Origin: Cyanidioschyzon merolae
Taxonomy: Eukaryota
Assembly (NCBI GenBank): GCA_000091205.1
Contig: AP006501.2
DNA length: 64,000 bases
Reading direction: 5' to 3' (one strand)
Part shown: piece after piece, positions 1-64,000 of the stretch
How the letters are laid out: every line of letters starts with the position of its first letter
How positions within the stretch are numbered: position 1 is the first letter of the stretch
Position numbers and translations under genes: made by a program
The notes under the pieces: model-generated
Database searches by the model: none
Seen by the model: only the letters and a program-made list of their open reading frames with translations
What the model was told of the DNA's origin: nothing

Positions 1-1166
1 GTTTCGGCACCTCGTATGGATCATCGTCACCGTCTCGAATATTCAGCTCATCATAGTGCGTGCCGTGTATCACTAGCGAAATATTCATTGTTTTGATCAT
101 GTCCTCGGTTACTTTCCAGGGCGCACCAATGATCACCTCGTCGACGTACCGGATACTGAGCACCATCAGCGTGCGCTCATGAAGGTTCAGAATCGGATAG
201 TTGCGTCCTCGATGCTGATTCACCGCGTGATCATCATGAATACCGACTAGGAGGAAATCGCCAAGCTCACGGCACTGTTTCAGGAAGCGAATGTGCGCCA
301 CGGTGAGCATATCCCATGCCCCGTCGGCGTAGATGACTCGATCCCCGGGCCGTGGCTTGCTCCCCGAGCTGAACTGCATCAAACGACGAGAAGTCGGGAG
401 AAAGCACGACGCCCTTGGTTGCTGATATCCTTGTTCGGGTTGCTGTGATTGTTCGCTCTTCGCTGTTGGCCCATTTGTCAGCATTGGGCGCTCTTCTGCT
501 GGCGATTGGGCATCCTCTGGTCCGTCAAGTTCAGCAGACTGACTTCGCGACGGCGGTAAATGATGCGAAGTCGTACAGAGGAGCATCCTACCCACGATAT
601 CCGTCGAGGAGACGCCCTCAGTGCGGGCAATGGTTCGAAATTTCCCCGCCTGCTTGACGGCCTCGTAGACATCGCGACCCGACGCATCGAGGCACGGGTC
701 GTCACCGTGCACCACATAGTCAATCTCGTAGTCACGCACAAGCGTTTCCAGGAACTCGGGCGTCACGTTATATGGAACACCACGGATGACGTGATCCACC
801 CATTTGACGGCCTCCACGGTCTCGTAGCGCTCCTCCTCGGTCATGACTGGAGGACCCTTGTGTTTCGTGATCTCCTCATCGCTACAGACACCAACAATGA
901 GTTCGTCCCCAAGGGAGGCTGCCTGGCGTATTGCGTTCGCATGCCCATAGTGCATCAAGTCAAAGCAACCGTCTAGATATATTCGCACTTTCTTCCGGGG
1001 CTCTGCGGGTGCTGAGGCGGTTAGTGCCGCCCCACCATCCTTCGATCGCGTCAATCGCCAACGAAAGTACGCTTTCAGGAAACCGTAAACAGCTCGAGTG
1101 GAGAGCGCCACGTCAAAAACCAGCAAAAGCCGTGAAAAAGCCGAGCGACCGGGGTTGTTATCCATC
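1..1166 (-). CDS. Ethanolamine-phosphate cytidylyltransferase (two tandem CTP-transferase domains), partial. The 3' end runs off the window start.
   Basis: Hand translation of the minus strand gives MDNNPGRSAFSRLLLVFDVAL...KKVRIYLDGCFDLMHYGHANAIRQAASLGDELIVGVCSDEEI...WVDHVI... for domain 1, with the HxGH motif. A second domain follows: RVIYADGAWDMLTVAHIRFLKQCRELGDFLLVGIHDD...YVDEVIIGAPW. The ATG (cat on the plus strand) is at 1164-1166 with an in-frame stop just upstream. The track's plus-strand ORF 560..976 is the antisense shadow of this gene. The N-terminal hydrophobic stretch suggests a membrane anchor. Confidence 0.7.
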
Positions 1167-1815
1167 AACCCGGCAAGCAAGCGCGGTGGCGACACCGCCG
1201 CTCAGGAGCGCTCTGAGCAGCACCTGCAAACAGGCTCGCGGATAGCCGACGGCTTCCAAACGAGAACGTTCAACGGCAGGCCAGTCTTCGTGGTAAGAAG
1301 GACGCGTAAACCTGGTATTCTCAAGCGAGATCTTTGCTGAACGCTCAGGTCTTGAATCCTTCCACGAAGCCTGCAGACTAGCTGCGCTCGCCGAACGCTC
1401 TCGTGCAAGCCGGCGCGACGCAAGTCGTGAGGAGCGTGCGCAGCACTCGAGCGCCTGCGGAACGCTGCGACTTGTCAGCGGCCGTCACCAAGGACGTCTG
1501 TACCGCCATAGACGGTTCAGGGTCTGATCTTGTAGTGCTTCAGCCATAGAGAGGTTTGCTTTGATCCCGGCAATCTTTGGTTGGTGCGTCTGTGGCGCAA
1601 CTGAACGCATCGGACGACAACGAGCTGGTACCGCTCGTCTCGGAAGCGACGCGGTGAGCACTTTTGCTGCTATGCTGAAGCGGTGAGCCGCGTTTACGGG
1701 CGCTTCGGAAACGCGTCCGACTTGTTCTGCAGGTTTTGTGGTTCCAACCGGCGCATTGTAACGCGATTTTGGACGAAAGAGCCGCGGTCATCGAAGAACG
1801 CATAGAAACACTTTT

Positions 1816-3417
1816 ATGTTCACTGCTTTAGTGAGCAGTACGGGGCTCTCGCTTGCGCTTGGACGCCGAGGTTTCCCCCGCACCCCGAAAGGCACCTGGA
1901 CGCCAGCAATAGTGAGGCACCTCGCGGCCGGAAGCCGAGCAGGTAAGCCGTCGCAACGCTTCGGGCAAGGGCGTCATTGGGCCAACTTCGCGCGCATGCA
2001 TCGTAAAAACAACCACGACTACGTGGAACTTCCCCAAGAGGAAATGGATAACTTGAAAATCCAACCGGAGACGCATTCGCAGAGAGTAGCTCGTGTGCAT
2101 GTGCCAGTGCTTGCAGATGCTGTGCGACAAGCCTTCGCAGGGCGCTCTATGACCCACTTTGTTGACGGCACGCTCGGTGCGGGCGGGCATGCCACGATGA
2201 TCATCGCTGACCATCCCGAACTGGAGCATTTTATCGGCATCGATCGAGATCGATCTGCCCTTGAGCTGGCATCGAAACACTTGGAAGAACAGTTTGCGGG
2301 GCGACATGCCCCCCAGATGCATTTTCTGCACGGGAATTTTCGCGATATTATGGCACTCTGCCAAGCCAGATCCATTAACGCGGTGGATGGCATTCTCCTG
2401 GATTTGGGAGTGTCTTCGATGCAGCTGGACCACCCTGAAAGAGGGTTCAGTTTCGGCGGAAGCGCTCGCGCTCGAAGCGATTTCAGCCAGGGAAAGCGTA
2501 CAGACGCGCCTTGGGATGCGCCTCTCGACATGCGCATGGATCAGCACGCTACAGGCGCACTCACTGCTCAGGATATCGTGAACACCTGGAGCGAATCCGA
2601 GTTGTATCGCATATTGCGAGCGTACGGCGAGGAGCCTCGTGCACGCCAAATCGCCCGAGGCATCGTGGAGGCGCGACGGCGGGCGCCCATCGAGACCACA
2701 GGGCAACTCGCCACCATCGTACTCGAGGCCAAGGGCATCCGCCGTCGAACACATGCACAACACCAAGACGCCTTGACGGGATCGAGCGAGCAACCAGCCA
2801 TAGGGACGGCGGCTTCCAAGCGACGGCTTCCAGTGATGGAGCAGGTCGGCGTTTGGCACCCCGGAAGACGACGGCACCAGCACGGCGGAACGCTGCATCC
2901 GGCGACGCTCACGTTCCAGGCGTTACGCATTGCTGTGAACGACGAGCTTGGATGCCTCGAGCAGGGCCTCCAAGCATGCATTCGACTGCTGCGTCCGGGT
3001 GGACGCTTGGCTGTCATCTCGTTCCATCGACTCGAGGATCGCATCGTCAAGTGGACTTTTCGGGCATTTGCTGAAGGGCAACGCACGCCAGCGAGCGGAT
3101 GCGCTGCGATACCCGCCGTCTCCCGGCGGGCGTCAGGAGCGCACGAGGCACGCCCTGCGACACGCATCAGCGATGAGGACACGTCATCGGATGATGCGTG
3201 CACGGAGGGCGCACGCATCGCGCAACTCTGCTCAGTGGAGGTGCCGCGGCAACCGGCGAACGATTCAGCATATGCTGAGCAGCTCGAGGATCACGAATGC
3301 TGGCGCATCATCACGAAGAAGCCCATTGTGCCGAGCCCCGAAGAGGTGAACCAGAATCCGCGAAGTCGCTCGGCAAAATTGCGGATCATCGAGAACGTTG
3401 CAGGTACGTGTGGTTGA
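1816..3417 (+). CDS. 16S/12S rRNA (cytosine-N4)-methyltransferase RsmH/MraW family, METTL15-like, with an N-terminal presequence
   Basis: FVDGTLGAGGHATMII, ILLDLGVSSMQLD, LRPGGRLAVISFHRLEDRIVK and IITKKPIVPSPEEVNQNPRSRSAKLR are RsmH signature blocks. The ATG is at 1816. About 60 aa of R/S/T/G-rich extension precede the core, and there are internal insertions relative to the bacterial enzyme. Confidence 0.8.
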   Translation: MFTALVSSTGLSLALGRRGFPRTPKGTWTPAIVRHLAAGSRAGKPSQRFGQGRHWANFARMHRKNNHDYVELPQEEMDNLKIQPETHSQRVARVHVPVLADAVRQAFAGRSMTHFVDGTLGAGGHATMIIADHPELEHFIGIDRDRSALELASKHLEEQFAGRHAPQMHFLHGNFRDIMALCQARSINAVDGILLDLGVSSMQLDHPERGFSFGGSARARSDFSQGKRTDAPWDAPLDMRMDQHATGALTAQDIVNTWSESELYRILRAYGEEPRARQIARGIVEARRRAPIETTGQLATIVLEAKGIRRRTHAQHQDALTGSSEQPAIGTAASKRRLPVMEQVGVWHPGRRRHQHGGTLHPATLTFQALRIAVNDELGCLEQGLQACIRLLRPGGRLAVISFHRLEDRIVKWTFRAFAEGQRTPASGCAAIPAVSRRASGAHEARPATRISDEDTSSDDACTEGARIAQLCSVEVPRQPANDSAYAEQLEDHECWRIITKKPIVPSPEEVNQNPRSRSAKLRIIENVAGTCG

Positions 3418-4294
3418 GTTCATAAGCTGGCACTCATCTCGGTGCATGATGTTCGGAAGCGTGCTGCTCAATTGCCGGGGTGATAGGAGTCGTCCCGCTT
3501 GGCTAGTGATTGATGCTCGCGAACTGATCAGGGGATTGGTCGAGAAGAACCAGCTTTGATACATGTTCCATGATGGTATTGGTAGCGGTTGCGATACAGG
3601 TTACTGCTTGTGTTACAATGGTACGTGCTCGTGCAAGCACGCTCGACACCGCGATACGCGCCTTGGCCGGGGGCAAACGTCGGCGACGCGTCGACTCGTG
3701 TTGCGCGGATGCCGCCTACGCGGGGTGCGCGCGGACCCGCAGCGCCCGTCAATTAGTGCAGGTTGCTTGCGCACGTCCAACCGGTATCCCAGATACCCGC
3801 CTCGGTCGTTAGCAATGGCGGGCGGGACAATGTCGAGGCAATCGTTGCACTGATGGACGCGGACGCTCGGTCCGATACGTCCTTGATCAAGTAAAGTCCG
3901 TTGTGGTCGGTGAACAGCGCTTACTTCGGTGCGAAAATCTGCAGATAGCTCTCTGACGGAAGGAAGCTTTTACGCGTAGTATAGAGCAGGCTTCGACACC
4001 TTGAGCCTGCTCGCGACTGAAGGCTAGGTGCACTGGCGGTCGCGCTACATCCAGAACGAGAACTGCGTCATCGTATGCCAAGACTTGGTCGATTCGTCGC
4101 GAAGCGACCACGCAATTCCCGAGTACATCACATAGCGCGGTTGTGTATTCGCATAACCGCAGCGATACCGTAGCTCTACCGAGTGCTTTCGGCCCATATT
4201 CGCGTGCTGGACACCAGCATGCAACAGATTCGTGCCTAGTCGCCCACGACGACGCCGCGTACCTGCTGGTCATTTTCATCTGCTGGTGTATTGT

Positions 4295-4314
4295 ATTGCA
4301 TTGCATTGCATTGC
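4295..4314. repeat. (ATTGC)4 pentanucleotide microsatellite
   Basis: tattgcattgcattgcattgcg. Confidence 0.85.
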
Positions 4315-4657
4315 GTTACATATATCCTGTTGGTACCAGGCGAGGCTTGGGTACTGCGAGGCAATGCGCGGCGGACCCCGAAGTGAACGCCATTCGCTGG
4401 CCCAAAACCCGAAGCCATCGACAAGAACGGCAGCATCCTGCCTCCCGCATCTGCGCGAATCCTCCGCTATTCGGGGCAATCCGTATCTGTCCATTCGGTG
4501 TGCTTCGCAACAGCTCCGCAAAGACTCGTGGTATGGTCGTCTGAAAAACGAGCGCGAAGCATCCACGTCACCTCGGTATCGTCGATTCCGGATCCGTGTG
4601 GTCGACGCGTCACCTTTGGCGCCGAACACGCCACGGTCCACAGGAGCTCCACCACGC

Positions 4658-5983
4658 TCATTTGTTCCGATTCTTCTTCGGTGCCGAGTCTGTATTGGGC
4701 GCTGCAGACGCATTCGAAGTTTCGTTCTGCGTTTCTGTGATGACGCGCGTGTAGCAGCTCGTGTATGAAACCGCCCCAAAGCCTTCTGAATCATCAATAA
4801 TCTCGGCTTCCTGGAAACGACTTTCATCGAAATTCAGACGCTGCAGAAGCTCTTGCATGCGCGGAGAAAGGGTCTGCGGCTCGCTCGAGTAGCGCGGGAT
4901 CTGGTTTCCTCGATACCGGTGTCGATACGCTCCTCGACTCGTCATTCTCGACGTGTTAGCGAGCTTTTTCAGCTCCTGAGGCGCCATCGACTGGTCTGGC
5001 GTGCGTCGGCCAACCGCACTCCGGGAACCGGGGCCAGAGCTGGACGCGTCTGGACGTTTGTCGGCAGTTGGCTTCGCTCCTGGAACGGAACCTCTGCGGC
5101 TGCCGGCGGTTGCGTCGCGCCCCAGACCGGGAGCCGACGCAGACGATTCTCGTCGAGCGGTTTCGAGCCCGTTGCTTGGTGCGATGCTACTCGGGTGCGG
5201 GTCGCTGGGCGGCGGCCCCGTGCCTTGACTCCAGTGACCCTGCGGATGACGCCCCTGAGTATCAGATGAACGCCGTTGCGTTGGTGCTGGCGCGGGTTCA
5301 TGCGGCAACGGCACCGCTGGTGATGTAGGTTTCGATTCTGGAGGCGTCTTGAGCGCAGCTCTTGTGCGCGGTTTTCTTTTCTCCGACTTTGATGTGGTGG
5401 ACGACTCCGAAGGCAGTGGAGTCACAGAAGCGGAGGGGCGTTCAGGAACACGCGGGTGCTTCAAGTCGCGCGTTGACTTTGGGTCCCTCTGTTTCGGGCG
5501 CGGACGGAATGCGCGCCGCCGCTCTGGCGGCCCAATGTCGGCGTCCTCCGCGTGATCCTCCTCGAAGTCTAAGCGCATCCAACAGGGCGAAATCGCTGTC
5601 CTTTGTGCACAGTGGTGTCGCCATCGCCGCGTACGACACGTACCGGAGCAGTTAAAAGCAGAGCAGCGGCTCTCGTTGCGAAGTGCGCCGAACACCGAGA
5701 CAAAAGCGCAGTCGCGATGCGCGCCCATGGTAGACGCTCCCTGATCCACTTGGAAGCAATGGAAAAGCACCATCGACGACAAAGCGTGCGCGTGCGGCAC
5801 AGACGGGTTGGTAAAATACGTCCTCAATGAACAACGACGGGTTGAACAAACGCACCCCACTGTCGACAACCGGTCGTCAGTGCGTCTCGACGGGTCCGTC
5901 TGGGAACCGCCCTTGCGCCAAAAACTGGGTACGGCCGACCTTGAATCCGATGAGAAGCCCCGTTGCCTGTGTGTGCGCTTCAC
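4658..5983 (-). CDS. Hypothetical Ser/Pro/Arg-rich low-complexity protein. It may be a disordered protein or a spurious ORF.
   Basis: A 441-aa ORF opens with a GTG codon. It contains long S/P/R/T-rich stretches and a more ordinary C-terminal tail (LSPRMQELLQRLNFDESRFQEAEIIDDSEG). No recognisable domain was found. Confidence 0.25.
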   Translation of the reverse strand: MKRTHRQRGFSSDSRSAVPSFWRKGGSQTDPSRRTDDRLSTVGCVCSTRRCSLRTYFTNPSVPHAHALSSMVLFHCFQVDQGASTMGAHRDCAFVSVFGALRNESRCSAFNCSGTCRTRRWRHHCAQRTAISPCWMRLDFEEDHAEDADIGPPERRRAFRPRPKQRDPKSTRDLKHPRVPERPSASVTPLPSESSTTSKSEKRKPRTRAALKTPPESKPTSPAVPLPHEPAPAPTQRRSSDTQGRHPQGHWSQGTGPPPSDPHPSSIAPSNGLETARRESSASAPGLGRDATAGSRRGSVPGAKPTADKRPDASSSGPGSRSAVGRRTPDQSMAPQELKKLANTSRMTSRGAYRHRYRGNQIPRYSSEPQTLSPRMQELLQRLNFDESRFQEAEIIDDSEGFGAVSYTSCYTRVITETQNETSNASAAPNTDSAPKKNRNK

Positions 5984-6169
5984 TCCTGCGTTCTCTGTAA
6001 CAGCTCTAGGGCCTTCTGCAAGTGCCAGGAGAAGCCCACTGGCAGAGCGGGGTTCACGAAACCGAAAAGGCTACGCTTTCCGACCGATTCCACACGGTGG
6101 AACGTTTCAAGCTCGCAACAGTGCCCCTGGTTTCCTGTTCTCCAACAAGTACTGGGTCAAAAACCGTAC

Positions 6170-8340
6170 ACAAAAAGCACACACCGCCGGCAACAAACGC
6201 TTTTCAAAAGAAAGACGCTGCCGCCAGCGGTGTACAGTAGTCGCGACCGGCGCCCTAGAGGAAACGTCTCCAATTGACGTGCAGACGCCTTCCAGCTTTT
6301 TTCCACTGGCCACCCACTACGGCTTCCAACTTTATCTCATATAATTCCACATTCAGAGATTGTTCAATAAAGAGTTCTCTTGTCAACTCTGGGGGTCTCT
6401 TCTCCATCAACGCATATTTCCTTATATTGATGGCAGCATTAAAGTCTCGATTCATAAACTCCATCAGTTTCTTGCCGTTGGGAGTTGTACTCACTAATGC
6501 AAGTAGTCCACGAACTTTCGCGCTCCTTTCCATTTGCTCTTCCGTCAGCGTACCGTACTTTCTTATAACCTCAGGACTCCTCTGGCACTTTTCCATCTCG
6601 ACCCTCTGAAGTGTACACCCCAGTTCATGGTGTGTATAGGACGTTCGAAACTCATCTACAGGTATCGTGCCGATACGCCGTGCACACTCTTTGTACGTTC
6701 TTGTCGTTGGAGCTGGCGAAGTTCCTTGCTTGGGTCTTCCGTCGCCCTGCTCCGTACGCTACTACGAGCCTCTGACTTTCATCCTCCTTCAAGGCGCTCA
6801 GCTGATTGAAAAAGTTCGCGAATGCACGCTGCTTCCCACAATACAAATTCATTCGCAGTCGAACCCGCCGGGGCTTGGTCTACTCCTCCTACAGCGCATC
6901 CCAATGAGCAACACGAACTTCCATGAATTTCCGTAGAGCCTGAAAGTCCGCTCCTCGGCTTGTCACCTCGCTCAAAGCTTCCAGGTGCTCTTTCATTCCT
7001 GCATTTCACTTCTCAATTTTCTTCCTCGCATTCATTATACCGGATTCTCGATAGAATCTCGCTCTCGAGAACCCCAAAAGACGCATGTCTTTCTGACGTA
7101 AGTTAGCATCAGTACCATCTTCCGCACGCTAGGGTACTGCGATGGTTATGTTATTTGTGTTTCCGGGATCCGCGCCAACGACAAAGTCGTTATCTTGCAC
7201 CTCCTGCGTCGCAGGATCCGCCTCCTTCTCATCTTCATGCATCGTCGCGCCAACGACAAGGTCGTTATCTTGCACCTCCTGCGTCCCAGGATCCGCCTTC
7301 TGCTCATCTGCATCCTTCGTCACGGGCGCAGCCGAGGGAGGGACTGGGCGATCTGTCTTCAACCGCCGATAGTGTATACACAAGGCTACTCCATCGGTTT
7401 CGATCATCTCAGTGAATACCTTTTGTTTGCTGACTTTGAGACGTTTGAAATCGAAGATACTCTTCCAGTACGTCTCACGGTTTTCACCGGAGAATTTCTT
7501 CCTGCTAACATCGGACTCAGGACTGATCTCGCTCATGATGCTGCAAAGACGCCAGAGTGGATAGTCACAAAATGTGACTTGATATTGTACATTGGAACAA
7601 CGTTGAAGCGCTTCCCCATTAGGAACGCCTTCCGTCTCTCCCACTCTTCATTTTTTCCTCATTCAGCCTCATCTCTGCCGTGCGTTCGAGTTCGCGGTCC
7701 AAAAACACGAAATACCTCAAGATGAGGAGGTAGTATCTTTCCTTATCTTTTCCAACTCTGATATCTTGTCTGCTGGATTAACCAGCCCCAAGACTGCACG
7801 GTGTTCCTGTATAACCGCACGGATTAGAGAAGCTTCATTCGTGCACTCATTCGACGCCTTCTTGTCAACGAACTCGATCTCATCTTCATGATGGCGATCG
7901 TTCGTGATGCAACTGATAATTGCCCATTTTCCTGCGCGAGACAGACCCAGGTAGAGTGCAACCACGGTGCGTATCATGAAACGTTCGAAGTTCGCTGTCA
8001 AATGGTTCTTCAGATTCGCGAGGTACTTCATCGCCCCATAGCTGTAAATATCCCAGTCACCCTTGTACCGAGTACCCTCGAACCCGTCAAAGGGATGTTT
8101 TTCGTGGAGAGCATGCACTAGCACATTTTCCCTCCGCGCTTTCTCTGTACCAAGCATCAGGTGACGAATAAAGGTCTTGTCGAAGAACTCGCCGGGAATC
8201 TCGACCGTTTCCATGTGCGTCCCGTCGCGATACATCTCTCTCACCAAATGCATCAGTCTTGACAACGCGTTGACAATACTCTTGGAGTACGACGCAAAAC
8301 GTTTTTCGATAGCGTCTCGCAACTTTTGTTTATGGGGATC
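6170..8340 (-). mobile_element. Diverged, 5'-truncated copy (copy 1) of a TnpB-like, Fanzor-type element
   Basis: Roughly 90-95% similar by eye to the elements at 45450-48005 and 52281-54800. Similarity ends near 8340, just upstream of the MRDAIEKR N-terminus, and near 6170, about 90 bp past the last coding piece. Confidence 0.7.
6255..8322 (-). pseudogene. Fanzor/TnpB-like nuclease remnant (copy 1), interrupted by in-frame stops
   Basis: The pieces are 7717..8322, 7129..7644 (contains ..[18 protein letters not shown], RuvC-I-like, followed by a private TAG), 6652..6852 (FANFFNQLSALKEDESQRLVVAYGAG..., TnpB-like pre-zinc-finger block) and 6255..6596 (...MEFMNRDFNAAINIRKYAL, RuvC-III-like). 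The copy has private stops and indels relative to copies 2 and 3. Confidence 0.65.
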
Positions 8341-8995
8341 CTTGATATATCCAAAAGGGTCCGCCAGGCTCGCGCTTCATGCTCCCGCCAGTACTTACTG
8401 CTGTAGCGATATCTAAGCGACTCGTCGAGAAACGCTGGTCATTCTGGGCTCGGGGCGGGTAGCCTGCGTCAGGGGCGTCGCCCTGGTCGCAGTGGACTCC
8501 TAGCGTATCGCTTCGCGCTGCTGCAGGCAGTAGGTCTAACTGCACATCTCCCAGGCTTCCAGAATGTTGACGAATCCCGATTCCGTATTCAATGAAGCAT
8601 TCCTCGATCCGATACCCCCATGGATATGGCAAAACCGTTCTGTCTCCATTCAGCATCCGCACTAGCAGCATCGGCTCTATTGCGGATGCAGCAATGCAGG
8701 TACTCAGCGCACGATGGAACATACGAAATTACCAGTATATCCGAGAACAGACCATGAAACTTGGCGTAAGAGCGAAGCATATTGAGCACTGGCATTGATT
8801 CCAATATCCACCCCACAATCTAGAATCCATGATCCATACAAACGTCTTCTCATCGAAGAAATGGCTTCAGCAGCCACAACGCTACCGACGACGACGTCAA
8901 TTACAATAACGCAATCTGGCATACATTATCTGGAGCTAGCGTTGTACCGGGAGTCTGCGTGCCTCGGTCGCTAGTCGACGTCCTTGCCCAAGGAT

Positions 8996-10315
8996 ATGTG
9001 GGTGTCTACAGTGCACGGGTGGCAAGCGCTACCCCACTTGGAAGGCGTGCGACAGCACCGACGAGCACCGTGCCGACGACCTCCGCGAACCGCGAGGCGC
9101 TCTGACGCTGGAGTCTCGCTGCCTCGAACTGCGTTGCCGACTCGAGGGCGCTTCACTGCTGGGGTACCGACGTCAGCAGACTGCTCCGCGGTGCCGCGTT
9201 TGCGCTGCTTGGATGCGACACCAGCCAGCAGCGATGGAGCGGACACCGCTTCGACTCCAGCTGCAGCGGCAGGTGCGGGCGCTCAAAGCGTAGGGAGCGC
9301 AGTGGTTGCCTCCGAGCGCCCAGCGGACGCGAGAAGTGCAGCCTTGGTAGCTGCGGTGGCCACTACGCGTCCGGCACGTGATCTGGCTGTCCGAGTGGTG
9401 TCCGGCATTGTTATGGGTTTGGTTGCCACGACCTGGATTCTGGCGGGTATCTGGGTGTTTACGGCCGGTCTGACAGTTGTCGCAGTGCTCGGTCAACTTG
9501 AGTATTATAACATGGTGCGGGCAAAGGGCATCCGACCGGCACAACGCGCTGGGATAGCGGCGTCCATTTTGGCGCTGTGGGTAGCCGCAGCAGCACCGCA
9601 GGCATCAGAGGCCGTGTTCCCGGTCTCAGCGACGCTGATCTGTACCTACATGCTGTTGCATCGCCGGGAGAAGTTCGCTACGATCGCCGACATCAGCACA
9701 ACGTTCATGGGAATGTTTTACGCTGGATACCTGCCGACCTTCTGGGTTCGCATGCGAGCTCTCGGCGGCATTGAGCAGACGCGCTTTCCAGCGGTGGTAT
9801 CGCGTCTCCCCGATGTGCTGTGGCCAGGCTGGTTGCCACCACCGGAAGGCTGGACCGTAGGCGCAGCCCTAACCTGGTGGACCTGGCTCTCAGTGGCAAG
9901 TAGTGATATCGGTGCGCTGTTTATTGGCCGCGCGTTCGGGCGCCGCAAACTCAGCGACATTTCGCCGAAGAAGACCGTCGAAGGCGCCATCGGAGGCTTC
10001 CTCTGTTCTGCACTCGTTTCGATATTGGGAGCTTTCTTGATGAGATGGCCGCTCTGGTGGCTCACCGGCACCCTCTACGGAATCCTGATTGGCGTCGTGG
10101 GCCTTCTGGGAGATTTGACAGCCTCCCTCTTCAAGCGTGACGCTGGATTCAAGGACTCGCCTGCAACAGCGTTTGGGGGACGTTTCCGCTGGGCGCTCCC
10201 CGGCCACGGAGGAATTCTCGATCGAACCGATAGTTTTGTATTTACAGCGCCCCTCGTATATTATTTTGTCACCATGTTTTTGCCTGCGTTGCGCGCCTTT
10301 ATTTTGAAGAGATAG
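8996..10315 (+). CDS. cdsA: Phosphatidate cytidylyltransferase (CDP-diacylglycerol synthase, CdsA type) with a long N-terminal presequence
   Basis: C-terminal signature SLFKRDAGFKDSPATAFGGRFRWALPGHGGILDRTDS, plus KKTVEGAIGGF and multiple transmembrane segments. The track ORF starts at a TTG (8984). The first ATG is at 8996. About 130 aa of Arg/Ala/Ser/Pro-rich sequence precede the roughly 300-aa core. Confidence 0.8.
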   Translation: MWVSTVHGWQALPHLEGVRQHRRAPCRRPPRTARRSDAGVSLPRTALPTRGRFTAGVPTSADCSAVPRLRCLDATPASSDGADTASTPAAAAGAGAQSVGSAVVASERPADARSAALVAAVATTRPARDLAVRVVSGIVMGLVATTWILAGIWVFTAGLTVVAVLGQLEYYNMVRAKGIRPAQRAGIAASILALWVAAAAPQASEAVFPVSATLICTYMLLHRREKFATIADISTTFMGMFYAGYLPTFWVRMRALGGIEQTRFPAVVSRLPDVLWPGWLPPPEGWTVGAALTWWTWLSVASSDIGALFIGRAFGRRKLSDISPKKTVEGAIGGFLCSALVSILGAFLMRWPLWWLTGTLYGILIGVVGLLGDLTASLFKRDAGFKDSPATAFGGRFRWALPGHGGILDRTDSFVFTAPLVYYFVTMFLPALRAFILKR

Positions 10316-12262
10316 AGCGCGTCTGCAACCATCGCCTCGATGTTCGCATCATTCGACCATGCGAATCGCTGGATGCCGTGGACTAGGGCGCTGGGGGCAG
10401 TGACGCGTTGGCCTGAACGCTGCCACCACAATGTTGGTGCCGGTCTGAACGATTCAGGATGCAACGCAAGCACGATGAGCAGCTGTAAGGGACGCGAGAT
10501 GCCCTGTCGCTCTGCGGCAGGTTGCGATAGCCTGCTACGCGCGTCCGCATTATCGTTGGTTGCCTCGGGTGGTGGTATGCATATCGCGAGCGCTTCATTA
10601 TAGCGGGTTTGCATGGATATTGGCGAGCTTGGCAACTCCGTTTACGAAACGATCACCGCTTCGGTGTACGCTGTACTGGACACATTCGGTGCCGCATGCG
10701 ATACCCCTGAGCCGATGTACCCTGGACGCACCGCTCTCGCGTCGGTACACGATACCCGTTTCAGGTGAAGCTAAAACTCTGCGCTGCTTGCTTTCTTCGT
10801 GTCTGGCGACTCTTCTCTTTTCTTTCTGCGGATGGTATTTTAGATATACAGACTCGACATTCCAAGCAAATCCATATCGGATTGCGGGTGCAAAAGCGGA
10901 TCTAGGAGTCTCGGTCGTACGTTCGGAGTCGGCGCTTGGATGATCGGCCGCTGGAACGCTAGAAGGCAGTGGAATTCAGATGAGGTGCAGCAACCTCAAA
11001 AAAGCGGGATTGTAAACTAACCGATATCACGAGTCCAACAGCTCTCTACAAGCCTATACGCTTATCCATCGCTTGCATCCTTCGGTTCTTCGAGTGCTCT
11101 TTTCCAAGGCAGACCGTGAGCGCACCCAGAAAAGCTCAGCTGGATGCACGAGTGAATCTACTTGACATCATCATTTGGCGCCACGATCACAAGCATATGC
11201 TCGTCATTGACTTACATTTGTACTGCAAATAATCGCTGGCGTTCGAAGGACAAATACTTCGCGCTTTGCGGTTACTGGTGAAACGGCATTCGCCAACAGC
11301 AGCGTCATACCGATCACGTGATGGATACTCCCAGGCGCTCTACTCTTCGTCTGGCAACGGATACAGTCTTGCACTCAGACTTGAGTCATCATCGGTGTTA
11401 TCACTTGTTCTAGTCGAGCGTGCGTCATCGTTTTGCACGAAGGCGGCACAACGCGGGGTCGGAGACACAATGAATATCTGGGAACACCCGACAGCACCCA
11501 AGTGTCAACGCGGTGAGGCACACAACGATGCACTGCACTGAAAAAGATGCACACGGCAAGCGAGACGCTGACCGCTACGTCTTGCCTATGCGATCAATGC
11601 ATAGAGAACAGCTGGAAATAGCGTCATCGGGATTGGAACGCTACCATCACCATCCCTCGACTGCTGACCGCTGAAGTGCAGGCGTATCAGATACCGACCC
11701 ACGTAAAAACCGTTGATAAGGGAGACGAACACGAACCAGTCTCCGATAAAGCACACAAACGCTGGTGTTCTTGATGCCGGAAACAGACCTAAGCTTGACA
11801 GTGAATGCCCGAGTTCGTGGACCTGTTCGCATTCATACCAACAGGGCTACGAAACATCGATAGCCTGGAGATTGTAGAAGCGCGCCGTTCACCGCCTCTG
11901 AAAGTGAATATTGTGGCACAGGAGTCTTGGACCTCTGATAGGTGACGGCGATGGGCTTCGTGGCACCTTTTTCTCAGAGCGTACGCCACTGGTACCTGCA
12001 GGAAACGAATCAGCGGAGCTTACAGCGTCAACGACCTAGAGCTTCTCTGGGAATCCGATGTAGATGCTAACGATGAAGCGCACGCTGGAGGTCGGCGACA
12101 CGTGTCCGTTTCTCTGGTCGCTGGAACGCAGATCGCAGCTCAGCGCGTGGCGTGCGGTGGTGTGTGTGTGGCGCACGAGCGCTCCCCAGCCGGGACGCCA
12201 GCTTATTTGTTGAGTGCTTCATTGGCTTCAGTCCGGCAGTGTCTGCGCCCTCTCCAAGCACG

Positions 12263-13162
12263 ATGATCGGTTTCGTATTGCTGCTGTCAGGTCAGTCGAA
12301 TGCGCAAGTTTCTTCGCGGCTACGGAGATCCCTATGCAAAGGCGACACATGTGCGTGTCTGAGAGAGGATGAATTGGTGCCCGTTGGGAGGGCACGCTCG
12401 CCCCGCGGTCATCGCTCAGTTGCTGGACCGTCGAACGTGCGGCTGAGGCGTCAGCGCTGCTGCCACTTGCGTACTGTTAGTGAAGGTGCCACTGGAGGTG
12501 GCGGCGGCAGCGGGGGTAGAGGCGGCGGAAGTGGCGGTGGCGGCAGAGGTGGCGACGCCTCCGGAGCTTCGCCTCCACAGCAGCCTGGCTTACTGTTGGC
12601 GCTTTTCGAGCGTTACTGCAGGGCTCTCGAACGCCGTCCTATCTTCACAAAGTCGATAACAGCAGCCCTTTTGAATTTTTTCGCTGATCTTACTGCGCAG
12701 TACTTTGAAGCGCGCAAGCACCCCTCGGATACCCCGCCGGGGTGGCAGCGTCGGCGCACGTTGTCGTTCGCCATCATTGGCCTGTGCTTTGTTGGGCCTG
12801 GGCTCCACGGCTGGTTCTCGTTTTTGGAGAGAGCCTTCCCTCCATCACGGTTGTCACTTGTTGGAAAGTTGCTAATTGATCAGACTTTAGGAGCGGCGGT
12901 TTTCAACGGAGTTTTACTGGTCATGTTGTACTGGCTGGAGCACGGTGGCAAGTTCCAGGACGCGTGGCAGTCAATGAAACATCGTTTGCCACCCACAATG
13001 ATAGGAAACTGGAAAGTATGGCCGGCTGCTCAGCTCGTGAATTTTGCGTTCGTGCCACCAGCATTCAGGGTGCTCTACGTGAATAGCGTATCCTTCTTTT
13101 GGACCATCTATTTGTCGGAAATCGCGCACCGCACGATCACGAAGGAAGAAAAAAAGAGCTGA
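12263..13162 (+). CDS. Mpv17/PMP22 family membrane protein. The 5' end is unresolved.
   Basis: The domain from about 12590 onward reads ...LLALFERYCRALERRPIFTKSITAALLNFFADLTAQ...VGPGLHGWFSFLE...LIDQTLGAAVFNGVLLVMLYWLEHG...VWPAAQLVNFAFVPPAFRVLYVNSVSFFWTIYLS. The track ORF starts at a GTG (12152). The only in-frame ATG (12263) is followed by an odd (GGN)n Gly-rich segment. A missed intron or a non-ATG start is possible. Confidence 0.65.
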   Translation: MIGFVLLLSGQSNAQVSSRLRRSLCKGDTCACLREDELVPVGRARSPRGHRSVAGPSNVRLRRQRCCHLRTVSEGATGGGGGSGGRGGGSGGGGRGGDASGASPPQQPGLLLALFERYCRALERRPIFTKSITAALLNFFADLTAQYFEARKHPSDTPPGWQRRRTLSFAIIGLCFVGPGLHGWFSFLERAFPPSRLSLVGKLLIDQTLGAAVFNGVLLVMLYWLEHGGKFQDAWQSMKHRLPPTMIGNWKVWPAAQLVNFAFVPPAFRVLYVNSVSFFWTIYLSEIAHRTITKEEKKS

Positions 13163-14376
13163 GAATTATGCATTTCGTGGTGCATTTCTCGCAAAAGTCC
13201 AAAAACGTGGTTGTGATGGGAAACTCGTCGTCGAACAAGGCTAAGGTTTATGGGATTCGATGAGCTCGCGGGGCGCGTCACGTTGGGGCTGCGGACGCGT
13301 GCGGGCCGTTCATGACGACGACTATGGTGTGCAACGTCACGATAGTGACAGTTGGTAGATTAGAGACTCCAAACCGAGTACTCATCATGCTAGCATTTGG
13401 TGTTTGTCATATCCATGGTAAGGAGTCTGCGTGGACATGTCTGAGGGATTCTGCGCTGCCAAATGCAGCAGCGTGGGCGCTGGAGCGGAGCGTTTTATAC
13501 AGCGGCGCATCCGCTTGCTATTGATGCTGCCGAGCCGCCCGACTCGAACGCCAACGCTCTCGACATGTCAAATTTGCCTCGATGCTCCATCCGGGCTGCG
13601 ATAGAATCAGACACTCCCGTGGAAATCGTCCAGATCACAGAAATGATACACCAGCGCGACTCGCGTGAACGTATGAATGAATGTATGTATGCTGCCAGGG
13701 TATACGATTCGAACGACGCTTACATGGCAAGCGATTTGCGAACGACAAGAGCGGCGAGGTTTACATTTTTTAGCACGCGCAGTTCGAAGAAGCATTCAGG
13801 AAGATCGCACCTGTCCACCGACCGCGCGCACCGTGCGAAACGCATTCCCAGACGCCCAAGCCAGTGCTTGATTTGCTGCTCTCCTCTCTGATTCATGTTG
13901 TCCAGATCCAGTGAAAACTTACTGGGGAGGCTCTTCAGTCGGTGATCGCGCGCTCTGTCTAGTGGCTGCGGCGTGACAAGGCGGTTCTGGTGCGACACCT
14001 TCATCGACATCATGCAATGCAAATACAGAGCATTCATCCATTTGCAGAAGAATGTCCGGCTTTGATCTAGAGACGGTCGTGCTTGCGGGCGCTGCGACGC
14101 ATCTTCCGGATTCGTAGCAACGTACCTGCTCCGTCTGTGGAGTTTCCATTCTTGGGATGACTCGTTGAACATAGGTCGAGCTCCGGACACCAGATACCCA
14201 AAGCTGCAGCACGCTGTGCCAGAAACAATCGCATCTGCATTGGTCGCCTGAGCACCGAATGCGCTTGCCAGGTGCCTTGCAGTTCCAAAGGGCGTGTATG
14301 CTTGCAACCTCGGCATACTGCCTGGATGCGCTCGAGTCGGTGTGCGCTTCGTCATCAGCGTGCAGCCTGGCGGAGG

Positions 14377-15741
14377 TTATCGATGCGGATCTGCATGGAG
14401 TTCGCGCAATACCTCTCGTATCTGTGCGGATGGCAGCGGAATTCTCAAGCAATCGGGAATACTTCGGCTGTTCTCAAGGCCCGAGGCCCCGGTTCGCCAA
14501 CCCGGGACTGCAGACTCCAATAGATTGTGGTCTTCGAGTTCCCGAAGAATTGCCTGCAGGGAGTTGGCATTGCTCACGAAAAACTTTGAACGGCAAATGC
14601 GGTAAAAATCTGAGAACGAGATGCCTTGTTTCACTCGGTCGCCTCTCGTGCGATCTTCCGCACTGGCGGCAGACTCGAGCTGCATCTGCGCCAGCAACTG
14701 AAAAATGCGTCGGGCATTGGGCGTTAATCCAGTAAGAAGCATGATAGCGCCGCGAACGAGCTGCTCCGCCGACAGGGTCTTGGCACTTTCGGCATGGCCT
14801 CCGGTCTCCACGACATGGGGCAAATGCGTTGGGCAATGCTGCCAAATCCATTGGAATCGTTCGTAACATGATCCTACAGGCCACAGAATTGTCACCTCCA
14901 TTCGATCTATGGAGGCGATTAGATGAACGCGAGGCTGCGAGGCAAGGTTCGCCAGCAACGTCTGTGTCTCGGTGGTGGACAAGGTCTGCCCATCGATGTT
15001 GTGGACCACGAGGAAAAGCCTCCGCGGTGCTTCCGCCTTGTACAACTCGCCGAGCATTCGCAACTGCGCCGCCAGCGGACGCCCCCGTCTCGCGTGCGGC
15101 TCATGCTCGTGCTCGTGCTTCCTAGAGTGAGGCGATAACCGCCGCGCTCCAGCTGCATCGGCAATTTCCTGGACCAGCGCACGCACCTGGACGAATGGAT
15201 TGAATCCGTTCACAACCAGCACAGCGGAGGCGATGTTCGGTGCATCAACAGCGTTTCTCTTCACCAAGTCAGCTGCGAATGCTTCCAAGACAGCAAATTT
15301 GCTTCCTTCGCCATGAAGTAATACCGAAAAGCCGCCAAGTACGAGCAAGTGATACCAGAGATGGAATTTTGCACGCGCCGCTTCGACGGCTGCCGAAATC
15401 GACGCTTCCGGACAGGCGCCTCCGCTTGCCGGTGGTTCGTTTTCCGCTCCAGCTGGTCTGCACTGGACAGACGAAACCGAGCGTGCATGGGCCCCTGGGG
15501 CGCGCTCGTGCGTCTGGCAACCCAGCAGCCGTGACCTATCGTTCGCATTCGACGAACGCGCTTCCCGAAGGTCCCGAGGTTTCCCCAGTATGCCGCGCTG
15601 CGAACGAGCACGCGAACGAGTGGCACGCAACGCTGCCCGAGCCGCTGCCGCGGCACCAGCGTCACGACACGCCCGCCTCAGTTGACTTTGTCGCGTTGCG
15701 GCCCCTGCAGCCACCTCACCGTCTACGTCGTCACGTCGCAT
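14377..15741 (-). CDS. ORC2: Origin recognition complex subunit 2 (ORC2)
   Basis: FHLWYHLLVLGGFSVLLHGEGSKFAVLEAFAADLV...VLVVNGFNP and RRLFLVVHNIDGQTLSTTETQTLLANLASQPRVHLIASIDRMEVTILW match the conserved ORC2 C-terminal blocks (LL.YGFGSK...; HNIDG...IASIDH). The N-terminus is R/A-rich and low-complexity. The track ORF opens at a TTG (15840). The first ATG is at 15741. Confidence 0.65.
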   Translation of the reverse strand: MRRDDVDGEVAAGAATRQSQLRRACRDAGAAAAARAALRATRSRARSQRGILGKPRDLREARSSNANDRSRLLGCQTHERAPGAHARSVSSVQCRPAGAENEPPASGGACPEASISAAVEAARAKFHLWYHLLVLGGFSVLLHGEGSKFAVLEAFAADLVKRNAVDAPNIASAVLVVNGFNPFVQVRALVQEIADAAGARRLSPHSRKHEHEHEPHARRGRPLAAQLRMLGELYKAEAPRRLFLVVHNIDGQTLSTTETQTLLANLASQPRVHLIASIDRMEVTILWPVGSCYERFQWIWQHCPTHLPHVVETGGHAESAKTLSAEQLVRGAIMLLTGLTPNARRIFQLLAQMQLESAASAEDRTRGDRVKQGISFSDFYRICRSKFFVSNANSLQAILRELEDHNLLESAVPGWRTGASGLENSRSIPDCLRIPLPSAQIREVLRELHADPHR

Positions 15742-16117
15742 GCCAGGGAAGTGCTTCGCGATGTCGTTCAGTGTCCGTAAAAGTCTAGAGGTTTTGGTGG
15801 AATCAGAAACTTTCACCGACAGTGCGTGATGCTTCCACAAACGTGCACCAGAAGAGTTCGTGCACCTAACCAGCGCTCGCGTCCGCGTTGAGTTAAGGAG
15901 CGTCTCACGCTGGGTTCAATGGAGTGCAACTGCTGCCGTTCACAACCGCGTTTGACCAGCGGTTGCACGCTCTCGTTTCCAGGTACCTAGAAATGCTTCG
16001 ACGCAAGTCGCTTTCTCGTAGACAGTGCCTTGGCGTTACCATTTTCCCGCGAAAAATTGGTACACGCATCGCGCTGCGCTGTCGAATCGATGCATGGCGT
16101 CGATGGTGGCAGCGCAC

Positions 16118-16316
16118 ACCACGGCACGACGATAGGATGTACGAAACGACCAGAATATCCGAGAAGAAGTGCAGGTAATGTAACTTGGAGGTAGCGGGTT
16201 TGATGGATACTTTGCCGCGTACTGAGAAAAAAACACACAAAAAAAGCAGGAAAAGAAAAATGCGCATAATCGGAGAACGCTGGACTAAGTAAACGTTTTG
16301 TCAATGAAAAAAAAAC
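16118..16316 (+). mobile_element. Solo 5'-truncated 3' tail of the same non-LTR retrotransposon family as 48560-52276, ending in an A-run
   Basis: 16118-16316 aligns with 52080-52276, with shared strings such as gtacgaaacgaccaga, ggtttgatggatac and gtaaacg..ttgtc.atgaaaaaaa. The overlapping antisense ORFs encode similar peptides (KYPSNPLPPSYITCTSSRIFWSF vs RYPSNSLPPSYSTYTSPRILWSF). It terminates in (A)9 at about 16306-16316. Confidence 0.55.
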
Positions 16317-17727
16317 ACGGAGCGGCCGCTCGGCGCAACCAGTGCGCACCCTGGAGGCGACACGAACGGCACCGGAGGCGCGCCATTGCGATGCTTGCGC
16401 TAACGATTGTGCTGCTCAGGAAGGATATACTGGGAGGCACGGCTCATGCTCGGGAAGCGAGCAGATTCGCGAACAGCATGCCAACGTGATCGTTGTCGCA
16501 GGGGCTGGGGGCGGGCATCGAAGAGCAGGCGACTATCCGGTCAGCGATGCACCATCGAGTCGTGTGCATGTGAACGATACCGAGTGCTAGAGCCGGTGTA
16601 TCAACTCGTCACCAGGTCGTTATCTTACCCAGGTATCGTTGGAGTACTTGGGTATCGTCAAAGTTGTGGATGCTGGCATGCTACTCCTGGAGGTCCTTCG
16701 TGAATGCATCTGTACTGATCGGTTGCCACGATGTGGGGGAATTCGCAGCAACGACGCCAACAGAGACGTCGTCGATGTCGGTCGTTTGACGTTTTGCACT
16801 TGTCTCGATGCAGAGGATCTGATCGCGTCCGTTTGCTGCTTATCCAAACGTGTGCCTCCAGCTAGCACTGCCTACGAACAAGATGCGGTTCCGCTGATGC
16901 GAATGCGCAGCATCCTGACGAGTTCCCGCGGAAGCGCACATACGTCGATTGCTCAGCACCCTCAAACACGAGATACGAGGATATGGTCGCTATGTGGTTT
17001 ACGATCTACATGGATGTAATGAGCGTGTGACGATGGTTTGGGAGCGATGCGGGCCTCGTCGATATCACCGCCGAATCTGAAGTATGCGCCGTCGATGTGG
17101 CATCGTCGCAGAGAGAACATAGAGCGCAGCGTTTTTCACGGTCAACGGTATGTGAGTGTATCTGACAATGGACCAGCAAATGCGTACTTTGAGCAGGAGT
17201 GACCGCCGTGCACCATTGGTGGTGAAGGGAGTCTCGGGCGAGATAGCGGGGACCGCCAGCATCACCTCGTCTTTCTGGAAAACCCCATGAATTCAAAGAA
17301 ACGAGAATCGACGCGAATGCTCACAATAGCAATCATATCGTTCTGATCGTCCAATTGTTGAAGACGTCAACTGCAAAAACTCAGTTTACGTCAGAAAACG
17401 GGATCGGATGCGAATCCATACCATATCATCAAGCCGCTGCACTGTTGCGTGTCGAAGACGTGAAACTCGAATCCAAGTGCGCATTCCCTTGAGGCAGTTG
17501 CATCGTCGCACCTGGGCCTGGAGCTCCTGGTAAATCTGGGTGTCTTGCAAATGTTCCGCTTCAGGGGCGATGCGCGGCACTACAGGGGAAACACCCAAGG
17601 TCAACGGCGGCCTCGCTCAAGCTGGTGACACCCTACTCGAATGTCGATGCGCGAGATCCCAGCTTGCATGCCCTACTGCGGCATCTGCTGCTCAGCCTCT
17701 TGTGCGCGTTTTGCATCATCGTGACAG

Positions 17728-19680
17728 CTATATACTACGATTCACCAGGCTTTGCAGACGTTCCTCGACTGCAGTCACATCCCGCAAATGCAAACGTTCG
17801 ACATCTTCCGCAGAAAACGCTCCGCTCTCAGAGATTGCGGAAACCAGCTGTCGATACTTTGCGAGCAAAGCAGAGGCAAGCCCGAAGAGCAGCTTCTGCC
17901 GCGTAGCGAGGCTTCGAATACGTGTCGCAAGCGGTGGCGGGAACCAGTCCGATACGGGCGCGTCGAAGAGCAACGACTCGAACGCGCGCATGCGCAGTGC
18001 AAGCGCTTCGAGGCTGGGCCAGGACGCTTCGCGCTGTTGTCCATGTTCAGTTGCAGCCGAGAATGGATCCCCATAGGAGCCGGCAAGCTTACTGATCTCC
18101 AACAGACGACACCGCTGCAGCAAGGAGTCCACTGCTGCAGCAATGTACGCGGCCATGTGCTCCTGGAGCAAGTGCTCGAGGCGCGCGCGTTGCACCTCAG
18201 TCCAGAAATGAGCTAAAACGTTGACGATTGCATCCAGGGTATTCCCGACGAAGACCGAACGCCCCAATGGGTCCAAATCTCGAACAGCCAGCACACGCAC
18301 CAGCGCATCGACGCTCTCAAGAACGACATCTGTCAACTGGGCAGTGTCTACCGACTGTGATGTGCGCGGCAGACCTGGGTCAGCTTGAATCTCGAGACAG
18401 GCACGCAAATGCTCTGCCTCATGCAGCAGTAACGGCGGTATTGATAAATCGTGCGGTATGATCAGGTTATTTTGAAGCAACCTCATGAACCGTTCACGCC
18501 AACCCGAAACGCAGCGCCCCAGAACCTCACGACGAATCGATGCCAACGCCAGCGGGAGTACTGCTTCCGTACCCAGAACTCGTTGGAAGAAATGTTCGTA
18601 GAGAACCAAGAACTTGTGCACCTCGTGTAATGCTGACAGCGGCAGCGACTCATTGTCAATCCACATCTTCAGACGAGAGCTCATGGCGTCGGCGTAAACA
18701 TCACTGCTTTGCCGTAGAATCGTCTGCACCAGGTCTGTCGCGCGTGCCGCATTGTGCTCAGCGGCGGCATGTCGTCCAGCGTTGTGCGCATTCTCGTGCG
18801 GATGCTGTACGGCGAACGCTCGGAGCCATTGCTCTTTCTCTAGCTCAAGCTGCTGATGCACAATCGCAAACAAATCGTTGATGAGGCGCAATACCTCATC
18901 ACCGGCGGTAGACCGATCTGCTGCTGGACTCAAGTTCCGAACATGCTCATCCCATTGTCGTTGGAGCTCCCGAAGTAGCACCTGTTGGCGACCCGCGACA
19001 ATAGGTTGCAGGCAGGACGCTAACAGCGGTAACCAGGCTCGAATCAGGAGCAGAACATGCGATTCCGGTGCTTCGATGGGCAGTTCTGGCTTCGCCCAAT
19101 CCAAAGCGCGCACCCAGGATTGCACTCGATCCCATGCAGACTCGAGAACGATGTGCAGCTCACGTTGAGCATCCTGAATCAACTTCCAAGACCGCATTTC
19201 AGCGGGTAACTCCTTGAGGCGAGACTCAATTCGTTGCACACGCCCCAATGCATCCAAGACGGCGACATCGAGGTCGTCTCGACGCAGCTGTGCGGCATCA
19301 TCCTCGTGAATCGATAGGGCTCGCAGCAGCACTTCGAGAGTGTGCTGTCGTTTTTGGACTCTATGCAGTGCGCTTTCCATGGACTGGAGGTCATCGGCCC
19401 AGCGTTGCATATGCGCATCGCTGCGGAGGTCGCTCAGTCTGCTCCTGTGGGCATACAGCTGCGCTCGACTCTCTTCGATTGTAGGATCAAATGCAAGACT
19501 TGGTATACGTTGTTCGCTGGCTTGATGTACTAGTTCCTGCAGCGCTGCGTTCCTTTCTCTTTCAATGACATCCAAGTATTCTAGTGAATGTCTAGTGCAG
19601 AATGCTTGTGCCAAGTAAAGCGCCGGTTTGAGGCTGGCATCACGTTCAACGTCCGCGTCCACATCATGTGCAAGCGGCAT
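17728..19680 (-). CDS. Hypothetical conserved alpha-helical protein. It may be a vesicle-tethering or CATCHR-like subunit, but this is not established.
   Basis: A 677-aa uninterrupted ORF with ordinary, non-repetitive composition and leucine-rich heptad-like stretches. The track ORF opens at a GTG (19761). The first ATG is at 19680. I could not match a specific family from sequence alone. Confidence 0.4.
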   Translation of the reverse strand: MPLAHDVDADVERDASLKPALYLAQAFCTRHSLEYLDVIERERNAALQELVHQASEQRIPSLAFDPTIEESRAQLYAHRSRLSDLRSDAHMQRWADDLQSMESALHRVQKRQHTLEVLLRALSIHEDDAAQLRRDDLDVAVLDALGRVQRIESRLKELPAEMRSWKLIQDAQRELHIVLESAWDRVQSWVRALDWAKPELPIEAPESHVLLLIRAWLPLLASCLQPIVAGRQQVLLRELQRQWDEHVRNLSPAADRSTAGDEVLRLINDLFAIVHQQLELEKEQWLRAFAVQHPHENAHNAGRHAAAEHNAARATDLVQTILRQSSDVYADAMSSRLKMWIDNESLPLSALHEVHKFLVLYEHFFQRVLGTEAVLPLALASIRREVLGRCVSGWRERFMRLLQNNLIIPHDLSIPPLLLHEAEHLRACLEIQADPGLPRTSQSVDTAQLTDVVLESVDALVRVLAVRDLDPLGRSVFVGNTLDAIVNVLAHFWTEVQRARLEHLLQEHMAAYIAAAVDSLLQRCRLLEISKLAGSYGDPFSAATEHGQQREASWPSLEALALRMRAFESLLFDAPVSDWFPPPLATRIRSLATRQKLLFGLASALLAKYRQLVSAISESGAFSAEDVERLHLRDVTAVEERLQSLVNRSI

Positions 19681-20778
19681 GACTCCCTGAAATGGCTTCA
19701 GGCTCGAGAACCGGCCAAATGAGCAGTCGCACGTGCTATAGTTGCTCAGGTTCCAGGACACCTTCCAGAGGGCGTTCCGAACGACTACGCGCGTTCAAAA
19801 CACACCCGCGCTGACAACTGACGGACGCGAAACCCCGTGAAGCACCTACCTTCCTTGGCTCCGTTCTTTCGGTTTAGAAAGCGGGTTCTCGCAAAACTGC
19901 AGGGTGCTCCGCCAGAGTCCGGAGAAGATTCACCTAGTAACACAGCTGAAATGGTGCACGAAGAAACCTGCAGTACAGGCGTAAAGGCAGCCGCAACCGA
20001 TATGACGAACGATATCCACACCGTATCCTGGTGACACACTGCGACTTGTTGCGAGTTGCGGTCGATGTGGTGACCCCTGCACCATGAGCCAACTTGCCAC
20101 TGGAACTGAAACCGCCCGCAGGTAGAGCGGATCGTCGCTAGATGCTCTTGCTCGACGTCGATTAGGCGTGAAGACCTGGCGACTCTTCCCGATGGTCCAC
20201 GCCAACGGAGTCGTGAGCTGCACGAGTGCTGCTGAACAGGAGCGTTCAAATAGCGATGCCGCGCCCAGTATATGCCTTGCGTTGTCTTATCTTCGTGTCG
20301 GAGAACAGGCAGTTGTACAATCGGGAAATGCAGCGCGTTCAGGTAGAGCGTCTTGCTGCTCGCGCTATGTATCGACTTGGATGACCATGCGAAGCCGCCT
20401 CTGCATACACCATCATATCAACCTTAACCGGTACGCGCTTGTCTGCATGCCATGGAAAAGGCCCAGCTACCGAACTCGAGAATGGACCCTGGATTGTGTG
20501 TCTCTAACTGATGCATCCAACAGCAGCGTTCGCGGCTTTCTCTGCGACCGCTTCCTCTCTTTCTCGCTTACCGCTTGCGCTGAATACGGAGCTCCATCTT
20601 GTCCGTGCATCTTCGTTATAAGCAGTCGATGGATGTTGATCTTTGTGTTCAAGTCCTGATTTTGCTGCTTTCGGTAGTTGCCAATGCATTCCATGTGTGA
20701 ACGGAAGTTGCGATGTTCATCTTGTTTGTGCACAGCCTGGTTGCGCGCTTTGCAAATGTTCTATTTGGCCGTGGTCAG

Positions 20779-20888
20779 GTGTTCCTATATGTTCACCGTG
20801 TATGCGTATCCTCGGCGCGTCGTCTTGTGGAAGGTGTTCCTATATGCTCACCGTGTATGGATATCCTCGGCGCGTCGTCTTGTGGCGC
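20779..20888. repeat. 2 x 55-bp tandem duplication
   Basis: gtgttcctatatgttcaccgtgtatgcgtatcctcggcgcgtcgtcttgtgg is repeated head-to-tail with 3-4 mismatches. Confidence 0.6.
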
Positions 20889-22168
20889 GTCGACGCGTGT
20901 ATCATCGCTTGGTATACGCTCTTGACGAGTACGGAAAGCTGCCGTCGATGGTCTCTTATGCTTACGCTTCTGTGTGATTCCGTCGGCAGCGACTCTGCTC
21001 GTTGCACACACAAGCGCACGCTGTCCTAGTCGATTGGGAATTTGCGGAACGCGATGCTGTCCACAATGAGACAAGAACCGGAACGAATATCCAGGATGCA
21101 GGAGAGGCTGAGCACTGCCGATCCGTCTACGCTCCATTCTTGAAAAGCGTTGACACACGAATCACTGGAAGAGATCGCTGCGATGAATCAGACTCCAGTC
21201 GAAGATGCTTTCTCATTCAAACAGAAGGGATGGGTGCGTCTAGTCGCATATCCCTTGAGAGGGATTTGCTGCGGTGGAATGCGGTTTTTTGTTAACGGCC
21301 ATGAAAAGAATAAAAAATTCGTCGTTCCAACGGTATCGCTCATTTTTTGGTATGAGAAGTTTGGTGCGCATTTAGCATGAGCTTTTGCACTGGCCATCAA
21401 GCGACGACTTCGAGTTCCTGTCCCCGTCAATCCAGCAGCGCGAATTGCTGCGCCCACATGCTGCCTTGGTACAGAGAGAACCCAAGCTTAAAGAATGCGT
21501 AATCGAACACGCTTCAGGCATGGAAAGGAGAATACTTGACGCTCGTGCGAATGAGTGTGTTCATGATTCCGGTTCTGACACGATGCCGTGCTCGAGAACA
21601 TCGCGAATTATCTTGACTCCTAAATCGTATTCTATTCCAGCTGAGAAGCGTCAAAAGAGTCACTCCGAACAGACTTCAGAGCATCCGAAACCTACGTATG
21701 CGTTCGTTAACTACTATCCGTATTCCGCCAATGTCCAGATTGTGTATCAGAAAAGTTTTGGGAAACATCGCAAGGCAGGTACACAGCGCGTCCTCCAATG
21801 TTTTGTATTCAAGAGGTACGTGTAATCTGTCCATATATTCTAATATTGGGTATAAAGGAACAGACCCTGACATACAGTCTGGAGAATTTGTCCGTATTAG
21901 TTACAAAATATACATCTATGTATCATGACATAGAGCCTGCAACGAGGGCGCCCATTTCCCCATACATCAGCGGTGTCGTCGATGACTCGCCGCTTCGCCA
22001 GCCGCGGACGCCGAACTCATTCTGCCAGCCTATTCAAGAGGGAAAGAAAGCCCAGTGTACTTCGGTTGCTGGAGAACCCACACGTGGCGTCAGCGGTAAC
22101 GCCCAAAGGCCTCTTTCGGAAGCAAGGGCATCCGCAATAAAATTCGCTTGCGGAAGAATTTCTTGCGC

Positions 22169-25100
22169 ATGGGCGGTAAACCACCAGCACCAGCCCAAAC
22201 GGACCGCAAGAAGGTTGCAGTTGCGCGGCCGAAAGCGTCGGCTCGCAACGTCCAACGCCAGGCGAACCGCGAACTGCACCGCATCCACGCCCCTATAGAG
22301 GATCGTTCTGGCGGAGATGCAGCGCCAAGAATCGTTGCTGTGGTTGGACCCCGTGCGTCTGGCAAGTCGAGCATCATTAGAGCGCTCGTCAAACACTACA
22401 GCCACCGCAACCTCGAGCAAGTCCGGGGTCCGCTCACTATCGTCACCAGCAAAACTCGACGATTGACCCTGGTTGAAGTGCCTCCTGAACTTCCCAGTAT
22501 GGTGGACGCTGCTAAAATTGCGGATCTAGTTCTTCTCGTCATCAACGCTGCCGAGGGTTTCGAAATGGAGTGTTTCGAGTTTCTCAGCGTCGCTGCCGCC
22601 CACGGTATGCCGCGAGTGCTCAGCGTTTTGACGCATTTGGACGCAATCAAAGACACGGAGAAGATGCGGCGCACAAAGAAGCTCTTGAAAGATCGTTTAG
22701 CGTCAGAAATTGTTCAAGGCGCCAAATTATTCTACTTGACCGGTATGCGAGAGAACGGTGCGTATTTGAAACGAGAGGTTCAGAATCTCGCCCGTTTTAT
22801 ATCCATTATCAAGTATCGCCCGATATCCTGGAGAAATGAACATCCGTTCGTTCTCGTGGATCGCATTGAGGATATCACACCGGCTGGGCGAACGCCTGAC
22901 GAGGCTGCCGCGGATCGCCAGCTGCTCGTCCATGGATTCGTGCACGGCTCGCCGTTGCGACTGCCCACAATGTTTCACGTGCCCGGTCTAGGCGACGTCT
23001 TTGTCGAAAGTGCCGTAGCGCGTGCGGATCCCATTCCTCCACCAGCAGCTACCGAGCCAGATACCTCGAACAAGACTGGTCCCAAACGGCGAAGAACATT
23101 GCAGCAGAAAGAGCGCCTGCTGTACGCACCGATGTCCAGCTTGGATGGTGTCTTTTTTGATCCTGATGCTTTGTATGTGAACATACCCGATTCGTACGTT
23201 CGATTTACGCCAACCGGCAAAGACAGCATATTGAATACAGAAGCTACTGATGTGTCGGTCGCCTCTGCCGTGCATGATGAAGAGGCCGGACTATCGGTTG
23301 GAGAGCAGATGGTGCGAGCGCTCCAGAATCCCCAGCACGCTCCACTGCAGACGTTGTCGGCGAAAGCGATTCGACTCTTTGGGGACGCTCACCCTGTGAC
23401 TTGGGAGACCAACTTGTCTGCAGCATCTTCTGAGGACGAAGGTGCCCAAGTGGGTTCTCTCGGCAAATACGGCGAACATGCTAGGGACGGGCGCCTGGCG
23501 GCCACTACCGCTTCCGACGATACCGACACCTCAGCGGGCTCGGAGACTTGCAGTTCCGACACGTCATCCGCGCGCGCACAGGATGCACATGTGTACGAAG
23601 CAGGTGGCGCTCGCGACCTGGGCAGAGTCCACAGCACTCCAGAGCGCCGTCGACCAGCGGAGCGGATGGCATCTCGTTCGGAGCCCTGCGACTGGCCAGT
23701 TGTCCCTACACTGGATGCAATCCGGTATCCAACGATCACCAAGGCCGCCCGACTGCGTCGCAGCGCCTCGGAACTAGGCCAAGATGCCGTTCCAGTCGAC
23801 GATACGCGCTCTCTGGGGAGCGACCAAGAAGACAGCACATCCTCTGCAACCCAGGGGGAGTTCTTCCGCACCGTGAAACGAAATCGTTTTGCAACACACG
23901 AACGAGGCATTCGTATCGACGATGAATCTTACGTGTCACCATCACCATCATCATCATCAGACGACGAGGAAGACGCCACAGAATCGGATTCCAGTTTTCT
24001 CGCTCGTTTCGCCGGAGCAGCGCGGCCTGTTGATCGTTCTAGTGACAGCAGCAAGCGACCTGCAGTTAGGATCGTGAACGGTGCCAGCGAGCGCACGCCC
24101 ACTCCTTGCCGTGGAGTTGTCAGCAGTGCCAGCAGCGACCAAAGCTTCTCCACGGAGACTGGCGCAGTTCATGCTGAGAACGGCGATGCCGTTTCGAGCG
24201 ACTCTGACATCGCACATTCGCCCTCTGCGGCTAGCGCTGAAGGCTCCTCCACCGACGATGCCCTCACAGACGCCAGCAGCGAAACGGACGCATCGCTTGG
24301 ACTGAGGAAACGGCAGCCAGCGCTGACTTCGGCTTTGTCAGAATGGCTGCAGCAGCAACCAGATCGTTCGAAAAGTGAGGCCGATTCCTCCGAAGCTACC
24401 TTCGGAAACATGTCGACTGGCGATTCTGCAACGTCACATGACTCCAGACGCGTACGACCACCTTGTATGGCTCCCGATATCGATTCTGATCATGCTCTAA
24501 CAGGAGAGCGTTCAGCAAAAGCGCTGGATGAAAGCGAACCAACGATTCTTCTGGATGCAAACTTTGATCAGCGCTGCTTCGCGCCGGGTACCTATCTTCG
24601 CTTGGAGCTGCGCGGTGTACCAGCTGCTTTCGTTAGCAACTTTGATCCCATGCGTCCGCTGATTCTCGGTGCGCTGCCGCTCCCAATGGAACGAACTAGG
24701 GCCATGATGCGCATTCGCATCCTGCGACATCGGTGGTTTCGTCGGCTTCTCAAGACCCGAGATCCACTGCTGTTCTCCGTTGGCTGGCACCGCTTCGAGT
24801 CGGTGCCGGTGTTTTGTGTCGAGGATTCGACTGGTCGCCACCGGATGCTGAAGTACACCCTCGAACACATGCACTGTGAAGCAATGCTCTATGGGCCGGT
24901 AGTCGCGCCCGGGACTGGGGTTGTCTGTTTCCAGAGCCTCGGTTCCGAGCGCAGCCGCGACTTTCGCATTGCTGCGACCGGTGTGGTCTGCGAGATCGAC
25001 CACAAGTTCCGTATTGTGAAGAAACTGAAGCTTGTTGGCGAACCGTACCGCATTTTTAAGAATACTGCCTTCATTAAGGGCATGTTCAATTCTGAGCTCG

Positions 25101-25786
25101 AAGTGAGCAAGTTTGTGGGCGCACATCTCCGCACGCCAAGTGGATTACGGGGCGTCATCAAGAAATCCGTCCGGGACGGTCCACCGGGTACATTTCGAGC
25201 CACCTTTGAGGATCGATTGCTCATGAGCGACCTGGTCTTTCTTCGAACCTGGGTGCCGGTGGAGGCGCCCACCTATTACCATGCGGTTCGGAACCTGCTG
25301 GAACCGGCACCATGGGCAAGCAATGATCCTCATCGCACCTATCGATGGATGCGTACTGCGCGTGAACTGCGCACAGCTTACCAGACTCCTCTGGAGGTGA
25401 AGGCGGATTCAGTATATCGACCGGTTGAGCGTTTGCCGCGTCGCTTTCATCCGTTGCGTATTCCACGAGCACTGGAGGCCGCACTGCCATTTGCATCGAA
25501 ACCGAAACAAGTCGAGGCGTTGAGCGAGCGCAAGCGTCGTCGATTGGAACGTGCAGTGCCGGGTCTCGCAGAGCGTATGCCAACCGCAGCAACCGCGGAG
25601 CGCAAGGAGGCTCAGTTCCTGCAGATGCTTCGGACCGTGCGACGGGAGCGCGAAAGTCAACGGGCAGAGGCCCAGAAAAAGAGACGAGAAGTGCACCAGC
25701 GACAGCTGGAAAAAGAGGAACGCCAACGGCTGGCTGCAAGACGTGTTCGAAAGAAACAAGAGTACGCGAGTGGCGCTCACAGGTGA
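22169..25786 (+). CDS. BMS1: Ribosome biogenesis protein BMS1 (GTPase of the Bms1/Tsr1 family)
   Basis: PRIVAVVGPRASGKSSIIRALVKHYSHRNLEQVRGPLTIVTSKTRRLTLVEVPPELPSMVDAAKIADLVLLVINAAEGFEMECFEFLSVAAAHGMPRVLSVLTHLD...GAKLFYLTGM...REVQNLARFISIIKYRPISWRNEHPFVLVDRIEDIT is collinear with the Bms1 N-terminal GTPase and AARP2CN domain. The length (about 1205 aa), the acidic Ser-rich middle and the basic coiled-coil C-terminus fit Bms1. The track start (22148) is a TTG. The first ATG is at 22169 and a TAA lies in frame at 22097. Confidence 0.9.
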   Translation: MGGKPPAPAQTDRKKVAVARPKASARNVQRQANRELHRIHAPIEDRSGGDAAPRIVAVVGPRASGKSSIIRALVKHYSHRNLEQVRGPLTIVTSKTRRLTLVEVPPELPSMVDAAKIADLVLLVINAAEGFEMECFEFLSVAAAHGMPRVLSVLTHLDAIKDTEKMRRTKKLLKDRLASEIVQGAKLFYLTGMRENGAYLKREVQNLARFISIIKYRPISWRNEHPFVLVDRIEDITPAGRTPDEAAADRQLLVHGFVHGSPLRLPTMFHVPGLGDVFVESAVARADPIPPPAATEPDTSNKTGPKRRRTLQQKERLLYAPMSSLDGVFFDPDALYVNIPDSYVRFTPTGKDSILNTEATDVSVASAVHDEEAGLSVGEQMVRALQNPQHAPLQTLSAKAIRLFGDAHPVTWETNLSAASSEDEGAQVGSLGKYGEHARDGRLAATTASDDTDTSAGSETCSSDTSSARAQDAHVYEAGGARDLGRVHSTPERRRPAERMASRSEPCDWPVVPTLDAIRYPTITKAARLRRSASELGQDAVPVDDTRSLGSDQEDSTSSATQGEFFRTVKRNRFATHERGIRIDDESYVSPSPSSSSDDEEDATESDSSFLARFAGAARPVDRSSDSSKRPAVRIVNGASERTPTPCRGVVSSASSDQSFSTETGAVHAENGDAVSSDSDIAHSPSAASAEGSSTDDALTDASSETDASLGLRKRQPALTSALSEWLQQQPDRSKSEADSSEATFGNMSTGDSATSHDSRRVRPPCMAPDIDSDHALTGERSAKALDESEPTILLDANFDQRCFAPGTYLRLELRGVPAAFVSNFDPMRPLILGALPLPMERTRAMMRIRILRHRWFRRLLKTRDPLLFSVGWHRFESVPVFCVEDSTGRHRMLKYTLEHMHCEAMLYGPVVAPGTGVVCFQSLGSERSRDFRIAATGVVCEIDHKFRIVKKLKLVGEPYRIFKNTAFIKGMFNSELEVSKFVGAHLRTPSGLRGVIKKSVRDGPPGTFRATFEDRLLMSDLVFLRTWVPVEAPTYYHAVRNLLEPAPWASNDPHRTYRWMRTARELRTAYQTPLEVKADSVYRPVERLPRRFHPLRIPRALEAALPFASKPKQVEALSERKRRRLERAVPGLAERMPTAATAERKEAQFLQMLRTVRRERESQRAEAQKKRREVHQRQLEKEERQRLAARRVRKKQEYASGAHR

Positions 25787-25855
25787 AAGCGGTGACGGTG
25801 GTGGTGTAGTCACCGTCGTGCATAGGCTCACGGGGAGGCGCAGCTCCACTGGAAC

Positions 25856-26773
25856 GGCAGTAGACTTCGATGGCGGACTGGTTTTTGTATGCATATGTGA
25901 TACGGTATATGTAAAACTGGGTATCGAACTTGCAGCGCTGATAAACGTGGCAGTAGACTTCGATGGCGGACTGGTTTGTATGCATATGTGATACGGTATA
26001 TGTAAAACTGGGTATCGAACTTGCAGCGCTGATAAACGTGGCAGTAGACTTCGATGGCGGACTGGTTTGTATGCATATGTGATACGGTGTGTGTAAAACT
26101 GGGTATCGAACTTGGAGCGCTGATAAACGTGGCAGTAGACTTCGATGGCGGACTGGTTTGTATGCATATGTGATACGGTGTATGTGAAACTGGGTATCGA
26201 ACTTGGAGCGCTGATAAACGTGGCAGTAGACTTCGATGGCGGACTGGTTTGTATGCATATGTGATACGGTGTATGTGAAACTGGGTATCGAACTTGGAGC
26301 GCTGATAAACGTGGCAGTAGACTTCGATGGCGGACTGGTTTGTATGCATATGTGATACGGTGTATGTGAAACTGGGTATCGAACTTGGAGCGCTGATAAA
26401 CGTGGCAGTAGACTTCGATGGCGGACTGGTTTGTATGCATATGTGATACGGTGTGTGTAAAACTGGGTATCGAACTTGGAGCGCTGATAAACGTGGCAGT
26501 AGACTTCGATGGCGGACTGGTTTGTATGCATATGTGATACGGTGTGTGTAAAACTGGGTATCGAACTTGCAGCGCTGATAAACGTGGCAGTAGACTTCGA
26601 TGGCGGACTGGTTTGTATGCATATGTGATACGGTGTATGTAAAACTGGGTATCGAACTTGCAGCGCTGATAAACGTGGCAGTAGACTTCGATGGCGGACT
26701 GGTTTGTATGCATATGTGATACGGTGTATGTGAAACTGGGTATCGAACTTGGAGCGCTGGTAAACGTAGAGAG
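25856..26773. repeat. Minisatellite of about 10 tandem 91-92-bp units
   Basis: The unit ggcagtagacttcgatggcggactggtttgtatgcatatgtgatacggtgtatgtgaaactgggtatcgaacttggagcgctgataaacgtg repeats with a period of 91-92 bp. The only variants are gtatatgt/gtgtgtgt/gtgtatgtg and cttgcagcg/cttggagcg. It begins 70 bp after the Bms1 stop. Confidence 0.9.
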
Positions 26774-27379
26774 CGCGCCACCCAGCCAACGCCGATGCTG
26801 ACTAGGATCCCCGCGCAATACCATAGTCACCTGTCTGACGTTTCCTTGGCGCAGTTGTTTTCAGTCTACCAAATAAGAGCGCCGCGTGTGTACTGAGGAT
26901 TGCTAGCGCTGCACACCGGATCGAGTAGCACCTGCCGTCGTGTGGAACGCCTCGACTAGAGCGTTTGCTGTTTCGGCGCCCTGCGTTGCTTCCAGATCTG
27001 CTGCTCATGTTGCTGTACGTAGTATGGTGGACGTGCATGGCCATGGACCCCTGGTCGAAGCATTGAAAGTAGCGAGCATAGGCATGCACGAAACAGCTGT
27101 TGTCTCAATGCAAGTTCGCTGTATCGAAACGCGTACCGGATGCAAGGTTAACGTTATTTTAGAGGGACATTAAAGCACTCGGATGGCTGCTCGGGTACCA
27201 GGCACCTCGGAAGCTACACCCACACCTACGCGATCAACAAGCGCGTCCACCAGTCCAGGATGCTTCGGAATCGTGCGTTCTGCAGACATCGATGCAAGCA
27301 TCTATTCGCAACTGGACAGGTAATGATAGAAGCAGCTGCCTCTGACGTACAATTCGTGCTGAGCATCGTGGACGCGATG

Positions 27380-27609
27380 CATCCTAATGGCAAAAATACA
27401 GATATTCGACGGCATCTGATGAATCAATCGAACAAGCACGACCTAGGATGTCTACCCTGCACACCGATCACCGTCACTGAGCGATAGATGCTTACATCCT
27501 AATGGCAAAAATACAGATATTCGACGGCATCTGATGAATCAATCGAACAAGCACGACCTAGGATGTCTACCCTGCACACTGATCACCGTCACGGAGCGAT
27601 AGACGCTAT
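27380..27609. repeat. 2 x 115-bp tandem duplication upstream of msrA
   Basis: catcctaatggcaaaaatacagatattcgacggcatctgatgaatcaatcgaacaagcacgacctaggatgtctaccctgcacac.gatcaccgtcac.gagcgataga.gct.a is present twice, with 3-4 differences. Confidence 0.8.
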
Positions 27610-27797
27610 TGTACGAATGGCAACATGGCATCTGTTGCGATTCCCGCTAGCGCAGATCGAAACAGATACGAAGCGTCGCTGCACCTGTTCCGCAATCTTC
27701 AGCCGCAACGTGCATCCCGCTGTTCTGTTCAGTGGAAGCGTGAACGAACATTCTGCGCGTTACCATTCTGGTCGGAAACGGGATTCTTGCAGACATT

Positions 27798-28640
27798 ATG
27801 GCGTTTCTGGCACCTGGTTTCCTCTCCTTGCGTTGCGTTTTCATATCCAGGACAAGATACATTCGTTTCACCAACCGCGCGCTCGCTTTGCGACAGTGTC
27901 GATACACGAGAACTCGCTCTAGTCGTGGCACGAGCTCGCTTGCGATGGGCCTTTTCAGTGGCCTGTTTGGACGCGAGAGCGCTTCACCGGCCGCAGGGTC
28001 ACGAAAACCGATGCCTGTTCCCGAGAAACACTACGTTCTGGGGACACCGTTGAAGACCGTTCCAGAGGGCATGCGCGTGGCTGTTTTCGGGGGCGGCTGT
28101 TTCTGGGGACTGGAACGGCGCTTCTTCCAGACACCAGGCGTGTACAGTACCGCTGTGGGGTACGCAGGCGGCAGCTTGCCGGACCCGACCTACTACGAGG
28201 TATGCTCAGGGCGCACTGGACACGCTGAGGTGGTGAGAGTGGTCTATGATCCTCAGAAAGTCGATTATTTGACGCTGCTCGACGTGTTCTGGTCTGCGCA
28301 CGACCCGACCCAGTTGAACCGACAGGGAAACGACGTCGGCACGCAGTACCGCTCCGTGATTATCTATGCGGATGATGAACAAAAGCGACTTGCGGAAGCA
28401 ACACGGGCTGCGTTCGACAAGACGTTAAGAGAGAACGGGTACGGAAGGATTGTCACCGAGCTCCTACCTGCCGCTGATAACCCGTTTTACTTTGCAGAGG
28501 AATACCATCAGCAGTACTTGGCGAAGAACCCGGGTGGCTACTGTGGACTGGGCGGGACAAGACTGTATAATCCCGAGGCGATACGAAGCGCGCTGAAAGA
28601 GATGGAGGCGGCAGCAGCAGCAGCAGCAGCGCGTGAGTGA
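27798..28640 (+). CDS. msrA: Peptide methionine sulfoxide reductase MsrA with an N-terminal extension
   Basis: [32 protein letters not shown]...[13 protein letters not shown]...[13 protein letters not shown]...EEYHQQYL is the canonical MsrA core, including the GCFWG active site. The ATG is at 27798. A 50-aa R/S/T-rich leader is followed by an internal MGLFSGLF. The C-terminus ends in an (Ala)8 run encoded by (GCA)n. Confidence 0.85.
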
Positions 28641-29034
28641 TATACGGGGAGGATGTGTGAGGCCCAAGTCACCGAGGCAAGGCGCTCGAGTTCGAGAAAA
28701 CAGCAGCGGATGTAAAAGCGCGCACTGGTTTAAACATCATGCTTTTAGAGCTGCGCACTGTTACCTGAGAACAAACGCAACGAGTCGCGGCAAACTAGTA
28801 TCCATGAATGCCCGGCTACAGATAGATGCCCAAGTGTGGAGAATGCGCTTCGCGTCGCCGCTCGAGAGCGTTTAGAGAGGATGAATCTGGACAAGCAGCT
28901 GCCGGGCGACTTGCGAGCCGTCACGCAACGAGCTGTGCACCCAGTGCACTGATTCTTCTTCATCCGGTAACCATACATGCTGTTTCAAGGCCACCATGCA
29001 ACTCGGATTCAGACTGAACCCCCATGACCTGGGG

Positions 29035-32000
29035 TCAGGTAGAATTCGAGCTCCAGGCCGCAAGTGAATGCAGCGAGCGCGACGATGCCGTGCGGCTTGC
29101 GCCTTTCTCGGCCGGGCTGGATTGGGTGAATTGCAATAGCCGCTCCGCGACTCTCGCAGAGAGATGAGCGGATTTCCGTGCTAACGCTGCAGCCGCGCGT
29201 ACCGATGGCCCACCTGCGGCCACGGCTGTGTTGCTTGAGGTTTCCTCGGGTCGCGCTGGAGCATCAGCGCTTGGCGCCGCATCTGCATCGATCGCTGGAC
29301 GTTTCGGATGCGACTCTGTGCCGGTCGCTGCTTCCTCGGGATCAGAAGTTGACCTAGATCTACGCGCATCATCGTTTCCAGACGGTTGAGCAAGGAAGCT
29401 CGGTGCTCGTTCGCTCGCTATATTCGCTTGTGCGTCAGCATGCGCTGCAGCGAGCAGCTGCTCGACAACGGACTTAGAGGACTCGAGCTCCTCTATGCGA
29501 ATCTGTGCGAACTGGGTGATTTTCTCGGCGAGAATCGCTCGTTTGAGACGGTTGGCAATCTGTACAGCTACCTTGAAAGCAGCAGCACTCGACAGTCGTG
29601 AAGCCAAGTCAAGGACGCGGCGGTCACGTTGTTTCTCGCAAGCTTCCTCGATGAGATACAGAAGGGTCTTATCTGCTTGGCGCTGCAGTTCCCGTGCTTT
29701 TTGCGCGAGCGCCTCAAGCATTTCGTGTTCGCTATGCTGGTATTGTGTGCCATCTACTGTCGTTGTCCGGGAAAAAGCGATTGCGTCAAACAACGCAGAC
29801 CGCGTGGCGCGGATTGATGCAACCGTCCTGAGATAGGCTTGCTCGAGTTCCGAATACTGGCTATCCTGGGCAAGCGGCCAAGGGAATCGTTCGAGCGGTA
29901 CCTGGCGCAGTTGCGATCGAGGATACGGCAGAGGACTCGTCGCGTCTGCAGGCAAGATAATGCCATGAAGAACGCGATTCTTCACGCCGAGCGGATAAAA
30001 CCATTGTCGGTCGGGATCGAAAATCTCTTCACCATCTGCTTCGGCCAATGCTTGCCGAGTTCGTTCACTTGTCAGTGCCAGGTGCCAGGTCAAGTGCATG
30101 GATCCGCGTTGGAGACTGGACAACGGATGGCAACCGTGCGTCCAGTTCCAAGTGGCTGAACGGTAGCAGCCAAAGGTCCACGCTCGCAGCGTAAAAAGGT
30201 GACCAGACGCGAAATATATCCATAGCGCGCAATCCTCACTCGCATCCGACGTAGAATCGGCAGCTTCGGAGGATGTGTCTCGTTTTGTGTCCGTAAGACC
30301 GACCCAAACCAGACGCGACGTCTCAAGGTGCTGAAGCCTCTTCGCCCGAGGGCGAGCGCGCACAGCGGGGCATATCGGCAGGTTGCCGCGAACGAGACAT
30401 TCGCTCACGTATCCATTCTGGTGAATGCGCAGCAGCATATACTCCCCTGCTCCATCGGGCCCGTGACTCCGCGAAAGAATGCACAAGAGATTTTCACTTG
30501 CTACCATCGTCAGAATGCTGCCATTCAGACCAGGGTGGAAACTGTCGGTGATTAGTCCCGTGAAAGAGTAGAGGTGAACCGACTGGGCGCTGGTCGCCAC
30601 TGCAACCCAGAACTTACTCATGCAGAGGGCAATAGGGTCCTCCTGTGGCGGCAGGAATCGTATCCAGTCGCTCTGTAGAGACCACGACTCGTGAGGACGA
30701 TAATATATCAATGCAGGACGATCTGATCCGCCCTGCCCGCTCTGGGCCCCTAGCAGTATCCCATATGCATTCAAGGTGCCGTACTGGAAACCATAACGGT
30801 CTGGAAATCGAATGGATCGCTTGCTAACATCGCTAAACTCGAGCTCAATCTGTCTGGCGGGTTCCTCGCTCGTCGCAACTGCTGAGCCAGCGGGCAATGA
30901 TGTCAGGCAGCCTGTGAGGTTCCACTGTAAAATTCGCCGCTTCGCGCCCAAATCGAGCGTGGATCCGATCTGGAACGGCTGTTGGCACGTACGGTCGCAG
31001 CAGCAGGAAGATCGCCCATGAGACAACCCTGTTGCGAAGCGGCGACGCTTTCGCGAGCTCAGTGTCGTGTCGCCCACATCCGAATCGTCATTCCCATCAT
31101 CATCATCATCATCATCAGTTTCGCCTGCAGGCTCCCGTTGAGACACGCTTGACACACGTTCGGAATCATCATCGCTCGGGGTGCTTCCACCTTGAGACGG
31201 CCTAGAAGCTGCCTCTTTGAATGTCAACGAATTTGAAGTCTGCACCTGCAGCGAAGTGCCGCGCACCAATTTTGTGGTCGACCCGGGCGTCTCTGCGTTT
31301 CTCGTCGATGCCTCACCAGTGTGGGCGCCTTCTCGACTTTGGTGATGTCCGCAATGCGCATCCACGGTTCCATTATCCAACAGAGACGTAGAGAGTCTCT
31401 CGCTCCCTCTGGAGGAGATCGTTCCGCGCTCAGCTGGCAGCGTGACAACCCCAAGTTGCCCCAAAAGATCAAGATAATAGGTCACCGAGGAAACAGGGCA
31501 ACAAGCCAATGCCCGAATCTCTGCTTCAGCGACGCCTAGTTGCCGTGATGCTGCATCAGCGAGGTCATAGAGAATGATCGTGTCACCATTATCCTCCTGG
31601 AGCTTCGCGGTTACCACCAAACGTGTCGTCGAGCGAGCATCCCATGCGAGCGTCGATATGGAGATGGGCTTATCGACATGCGAACCAGCCGGGCACTGCG
31701 CTCGTGCCCAGACCTGAACATCAAAAACAGGATACCCCGCATTCTCCCAGGAGTCGCGTTCTAGAAAGTGCACCCGACCTGTGCGATCTCCAACAGCCAG
31801 AATCTGCCCGTCTGGTGAAAATCGCGCGCAACATGCATGACGTATTCTTCCGACCCCGAAGCCAATGACCCGTTGGGCATCAACAGACCAGAGACAAACG
31901 TTCGCCATTGCGGCAGGAGTTCGGGCAGTGGACGTTGCGCGTCCTTGCCCCGAGGGCACCTCATGGACGGTGGCAAAGTAGCAGCCAAGCGGATCGACCG

Positions 32001-32523
32001 CCAGATCTATGACGCTGTACTGCACGACCTCATCGTAGGCCGGGTCCTCCTCGCTCGGCCGCAGAATATCGATGCGAGGACCCTCGTCCAGATACACGAG
32101 GCGAACTGTCGCCGGCTCGCGCCCACATACAATCACGTACTCGCCTGCACCACCAAAAGCGACATAATTTGCCGGTACAGGGGTCCGACAGAGTACGGCG
32201 AGCGTCTCTCTCGTCGATACGGAAACAAGCGACACTTGTGATGCGTCATCTGCAACCACAAGAAAGCTGCAGCAGGGCGAAAGCGCCAGCGACCATATAG
32301 CGCTGACTGCACCGGGACCATTCGGTTCAGCTTCCCATACCCAGTCACACTCTTTCGTGACCGAGAGTCGATTCCCTGCGTCCGTCTTCACCGAACGTCC
32401 GAGCACTCTTCCGTCTGATCCGCCTGTGAATACAAACGTTACTGGAGAAGCACCAGCGCCGGGACTCTGAGCACCAACAGCCAGCGAACAAGTGCCAGGT
32501 GGGTGACAAACTATCGTTTCCAT
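29035..32523 (-). CDS. WD40 beta-propeller protein, possibly a Ctf4/AND-1/WDHD1-like replisome factor (family assignment tentative)
   Basis: A 1162-aa single ORF with ATG at 32523. The N-terminal region has WD-repeat-like blocks (SPDGQILAVGDRTGRVHFLE...). The middle has propeller-like repeats (SVHLYSFTGLITDSFHPGLNGSILTMVAS...). The C-terminus is a helical bundle (LDLASRLSSAAAFKVAVQIANRLKRAILAEKI). A poly-Asp run is encoded by (GAT)n at about 31080-31115. Confidence 0.45.
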   Translation of the reverse strand: METIVCHPPGTCSLAVGAQSPGAGASPVTFVFTGGSDGRVLGRSVKTDAGNRLSVTKECDWVWEAEPNGPGAVSAIWSLALSPCCSFLVVADDASQVSLVSVSTRETLAVLCRTPVPANYVAFGGAGEYVIVCGREPATVRLVYLDEGPRIDILRPSEEDPAYDEVVQYSVIDLAVDPLGCYFATVHEVPSGQGRATSTARTPAAMANVCLWSVDAQRVIGFGVGRIRHACCARFSPDGQILAVGDRTGRVHFLERDSWENAGYPVFDVQVWARAQCPAGSHVDKPISISTLAWDARSTTRLVVTAKLQEDNGDTIILYDLADAASRQLGVAEAEIRALACCPVSSVTYYLDLLGQLGVVTLPAERGTISSRGSERLSTSLLDNGTVDAHCGHHQSREGAHTGEASTRNAETPGSTTKLVRGTSLQVQTSNSLTFKEAASRPSQGGSTPSDDDSERVSSVSQREPAGETDDDDDDDGNDDSDVGDTTLSSRKRRRFATGLSHGRSSCCCDRTCQQPFQIGSTLDLGAKRRILQWNLTGCLTSLPAGSAVATSEEPARQIELEFSDVSKRSIRFPDRYGFQYGTLNAYGILLGAQSGQGGSDRPALIYYRPHESWSLQSDWIRFLPPQEDPIALCMSKFWVAVATSAQSVHLYSFTGLITDSFHPGLNGSILTMVASENLLCILSRSHGPDGAGEYMLLRIHQNGYVSECLVRGNLPICPAVRARPRAKRLQHLETSRLVWVGLTDTKRDTSSEAADSTSDASEDCALWIYFASGHLFTLRAWTFGCYRSATWNWTHGCHPLSSLQRGSMHLTWHLALTSERTRQALAEADGEEIFDPDRQWFYPLGVKNRVLHGIILPADATSPLPYPRSQLRQVPLERFPWPLAQDSQYSELEQAYLRTVASIRATRSALFDAIAFSRTTTVDGTQYQHSEHEMLEALAQKARELQRQADKTLLYLIEEACEKQRDRRVLDLASRLSSAAAFKVAVQIANRLKRAILAEKITQFAQIRIEELESSKSVVEQLLAAAHADAQANIASERAPSFLAQPSGNDDARRSRSTSDPEEAATGTESHPKRPAIDADAAPSADAPARPEETSSNTAVAAGGPSVRAAAALARKSAHLSARVAERLLQFTQSSPAEKGASRTASSRSLHSLAAWSSNST

Positions 32524-34364
32524 CGTAGAAGAAAACCGGTTGACTCTAAGACGTGCGCAGATGCTCAGATACGTTGCTCAGCACACAAAGCGCATATACA
32601 CAACATTTGCCATGCACTTGGATACGCTTCACACTGCCGCACGCATGCATGCACGCAATGTCAAGTCCGCTGAGAGGCGCTTCGCGCGTGCAGAGCCGTT
32701 CGGAGGCGCACTCCAGATTTGGCGCGAAACGCGTGCAGTTTCGATTCCCTGAGACACGACAGCACCAAGGCGTGCGTCGGGATCGCAGCACCCGCGGAGG
32801 CAGATCGGAGCAAATGAGCCGGCGGTACCTGCCTGCAGGTCCGATGCAGACCATGTTTGTGTGTGTGCGCGCGCGTTTTTTTGCTGACTCACACAAGGCG
32901 ATAGGATACATGCCCCGCACATTTTGGCGAGCTTCGTGGACATGAAGCAGCATGTCAGGGCAGTATCCCTGACCAGGTGTCGAACGAACGCCGCTCTCTA
33001 TCGCGCGGATGACGTCTCGTCGTAGAACGCGATCAGGTACTACTCCTGCGGCGGAGAATTTTTTTTTACAGAAGCAGCGCCTTGCAATCCCAAGATCGCT
33101 TATAAAGCGCGTGATCTTTGAGCGTCCAGCAGAAGCATACAGAGAGTTGGATGTTCAGCAGGAACGCGCTTCGCGTGCGTGGACGCAGCCTCTACGAGCC
33201 TCTTGTTTGCGAGACCACTAACCTCAGGTTCATACATCGGAAAAGGTGTATCGGCATTGAGACAAGAATGGAAGCAAACGACCCAAAACTTTCGATTTGA
33301 TAGTTCCAGGTGCCACCATCCAGGTACACTGTGCTGGATTCGGACTTGCGATGTGTTTCCACAAACGATATGTGTCGCCTACTTTTCCAGAAGCTTTGGC
33401 AGTTACATCACGCAGCGCGGATTCAGCGTTTCTGTATCGCCTTCGCTATGCACAGCTGCATTCAGAGACCCAATGGGGGCAATCCATAATATTTTCAGTG
33501 ATATCGAATAATGCGACACCATTATCGTACACCATTTGCCGGGGAAAACAGATCATGTGTACTTAGAAGGCGCTCTTGCTTTTCTGGATTGCTGAACGGC
33601 GTCAAACCAGTTCCTGTCTCCAGGGGAAGATCTAGTGCCCTCTATCCTGGTCACTGACCATTTTCCAAGGTAAGCCTGCAGCGTTTGAGCACAATAGCCG
33701 CTCCGATTACAGAACGATTGCCTCGAATGTTCGCCCGACACGAAGCCGCTGGAAGCTCCCGAATCACAACGCATATCCGAATGTAGATCGAGGCGTTCAC
33801 GTCTTGGTAAAGATATTGTTTGCGCGCAATGCTGCTGGTGGAATCTCACACCATTGCGAACCGTTCACCCGCAATTACTCGTCATCTGAAGTTCGACCAG
33901 CTTGCATAAATGCCATCTCGTGTGTGCATCTCTTTTTCGCGCTCTTCCTCTATACCTGTTTCAGCGTGCGCTCGTGGTCATGATCCACGTATGTTGCCGT
34001 CAACGCATCCATGGGAATCGTACAGCATCGACTCCGGTACACGTTCAATGCTCTGGGCGAGGGTCAAGGATGTAGCGCCTGCGCCCAACACTCCATCCAG
34101 CGCCGTGGGCTGTCCCCAGACGACGCACCTCATCGGACCATGGCTTTTCCCACTCACGGAACAAATTCGCGAAAGCACCCTTCTTGCGTACGCAGAAACG
34201 AAACTCGTGGCGACCGCAGCGCGCACCTAAGCACTCCTAAAAAAATGATCCTCACTTGCGTTTCAATGCTCATGGACTCTCTGAATAAAATGTACAATGC
34301 AGCCCGCTTTGCTTGATGCGTGGTGCTCAGAGCGTCGAGACGAGTGCTGACGCCATCACTGCAC

Positions 34365-35904
34365 TTATCGGTATGCCTCCTGGCATCCGTCACACCGACT
34401 CCGGGTCGTAATGCTCCCTCGAAAAAACAGGTCGCATGGCATCTGCTGCTTCGAGCATCCATTATGTTGTGGCATGAAGCTTAGATCGAAATATTCCAGA
34501 TGAATATGGACAGCTAGCAGCCCTGCTTTCGGAATACCTACGATCTGTCGCTTGACGAGGAACGTCGAGGCGAGACAAGTTACGCTAGCCTTCATCGAGG
34601 GAGACGCTACAAAGCCCTTCATAACGTCCCGCATCTCGAAGTTCGCAAGATGCTCTCCGTCGATTTGTGTTCGTGCTGAGTTCACGAAAACGGTTTGAGA
34701 CGGATTCTTTCGCTCCGGCAGTTTTCCCGTTCTCGTCATCATCGTCCATTTTTGAGAAGTATCGTTCTGCTCTTGGTCTCGTACATCAATCGCCTTCTCC
34801 TTTACATCACTGAGTGGCATGAACCGGTTGCCATCCTCCAAAATCGTTTTCGATCGAGACTCAAAGGAATTGAGTGTAAGTTGGAACCGAATCTCACCTT
34901 TCCTATCAAAGCATCTGGGATTCCGCAAGCGCCGTATCAACTCATTCATGTTCGCGAGCAGACCCACGGAATGCAGCTCGCGTGTAGGTCCCGAACCCAC
35001 GCATCTGCGCACGAGCGGAGGAGTATCAGAGCAGTTCAGGGCTATTGAAAGTAGAAAACGAATTTTCCAAGGAACATTAGCTGAAGAACGGTGTCGCGGG
35101 TGCGAAAAACTCGTCTATGGAACCACGAGCATAAGAAAGGTACTTGCGAACAGCGAAAATGCTTGCGGCTGAATTGAAACCCGGGAAAAACGCTCGCACG
35201 AACAGCAGCTCAACACCGATCTCAGCTGCGTACTCCATGGTCGTGTTTGCGTGATGGAGGGCGAGTTTGCCAAGGTACAAGCTAAAAGGGTGTGGGAAGC
35301 AGAAGACCTCAATACTGCTTCGACGGAGAGTGATTTCTTGAACAACACCTGTCTGTTTGGAGATGTACGGGCGACTACATGATAGAATCGTCGCCTCGGC
35401 TAATGTTGTAAGGGTGCTCGCTTTTCCCTTCTTTGCAAACAGCGCTTTGCCGGTTACTGAACACCTGTACAAAGATCTACAATTTCTTCCGAGTGCAGCC
35501 GCATCGAGTGAGACGACCACGAATCCGTCCGGTGATAAGCGTTCGTGCTTCACGGTGGAATCGATTAAGTTTTGTTCCATACGCCATGGTCTCGCTCGGA
35601 AGCGTACCTTTGCCCTTGCCCATCGGCATACCTTCGTACCCACTCGTACCAACGGTACGAAATCTTTAGAAACTGTGGCATCTCCAATCGTTTCTCTTAG
35701 TGAACACATGGCGTGACCTTGATTGACAATGACACCTTCATGCAGAGCGTCTTTGACAAGCAATGTTTGGGGTGCACGACGTCCACTGTCTGAACTCCGC
35801 GATTGCATCGTGCATCTACCGCTTGACCGCAGGATAACTGAAATGTATCCATGAGTGTGTTTCCCGCATGCTTGCAGTCCCGGAATAAAGTCTTTCGCAG
35901 ACAT
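34365..35904 (-). CDS. Hypothetical gene, or possibly two genes (ORFs 35077..35904 and 34365..35012 in different frames). Function unknown.
   Basis: Two adjacent minus-strand ORFs (275 aa and 215 aa) have ordinary, non-repetitive composition. They lie in a lower-GC region. No domain was recognised. A frameshift or small intron could join them. Confidence 0.25.
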
Positions 35905-37012
35905 TTCTCCAGTCTACAGGAGCAACCCCCATTGTTCGATATTTGCGCGATAAGCAACCAAAATCAAAAAGGGCGTGCTGATACAGCTGTTCTAGAATGG
36001 ACTGCTCTGGGCGCAACGAACTTGGTGCAGCTGCAGGGCCGACGTCCTAACATAGCCACAGCCAAATTCATGCCGCTTACAGCCCGAGGCCAAGCACGTA
36101 TCCAGAGCCAAGAGTGCACCCATGCAGGTTCCAGCAGACTAGACACGCTAGAGTCATCAGCGCCCTATCCGGGGGGTTTAGTCTAAAAGCGATACGAGCA
36201 CGACATGGCGCCGCAGCGCTGGAGCCCGAGTTCAGTTCTCCACATAACCGTTCCAAAACAAAGTTTCACACCTCGCGCTCCGCGATCAAGGAGCCCCTAA
36301 ACCAGCGAAGTATGTTCCATGATACCGCGGCCTATATGCAGTTCACCATTTGCCTGCGGCACCGGGCCGGAAACACACTCTTAGCTTGTCCATGCAAGCC
36401 AGCAGACGACCATGTTGTGAGAACGTTCCGGGGCCAAGACCAATGCGAGTGCGACTAGTCCCATTCCCCCGGATACGCTTCGAGTGTCGACGCGCCTCGG
36501 TTACCTAGCCTCTGGATCGTGCACCTATCCACGTTTGCAGCTTTCAATGCTTTCGTCAGTATGCTGTAACCAGTCCGGTCTAGGCGCCTTTTTCATGACA
36601 GACTTGTCGGGAAGAAGTGAACTGTCGAAGTCCCATATACAAACTGTGAAACAGACGTTCAAGCGCAGAGAAGTTACGTGCACCCTGCAAACATCAAAAC
36701 TGACCCAGAAACGATGAAGTGTTTCTCTCTCTACACATTGAAAGATTCTATCGGCGTCATTTGGCCTCAACTTTTTCGCGAACACTCGAGCCTGCTATTC
36801 CATTCACGCGAGATCTCATATCATTAACCGACACGTTGCAGCGCCTAAAGTTGTGCCAGCACGCCTCACCTGCCTCAATACTGACCACGCTCGCAATATA
36901 CCTATAGGAACAGGCTGCAGTCATACCCAATACGTCGCGCCTTGGCGCTAGTTTGTTTCCGCGCACGCTTTTCATGGTATAGAATCAGTGCAATGAACCA
37001 GTATCTACGACG

Positions 37013-40000
37013 ATGGACACAGGTTGCCGGTACTCGGGGCGTAACGCTTTCCACCTCAGCAGAAAGGTGGGCCTGCAGCGCCCCCATAACGCGCGCTCGC
37101 TCCATCGGACGCTCCTCGAGTTGGTACGCTCCGTTGCGCATCAGGGACGGCGAGACGTGCCCTGCGAGTCCGAGGCACCCGTCACCGCTATGCGTTCAAG
37201 ATGCAAACTCTCTGAGTCCCCTTGCACTTCAGTGAACCCCCCAAAAAAGCTCAAGGTACCGCAGAAGAGAACTCCGTTCTGCCGTATGGGCACCTGCGCT
37301 CCGAGAGCGCTCAGCCGAAACCCTCCGGTGCACGTCGCACGACGGCTGCTGCAACGCCGGACATCCATCGCACGGCCGCACACAAGCCGTTCGTACTGGA
37401 GCCGTCAAGGAAGCCTTTTGGCGATAATCTGCTCTCTGAGTTTCTGCAAGTGCCTTTATCCTATGGACGCTTTCATTTGCGTGAAGATACACAGTACAGC
37501 TTTGGTGAGGTCACCGGCTTGGAACCTTTCCCGTTTCGATGGCAGACACAGCTGCGTATCCGGTTGGCGACGCAGCCGCGGACGCCGTACTGCGGAAACG
37601 CTTCGACTGTTGCAGGATGAGGACGCGGTGCCTGAACCGCGGACACAGAAGCAGTCGCCCTTCTCGGGGATAGCGACTAGTGAGTCGGTGCAAAATGTAT
37701 CCAAGTATGCGGAGGTTCTGCTCCAAAAGAATAAGGCACTCCAAAAGTGGTCGGAGAAGAGTCTGGAGCGAGAAAACCCCGGGGCAGGGACGACGCTGCT
37801 CGAGGACGTGGCTCACGACGCCACCAACGAGGAAACCTCAGCGCTCAGTGCAGAAGAATCAAAATTTGCCCCCAGGGGGAAACGGGGCCGCCGTCCTCAT
37901 CGGGAACAGAGGCCCGCTGGTTACTGGAACGCCGACAACGTCGTTCGTGAGGTTCTCGAGTTCGTGCGCTCGCGCCCAAACTCCGGAAACGGACCCCAAT
38001 ACATGCCCACTTCGAACGAGCTGCGAGAGGCAAAACGCTCTGATCTCGTTCGAGCCATCATTGTTCACGGGGGCTACGCGAAGGTAGCAGAGCGCTGTGG
38101 CCTCCAGCCGCATCGACGATCGTTTGGGTACTGGCGCAAGGACTTTAAGAACCTCGAACGAGAGATTTGGAGTTTTATAAGAGAACGTGACGGCCCCGAA
38201 GCAGTTCCTCGTGAATTTAGAGGCGATTCCTCAACAAGGTCACGTAGGAAGAGCACCGCCGATGCCAGCGCTTCACAGGCGACCCCAAATGAACCAACGA
38301 CTCGGCCGCGTATGCCTACCTACAATGAGCTCGTAGCAGCAAAGAAGCGGATTCTTGCTTACGCGATTGCGGAAAACGGTGGCTTTCTCGAGGTAGCCAG
38401 AAGAATGAACCTGCAGCTCAGCAGCGATGAGACCCCCTGGCGCGATCGCGATGCACTCGTTGCGGAGCTGCTGCGTCTTTTCCCGGACTTGATGGGAAAA
38501 CAGAAACGCTTTCCGCGGCAACAGGATCTCGTTCGACTTGGTCGTTATGACCTCGACTGGGCCATTCATCGTTGGCATGGCGGTTACACACGACTAGCTG
38601 CCGAGCTTGGATACCTGCGATCTCGGCTACCGTGCAAGCCGCGAAACTTTTGGTCTGATGAACGGAATTTAGAGAATGAGTTGCGAGCGCTGCTGCAAGC
38701 GAACAATATGGGTTGGCGGATGCCGAATCGAAAGGAGCTCGAGGCTCTCGACAGGCACGACCTGATCTACGCCATTCGCAAGTTCGGCGGTTTCCTCACG
38801 GTCGCAACGAAACTGGGGCTATCGCGGGATGCGCTTACTCATACGCGGCCTCGAGGGTACTGGTCGGATTTCGAAAATCTGCGCACTGAATTGCAAGCTT
38901 TTGTTCAAGAAAATGGCTATCCCGGCATTATGCCGCGCCTCGAGCAGCTTCGTATGTACAACCGGGAGGACCTGATCAATGCAATCCATCGCCACGGCGG
39001 AGCAGCGAATGTGGCACGCCGCTTGCATCTCTTCTGGTACGGCCCGAAGACTTTCTGGCGCAAGTTCGAAAACCTCGGACAGCGACTGAGGGCATTTTTG
39101 CACAAGTCGCGCTTTTCCCATGACAAGATGCCTACACAGCAGGAACTCATAAGCGCTGGACGTGTGGATGTGGCGTACGGTGTCCATCTGCACGGCGGTG
39201 TGTATGAGGTGGCACGGCGCCTTCGACTGCAGGTTCTCGATCCTCCGCGAGCGCCGTTCTACTGGAACGATATCCAGAACGTGGAGACGGAACTCATTGC
39301 TTTTGTTAACAGTGCAGTTCACGCCGCATGGATACAGAACGGTGTCATGCCCACGAGCATGACCATCGTTCGAAGTGGGCGGCGTGATCTCGCTGCCGCT
39401 ATCCGACGTCATGGTGGATGGGATGCGTTTGCTCGCCGTTTGAACCTGCGCCCAGCCGCACCCAAGCGCCCGAAAGGCTACTGGAATACCCTGCGCAACG
39501 TGGAAGCAGAGTTGCTGCTCTACGTACAACAACGCGAACAAGTGATTGCAGAGTTCGTGCGAAACTACGCTGCGGACTTTGTACGTCGCCCAGGAGACGA
39601 CGAAGACGACCCTGACGCAGCAGGAAAAATAGCATATTCCGATGTTTCTGAAATCCTCGCTGGGAACGTCGGCAACAAGCGCTGTCGCACTGTCGTGGGT
39701 GCGATACGCAACGGTGCGTACGTACCAGTGATGCCCACCGCTGAGGAACTTCGCCTCGACGGACGTGCAGACCTTGTTTTCGCCTGTGAACGCATTCATG
39801 GCGGGCTTGCTACTGTTGCCCGCGGTCTCGGGTGGCCACTACTCGCGGAGCGACTACCCCCTGAGTCGTTGAAGAAGGATCGCAACGTTCTCGTTCAGGC
39901 GCTGATGACCATGTGGATACCGATTTACGGGACTGCAGGTGAGATGCCCACTGAGGCAGATCTGTTACGAACCGGTGGAATCGACATCCATGAGGCTATT

Positions 40001-40189
40001 GTTTGCCATGGCGGCTACGTAGAGGTTGCACGCTCCTTGAATTTACGCCATCCGGAGGATCCAGAATGGACCGATTGGTCTGCGAAACGCTTCTCAAAGC
40101 AGCGCATGTCGCGGCCTTTGCAACCGCGATCGAAGAAGGGCTCCAAAGCATCTCCAGAAACGAGCGGTGATTCTGCTGATGAGGTCTGA
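37013..40189 (+). CDS. Large protein made of about 10 tandem ~68-aa modules of an unrecognised repeat family, with a low-complexity Arg/Ser-rich N-terminal 300 aa
   Basis: From aa 303 (nt about 37919) to about aa 1030 (nt about 40100) the sequence is built from repeated modules. Examples are PAGYWNADNVVREVLEFVRSRPNSGNGPQYMPTSNELREAKRSDLVRAIIVHGGYAKVAERCGL, RPRGYWSDFENLRTELQAFVQENGYPGIMPRLEQLRMYNREDLINAIHRHGGAANVARRLHL and RPKGYWNTLRNVEAELLLYVQQ. The consensus is [GF]YW.D..N.E.EL..F......G.MPT..EL...GR.DL..AI..HGG...VA..LGL. The true start is uncertain. Confidence 0.6.
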   Translation: MDTGCRYSGRNAFHLSRKVGLQRPHNARSLHRTLLELVRSVAHQGRRDVPCESEAPVTAMRSRCKLSESPCTSVNPPKKLKVPQKRTPFCRMGTCAPRALSRNPPVHVARRLLQRRTSIARPHTSRSYWSRQGSLLAIICSLSFCKCLYPMDAFICVKIHSTALVRSPAWNLSRFDGRHSCVSGWRRSRGRRTAETLRLLQDEDAVPEPRTQKQSPFSGIATSESVQNVSKYAEVLLQKNKALQKWSEKSLERENPGAGTTLLEDVAHDATNEETSALSAEESKFAPRGKRGRRPHREQRPAGYWNADNVVREVLEFVRSRPNSGNGPQYMPTSNELREAKRSDLVRAIIVHGGYAKVAERCGLQPHRRSFGYWRKDFKNLEREIWSFIRERDGPEAVPREFRGDSSTRSRRKSTADASASQATPNEPTTRPRMPTYNELVAAKKRILAYAIAENGGFLEVARRMNLQLSSDETPWRDRDALVAELLRLFPDLMGKQKRFPRQQDLVRLGRYDLDWAIHRWHGGYTRLAAELGYLRSRLPCKPRNFWSDERNLENELRALLQANNMGWRMPNRKELEALDRHDLIYAIRKFGGFLTVATKLGLSRDALTHTRPRGYWSDFENLRTELQAFVQENGYPGIMPRLEQLRMYNREDLINAIHRHGGAANVARRLHLFWYGPKTFWRKFENLGQRLRAFLHKSRFSHDKMPTQQELISAGRVDVAYGVHLHGGVYEVARRLRLQVLDPPRAPFYWNDIQNVETELIAFVNSAVHAAWIQNGVMPTSMTIVRSGRRDLAAAIRRHGGWDAFARRLNLRPAAPKRPKGYWNTLRNVEAELLLYVQQREQVIAEFVRNYAADFVRRPGDDEDDPDAAGKIAYSDVSEILAGNVGNKRCRTVVGAIRNGAYVPVMPTAEELRLDGRADLVFACERIHGGLATVARGLGWPLLAERLPPESLKKDRNVLVQALMTMWIPIYGTAGEMPTEADLLRTGGIDIHEAIVCHGGYVEVARSLNLRHPEDPEWTDWSAKRFSKQRMSRPLQPRSKKGSKASPETSGDSADEV

Positions 40190-40547
40190 TTCGTGCTCTC
40201 GTTTTCCGGGGGACACGTTCACACGTGTGAAGTACTCGTATCGAGCGGCAGATTCCGGTAGGTAGTGCGATTGCGATACGCCCCAGGGCATACAGAAGGC
40301 ATCTGTTTCGAAGCGGGGAATCCTCGCAATGAACCCGTCGCCGAGCGGCTCACGCTTACGAACCGAACCGCAGTGCGCAAGGCTTTGGTTCATGCGGGTC
40401 TTCCGGCTGGTGACCCTTGTCGTAGCGTGTTCTGCAAACAGACGATAGACGGTACAATATGATTACCTGCACGGACGTCTTAGACTCGATTTCGCCGTCT
40501 GAAAGGTTTTCGGGCCCGGAAGGCAAGTACGATGCGCTACACCGGAT

Positions 40548-41876
40548 TCAGATAAACATGGAACATTGACCCATCCGCTATGTTCCTTTTCATATGATTT
40601 TTTCTGAGCGATCTTAGATGCACCATTGGCATTCGAGGTGCAGCAGTAGGTGCGTACGGATTCATACGTGGTTTCGGGGCTCCAGCTTGTCTATTCAGTG
40701 TGCCGCTATCGACTAGTTGGTGCTGGAATTTTTTAGTGCGCTGGAATCAAAACATTACGTGTTGCTATCGAATACGGGATCGCAACAGAATACATGTCAC
40801 TGACCAAATCGTATGTACAAGCGTCCGCTCTCCTCCTTTGCTACCGTTTCGTATGCTTCAGTCACACAATCTTCGTGTTTTCCATCTTTCCGTATCACAG
40901 AGGCTCGTGAGTGCGGCTACTCGTACCGCCAGATTGACGCGGATAATACCTCGACAACGCCCCGTAGCGGCCGCTTTGTAAGCGCATCCCCAACAGTCAC
41001 TGAACCTGTCACGTCAAATGATCCTGATCGATTGAACGGCAAATCCGTCTGCCTTCGTGGGCATCGACGGAACTGCATTCACGCTCAGCTTGATCCATCT
41101 CACCGGGCTATGCTGGCAGGGTCTCCCGTCTCTCCTGCTAGAATGTGAGAGCATCGTCGACTAGGGCTTGGGTTAGCGCAGCGATCGCTTCCGGGGCGGC
41201 GAGCGCCTCACCGCTTCTGACCGAGTCAGCGTCGACGCATCGAGAATGCTCGACATCGTGCACCGACCTGGACTTTGCTGCAGATACCTCTATTATCCTG
41301 GATACGATCGCGTTCCGCATACGCTCTATCGAACGGAGCAGCGTGCGCTTTCGAGTGCAGCGGACAGCGTACTTGCCAAGCGTCCGCTCAGGAGTGGAAA
41401 CAGCGGCGGGTTCCATGTCGAACCTCGTTTACTGCGAATAGCACGAACACGGGCAAAGCGTGTAGGCATCACGCGCGATAGGGCGACGCTCGGATGACGA
41501 GGGTGTTTGGCGAACACACGGGAACGACTACCGTTATCCAAGCGTCGCTGCTGCAGCGCACGAATCTATTCTGTATACGAGCAAGATGAGCGCGACGAGG
41601 GAAGCGAAGCTCGTAACGTCCGCCTGGACGTGACCTGCATTGAGCACAGCCAAAAGCAACGAGACCGACACATGAGCGCTGCACTCCATGTCCTTCGACG
41701 AAGGAGAACGCTGCTGGCGTGAGAGGAAACGGAGGCGTATGGAAACACGGAGAGAAGCGAAAGGACCGAGAGGCAGTCGCACCAGAAACCGTAAGGGCTG
41801 GTCTTGACGACGCCCGAGAACACACTTAAACTTTAGCTCGCATACCCGCATAAGAGGTGCATTTTCATACTACGCT
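40548..41876 (+). repeat. 1.33-kb dispersed repeat, copy A. It is the direct-repeat partner of 60131-61452.
   Basis: tcagataaacatggaacattgacccatccgctatgttcc ... cttaaactttagctcgcatacccgcataagaggtgcattttcatactacgct is shared with copy B, with only a handful of substitutions. Flanks diverge immediately outside. No convincing protein domain was found in any frame. Confidence 0.85.
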
Positions 41877-42593
41877 GACATGGATGTAGAGTGCACCCCG
41901 AATGGAACCATCTGAACGCGCTCCACCTTGTTCTAATTTGGGTGCAGCACACGGGCTCACCACCTGTTCGAGACAAACGTTGCGAATGATCTGCAAGTGC
42001 GGCGCCCTACCAGTGCCTCTACGCATGGAGATTTCCATAGATATTCGAGCAGTTCTTGTAGGGCGCTCTAGCGCCATTACATGGAAAACATTCTGTGCTG
42101 CACACTCGAATCGGTGCCCTGGTTGAAACCAGTCATTCAGGATGCTGGAGCAACAACCATCTCAGCGGACATGGACCGAGCATCCCCGGTTCTAAAAGAA
42201 GCAGTGTTGCAGATCGGTGATACGGCAGGCCTCTCTAGAGAGTACCCAGACAGGCATGTATGAATCTGGGGTATTTTCGAATGCTTTCAGGACGATCATG
42301 ATGATGCGTTGCTTGCTCGGAAGCATCTGCAGCGTACCTGTTTGTGTACCAGCGCACGCGGGTGTGCGCCCTGTGCACCTGCGCAGCGACGTACGTGATT
42401 GTCTACCCAGGCCTCCTTGTCTGTTGTATCGTCACCGACTACTAGACGAGTTGCTGCACATGCGCAGCAGGAGAGAGGTCTCGTCGATGTAACAAGCTGG
42501 TGTGTTGAGCCCTGGTGAGCTGTTCACTGCGTTCTGTCTGGTTTCGTCGGGACTCTTGAACGCCCGGTTCGTCGTTGCTGAGTTTAACCAGCG

Positions 42594-43535
42594 ATGACGT
42601 TGCTGCACTTTAGAGGAAGGCGTCAAGCCGAGACCAGCCGCGCAAGCACCGAGATAAACTCTGAAAACCGCTCGCACTCTTCAACTGGTGGTGCTTTGAA
42701 TCCAAGCGAGGCGAACACAGAGCACGACGAGGTGATGGCGGAGCTTCACGACCTTCTGGTTCGTGAGCTGACCGATTGCGGTCTCATTGACTTGTTTACG
42801 TCGCAAAGCTTGCCTCAGTATGCATCAGAAAAGGATACCCTGACCGATGCAGGGTCAGAGAAGCAGCACAAAGCGACCGAGCTGGGAAACGGCGCCTCGG
42901 GCGGCGTGTTTCAACACTGGACCGGACCCTCGCGGCCTGCACCAGCTGACTTGTTAACCGTAGAGTCGCCACACGGTCGCACGGAGGAGCCAAGCGGTAA
43001 CCGCGGGTCCTTTCAGCGGGACGTACCGCCACTCGAGGACCAAAATGAGCCCATTTCCAGGGCTATGCAGCGCATCCGAGCTGCACTGCGACGCTGGAAA
43101 CCGCTCCACGGCGAGGTCGACCTCGAGACCCTCGAGCGCCTCAAGAACTCGATCGTTGAGCGCTCTGCCTGGTTTTTACGCGAGCAGGCAGAACAACGAG
43201 CCCGCTGGAAGGCAATGCGTCAAAACCCTGCCTATGTCGTTGAAGACTTTACAGCGAACCAGCGAACCTTCTTCTCATGGATTCGGACCAGTTTCCGTAT
43301 GGTCCTTACGGGAGCAGCCATTGGAAAGCTCTTGCACGGAACCAGCGTCATTATTCTCGGGGTACTGTATGCTGCCCTTGGCCTAATCTGCATTGCAGCG
43401 GGCACGATGCATTTTTACCATTGGCAGCGAACATTGTACAATCATCGATATTTGCGGGATTCGCGTCCTTTCATCGTGGTGTTCCTGGGAATCACTGCGA
43501 CCAGTGTCGTCGCTCTAATGGCTTGTTGGAAATAG
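42594..43535 (+). CDS. DUF202 (YidH-like) domain membrane protein, possibly VTC-family-like
   Basis: The C-terminal NQRTFFSWIRTSFRMVLTGAAIGKLLHGTSVIILGVLYAALGLICIAAGTMHFY matches the DUF202 consensus (ER.FLAW.RT.L.....G.A.) followed by hydrophobic helices. The ATG is at 42594. Confidence 0.5.
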   Translation: MTLLHFRGRRQAETSRASTEINSENRSHSSTGGALNPSEANTEHDEVMAELHDLLVRELTDCGLIDLFTSQSLPQYASEKDTLTDAGSEKQHKATELGNGASGGVFQHWTGPSRPAPADLLTVESPHGRTEEPSGNRGSFQRDVPPLEDQNEPISRAMQRIRAALRRWKPLHGEVDLETLERLKNSIVERSAWFLREQAEQRARWKAMRQNPAYVVEDFTANQRTFFSWIRTSFRMVLTGAAIGKLLHGTSVIILGVLYAALGLICIAAGTMHFYHWQRTLYNHRYLRDSRPFIVVFLGITATSVVALMACWK

Positions 43536-44042
43536 GTGCCAGCCCGGAGTAAGCGCCGCTGACCGTGACCCGACGCTGCACCACTGAGCGAGCGCATTCT
43601 CTTGTGCACATGCGAATGCGTCGCTATATCCGTATCGTATCGACCTGTATAATACTATCCATGACATTGCAGGCGCACCGCTGCAGCATTGGGCATCTGC
43701 TGACACCCGACTAGGCCAGGTGCGGTGTTGTCTTCAAGTGAATCTGGGTTACCACGGCGGATAAACATGCGAACCTCGACGACATTCCGGATCTGACTTG
43801 TTCCCCTCGCCCGCTCTGTCTACGGATGACGTCAACTCGACCAATGTGCAGCGCTTCTCCGCTCACAACCAGCGATGCTTCAGGCAAAGTCCTTCACCGT
43901 TATGCTCGATGCTGTGCGCATGCGGTTATTGGAAAAGGCGACCCCGATGCTGATACTCTGTTTCGTACATATCTCAGTGCATTGCGCTCTGGTCTGAATC
44001 AACGTCACTGGATATGTTCGTCGGCTTTGCCCAGAGAAACTG

Positions 44043-45326
44043 CTATGAAGCCGTTGGGCTCGACACGGGATCTTCGCTGGCGATGTCCTCGGCCTCGTCC
44101 TCGGAGTCTATTTCATCCGTCGCTGGCCAGATGCTCGGAGGCATATGCTTCATCTGGACAGAGGGAGCACCTTCTAGTTGGCGCAATTGTTCGATAACTT
44201 TGCTCTTCACCTTCTCTAGATAATCTCTCGAATTCTGGTTCTCCAGTTCACGCATTGGTTGAATATGGAGAGAATATTCTGGAGCGAAGTATTCCCAGTA
44301 ATCATTGTATGGAATCTGGGCGTCTACCGATATGCCTAGAAGCACCGAGGTCTCAAAGAGCCAGCAGCGGGCAACGTTTCGGATGTTGTAGCCACCACCG
44401 CCGAGGACCAGCATCGGGATTCGGAACGAACGAACAAAAGCCACCGCATTCGCATGTCCCTGTACCGTCAAGTTAAAGCACCCGAGTCGATCATGGGCCA
44501 GAGAATCCGCGCCACACTGCATCACGATTGCACCCGGTTGATATACTTCGATGACCTTGGTTATTATCGGCTCGAAAATGCGACTGAAACCTGCATCATC
44601 CATGCCGTCTTTCAGGGGCACGTTCACCGCGTATCCTTCACCGCGCCCGTAGCCGCGGTCCCATACATCTCCGGTTCCCGGGAAAAAGTTGTCTCCGTAT
44701 TTGTGGAAGGACACCGTGAGCACTCGATCTGTGGTGTAGAAGGCTTCTTCGACACCATCACCATGATGCACATCAATATCGATGTAGAGCACACGCGGGT
44801 AGAGACGCAGCAGTTCGAGAATTGCCAGTACGATATCGTTCACATAGCAGAAACCGCTCGCTTCACTTTTCTTGGCATGATGAAGACCACCTGCCCAGTT
44901 AATCGCAATATCACTGGTACCCGACATGAGTTTTCTGGCACCGTCGATACTACCGCCGGCAGATACGGCGCAAAAGTCCCAAAGACCGTCAAACAGCGGA
45001 CAGTCGCCGTGTTGTCGTCCGACGTTAAACCGCTGTAGCTGGTCCAAAACGTCGTCGGTTATGGTGTCCGGGGTTGTGTTTCGCAGGAACTCTATATAGT
45101 CGTGGGCGTGGAACTTTTCGCACTCCTCAGGGCTCGCTTTACGAGGCTTGTAGACGTCCATATGGCGATAGAGACCGTACGCGAGACATAGGTTGTGCGT
45201 GATGGCCATTCGGTGCGGTTTCATGGGATGATGCTGTCCATAATAGTAGCCCCCAACATCAAAGTCCATAAAATAGGCCACGCGCAAACGGTCGGTGGAA
45301 CCATACAGAGCCTGGCTCGACAGCAT
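44043..45326 (-). CDS. Class I histone deacetylase (Rpd3/HDAC1-2 type)
   Basis: [67 protein letters not shown]..., [63 protein letters not shown] and [15 protein letters not shown] are canonical class I HDAC blocks, including the catalytic HH and D.H.GDG motifs. The ATG is at 45326. The acidic Ser-rich tail is typical. Confidence 0.9.
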
Positions 45327-45449
45327 GAGTCCAGTGAAGATCGAGACGTTCGCTAGAGCACCGAAAACAAGCGAGGAACCTGAAGCGTCCGGGTGGCTTT
45401 GTATGCACGGATGCTCGAAGCCTAGCTAGCGCACAACTTGGCTGAGGAT

Positions 45450-48005
45450 GCGCACCCCTGGAAACAAACGTCTTTCAAAAGAAAAACGTTGCTGCCAGTG
45501 GTACAGTAGTGGCGGCAACCGCACCCTAGCCAAGAAGTCTCCAACTGATGTGCAGACGCCTTCCAGCTTTTTTCGACTGGCCACCCACTACTGCTTCCAA
45601 CTTTTTCCCATATAATTCCACATTCAGAGATGGTTCCATAAAGTTTTCTCTTGTCAGCTCTGGGGGTCTATTCTCCATCAACGCATATTTCCTTATATTG
45701 CTGGCAGCATTAAAGTCTCGGTTCATAAACTCCATACGTTTCGTGCCGTTGGGAGTTGTACTCACTAATGCAAGTAGTCCACGAACTTTCGCGCTCCTTT
45801 CCATTTGCTCTTCCGTCAGCGTACCGTACTTTCTTATAACCTCAGGACTCCGCTGGCACTTTTCCATCTCGACCCTCTGAAGTGTACACCCTAGCTCATG
45901 GTGTGTATAGGACGTTCGAAACTCATCTACAGGTATCGTGACGATACTCCGTGCACACTCTTTGTACGTTCTTGTCGTTGGAGCTGGCGTAGTTCCTTGC
46001 TTGGGTCTTCCGTCACCCTGCTCCGTACGCTACTACGAGTCTCTGACTTTCATCCTCCTTCAAGGCGCTCAGCAGATTGAAAAAGTTCGCGAATGCACGC
46101 TGCTTCCCACAATACAAATTCATTCGCAGTCGAACCCACCGGGGCTTGGTCTACTCTTTCCACAGCGCATACCAGTGAGCAATACGAAGTTCCATGAATT
46201 TCCGAAGAGCCTGAATGTCCGCTCGTCGGCTCGTCACCTCGCTCATAGCTTCCAGATGCTCTTTCATTCTTTCATTCCATGCAGCAATTTTCTTCCTCGC
46301 ATTCATTATACCGGATTCTCGATAGTATCTCGCTCTCGAGAACCTCAAAAGACGCATGTATTTCTGACGTAAGTTACCATCAGTACCATCTTCCGCACGC
46401 TGGGGTACTGCGATGGTTATGTTATTTGTGTTTCCGGGATCCGCGCTGACGACAAAGTCGTTATCTTGCACCTCCTGCGTCGCAGGATCCGCCTCCTTCT
46501 CATCTTCATGCATCGTCGCGCCTGCATCCTTCGTCTCGGGCGCAGCCGAGGGAGGGACTGGACGATCTGTCTTCAACCGCCGATAGTGTATACACAAGGC
46601 TACTCCATCGGTTTCGATCATCTCAGTGAATACCTTTTGTTTGCTGACTTTGAGACGTTTGAAATCGAAGATATTCTTCCAGTATGTCTGCCGGTTTTCA
46701 CCGGAGAATTCCTTCCTGCTAACATCGAAATCAGGACTGATCTCGCTCGTGATGCTGCAAAGACGCCAGAGTCGATAGTCACAAAATGTGACTTGATATT
46801 GTACATTGGAACCACGTTGAAGCGCTTCCCCATTAGGAACGCCTTCCGTCTCTCCCACTCTTCATTTTTTCCTCATTCAGCCTCATCTCTGCCGTGCGTT
46901 CGAGTTCGCGGTCCAAAAACACGAAATACCTCAAGATGAGGAGGTAGTATCTTTCCTTATCTTTTCCAACTCTGATATCTTGTCTGCTGGATTAACCAGC
47001 CCCAGTACCGCACGGTGCTCTTGTATAACCGCACGGATTACAGAAGCTTCATTCGTGCACTAATTCGACGCCTTCTTGTCAACGAACTCGATCTCATCTT
47101 CATGATGGCGATCGTTCGTGATGCAATTGATAATCGCCCATTTTCCTTCGCGAGACAGACCCGGGTGGAGTGCAACCACGGCGCGTATCATGAAACGTTC
47201 GAAGTTCGCTGTCAAATGGTTCTTCAGATTCGTGAGGTACTTCATGGCCCCGTAGCTGTAAATATCCCAGTCACCCTTGTACCGAGTACCCTCGAAGCTG
47301 TAGAAGGAATGTTTTTCGTGGAGGGCATGCACTAGCACATTTTCCCTCCGCGCTTTCTCTGTACCAAGCATCAGGTGAGGAATAAAGGTCTTGTCGAAGA
47401 ACTCGCCCGGAATCTCGACCTTTTCCATGTGCGTCCCGTCGCGATACATCTCTCTCACCAAATGCATCAGTCCTGACGACGCCTTGACAATATTCTTCGA
47501 GTACGACGCAACACGTTTTTCGATAGCTTCTCGCAACTTTTCCCTGTACGGATCCTTGATCTGTCCAAGAAGAAAGGTTTTCACCACCATCTCGTCGCAC
47601 AGTTGTCTTTCTTGCCGCTTTCGACGTAGGGCCTCCCCCGTTTTTGCGTTTTCTTCTTATCCTGCTCTTCTGGAATCGGCACTGTTTTTTGTTTTTTTTC
47701 TGGCACCCGGCGACACTGGGCCTCCAGGATCGTAGACTTGCTTTTTCATAGCTTTCCTTTTTTAGTTTTTTTTGAGAAAGAACGCTCTTTGAACTCTTCT
47801 GTTATATACTGCGAAAAAAACACTTGATTAGACTTGTTCGAAGTTTGAAACACAATTGAAATGAAAAACTGTACTTGGCTATGAAGTTAACGAAAATACA
47901 ACTTTTACATTAGATCTACATGCTAGAGATCAGGATCACGTTCCCCTTCAACAACGGCATGTGCGTAGCGTCTCATGCCTGCCTGATCTCCGAGGTGCAC
48001 TCACC
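45450..48005 (-). mobile_element. TnpB-like (Fanzor-type) element copy 2. It forms the left arm of a 2.5-kb inverted repeat.
   Basis: It is the reverse complement of 52281-54800 at near identity. Coding remnants are 47060..47590 (the N-terminal piece, ending KKASN then TAG), 46151..46858 (the middle piece with [15 protein letters not shown]) and 45526..45867 (C-terminal MEFMNRDFNAASNIRKYAL...). A Lys/Arg-rich putative NLS segment lies further 5'. Confidence 0.75.
45526..47590 (-). pseudogene. Fanzor/TnpB-like nuclease remnant (copy 2). It has in-frame stops and lacks one 20-aa internal repeat present in copies 1 and 3.
   Basis: The middle piece reads ...[51 protein letters not shown]..., which has a single [11 protein letters not shown] unit compared with two in copy 3. 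Confidence 0.65.
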
Positions 48006-48559
48006 GAGCGCGATGCAAACTAGTCACAAATTATTTATTAAAGAACAACTATCTTAAAAGCCCCATACAGCACGCGCGCCTATGGGGTCTAGTTTTTCCG
48101 AAGAAGCTCTGAAAGTGGGTTAAACCGGGGTGCTTGGGCGACGACGAAGGAAGCCCACGCCAGGGACCATGACCGCAACGAACGGAGGGGCGGAGGCAGT
48201 GGCAGCAGAAAATATTGACGAGAGTTCTGAGTAGTTATCCGCTGCTCCCGAAACAACGCTGCAGGTTCCGGCGCAAATCCTGGATCCATCCTCGAACTCG
48301 GGCTACGTTTTACCTCCCACCTTGAGCACCTACCTCAACTTTGGAAACACTCTCGGCGGATACTTCGGAAGGCGGCTATCGATATGCTCGTGGTCGAAGC
48401 TGGAATAAGCGACTTACCCGCCTATGTGTTTGGGGAACGGATACGTAACCGCTGAACGGGTGCTTTGCAGACTGTTCCCAATGGTTGAGGGTAGCTTCAC
48501 GCGTCCGGCAAGATAAAGTTCGCATTCGAATCGACCTTGACTAATGTACTTCTGATTCT

Positions 48560-51500
48560 ACGCTAGCGCTGCGGCAGACACTCAATGAACGACTGGAATG
48601 CAGGAGGCGCTGGTGGCATGTGCTCTCACACACCTTGTGGAGGGTGCATCTAAATGGACGACGCATCTCTCGAGTACCGCAGCGTTACTCCTATACCCTT
48701 ATGCGCTACGACTCGATAGGTTTCGCATCATGGAATATTTGCGGTGTGGCCTCGATACTAGACGACGAGATATCGAATTACCAGTACAGTAATGAAGAAC
48801 TGATACAAGTCGAGGACTGTACAATAGGAAAAGAGACCCAACCAGACACGGAGAAGGAGACACAGAAACCTCATGATCCACCTAGATGCAAAATAACCAG
48901 AGAAAGTAGCTCAGGAAAGAGCCCGAAGAAGAAAAAGACCAGCAAGAAATAAACAGAAGAATAGAAAAAAGAACTCCCAAATGAGCCCATCACAAGGTAT
49001 CCCCCGAGAGGGCACCCCAGCTGGAACTCAAGAAAGCCGTCGCCAAACCCAGGCACCTACTCACAGCGCTGAAGATCCGAAAAGCCGTGCATACAAATTT
49101 TTTGACCAATTGACACGCGAGTTTGTAGATGGGAATCAGAAGATTGCCAGAGAGCTGGGACTGCTTGCACCAGAACGCAACAGTTGCAAACCTCGGTACC
49201 TGAAACGACGTACCAAAACTCGGATTGATGAATGCTACCGAGTCTATAAGATCGTCAACCGCACCGCCATACACGCCAACGCCGGAGACAAAGAAGCGAA
49301 GGCAGCGCTACCGGCGCTACAGGCGCAACATGAAGAAGCTATCAAAAGAAAGAAGAAACTTTCCAGAGAAGACAAACGAGAGGATCGAAACCGCAGAATC
49401 GCCTCCCTGGCGAAATCTATGCTGGAGAGCACCAACGAAGATGAGATCTGGCGCTACATTCGATCGAGACTCGACCCACCAAAAAAGTGCTTGGGGCTCA
49501 CACCAACTCTGTATAAGGAAGAGCTGAGGACGGAGCGTGCCTCAGTGAATGAGGCCTGGACAGACCACTGGACAGAGCTGCATGAAGAAGCAACTGGACA
49601 CTGCTAAGACCCAATCTATTGGCACCAATATGCTGCAGAACTACCGCGCCTCGACCCGGTACCGGAATGGAACGACCCAATCTTCTGGCCTGAATCTGTC
49701 CGGACTCTGCTATGCTCAAGCAACCGCAAAACACCTGGCTTTGACGGTATCCCTACGGAGTGGATGAAACTGGTGATCCCAAAAGACGGGACAACAGGGA
49801 CACCATCGATACCAGATGAACCTGACAGAATCTTAGGCAAGCGCCTTCTGGAGCTCATCCAACGCATGTTCGAAGAAGCGTACATCCCAGATGTATGGAG
49901 GACTGCCGAGGTCGTATCGATCCTCAAAAAGGACTCCGAACCCCACAGACATGAATATCTACCGGACTATGCGCCTCATCCCGTCAATCATGAAGCTACT
50001 TTGCGCCAACCTCACGAACCGGACTCAGAGGGGCCTTGAGGAACGCAACTTCCTCGCCCCAGAGCAGGCTGGATTCCGGAGCCGCGAGGAGTGCATGAGC
50101 CATGACCTGACCTTCATTGAAGTGGTGCAACGTCGCTCCATTAGCTGCCAACAACCAACTTACGTATGCTTCATCGACTTTCAAAAGGCCTTTGACACGG
50201 TCCCGCACGAGGCTCCATTTCTGAAGATGGAACGTGCCAGAGTCTCCGGAAAGTGCTTAGCGTTCTTCCGTGCGCTCTATGCAGACTCGTGGATGTGCAC
50301 CCGACTGGGCGACTGCTCAAGAACCCCTTCGATAAGAATCCGCCGTGGACTGCGACAGGGCGACCGCGCATCCCCGCGCCTTTTCAACATCTTCATCAAC
50401 GATCTGCTGAACAACTGCAGACAATACGGGCTTCAGGTGTCGTGGATAGACTGTGGAGAACCCGGTGAGGAGCGCCTACATAGAAACCGCCTCGCAGGCC
50501 TTCTACTTGCGGACGATGTCGTGCTGTTGGCACCCGCCCCGGAAACGCTTGCGGCTAGCATGCAACAAGTCAGCGCCTGGGCCGATCGCTGGGTTATGAA
50601 CATAGGAGCATCGAAGTGCGGCGCCATGGTCATCCTTGGAGACTCGCAGCGCATTCGCAATCGCTCGTGGCGGTTGCAGAATCAGGAAATTCCGATCGTG
50701 GAAAAATATCGCTACCTGGGGGTCTGTCTCACGCCGACGCTCGACGAAAAGGCACAAGTCGACGAGATGATCGCCAAGATGCATAGACGTACAGAGATCG
50801 CACGTCCATTCTTATCCGACCCCTCTATCTGCATAGCAATCCGTACGAGGGCACTAAGGATGTGTATCATCCAGCCTTCGACCTGGGGTGCTGAATGGTG
50901 CGGCATGAAGCACACAAATGCCTCGCGTCTGCATACAGCCGCCAACAGGGCAATGCGACTCGTTGGTGTTGGATGCTCAGTGCAGCGCAGAGCGACCAAC
51001 CCGCTGGCACTCGGACTTGAACTCCAAATAGCCTCGATAGAAGCGATAGCAGCAGGCTGCCGGGCATGTATACGGGCCAAAGGGCCCACTATGCGCACCT
51101 CCTTGAGTCGGATTTTCATGCAGACCCCAACGCACCGCTAGAACACTTGGATGAAATCAGCGCAGATTTGGCTGAAGCGCCTCTTACGCGAAAACACGCT
51201 ACCCAATCGTTCCCCAGGAATGTAGAAGACTTCAGACGCCTCAAGCGAACGGTCCAAACAACAATATGGGAAGGTAGACACGGTACCAGTCGCGCTAGTA
51301 ACGCCGGCTTGACTCTATATCGGAACTACAACCTAGCATACACATGCAAGTACTGGTGGGAGGCGCTGGAATTCCCGGGACTTGCTCGCGGTACCCTGTG
51401 GCTTGCCAAAATCCGTGTTAGTGGCATCTGGCTACCAGCACCGGCTCTAAGCCGTACGGGAACACTGGAACCGCACTGGGAGTCACACTGTCCCTGCTAT

Positions 51501-52276
51501 CGAGACGAAATCCCCGAGACGCTGACATATTTAAGCTTACAGTGCCCGCGCTCGAAGCAGGAGCGCAGCGAGCTCCTTGAAGGACAGCAGGAGCTCGGCA
51601 TCACCGTGATAGTCGAAGGCCGGACACTCACTCTGAGTGTAGCACTGGCAACTGATGGTCCGCTAACGGAGCCTCAGCGCTCATGAGTGGCGAAGAAACT
51701 CACATGCTACCTTCTAGGCAGCAGGTCCAACGAATCGGATGAGCACACGGGTTTAGTGCTCTTTGTGCCTACCCACTGTGGTGGGTGTCAAGCACAAACC
51801 CGCATTGCCAACCGACAACACATTCAATGCATGATCACGAAGGAAAGAGGCGGCTCGCACGATATATCCTAACAGCCAAGTTTCTCCAGCGTGTCGTGCA
51901 GCGAAGACAAGCCTGCATCCGCAGACTGTCCGAGCACAAACTGACGACGAGACCCGATTCTACTTCGGTTGAACCACGCCTCGAGCCGACGCGCTCTGGG
52001 GTATAGAAAAGCTGCTCTAGCTCGATGAACTATCTGCTCCAGCATTTAAGGTCCAAAGGCGGATACGGAAAGGCAGGTACTAGGCACACACGATAGGACG
52101 TATGAAACGACCAGAGTATCCGAGGTGAAGTATAGGTACTGTAGCTTGGAGGCAGGCTGTTTGATGGATACCTAACCGCGCACTGAAAAAAATAACATAA
52201 AAAAGTAAGAAAAGAAAAAGCGCACAATTGGAAAATGCTGGCACAAGTAAACGTCTTGTCCATGAAAAAAAGAATC
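48560..52276 (+). mobile_element. Degenerate non-LTR (LINE) retrotransposon with APE-like, RT and CCHC remnants and a 3' A-rich end
   Basis: 48620..48952 carries IGFASWNICGVAS, an AP-endonuclease-like start. 49764..50039 and 49891..51141 carry RT blocks (VWRTAEVVSILKK..., YRTMRLIPSIMKLL, CFIDFQKAFDTVPHE, GLRQGDRASPRLFNIFIND, LLADDVVLLA). 51066..51686 has a CCHC-like knuckle (CPCYRDEIPETLTYLSLQCP). Frameshifts separate the pieces. The 3' end (...catgaaaaaaag) abuts arm B at 52281. The 5' boundary is approximate. Confidence 0.75.
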
Positions 52277-52280
52277 GCGC

Positions 52281-54800
52281 TCGGTGAGTGCACCTCGGAG
52301 ATCAGGCAGGCATGAGACAAGACGCGCGTGCCGTTTTTGAAGGGAAACGCGATCCTGATCAGTAGCGTGTTGTTCTGCTGTAAAAGTCGGATTCCCGTTC
52401 AGATCATAGCAAAGTATAGTTTTCATTTCAATTGTGTTTCAAACTTCGAACAAGTCTAATCAAGTGTTTTTTTCGCAGTATATAACAGAAGAGTTCAAAG
52501 AGCGTTCTTTCTCAAAAAAACTAAAAAAGGAAAGCTATGAAAAAGCAAGTCTACGATCCTGGAGGCCCAGTGTCGCCGACTGCCAGAAAAAAAACAAAAA
52601 ACAGTGCCGATTCCAGAAGAGCAGGATAAGAAGAAAACGCAAAAACGGGGGAGGCCCTACGTCGAAAGCGGCAAGAAAGACAACTGTGCGACGAGATGGT
52701 GGTGAAAACCTTTCTTCTTGGACAGATCAAGGATCCGTACAGGGAAAAGTTGCGAGAAGCTATCGAAAAACGTGTTGCGTCGTACTCGAAGAATATTGTC
52801 AAGGCGTCGTCAGGACTGATGCATTTGGTGAGAGAGATGTATCGCGACGGGACGCACATGGAAAAGGTCGAGATTCCGGGCGAGTTCTTCGACAAGACCT
52901 TTATTCCTCACCTGATGCTTGGTACAGAGAAAGCGCGGAGGGAAAATGTGCTAGTGCATGCCCTCCACGAAAAACATTCCTTCTACAGCTTCGAGGGTAC
53001 TCGGTACAAGGGTGACTGGGATATTTACAGCTATGGGGCGATGAAGTACCTCGCGAACCTGAAGAACCATTTGACAGCGAACTTCGAACGTTTCATGATA
53101 CGCACCGTGGTTGCACTCTACCCGGGTCTGTCTCGCGAAGGAAAATGGGCGATTATCAATTGCATCACGAACGATCGCCATCATGAAGATGAGATCGAGT
53201 TCGTTGACAAGAAGGCGTCGAATTAGTGCACGAATGAAGCTTCTGTAATCCGTGCGGTTATACAAGAGCACCGTGCGGTACTGGGGCTGGTTAATCCAGC
53301 AGACAAGATATCAGAGTTGGAAAAGATAAGGAAAGATACTACCTCCTCATCTTGAGGTATTTCGTGTTTTTGGACCGCGAACTCGAACGCACGGCAGAGA
53401 TGAGGCTGAATGAGGAAAAAATGAAGAGTGGGAGAGACGGAAGGCGTTCCTAATGGGGAAGCGCTTCAACGTGGTTCCAATGTACAATATCAAGTCACAT
53501 TTTGTGACTATCGACTCTGGCGTCTTTGCAGCATCACGAGCGAGATCAGTCCTGATTTCGATGTTAGCAGGAAGGAATTCTCCGGTGAAAACCGGCAGAC
53601 ATACTGGAAGAATATCTTCGATTTCAAACGTCTCAAAGTCAGCAAACAAAAGGTATTCACTGAGATGATCGAAACCGATGGAGTAGCCTTGTGTATACAC
53701 TATCGGCGGTTGAAGACAGATCGTCCAGTCCCTCCCTCGGCTGCGCCCGAGACGAAGGATGCAGATGAGCAGAAGGCGGATCCTGAGACGCAGGAGGTGC
53801 AAGATAACGACCTTGTCGTTGGCGCGACGATGCATGAAGATGAGAAGGAGGCGGATCCTGCGACGCAGGAGGTGCAAGATAACGACTTTGTCGTCAGCGC
53901 GGATCCCGGAAACACAAATAACATAACCATCGCAGTACCCCAGCGTGCGGAAGATGGTACTGATGGTAACTTACGTCAGAAATACATGCGTCTTTTGAGG
54001 TTCTCGAGAGCGAGATACTATCGAGAATCCGGTATAATGAATGCGAGGAAGAAAATTGCTGCATGGAATGAAAGAATGAAAGAGCATCTGGAAGCTATGA
54101 GCGAGGTGACGAGCCGACGAGCGGACATTCAGGCTCTTCGGAAATTCATGGAACTTCGTATTGCTCACTGGTATGCGCTGTGGAAAGAGTAGACCAAGCC
54201 CCGGTGGGTTCGACTGCGAATGAATTTGTATTGTGGGAAGCAGCGTGCATTCGCGAACTTTTTCAATCTGCTGAGCGCCTTGAAGGAGGATGAAAGTCAG
54301 AGACTCGTAGTAGCGTACGGAGCAGGGTGACGGAAGACCCAAGCAAGGAACTACGCCAGCTCCAACGACAAGAACGTACAAAGAGTGTGCACGGAGTATC
54401 GTCACGATACCTGTAGATGAGTTTCGAACGTCCTATACACACCATGAGCTAGGGTGTACACTTCAGAGGGTCGAGATGGAAAAGTGCCAGCGGAGTCCTG
54501 AGGTTATAAGAAAGTACGGTACGCTGACGGAAGAGCAAATGGAAAGGAGCGCGAAAGTTCGTGGACTACTTGCATTAGTGAGTACAACTCCCAACGGCAC
54601 GAAACGTATGGAGTTTATGAACCGAGATTTTAATGCCCCTATCAATATAAGGAAATGAGCGGTGCTGGAGGAAAGACCCCCAGAGTAGACAATAGAAAAC
54701 CTTTTTGGACAACCTCTCAAAGTCGAACTATATGAGATAAAGTTGGAACCAGTATTAGGTGGCCGATCCAAAAAGGCTGGAAGGCGTCTGCACATCAGCT
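52281..54800 (+). mobile_element. TnpB-like (Fanzor-type) element copy 3. It forms the right arm of the inverted repeat.
   Basis: Coding remnants: 52434..52690 is a K/R-rich NLS-like stretch in another frame. 52696..53226 is the N-terminal piece. 53428..54192 is the middle piece (...[27 protein letters not shown]...RIAHWYALWKE). A continuation lies in the same frame after a TAG (TKPRWVRLRMNLYCGKQRAFANFFNLLSALKEDESQRLVVAYGAG). 54476..54658 reads MEKCQRSPEVIRKYGTLTEEQMERSAKVRGLLALVSTTPNGTKRMEFMNRDFNAPINIRK. A conserved 3' noncoding tail of about 140 bp follows. Confidence 0.75.
52560..54658 (+). pseudogene. Fanzor/TnpB-like RuvC nuclease remnant (copy 3)
   Basis: The domain order matches TnpB/Fanzor. 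There is an N-terminal region, a RuvC-I-like hydrophobic-D-P-G motif, then a F..F..L..K.E....VV block, then a Cys-containing region, then the RuvC-III-like NRDFNA.INI. In-frame stops occur after KKASN, after TTSSS (four stops within 25 codons), after ALWKE and after YGAG. Confidence 0.65.
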
Positions 54801-54953
54801 GGAGGCGTTTCGTCTAGGGCGCGTTCGCCGGCACGACTGTACACGGCCGCCGGCTGTGCGTCACGTGGAGCCGCGAGCGGCGGGCTTCTACCAAGTGCCG
54901 CTTGTACCAAACGCACTTGCACCTCGTGTGGACACAGACGCATACCTGAGTGC

Positions 54954-57875
54954 ATGGCCGATTCTGGAGATGAAACGGAGTGGGAACTTGCTGCCGAGAA
55001 GTTTGTAGCGACTGTTGCACCGAAAGAAACTACTCCGTCTCGGGGGAGGCCCTCGAGTCGGGCGACGCGCTCGCCGTTGCGCGAGGCTCCGCCCGAGGCC
55101 GCGCCCAACGCGGGAGCCGGCACTGCAGGCCGACCTGGACGCAGTGCGGGCAGCTCGGGGCCCTCGGAACCCACCGCAGACACCACCACAGGCACCACAC
55201 GCGTCGCTCGAGGTGCCCAACCGAAACCTGCAGGCAAGCCGAGCGGCGTGGGTGGAAACAGAGGGAGCGACGTGGCTGCGGCCCCGTCTCAGGTTATTCA
55301 GGTTTTGCGTTTCAGCAGTGATGCGTCGCTCACAGCAACCGTTCGGGGGAGTCAAGCAAACCAGCAGGCGCTCTGGGATCGGGCGCGATCGGCGTTCGAG
55401 TCGGCGCTGCGTCGGAACGCAACACGACTGGAGCTCGATGCGCTGGCAGCGGCCCTGCAGACTGTAGGCGTCGACATCTCTCTTGGTCGAAACGCAGGCA
55501 CACGCGGCGGCGGACCTGCAACGAACGGGCCCACTGACGGCAGCGGTGGACGGCGTTCGGGAGCCGCTGCGGGCGGCACGGCGTCGCGAACTCCGCAGCC
55601 AGCGCTCACGCGAGGCCGCAACGCCTGGACCCCCTCGTTTCTGACCAAAACTGCGGATACGTCCGCTACAGAGGGGGAGAATCTGGTCAATTCCTCTCGA
55701 CGAAAAGCAAAAGCTATACTGAACAAACTCGTACCGGAGAAGTTCGTCACGCTAGCGCAGCAGATTCTTGATATGCCGCTCCATCATTACGACGTACTGG
55801 AAGCGGTGATTTCAGAAATCTTTGATAAAGCGCTTGCGGAGCCGTATTTTTGTGGAGTCTACGCAGATCTGTGTGAAGTTTTGAACCGCGCGCTTCCGAG
55901 CATCGCGATCGAGAGTGCTTCGGGGACCAAACAAACCAACTTTCGCAAAATGCTTCTCGCGCGCTGCCAAGCTGAGTTTGTGCAGCGCGCCCTAGCCTCG
56001 GAAGAGCGCGCAACAGACGAGCAGGAACTTGAGGTTTGCGCCCACAACCGACGCCGCACGCTAGGAAATACAATTTTCGTGGGTGAGCTCTTCAAGCGGC
56101 ATCTGCTGAGCGAAAAAATCATTCATGAGTGTGTACAGATGCTGCTGAAAGAGGGCGAGAACGAAGATAGCATCGAAACGCTTGCCAAGTTGCTCTCCGT
56201 CGCCGGCAGCAGCATGGATCGCCCTGAGGCTCGGTCCTACATGGACGCCTACTTTACCAAGATCGAAGAAATGGCAAACAACGCACAAATTCGAGCTCGT
56301 TATCGGTTTATGCTCAAGGATTGCGTTGAGCTGCGTAAGCAGAAATGGAAGCCGCGACGAGCCCAAGAACGGCCAGCGACACTGGATGAGATTCACGGGA
56401 AAAAGTCCGGCCGTGCCGCTCGGCAAGCGAGTCAGTCGCTGGCACGCAAAGCTGCTCAGCTGCGCTTCACGGGAGCTGATGCAGAGGCGCCCAAGCCGGA
56501 GGCGGAATCCACAGTTCCAGCAGGGCAAGTGTCCGCGTCTGCCACTGTCCAGGGTCGTGTTGAGAACGCCCGTAACCAGAACGTTGCCGGCGAGACGGTC
56601 ACGGACGCTGCACACGCCAAGTCGGAGTCGGGACCGGTCCCCGATCGGACTGTCGTTTGGACCGAAAACCCTGAACTATTGCGGACGTATATTCGTGGTA
56701 TCATTGAAGACTACGTGGTGAATCCGTATCCGGCAGAGGTACAGGTGGCGCTCACCGAGTCCGGACTTGCCGCACAGCCTGACCTGCTGGCTTTGGCTGG
56801 CGTTCAGGAACTCTTCTCCATGGTCTGCAGTGCGCGCGGGCATGAACGGCAGCCGCTTGTTCGATCCTTTGGAGATGCCTTCCAGCATGTACTTTCTAGG
56901 GAGAAGCTGCTCGAGGCTCTTGTATCGATTACGTCCAATTTGCTTACCTTCGAAGACGAGCTTGATATGCCTACAGCAGGCAAAGTTCTCGGCGAGTTTC
57001 TCGGGACGTTATGCACTAGCCACTGCGCTACGTTCTTACACGACGCTGCTGATATTCATACAGTACTGGCAGCGGTTCCGCCTAATAGACAGGCATCCGT
57101 GCTGCGTTCCTTCTTGGAAACGCTCTTCCGACAGTATCCTTCAGATATGCGAGAGCGCTTCGGCGCTTCCCTGCGAGCACTACGTCCGCTTTTCGTGTCG
57201 CTCCCGCAAACGGAACAGCGCGAACTCGAAGAGCTACTTGCAAAATATGAACTGCTTGAGCTCGTTCCCGAATGGCAGCTCCGACGCCAGCTCCAATACT
57301 ATCTGGAACCTGGAAAGGAGCGTATCGCAGATGCAGCAGACTGGTTGCGAAGCTTCCTGCCCAGAGTGCGGGAAACGCTACGCTCCGAGGACGCAACAGC
57401 ATCCACTGCAAAGTCCAGTCTGAACGAATGGTACGCCTTTTGTCGATTCACTGCGGACCATATCCTATCAACTTATGTCATGGAAGCGCAATCGAGTAGT
57501 ACGATGGATATCATGCGGCGACTACGCCTGATGGTGCCGCTTCTTCGTGAAACAGCCGGAAACATGCCCGCGACCGATGAAACCGACGACGACGACGACG
57601 ACAGTGACCCCGCGGAAGACAAGGAGTGGCGTCAAGCCCAAGTGGCTTTTGCAGTGCAAGCAGGTTGTTATCGTTTGGACTTTCCCACTGATCTCATAAG
57701 CGGCATGTTCCAGGTGCTGTACGACGCGGATGTGATCTCAGAGGAGGCATTCGATCGCTGGCGGGAAGATGTACACGATACGACACCAGGAAAGCTCAAG
57801 GCGCTATTTCATGTGAATGCTTTTCTGAATTGGCTCAAGGAGACTGATGAAGAACCGGAGAAATCCGATGTGTAA
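54954..57875 (+). CDS. eIF4G-like translation initiation factor (MIF4G, MA3-like middle and C-terminal W2 domains)
   Basis: The MIF4G block reads RRKAKAILNKLVPEKFVTLAQQILDM...LEAVISEIFDKALAEPYFCGVYADLCEVL...NTIFVGELFKRHLLSEKIIHECVQMLL. The C-terminal W2-like block reads ISEEAFDRWREDVHDTTPGKLKALFHVNAFLNWLKE, followed by an acidic tail. The track ORF begins at 54759 inside the Fanzor 3' tail. The first ATG, MADSGDETEWELAAEKF at 54954, is the more plausible start. Confidence 0.75.
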   Translation: MADSGDETEWELAAEKFVATVAPKETTPSRGRPSSRATRSPLREAPPEAAPNAGAGTAGRPGRSAGSSGPSEPTADTTTGTTRVARGAQPKPAGKPSGVGGNRGSDVAAAPSQVIQVLRFSSDASLTATVRGSQANQQALWDRARSAFESALRRNATRLELDALAAALQTVGVDISLGRNAGTRGGGPATNGPTDGSGGRRSGAAAGGTASRTPQPALTRGRNAWTPSFLTKTADTSATEGENLVNSSRRKAKAILNKLVPEKFVTLAQQILDMPLHHYDVLEAVISEIFDKALAEPYFCGVYADLCEVLNRALPSIAIESASGTKQTNFRKMLLARCQAEFVQRALASEERATDEQELEVCAHNRRRTLGNTIFVGELFKRHLLSEKIIHECVQMLLKEGENEDSIETLAKLLSVAGSSMDRPEARSYMDAYFTKIEEMANNAQIRARYRFMLKDCVELRKQKWKPRRAQERPATLDEIHGKKSGRAARQASQSLARKAAQLRFTGADAEAPKPEAESTVPAGQVSASATVQGRVENARNQNVAGETVTDAAHAKSESGPVPDRTVVWTENPELLRTYIRGIIEDYVVNPYPAEVQVALTESGLAAQPDLLALAGVQELFSMVCSARGHERQPLVRSFGDAFQHVLSREKLLEALVSITSNLLTFEDELDMPTAGKVLGEFLGTLCTSHCATFLHDAADIHTVLAAVPPNRQASVLRSFLETLFRQYPSDMRERFGASLRALRPLFVSLPQTEQRELEELLAKYELLELVPEWQLRRQLQYYLEPGKERIADAADWLRSFLPRVRETLRSEDATASTAKSSLNEWYAFCRFTADHILSTYVMEAQSSSTMDIMRRLRLMVPLLRETAGNMPATDETDDDDDDSDPAEDKEWRQAQVAFAVQAGCYRLDFPTDLISGMFQVLYDADVISEEAFDRWREDVHDTTPGKLKALFHVNAFLNWLKETDEEPEKSDV

Positions 57876-58297
57876 AAGCGACGCGATGCTAGCGCTCCAG
57901 TGCAACGTCCCGAAACTCGATGGCGCTTCGGTCCAATGCGTCCTGGATGAACGCACCCGTTCGTCGTGCCGCGGAGCCTGCTGTCCGATGGATGCGGTAT
58001 ATCGAAGATCCCGCATCACCGCGCTGCACGAGGGGTTATGCGAATATACGCTTCATTGCAGAGTCGCGAATATGGTCATTCTGAAACTTGCTGTTTGCTC
58101 CGCCACTGGGACCCGATCAACCGCAGTGCTCGGGTTTCGACGCCAGTCACAGAAGACGCCTGTTGAACATTCGCTGGATGCAGCCGGTCTGCGATGTGAA
58201 ACGACACCCATGCGTTCGCGTACGCATACATCTATAACATACCTCCCGTCCGGTCGACGCCTCGAGAGCTCGGTCGTAAGTCATGCAAACCGTACGT

Positions 58298-58890
58298 TTA
58301 TGCCGTGGATATGACCTGAGCAATAACGAGCTCGACATCGCCGTCACAGATCGCTTGCTTCACCAGTCCTCCGTACGAACGCAACAGAGGTACTTGAGCG
58401 TCGCTTTTCCCGTCGATCGTATCCCGCCACGGGCGATCATCGAGGATACTCAAGACCCAGTTAAGTTCTGCTGTCATCGCAGGCCCATCACGCTGACTAT
58501 CGTAACAACCCTGCAGACTCTCGATGAGGAAAGCTTCACCAGCGGCGAAAAGCTCCTCTTCAGCCGATGCTGCCTTTGCTGCTGTCTCGTTGTTCGCGTG
58601 ATAGGCATAGCGCTGAAAGCGGATCCCGCGCAAGTGACCGGAGCAGCCCAAGACCACTGCTGCGTCAAGCTGTCGACCTGTAAGAATCTTCCGCACAGCA
58701 GTCATGAGCTCGGATCCCGAGCGTACCCGTGAAACGTACATGCGGCTGTTGCTCTGATCGTCTGGAACGGCCATTCCGAAAGCTACACGAATACCGGGTA
58801 CTGCGACTTGCGTCCCGTGATCTAACAAGCCTACTTGCACGGCGTGCGCTTCGAGTTCGTCTACAACAGGTCCATCGTTTGGCGCTGAAC

Positions 58891-58936
<46 letters not shown>

Positions 58937-59599
58937 TTCGGCGCTGGACGGCATCCGGTCCGGCTGCGTTTCTCCTGGTTCCTCGGCGGCCGCTGCCTTA
59001 CTGCCTCGCGTGTGTGTTCCTTCTTCGCTGATGCTCCTTCGTTCAGGACGGAGATGTCCACTGGCAAACAGGAAGAAACGATCTCCAAGAGACCGTCGTC
59101 GACCACCCTGAATGTAGGACACAACAACCGGTTGTTGATAGCGGCTGCCGTGCGCTGTGCACCAGTCTGCTGCCTCGATAACAAACGGCTGGAATGCGTT
59201 TGCTCCTTCTAAAGTGAACGCAAGCCGATTCTGTTCTTGAGATGGGTGGGCGCGTTCTGCTTCCCATGCCTTCCACTGGGACTCGCCAACCACGTGCTCG
59301 AGACGCTGGGGCGCGTCATAGGTTCGGCACTCCTGCTGAATACCAAGGCGCTGATGGAACTCATCCAGGATGGCCTCTGGCGTCTCTGGACGCGGCTCGA
59401 GCGGTTTCCGAACTCGACCGCACGTCACCACGCCGTAGCTTGACACCGTAAACGCCATAGGGAGTGAAGCGGAGTTCATAAACTCCACGAGGCCGTTGAG
59501 CAAGTCGACACCAGGCTCCAACACGCAAAATAGAATGCGCAACGGGAGTGAACTCGGAGGGCGTACCGAGACGCGCGCTTTTGATGTTGGTGCGTCCAT
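58298..59599 (-). CDS. Hypothetical protein. It may contain two PPC/DUF296-like domains, separated by a poly-Thr/poly-Ala linker.
   Basis: ATG at 59599. Two similar halves (LRILFCVLEPGVDLLNGLVEFMNSASLPMAFTVSSYGVVTCGRV and VQVGLLDHGTQVAVPGIRVAFGMAVPD...AVVLGCSGHLRGIRFQ) are reminiscent of the DUF296/PPC fold. The TTTTTAAAAAAAAAA linker is encoded by (GCA)10(GTA)4 at 58893-58936. Confidence 0.35.
58893..58936. repeat. (GCA)n(GTA)n trinucleotide microsatellite inside a coding region
   Basis: agcagcagcagcagcagcagcagcagcagcagtagtagtagtagt. Confidence 0.9.
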
Positions 59600-60130
59600 G
59601 TTTGCAGGCTAGCACCAGTGTGTCCCTGGGTCGCTCGAAACGAGAACCAACGCACCGTGCGTGTGTTCGTCGAACGAGCAGTCTCTGGTGGTAGCGACGA
59701 GTGAATGCGGAGTGTTCAAGAGAGTTCCTCACGATCAGCAGAGTGACTCGAGAGGCACGTACCAAAGAATAGAGTTAATCGGTTCCCTGGCCTGTCTACG
59801 AGGGGACGCAAAGGCGTCCTTGGGGTTGTTCTACGAAAACGACTCGTTCCACCTGCGCAGCGCACTTGAATGGACTCCACCAGTGGTGAAACTTTGACAC
59901 CTGTAAACCAACCTGGGTCCAACGGGCCTCTCTTCGCGCTATCACCGTACCCATCGAAAAGCAACGCTCAACAGTGGTGCGCAGTACATTGCAAGTGGCT
60001 GTCAGTCGAATGCTCTGGAGAGAAACATCTCCTCGTTCCGTCGGGATTGTGCGGTGCGGTGCGGTGCGGTGCGCGTGGAGCGGCGTCACGATAGCAGGAA
60101 GGAGGATTATGTTGACGTTTAGCTCAGATA

Positions 60131-61452
60131 AACATGGAACATTGACCCATCCGCTATGTTCCTTTTCATATGATTTTTTCTGAGCGATCTTAGATGCACC
60201 ATTGGCATTCGAGGTGCAGCAGTAGGTGCGTACGGATTCATACGTGGTTTCGGGGCTCCAGCTTGTCTATTCAGTGTGCCGCTATCGACTAGTTGGTGCT
60301 GGAATTTTTTAGTGCGCTGGAATCAAAACATTACGTGTTGCTATCGAATACGGGATCGCAACAGAATACATGTCACTGACCAAATCGTATGTACAAGCGT
60401 CCGCTCTCCTCCTTTGCTACCGTTTCGTATGCTTCAGTCACGCAATCTTCGTGTTTTCCATTTTTCCGTATCACAGAGGCTCGTGAGTGCGGCTACTCGT
60501 ACCGCCAGATTGACGCGGATAATACCTCGACAACGCCCCGTAGCGGCCGCTTTGTAAGCGCATCCCCAACAGTCACTGAACCTGTCACGTCAAATGATCC
60601 TGATCGATTGAACGGCAAATCCGTCTGCCTTCGTGGGCATCGACGGAACTGCATTCACGCTCAGCTTGATCCATCTCACCGGGCTATGCTGGCAGGGTCT
60701 CCCGTCTCTCCTGCTAGAATGTGAGAGCATCGTCGACTAGGGCTTGGGTTAGCGCAGCGATCGCTTCCGGGGCGGCGAGCGCCTCACCGCTTCTGACCGA
60801 GTCAGCGTCGACGGATCGAGAATGCTCGACATTGTGCACCGACCTGGACTTTGCTGCAGATACCTCTATTATCCTGGATACGATCGCGTTCCGCATACGC
60901 TCTATCGAACGGAGCAGCGTGCGCTTTCGAGTGCAGCGGACAGCGTACTTGCCAAGCGTCCGCTCAGGAGTGGAAACAGCGGCGGGTTCCATGTCGAACC
61001 TCGTTTACTGCGAATAGCACGTACACGGGCAAAGCGTGTAGGCATCACGCGCGATAGGGCGACGCTCGGATGACGAGGGTGTTTGGCGAACACACGGGAA
61101 CGACTACCGTTATCCAAGCGTCGCTGCTGCAGCGCACGAATCTATTCTGTATATGAGCAAGATGAGCGCGACGAGGGAAGCGAAGCTCGTAACGTCCGCC
61201 TGTACGTGACCTGCAGTGAGCACAGCCAAAAGCAACGAGACCGACACATGAGCGCTGCACTCCATGTCCTTCGACGAAGGAGAACGCGGCTGGCGTGAGA
61301 GGAAACGGAGGCATATGGAAACACGGAGAGAAGCGAAAGGACCGAGAGGCAGTCGCACCAGAAACCGTAAGGGCTGGTCTTGACGACGCCCGAGAACACA
61401 CTTAAACTTTAGCTCGCATACCCGCATAAGAGGTGCATTTTCATACTACGCT
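60131..61452 (+). repeat. 1.33-kb dispersed repeat, copy B
   Basis: See copy A (40548-41876). More than 99% identical, in the same orientation, about 19.6 kb apart. Confidence 0.85.
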
Positions 61453-61904
61453 AAAACGGGACTACTCATGCGCATACGGAGGTACAGATGTCGTGCACCG
61501 ATAGCGTTCCAAGCGCATCCACTTCGGAGTATCGATTCCCGAACCGCTCTCTTCAGTCTATATATGGTGACGCCTCATCGCCCTTGTGCCCTTCTTACCG
61601 TGTACGAAAGTAACTCGGGCCGCACGAAACACGTCATCAAAGTAGTGCTGCCTGCGGCGGCTGGCCCTCGAGCCTCCACTGTCACGCGGAACGTTTTCGT
61701 TGCGACGTCGACGGCGAGGACGCGCTTGGGGTCGCTTTGACGAGAGGCACTCACGTTTACGTCACTGGACCAGTAAAGGCGCTGGTTTCACGCGAAAGTT
61801 ACCAGTTCATCTTTCGCGACACGTCTGACGTTGTTTGTGAAGAACGCCCTGTCGAGGCCGTCAACAACGAAAACGCCCCTGTGTCCCATGCAGTTGTTAC
61901 CCAA

Positions 61905-62738
61905 ATGCAAGTTGTTCGCTGGCAACCCCGTCTTCCAGACACTTTCGTCGAGGAGCGGTTTTCGACGATTAGTGTGAGCGAGAGAAAAACAACACTCGTC
62001 GACACCGAAGATGCCGAGGACAGCACCACACTCTACCGACGAGCTGGCGAAACACCGGGCCTTCGACCGCAGTCCGTCGATACCGAGTCCGGTTTCTGGC
62101 TCTGGGAAGGTGCCCTGGACCTCGTTCACTACCTTAGTCAACTTGGCGAATCATGCTGCTGTAAGCAGATAGGTGTTCGTCATGGAGCGCTCGAAATACT
62201 CGAGATCGGTTGTGGTCACGCTCTACCCGCAATCTACTTGGCCCGCCAAGGGCACTGCGTCCGCGTCGACTTCCAGGATCATAGCTGTCAAGTTTTAGAG
62301 ACGATTACGCAGCCAAACGTATGGCGTAACGGTATCTGGAAACAACTGCACCATGAACCGCAGTTTTACGCTGGCTCGTGGCAGTCCTGGCTCGAAGATG
62401 CGTCTATGGATCGGCGTTACGACTTGATTCTGGCCAGCGAGACAGTCTACAGCAGAGCGTCTACAAGATTATGCCTGCAGGTATGTCGGAAGCTTCTGAA
62501 ACCGCACGGGATGGCTCTTTTTTCCGGAAAAACCGTGTACTTTGGTTTAGATGGTGGAATGGTTGAGTTGGTGGATATCTTGCACGAAATCGGTGGCCAG
62601 TCGCATTTGCTCTGGTGCACGAGTCAGCAGATAGCTGCGACTCGACGAGAGATTCGATCCGTAGCGTTTGATATTGGTGCAAGACCGACTCCAGCGAATC
62701 CCGCTTGCCCTATTTCCGCTGCTCCCAGCGGGGGATAA
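61905..62738 (+). CDS. Class I SAM-dependent methyltransferase, Methyltransf_16-like (METTL18/METTL21-type protein methyltransferase)
   Basis: WLWEGALDLVHYL and ILEIGCGHALPAIYLARQGHCVRVDFQD (a GxGxG SAM motif) are followed by ILASETVYS and a GGQSHLLWCTS region. The track ORF opens at a TTG (61737). The first ATG is at 61905 (MQVVRWQ...). An upstream exon cannot be excluded. Confidence 0.5.
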   Translation: MQVVRWQPRLPDTFVEERFSTISVSERKTTLVDTEDAEDSTTLYRRAGETPGLRPQSVDTESGFWLWEGALDLVHYLSQLGESCCCKQIGVRHGALEILEIGCGHALPAIYLARQGHCVRVDFQDHSCQVLETITQPNVWRNGIWKQLHHEPQFYAGSWQSWLEDASMDRRYDLILASETVYSRASTRLCLQVCRKLLKPHGMALFSGKTVYFGLDGGMVELVDILHEIGGQSHLLWCTSQQIAATRREIRSVAFDIGARPTPANPACPISAAPSGG

Positions 62739-63073
62739 GGCTTCTGCGCATCGTCTCTGCGAAACGTGCTGAACGAAATGCATTTTGTACCGAACCGATG
62801 CGCTCTCCTGACCGGGATGAAAAATGAGCTCGTCAAAGTCCAAAAATTGCTCCGTGTAAAGAGAAATGTGATTGGTGGAAGCTGGCGTTCATGTTGAACC
62901 ACCACGAAGTCGCTTTTGGCGTTGATGGGGTCGCAGGAACTGCGGCGGCAGCAGCGCGCAGCGTACGGTACTGCTGGCTTCAAAAGTAGAAAAGAAACAA
63001 TGTATAGAGCTATAGCGCTCATCGTGCGAATAAATCCAGGTTTGCAGATGAAATGCTCACTGCTTATAACCAT

Positions 63074-63098
63074 GTGTGTGTGTGTGTGTGCGTGTGTG
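63074..63098. repeat. (TG)n dinucleotide microsatellite
   Basis: tgtgtgtgtgtgtgtgtgcgtgtgtg. Confidence 0.9.
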
Positions 63099-64000
63099 AG
63101 GTCGCGCTGTGCACCTCGTGGACCCGCTGGTGTATCAGCATCCGTCAAGTACTGCTTTCAAACTCCTGAACACGTTCATGAGATGACTAAAGAGCGTTCC
63201 CCATGAAACATACGTCATAAACGGGAGCATCTCCCAGTGCTAGCCAGGAGGAGTCCGTCCTCGACAGCCTTTCTATAATGTAGCTCCGAATGCGGGCGCG
63301 AAACAAGAGCCGCCCTCCGCCGCTGGGGACGCAGCACGAGTCTACCGGAGGAGCTTTTCCGGGCACATGCCCCGTTGTGGCTGCTTTCTGCGCACTCGAC
63401 GCTCTGGCTCCGAACACCGCATCGTTGTTGTTCGCAGCAGTCAATTTTGCATCCGACGGAATCGTTTTTAGATCAAGGATTGGTGCATGATGCCCGGAAA
63501 ATCGTATCAAAGCTTCTCAGCGTGTCGATCATACTCCATTGAACACACAGGGCGAAGATGCTCGCGCTCCTGAGCATACAAAGCCGCAGGTTTCGACACG
63601 GTGGTAATGCATCTGCCTCAGATCGGACGCTACGTTGTTCTGGCCTCGTATGGTAGGCTGGATGCCTGCAACGCTGCCAAATACTCGACACCAGAGGCTG
63701 CTCTGAACACGCACATGTTCTTTTCGATGCGTCTCCAGGCAGTTCATCGTCGCGGCGGCGGTCGCCATGTTGGAATCAACGAGCAAACAAAAGCGATAAT
63801 CACCAGATAGAGGCCTCGCAGGAAGCGCAGCACTCTGGTAGACAGCGGTTCCTGCCTTGAAGTCGCCGCCGCTTCGAAGGATGCGTCTCGTCCAGAGGCG
63901 GATGAGGAATTCCTGGGCACCGGTCGCGCTCCACTTTCACCAGTTGCTGGAACAAGCGTTTGCATCTGCATTCGAGCCCAGAGTTGGCTCGATAGCGACT

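Follow-up and report, generated by a model that had tools for sequence, protein, structure and literature searches.

The window analysed here, a 64,000-nucleotide stretch of Cyanidioschyzon merolae contig AP006501.2 (GenBank assembly GCA_000091205.1), contains three copies of one repeat, as a first-pass annotation made from the letters had claimed. By self-BLAST, copy 3 (c3) lies at 52274-54854 on the plus strand, and copies 2 (c2, 48014-45501) and 1 (c1, 8354-6220) lie on the minus strand with 94.7% and 93.6% identity to c3, respectively. Sequence comparison identifies the three repeats as decayed pseudogene copies of CMe-1A, a Fanzor1 element published from C. merolae in 2013 (Bao & Jurka 2013, Mob DNA 4:12, PMC3627910), and thus as an element already in the literature rather than a new one. 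CMe-1A is ~2.5-3.2 kb long, lacks terminal inverted repeats and codes for CMe-1, a TnpB-like RuvC protein. The window DNA matched the published 3169-bp consensus at 84-89% identity (BLAST), and a protein stitched from the window aligned over its full length with published CMe-1 (Additional file 3 of PMC3627910; 76% identity, 707 aligned positions, E = 0), both ending in WRRFV. RuvC motifs I, II and III occur in order as DPGNTN, VDEFRTS and NRDFNAAINI in the window consensus and in the family consensus, in agreement with the Fanzor-like ORF that had been annotated. The single stitched protein returned no matches in Pfam and PDB searches, and homologues had to be combined into a profile. The family profile matched Guillardia theta Fanzor1 (PDB 9cer) over the RuvC motifs with a weak score (E = 0.0012), and three distant members of the CMe-1 family matched PF07282. 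We found no intact ORF in c1, c2 or c3, each of which has several stops and frameshifts, some of them common to more than one copy. The family comprises ~150 genomic copies and 334 metagenomic relatives. The majority of family copies are pseudogenes, only ~10 of 66 keeping at least 330 uninterrupted C-terminal codons, and the published copies are likewise mostly decayed and ~80% identical to the consensus (PMC3627910). The features of the three copies are listed in Table 1.

Table 1. Positions of CMe-1A copies and their parts in the 64,000-nt window.
Feature	Position	Strand	Basis
Copy 3 (c3), CMe-1A pseudogene	52274..54854	+	BLAST to consensus 648-3147, 84.5-88.6% identity
c3 RuvC-III motif NRDFNAPINI	54620..54649	+	same motif aligned with Guillardia theta Fanzor1 (9cer)
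c3 decayed C-terminal coding tail, 55 ancestral codons and stop	54650..54817	+	published CMe-1, distant homologues
c3 candidate ωRNA scaffold remnant	54785..54854	+	covariance model 54.2 bits over 54785-54886
Copy 2 (c2), CMe-1A pseudogene	45453..48014	-	consensus 648-3169 and ~16 nt past published end
c2 complete candidate ωRNA scaffold	45453..45558	-	covariance model 57.3 bits; sense z = -2.92, antisense z = -1.59
c2 copy-specific flank, putative guide position	45433..45452	-	entropy ~1.9 bits after GGTG
Copy 1 (c1), CMe-1A copy	6182..8855	-	TE-N2 5' module and internal deletion
c1 complete candidate ωRNA scaffold	6182..6287	-	covariance model 51.4 bits; sense z = -3.14, antisense z = -0.96
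c1 copy-specific flank, putative guide position	6162..6181	-	directly 3' of right end

The copies vary on their 5' sides. The TE-N2 5' module of c1 (consensus 1-499) is common to the published element of the same family (PMC3627910) and is followed by an internal deletion of consensus 500-1083, the deletion point recurring in family copies L052, L053 and L072. We rejected a LINE-style 5' truncation of c1, which has this internal deletion and keeps the TE-N2 module. The 5' modules of c3 and c2 differ from the published element: c3 adjoins an inverted TE-N2 and c2 has a different repeat. The A-rich sequence to the left of c3, considered as the tail of a neighbouring RT element, was rejected as such and is an inverted TE-N2 fragment. 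As in the published description, terminal inverted repeats are absent and a target-site duplication is not determinable (PMC3627910). The published consensus ends within the 3' arm of a hairpin (...GAAAGGCG) and family copies run ~16-20 nt on to GGTG, where we place the true right end of CMe-1A; a CTRR 3' end is absent. The left boundary has a short palindrome with no strand bias, 17 copies favouring each strand, and a conserved left-flank motif (TAM) was not consistent across ~7 independent left junctions. No empty allele was found at the HDAC locus, where c2 is present in all orthologous contigs, or for c3 when sought through its neighbouring genes.

The interval 54600-54800, downstream of the RuvC-III motif of c3, had been annotated as a conserved noncoding tail and candidate guide-RNA scaffold. 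All three copies are indeed alignable past NRDFNA.INI, to ~54853, the strings quoted for them are found, and the equivalent regions of c1 and c2 had been placed correctly. The interval is nevertheless not noncoding. The c1 and c2 frames continue past the motif for 55 codons to a TAG and encode the same residues as the end of published CMe-1, which also has 55 residues after NRDFNAAINI. Because the published frame reaches the ancestral stop of c3 (TAG, 54815-54817), 54600-54800 falls wholly within the ancestral ORF. The tail of c3 contains two premature in-frame stops, a TGA at 54656-54658 and a TAG at 54686-54688. The interval is the C-terminal coding tail, knocked out in c3 by these two stops; the alternative that the annotation itself had offered, the remainder of a longer ancestral ORF, is the one that applies here. 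A pattern of RP..L.R..F.GQ.L after NAAINI is conserved in homologues at 30-40% identity, and tail entropy at codon positions 1/2/3 (0.55/0.50/0.68; body, 0.37/0.29/0.62) is of the coding type. The word conserved is also misleading, since c2 and c3 differ more in the tail than anywhere else. These copies are 100% identical across most of 52474-54573 (a few 100-bp windows at 96-98%, one 57-bp indel), whereas three successive 100-bp windows that start at 54574 give only 89%, 79% and 62%. What had been read as a conserved noncoding tail is thus corrected to the pseudogenised coding tail of an already published element.

We consider it very unlikely that 54600-54800 is itself a noncoding guide-RNA scaffold conserved through RNA function. 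The overlap between guide RNA (ωRNA) and ORF is ~100 nt or more at the 3' end in bacterial TnpB and 17 codons in GtFz1 (PMC10432273), so a scaffold overlap reaching into the interval is conceivable, and z-scores average -1.22 over the -200 to -145 segment. However, the interval is coding in CMe-1 and in distant homologues, and four-fold sites in the tail carry no extra synonymous constraint (0.72 versus 0.74, p = 0.88, 66 family copies). RNAalifold supported no helix in the tail on the family alignment, and 54650-54798 of c3 folds with z = -1.25. A candidate tail helix, CTGGAG/CTCCAG, was rejected; all its changes are uncompensated and the sequence encodes the conserved LE..PPE. The one occurrence of the downstream module that lacks an ORF starts only ~-40 from the stop. 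The tail is alignable among copies because it descends from one coding sequence and not because of constraint at the RNA level.

A conserved family module extends from ~15-30 nt on the 5' side of the stop to ~85 nt past it, where it meets the right end of the element exactly. It is ~105 nt long (up to ~120 nt with an invariant CGTCTGCAC) and is comprised of two short invariant stems (H1 and H2), a conserved single-stranded ACUACUGUA and a terminal hairpin (H3) of 17-22 bp that is rich in G·U pairs and has the form CACC...GGTG. The 5' limit is defined by the single ORF-less occurrence, which may be a mere deletion remnant. Nearly all of 85 BLAST matches end at one common point, and column entropy is 0.1-1.8 bits within the module and ~1.9 bits after GGTG; the sequence past the hairpin is unrelated between insertions. 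This includes the flanks of c1 and c2, which are unrelated to each other, as a check on copy-specific sequence 3' of the ends showed. The longer likeness of c1 and c2 that had been noted holds for 76 nt past the stop, to 6182 and 45453, after which the two differ; c3 has only about the first 38 nt of this stretch. In c1 the stop is TAG 6257-6255 and H3 spans 6232-6182 (~22 bp, CACCGC...GCGGTG); in c2 the stop is TAG 45528-45526 and H3 spans 45501-45453, with GGTG at its end. The c3 remnant retains the conserved CGTCTGCAC (54785-54793), H1 (54803-54815), H2 with one broken pair (54818-54832), the linker ACGACTGTA (54833-54841) and the start of the H3 5' arm (54842-54854). Its homology to the family ends at ~54853, the H3 3' arm is missing and no complete scaffold is present at c3, where the fold of 54799-54896 is not more stable than that of shuffled sequence (z = +0.76). 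As the module starts at ~54785, the interval 54600-54800 takes in only ~16 nt of it. Thus, c1 and c2 keep the module and have dead ORFs, c3 has lost the hairpin, and no one of the three is a working system alone.

Strand-specific selection appears to act on the structure of the terminal hairpin. The evidence is mainly alignment-free, and the related sequences that it draws on are not independent samples. One dominant hairpin (median 17 bp) was found in 54 of 58 unique copies, with 152 G·U pairs against 8 A·C mismatches, a ratio of 19:1. In 60 of 73 copies the sense strand gave a better fold than the antisense, and the mean z-score was -2.04 for the module versus -0.07 for the flank. Two versions of the hairpin sequence differ at 8 of 26 nt and both fold (neutral simulation, p = 0.03 to 5e-5). 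By primary sequence H3 is the most variable part of the module (entropy 0.4-1.8 bits). Its covariation in a 16-sequence seed was not significant, 54 to 279 of 500 shuffles reaching the observed values, and H1 and H2, almost invariant and with zero covariation, are neutral on pairing. RNAalifold on a 73-sequence MAFFT alignment recovered H2 only, missing the hairpin because its arms were misaligned owing to length variants. The covariance model (R1) was derived from members of the short-hairpin class; it finds all copies but aligns the long-hairpin class badly, and alignment A5 was therefore left out of the pair counts. No Rfam family matched anywhere in the window at the gathering threshold, and the only match on the c2 tail at E <= 10, to a snoRNA, was rejected as due to chance.

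The module appears to match the architecture of Fanzor1 guide RNAs, and precedent suggests a guide function for it. We think it probable that the downstream module of this CMe-1A family is an ωRNA scaffold. The module lies on the sense strand, as the G·U bias indicates; it starts within the last codons of the nuclease ORF and reaches the right end of the transposon. Sense transcription across the right end would extend the scaffold into the flank, whose first 15-20 nt would serve as the guide segment, and Fanzor1 protein loaded with this guide would cleave matching DNA beside a TAM. The guide-scaffold idea survives in that the ORF of this family ends in a conserved, structured element of the sense strand, followed by copy-specific flank; its placement does not, since 54600-54800 is coding and the module lies mostly beyond the ancestral stop. 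Likewise, alignment-free tests support secondary structure in the downstream H3, and no helix is supported in the interval that had been proposed. The ωRNAs of SpuFz1, GtFz1 and PpFz1 (Saito et al. 2023, PMC10432273; Xu et al. 2024, PMC11423790) are likewise encoded in sense orientation where the Fanzor1 ORF ends and consist of stem-loops followed directly by copy-specific sequence, and the module falls within the 75-150 nt range of Fz1 ωRNAs (PMC11423790). Unlike these systems, CMe-1A has no inverted repeats at its ends. Its module lacks sequence similarity to their ωRNAs and an Rfam match, a 7-bp SL1 was not confidently identified in it, and the guide-adjacent hairpin of the candidate is long, at 17-22 bp. 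The guide RNA of IS200/IS605 TnpB is encoded in the same place, by the 3' end of a TnpB-family gene and the right end, although its overlap with the ORF is much longer than that of the CMe-1A module. IS200/IS605 elements also lack terminal inverted repeats and target-site duplications and have palindromes at both ends; CMe-1A differs in its eukaryotic host and in that no TnpA (Y1 HUH) gene was found.

An alternative is that the hairpin acts as DNA, a single-stranded structure at the right end read by a transposase in trans, like IS200/IS605 ends or the 3' hairpin of Helitrons, and not as RNA. In favour of this, CMe-1A lacks terminal inverted repeats and a detectable target-site duplication (PMC3627910), its 3' end is precise while its 5' modules vary, and its left boundary carries a short palindrome. 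G·T is the least destabilising of DNA mismatches, so the strand bias alone is compatible with DNA, and a strand-specific hairpin could also work as top-strand single-stranded DNA. We regard this alternative as unlikely. No HUH transposase gene was seen beside any window copy, a stem of 17-22 bp with 17% wobble pairs is typical of RNA helices, and the ωRNA is located at this position in every Fanzor/TnpB examined so far. DNA and RNA roles are also not mutually exclusive, one right-end sequence having both in IS200/IS605. In another reading, which we consider very unlikely, the hairpin belongs to the 3' UTR of the Fanzor mRNA and acts in 3'-end formation or stability and not in guiding. The sense orientation, the position downstream of the stop and the end at the element border would fit this; a structure ending exactly at the transposon terminus and the persistence of a module copy without an ORF would be unexplained by it, and no U-tract or poly(A) signal pattern follows the hairpin. 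That the similarity past the stop is functionless shared ancestry not yet decayed is highly improbable, for while most family copies are dead and H1 and H2 lack covariation, H3 folds in nearly all unique copies despite its variability, is strongly biased to G·U over A·C and forms in both diverged versions.

With the ωRNA scaffold as the preferred reading, a concrete and testable guide RNA candidate is now available for the CMe-1 Fanzor1 family. The description of CMe-1A (PMC3627910) predates ωRNA, and the literature searched describes none for this element. From present knowledge of Fanzors, a scaffold of this kind was to be expected. A more far-reaching possibility, which we hold to be doubtful, is that CMe-1 is a still-functional RNA-guided system in Cyanidiales with a ~105-nt ωRNA. 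The unusually long, G·U-rich, guide-adjacent hairpin would then form the very end of the element, and the mobile unit would run from consensus 648 to GGTG, resembling IS200/IS605 and having no transposase of its own. Lacking terminal inverted repeats and target-site duplications, this unit would persist by ωRNA-guided homing, and ORF-less module copies would serve as 'ghost' guides. As a model alga, C. merolae is open to genetic work and has almost no introns, and an RNA-guided nuclease native to this species, with its ωRNA defined, could be checked quickly against existing RNA-seq.

Self-comparison of the window showed a ~2.6-kb repeat present in three copies (copies 1-3). This repeat is the Fanzor1 element CMe-1A of C. 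merolae, described by Bao & Jurka 2013 as having ~150 copies, each ~80% identical to a 3169-bp consensus that has no terminal inverted repeats and whose target-site duplications are not determinable (PMC3627910). The 5' 635 bp of this consensus are a separate element, TE-N2_CMe, and the encoded protein, CMe-1, is 734 aa long with the C-terminus ...NRDFNAAINIRRCAVLEKRPPELTRENFVGQPLKVELYEKKLEAVVGGRSKKTGRRLHVSWRRFV (PMC3627910). This C-terminus is identical in our own consensus, built from 66 copies of metagenomic and window origin. From residue 53 through the last residue of CMe-1, a protein stitched from the window copies has 76% identity to it, and DNA identity to the published consensus is 84-89% in the main segments and 75% in the TE-N2 module of copy 1. 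Searching a database with this protein yielded 62 homologues. Across the RuvC motifs, a profile built on 15 diverse homologues matched Guillardia theta Fanzor1 (PDB 9cer, E = 0.0012), and three distant family members matched PF07282.

Features of the window and of the CMe-1A module
Feature	Position	Strand	Detail
Copy 1	8354-6220	-	93.6% identity to copy 3; covers consensus 1-499 + 1084-3169
Copy 2	48014-45501	-	94.7% identity to copy 3; covers consensus 648-3169
Copy 3	52274-54854	+	self-comparison reference; covers consensus 648-3147
Near-identical core, copies 3 and 2	52474-54573; 47810-45770	+; -	both ends only 62-89% identical
Left-boundary palindrome	copy 3 52278-52292; copy 2 48010-47996		first 20 nt past boundary in ~35 loci
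NRDFNA.INI motif, copy 3	54620-54649
Premature stop, copy 3	54656-54658		TGA
Premature stop, copy 3	54686-54688		TAG
Ancestral stop, copy 3	54815-54817		TAG
Candidate ωRNA scaffold	copy 1 6287-6182; copy 2 45558-45453; copy 3 54785-54854		remnant in copy 3
H1 (stem)	across last codons and stop		AGACG-NNN-CGUCU
H2 (stem)			GGCG(GG)...(CU)CGCC
Linker			ACUACUGUA; conserved, single-stranded
H3 (terminal hairpin)			CACC to GGUG
TE-N2_CMe fragments	51970-52270; 16129-16313
Non-LTR reverse-transcriptase ORF and following ORFs	49891-51686	+	between copies 2 and 3; Pfam RVT_1, E = 2.7e-22
BMS1/TSR1-type gene	22148-25786		intron-free
Ctf4/Mcl1-type gene	29035-32523		intron-free
Histone deacetylase gene	44043-45326		intron-free
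eIF4G-like gene (MIF4G + W2)	54957-57875		intron-free

The coverage of copy 1 shows an internal deletion (consensus 500-1083; window 8354-8359) that takes out the ORF start. The same deletion occurs at other loci in metagenomic copies L052, L053 and L072, so this protein-dead derivative still spread. A 75-bp (25-aa) tandem duplication lies directly before the RuvC-I DPG motif (53748-53826 and 53823-53901; 7171-7324 in copy 1); the unit occurs once in the published consensus and four times in protein P0001. Copy 2 has a 57-bp deletion in this region relative to copies 3 and 1.

The first-pass annotation proposed that a conserved noncoding tail 3' of the Fanzor-like ORF, at 54600-54800 in copy 3, is a guide-RNA scaffold. 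As it described, right-end alignments showed that the three copies remain alignable past NRDFNA.INI (to ~54853 in copy 3), the strings it quoted are present in the window copies, and copies 1 and 2 resemble each other further, to 6182 and 45453. The tail is not noncoding, since the frame in copies 1 and 2 stays open for 55 codons past NRDFNAAINI (RKYALME.RPPELTRE.F...GRRLH.SWRRF(V/L/G)) before a TAG and the segment after NAAINI is still protein in full-length homologues of 30-40% identity (for example, NRDFNAAINIRKCLILPERPVALCRSNFRGQRLVHRVGRVLKR). The alternative it had offered, the remainder of a longer ancestral ORF, is the correct one. From the position of the ancestral stop, 54600-54800 lies entirely within the ancestral ORF. 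The interval belongs to the pseudogenised coding tail of a Fanzor1 element that had already been published. The TAG that follows RPPE in copy 3 (consensus TTG) is also found in L007, L010, L033, L038 and L039, several copies that look independent; it belongs to the most variable codons of the tail (second-position entropy 1.88 bits).

We compared codon-position entropy in 66 copies between the last 55 codons and the 257 codons upstream. Entropy was 0.55 versus 0.37 at position 1, 0.50 versus 0.29 at position 2, and 0.68 versus 0.62 at position 3, with no significant difference at four-fold sites (0.72 versus 0.74, p = 0.88). Protein-level constraint is weaker in the tail, and no constraint is added at the nucleotide level. 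RNAalifold predicted no helix in the flagged interval, and folding of 54650-54798 gave z = -1.25. The sole candidate, a CTGGAG/CTCCAG helix encoding LE...PPE, was ruled out because its changes are all uncompensated. There is no RNA-level signal in this interval.

Past the stop codon the situation is different. A metagenome scan returned 334 relatives, from which 80 loci (L-numbers) were kept, and nearly all of 85 BLAST matches to the copy 2 tail share an end point. Alignment of 75 unique tails showed ~85 nt of conserved post-stop sequence, after which column entropy leaps to ~1.9 bits; sequence just 3' of the element end differs between copies, as had been anticipated for a guide. H1 and H2 are near-invariant and hence give no covariation evidence, and covariation in a 16-sequence seed alignment was not significant. 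A covariance model from this seed finds the module in the three window copies and in fetched loci retaining the element 3' end. One dominant H3 hairpin (median 17 bp, maximum 24 bp) forms in 54/58 unique copies, with 152 G·U pairs versus 8 A·C mismatches. In 60/73 copies the sense strand is the more stably folded of the two (mean -21.2 versus -16.3 kcal/mol for the antisense), and the mean z against dinucleotide shuffles is -2.04 (-0.07 for flanking DNA). Two inner-stem versions, CGUUCGA-CUU-UCGAACG and CGUUUUUC-UUUU-GAAAGACG, differ at 8/26 positions and both fold; random substitution at an equal number of sites reached the observed stability in 2.8% of cases for one direction and 0.005% for the reverse. 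These results are evidence for selection on the H3 structure. In the window, z was -3.14 for copy 1 (6273-6176; antisense -0.96), -2.92 for copy 2 (45544-45448; antisense -1.59) and +0.76 for copy 3 (54799-54896), where the H3 3' arm is lost and family homology is over by ~54853. Rfam contains no family matching the module. The published consensus terminates within the H3 3' arm, so the real right end is ~16-20 nt beyond. The hairpin is replaced in some loci, by TE-N2-like sequence at the right ends of L064 and L067 and, in L081 (3920-4000), by sequence that matches window 51800-51870, a stretch upstream of copy 3; insertions of other sequences may favour the right end.

The SpuFz1 ωRNA combines a guide of 14-15 nt with a 75-nt scaffold that lies between stop codon and right end, and the GtFz1 ωRNA overlaps its ORF by 17 codons (PMC10432273). 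Fz1 ωRNAs are 75-150 nt long with stem-loops before the guide (PMC11423790). The CMe-1A module has the same position, strand, size and layout, a conserved scaffold followed by variable flank, from which we infer that it is the family's candidate ωRNA scaffold, which would be transcribed, bound by the CMe-1 protein and used to direct cleavage. The guide would come from the flank that follows GGTG. The scaffold idea therefore fails for 54600-54800 and for copy 3 and holds, as a candidate moved downstream, for copies 1 and 2 and the family at large. H3 could also act at the DNA level, as a strand-specific signal recognised by a trans-acting transposase, a reading favoured by the lack of terminal inverted repeats or target-site duplications, by a right end that is precise while 5' modules vary, and by the short palindrome at the left boundary. 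In IS200/IS605 elements the DNA and RNA roles of the end structure are compatible, and by analogy such a role would not exclude the RNA role. The fit is poorer for a simple 3'-UTR element and for purely neutral decay.

ORF-less occurrences of the module lie upstream of some copies (L023:342-450, L051:412-520, L039:273-370), look similar to the 'ghost loci' of S. punctatus, and may be what one ancestral deletion left behind. They begin ~40 nt before the stop position with unrelated sequence ahead, which hints that this start marks the beginning of the RNA unit. A distance of ~815 nt separates the ORF-less module (CGTCTGCAC, H1, H2, linker, hairpin-like end) from the full Fanzor unit downstream of it.

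At its left boundary (consensus ~648), which adjoins at least seven different upstream sequences, the Fanzor unit opens with GCGCUC-GGU-GAGCGC or GCGCG-GUCGAUA-CGCGC. Some variants look compensatory (GCGCA/UGCGC, GUGCG/CGCAC), and this palindrome showed no strand bias. To the left of copy 3, the TE-N2_CMe fragment lies in inverted orientation and meets the copy's boundary via an A-rich run. A short T-rich tract (TTTTTC, TTTCTTT) always precedes the TE-N2/CMe-1A 5' end (L017:678, L080:1392, L076:1392, L067:800, window ~8855 in copy 1, and others). The A-rich terminal tail of TE-N2 read in reverse suggests that it may be a SINE-like retroposon, antisense within the published consensus.

Copies 2 and 3 lie ~4.3 kb apart in inverted orientation. 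Leaving aside one 57-bp indel, they are 100% identical over most of the core, with 96-98% identity in a few 100-bp windows; from 54574 on, identity in successive windows is 89%, 79% and 62%, the flagged tail being the least similar stretch. This pattern looks like a recent gene-conversion tract, which would account for the stops and frameshifts common to both copies. The reverse-transcriptase region between them seems to be a LINE-like element, in a genome that is otherwise compact. A Cyanidioschyzon-like red alga is the probable host, to judge from the 55% GC, the long, intron-free, eukaryotic genes and the metagenomic occurrence of the histone deacetylase protein. The gap from the copy 3 end to the ATG of the eIF4G-like gene downstream is ~100 nt, and the histone deacetylase gene starts 126 nt downstream of the copy 2 end. 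The deacetylase protein is also present in JGI and ENA metagenome assemblies, and one such sample holds Fanzor loci too.
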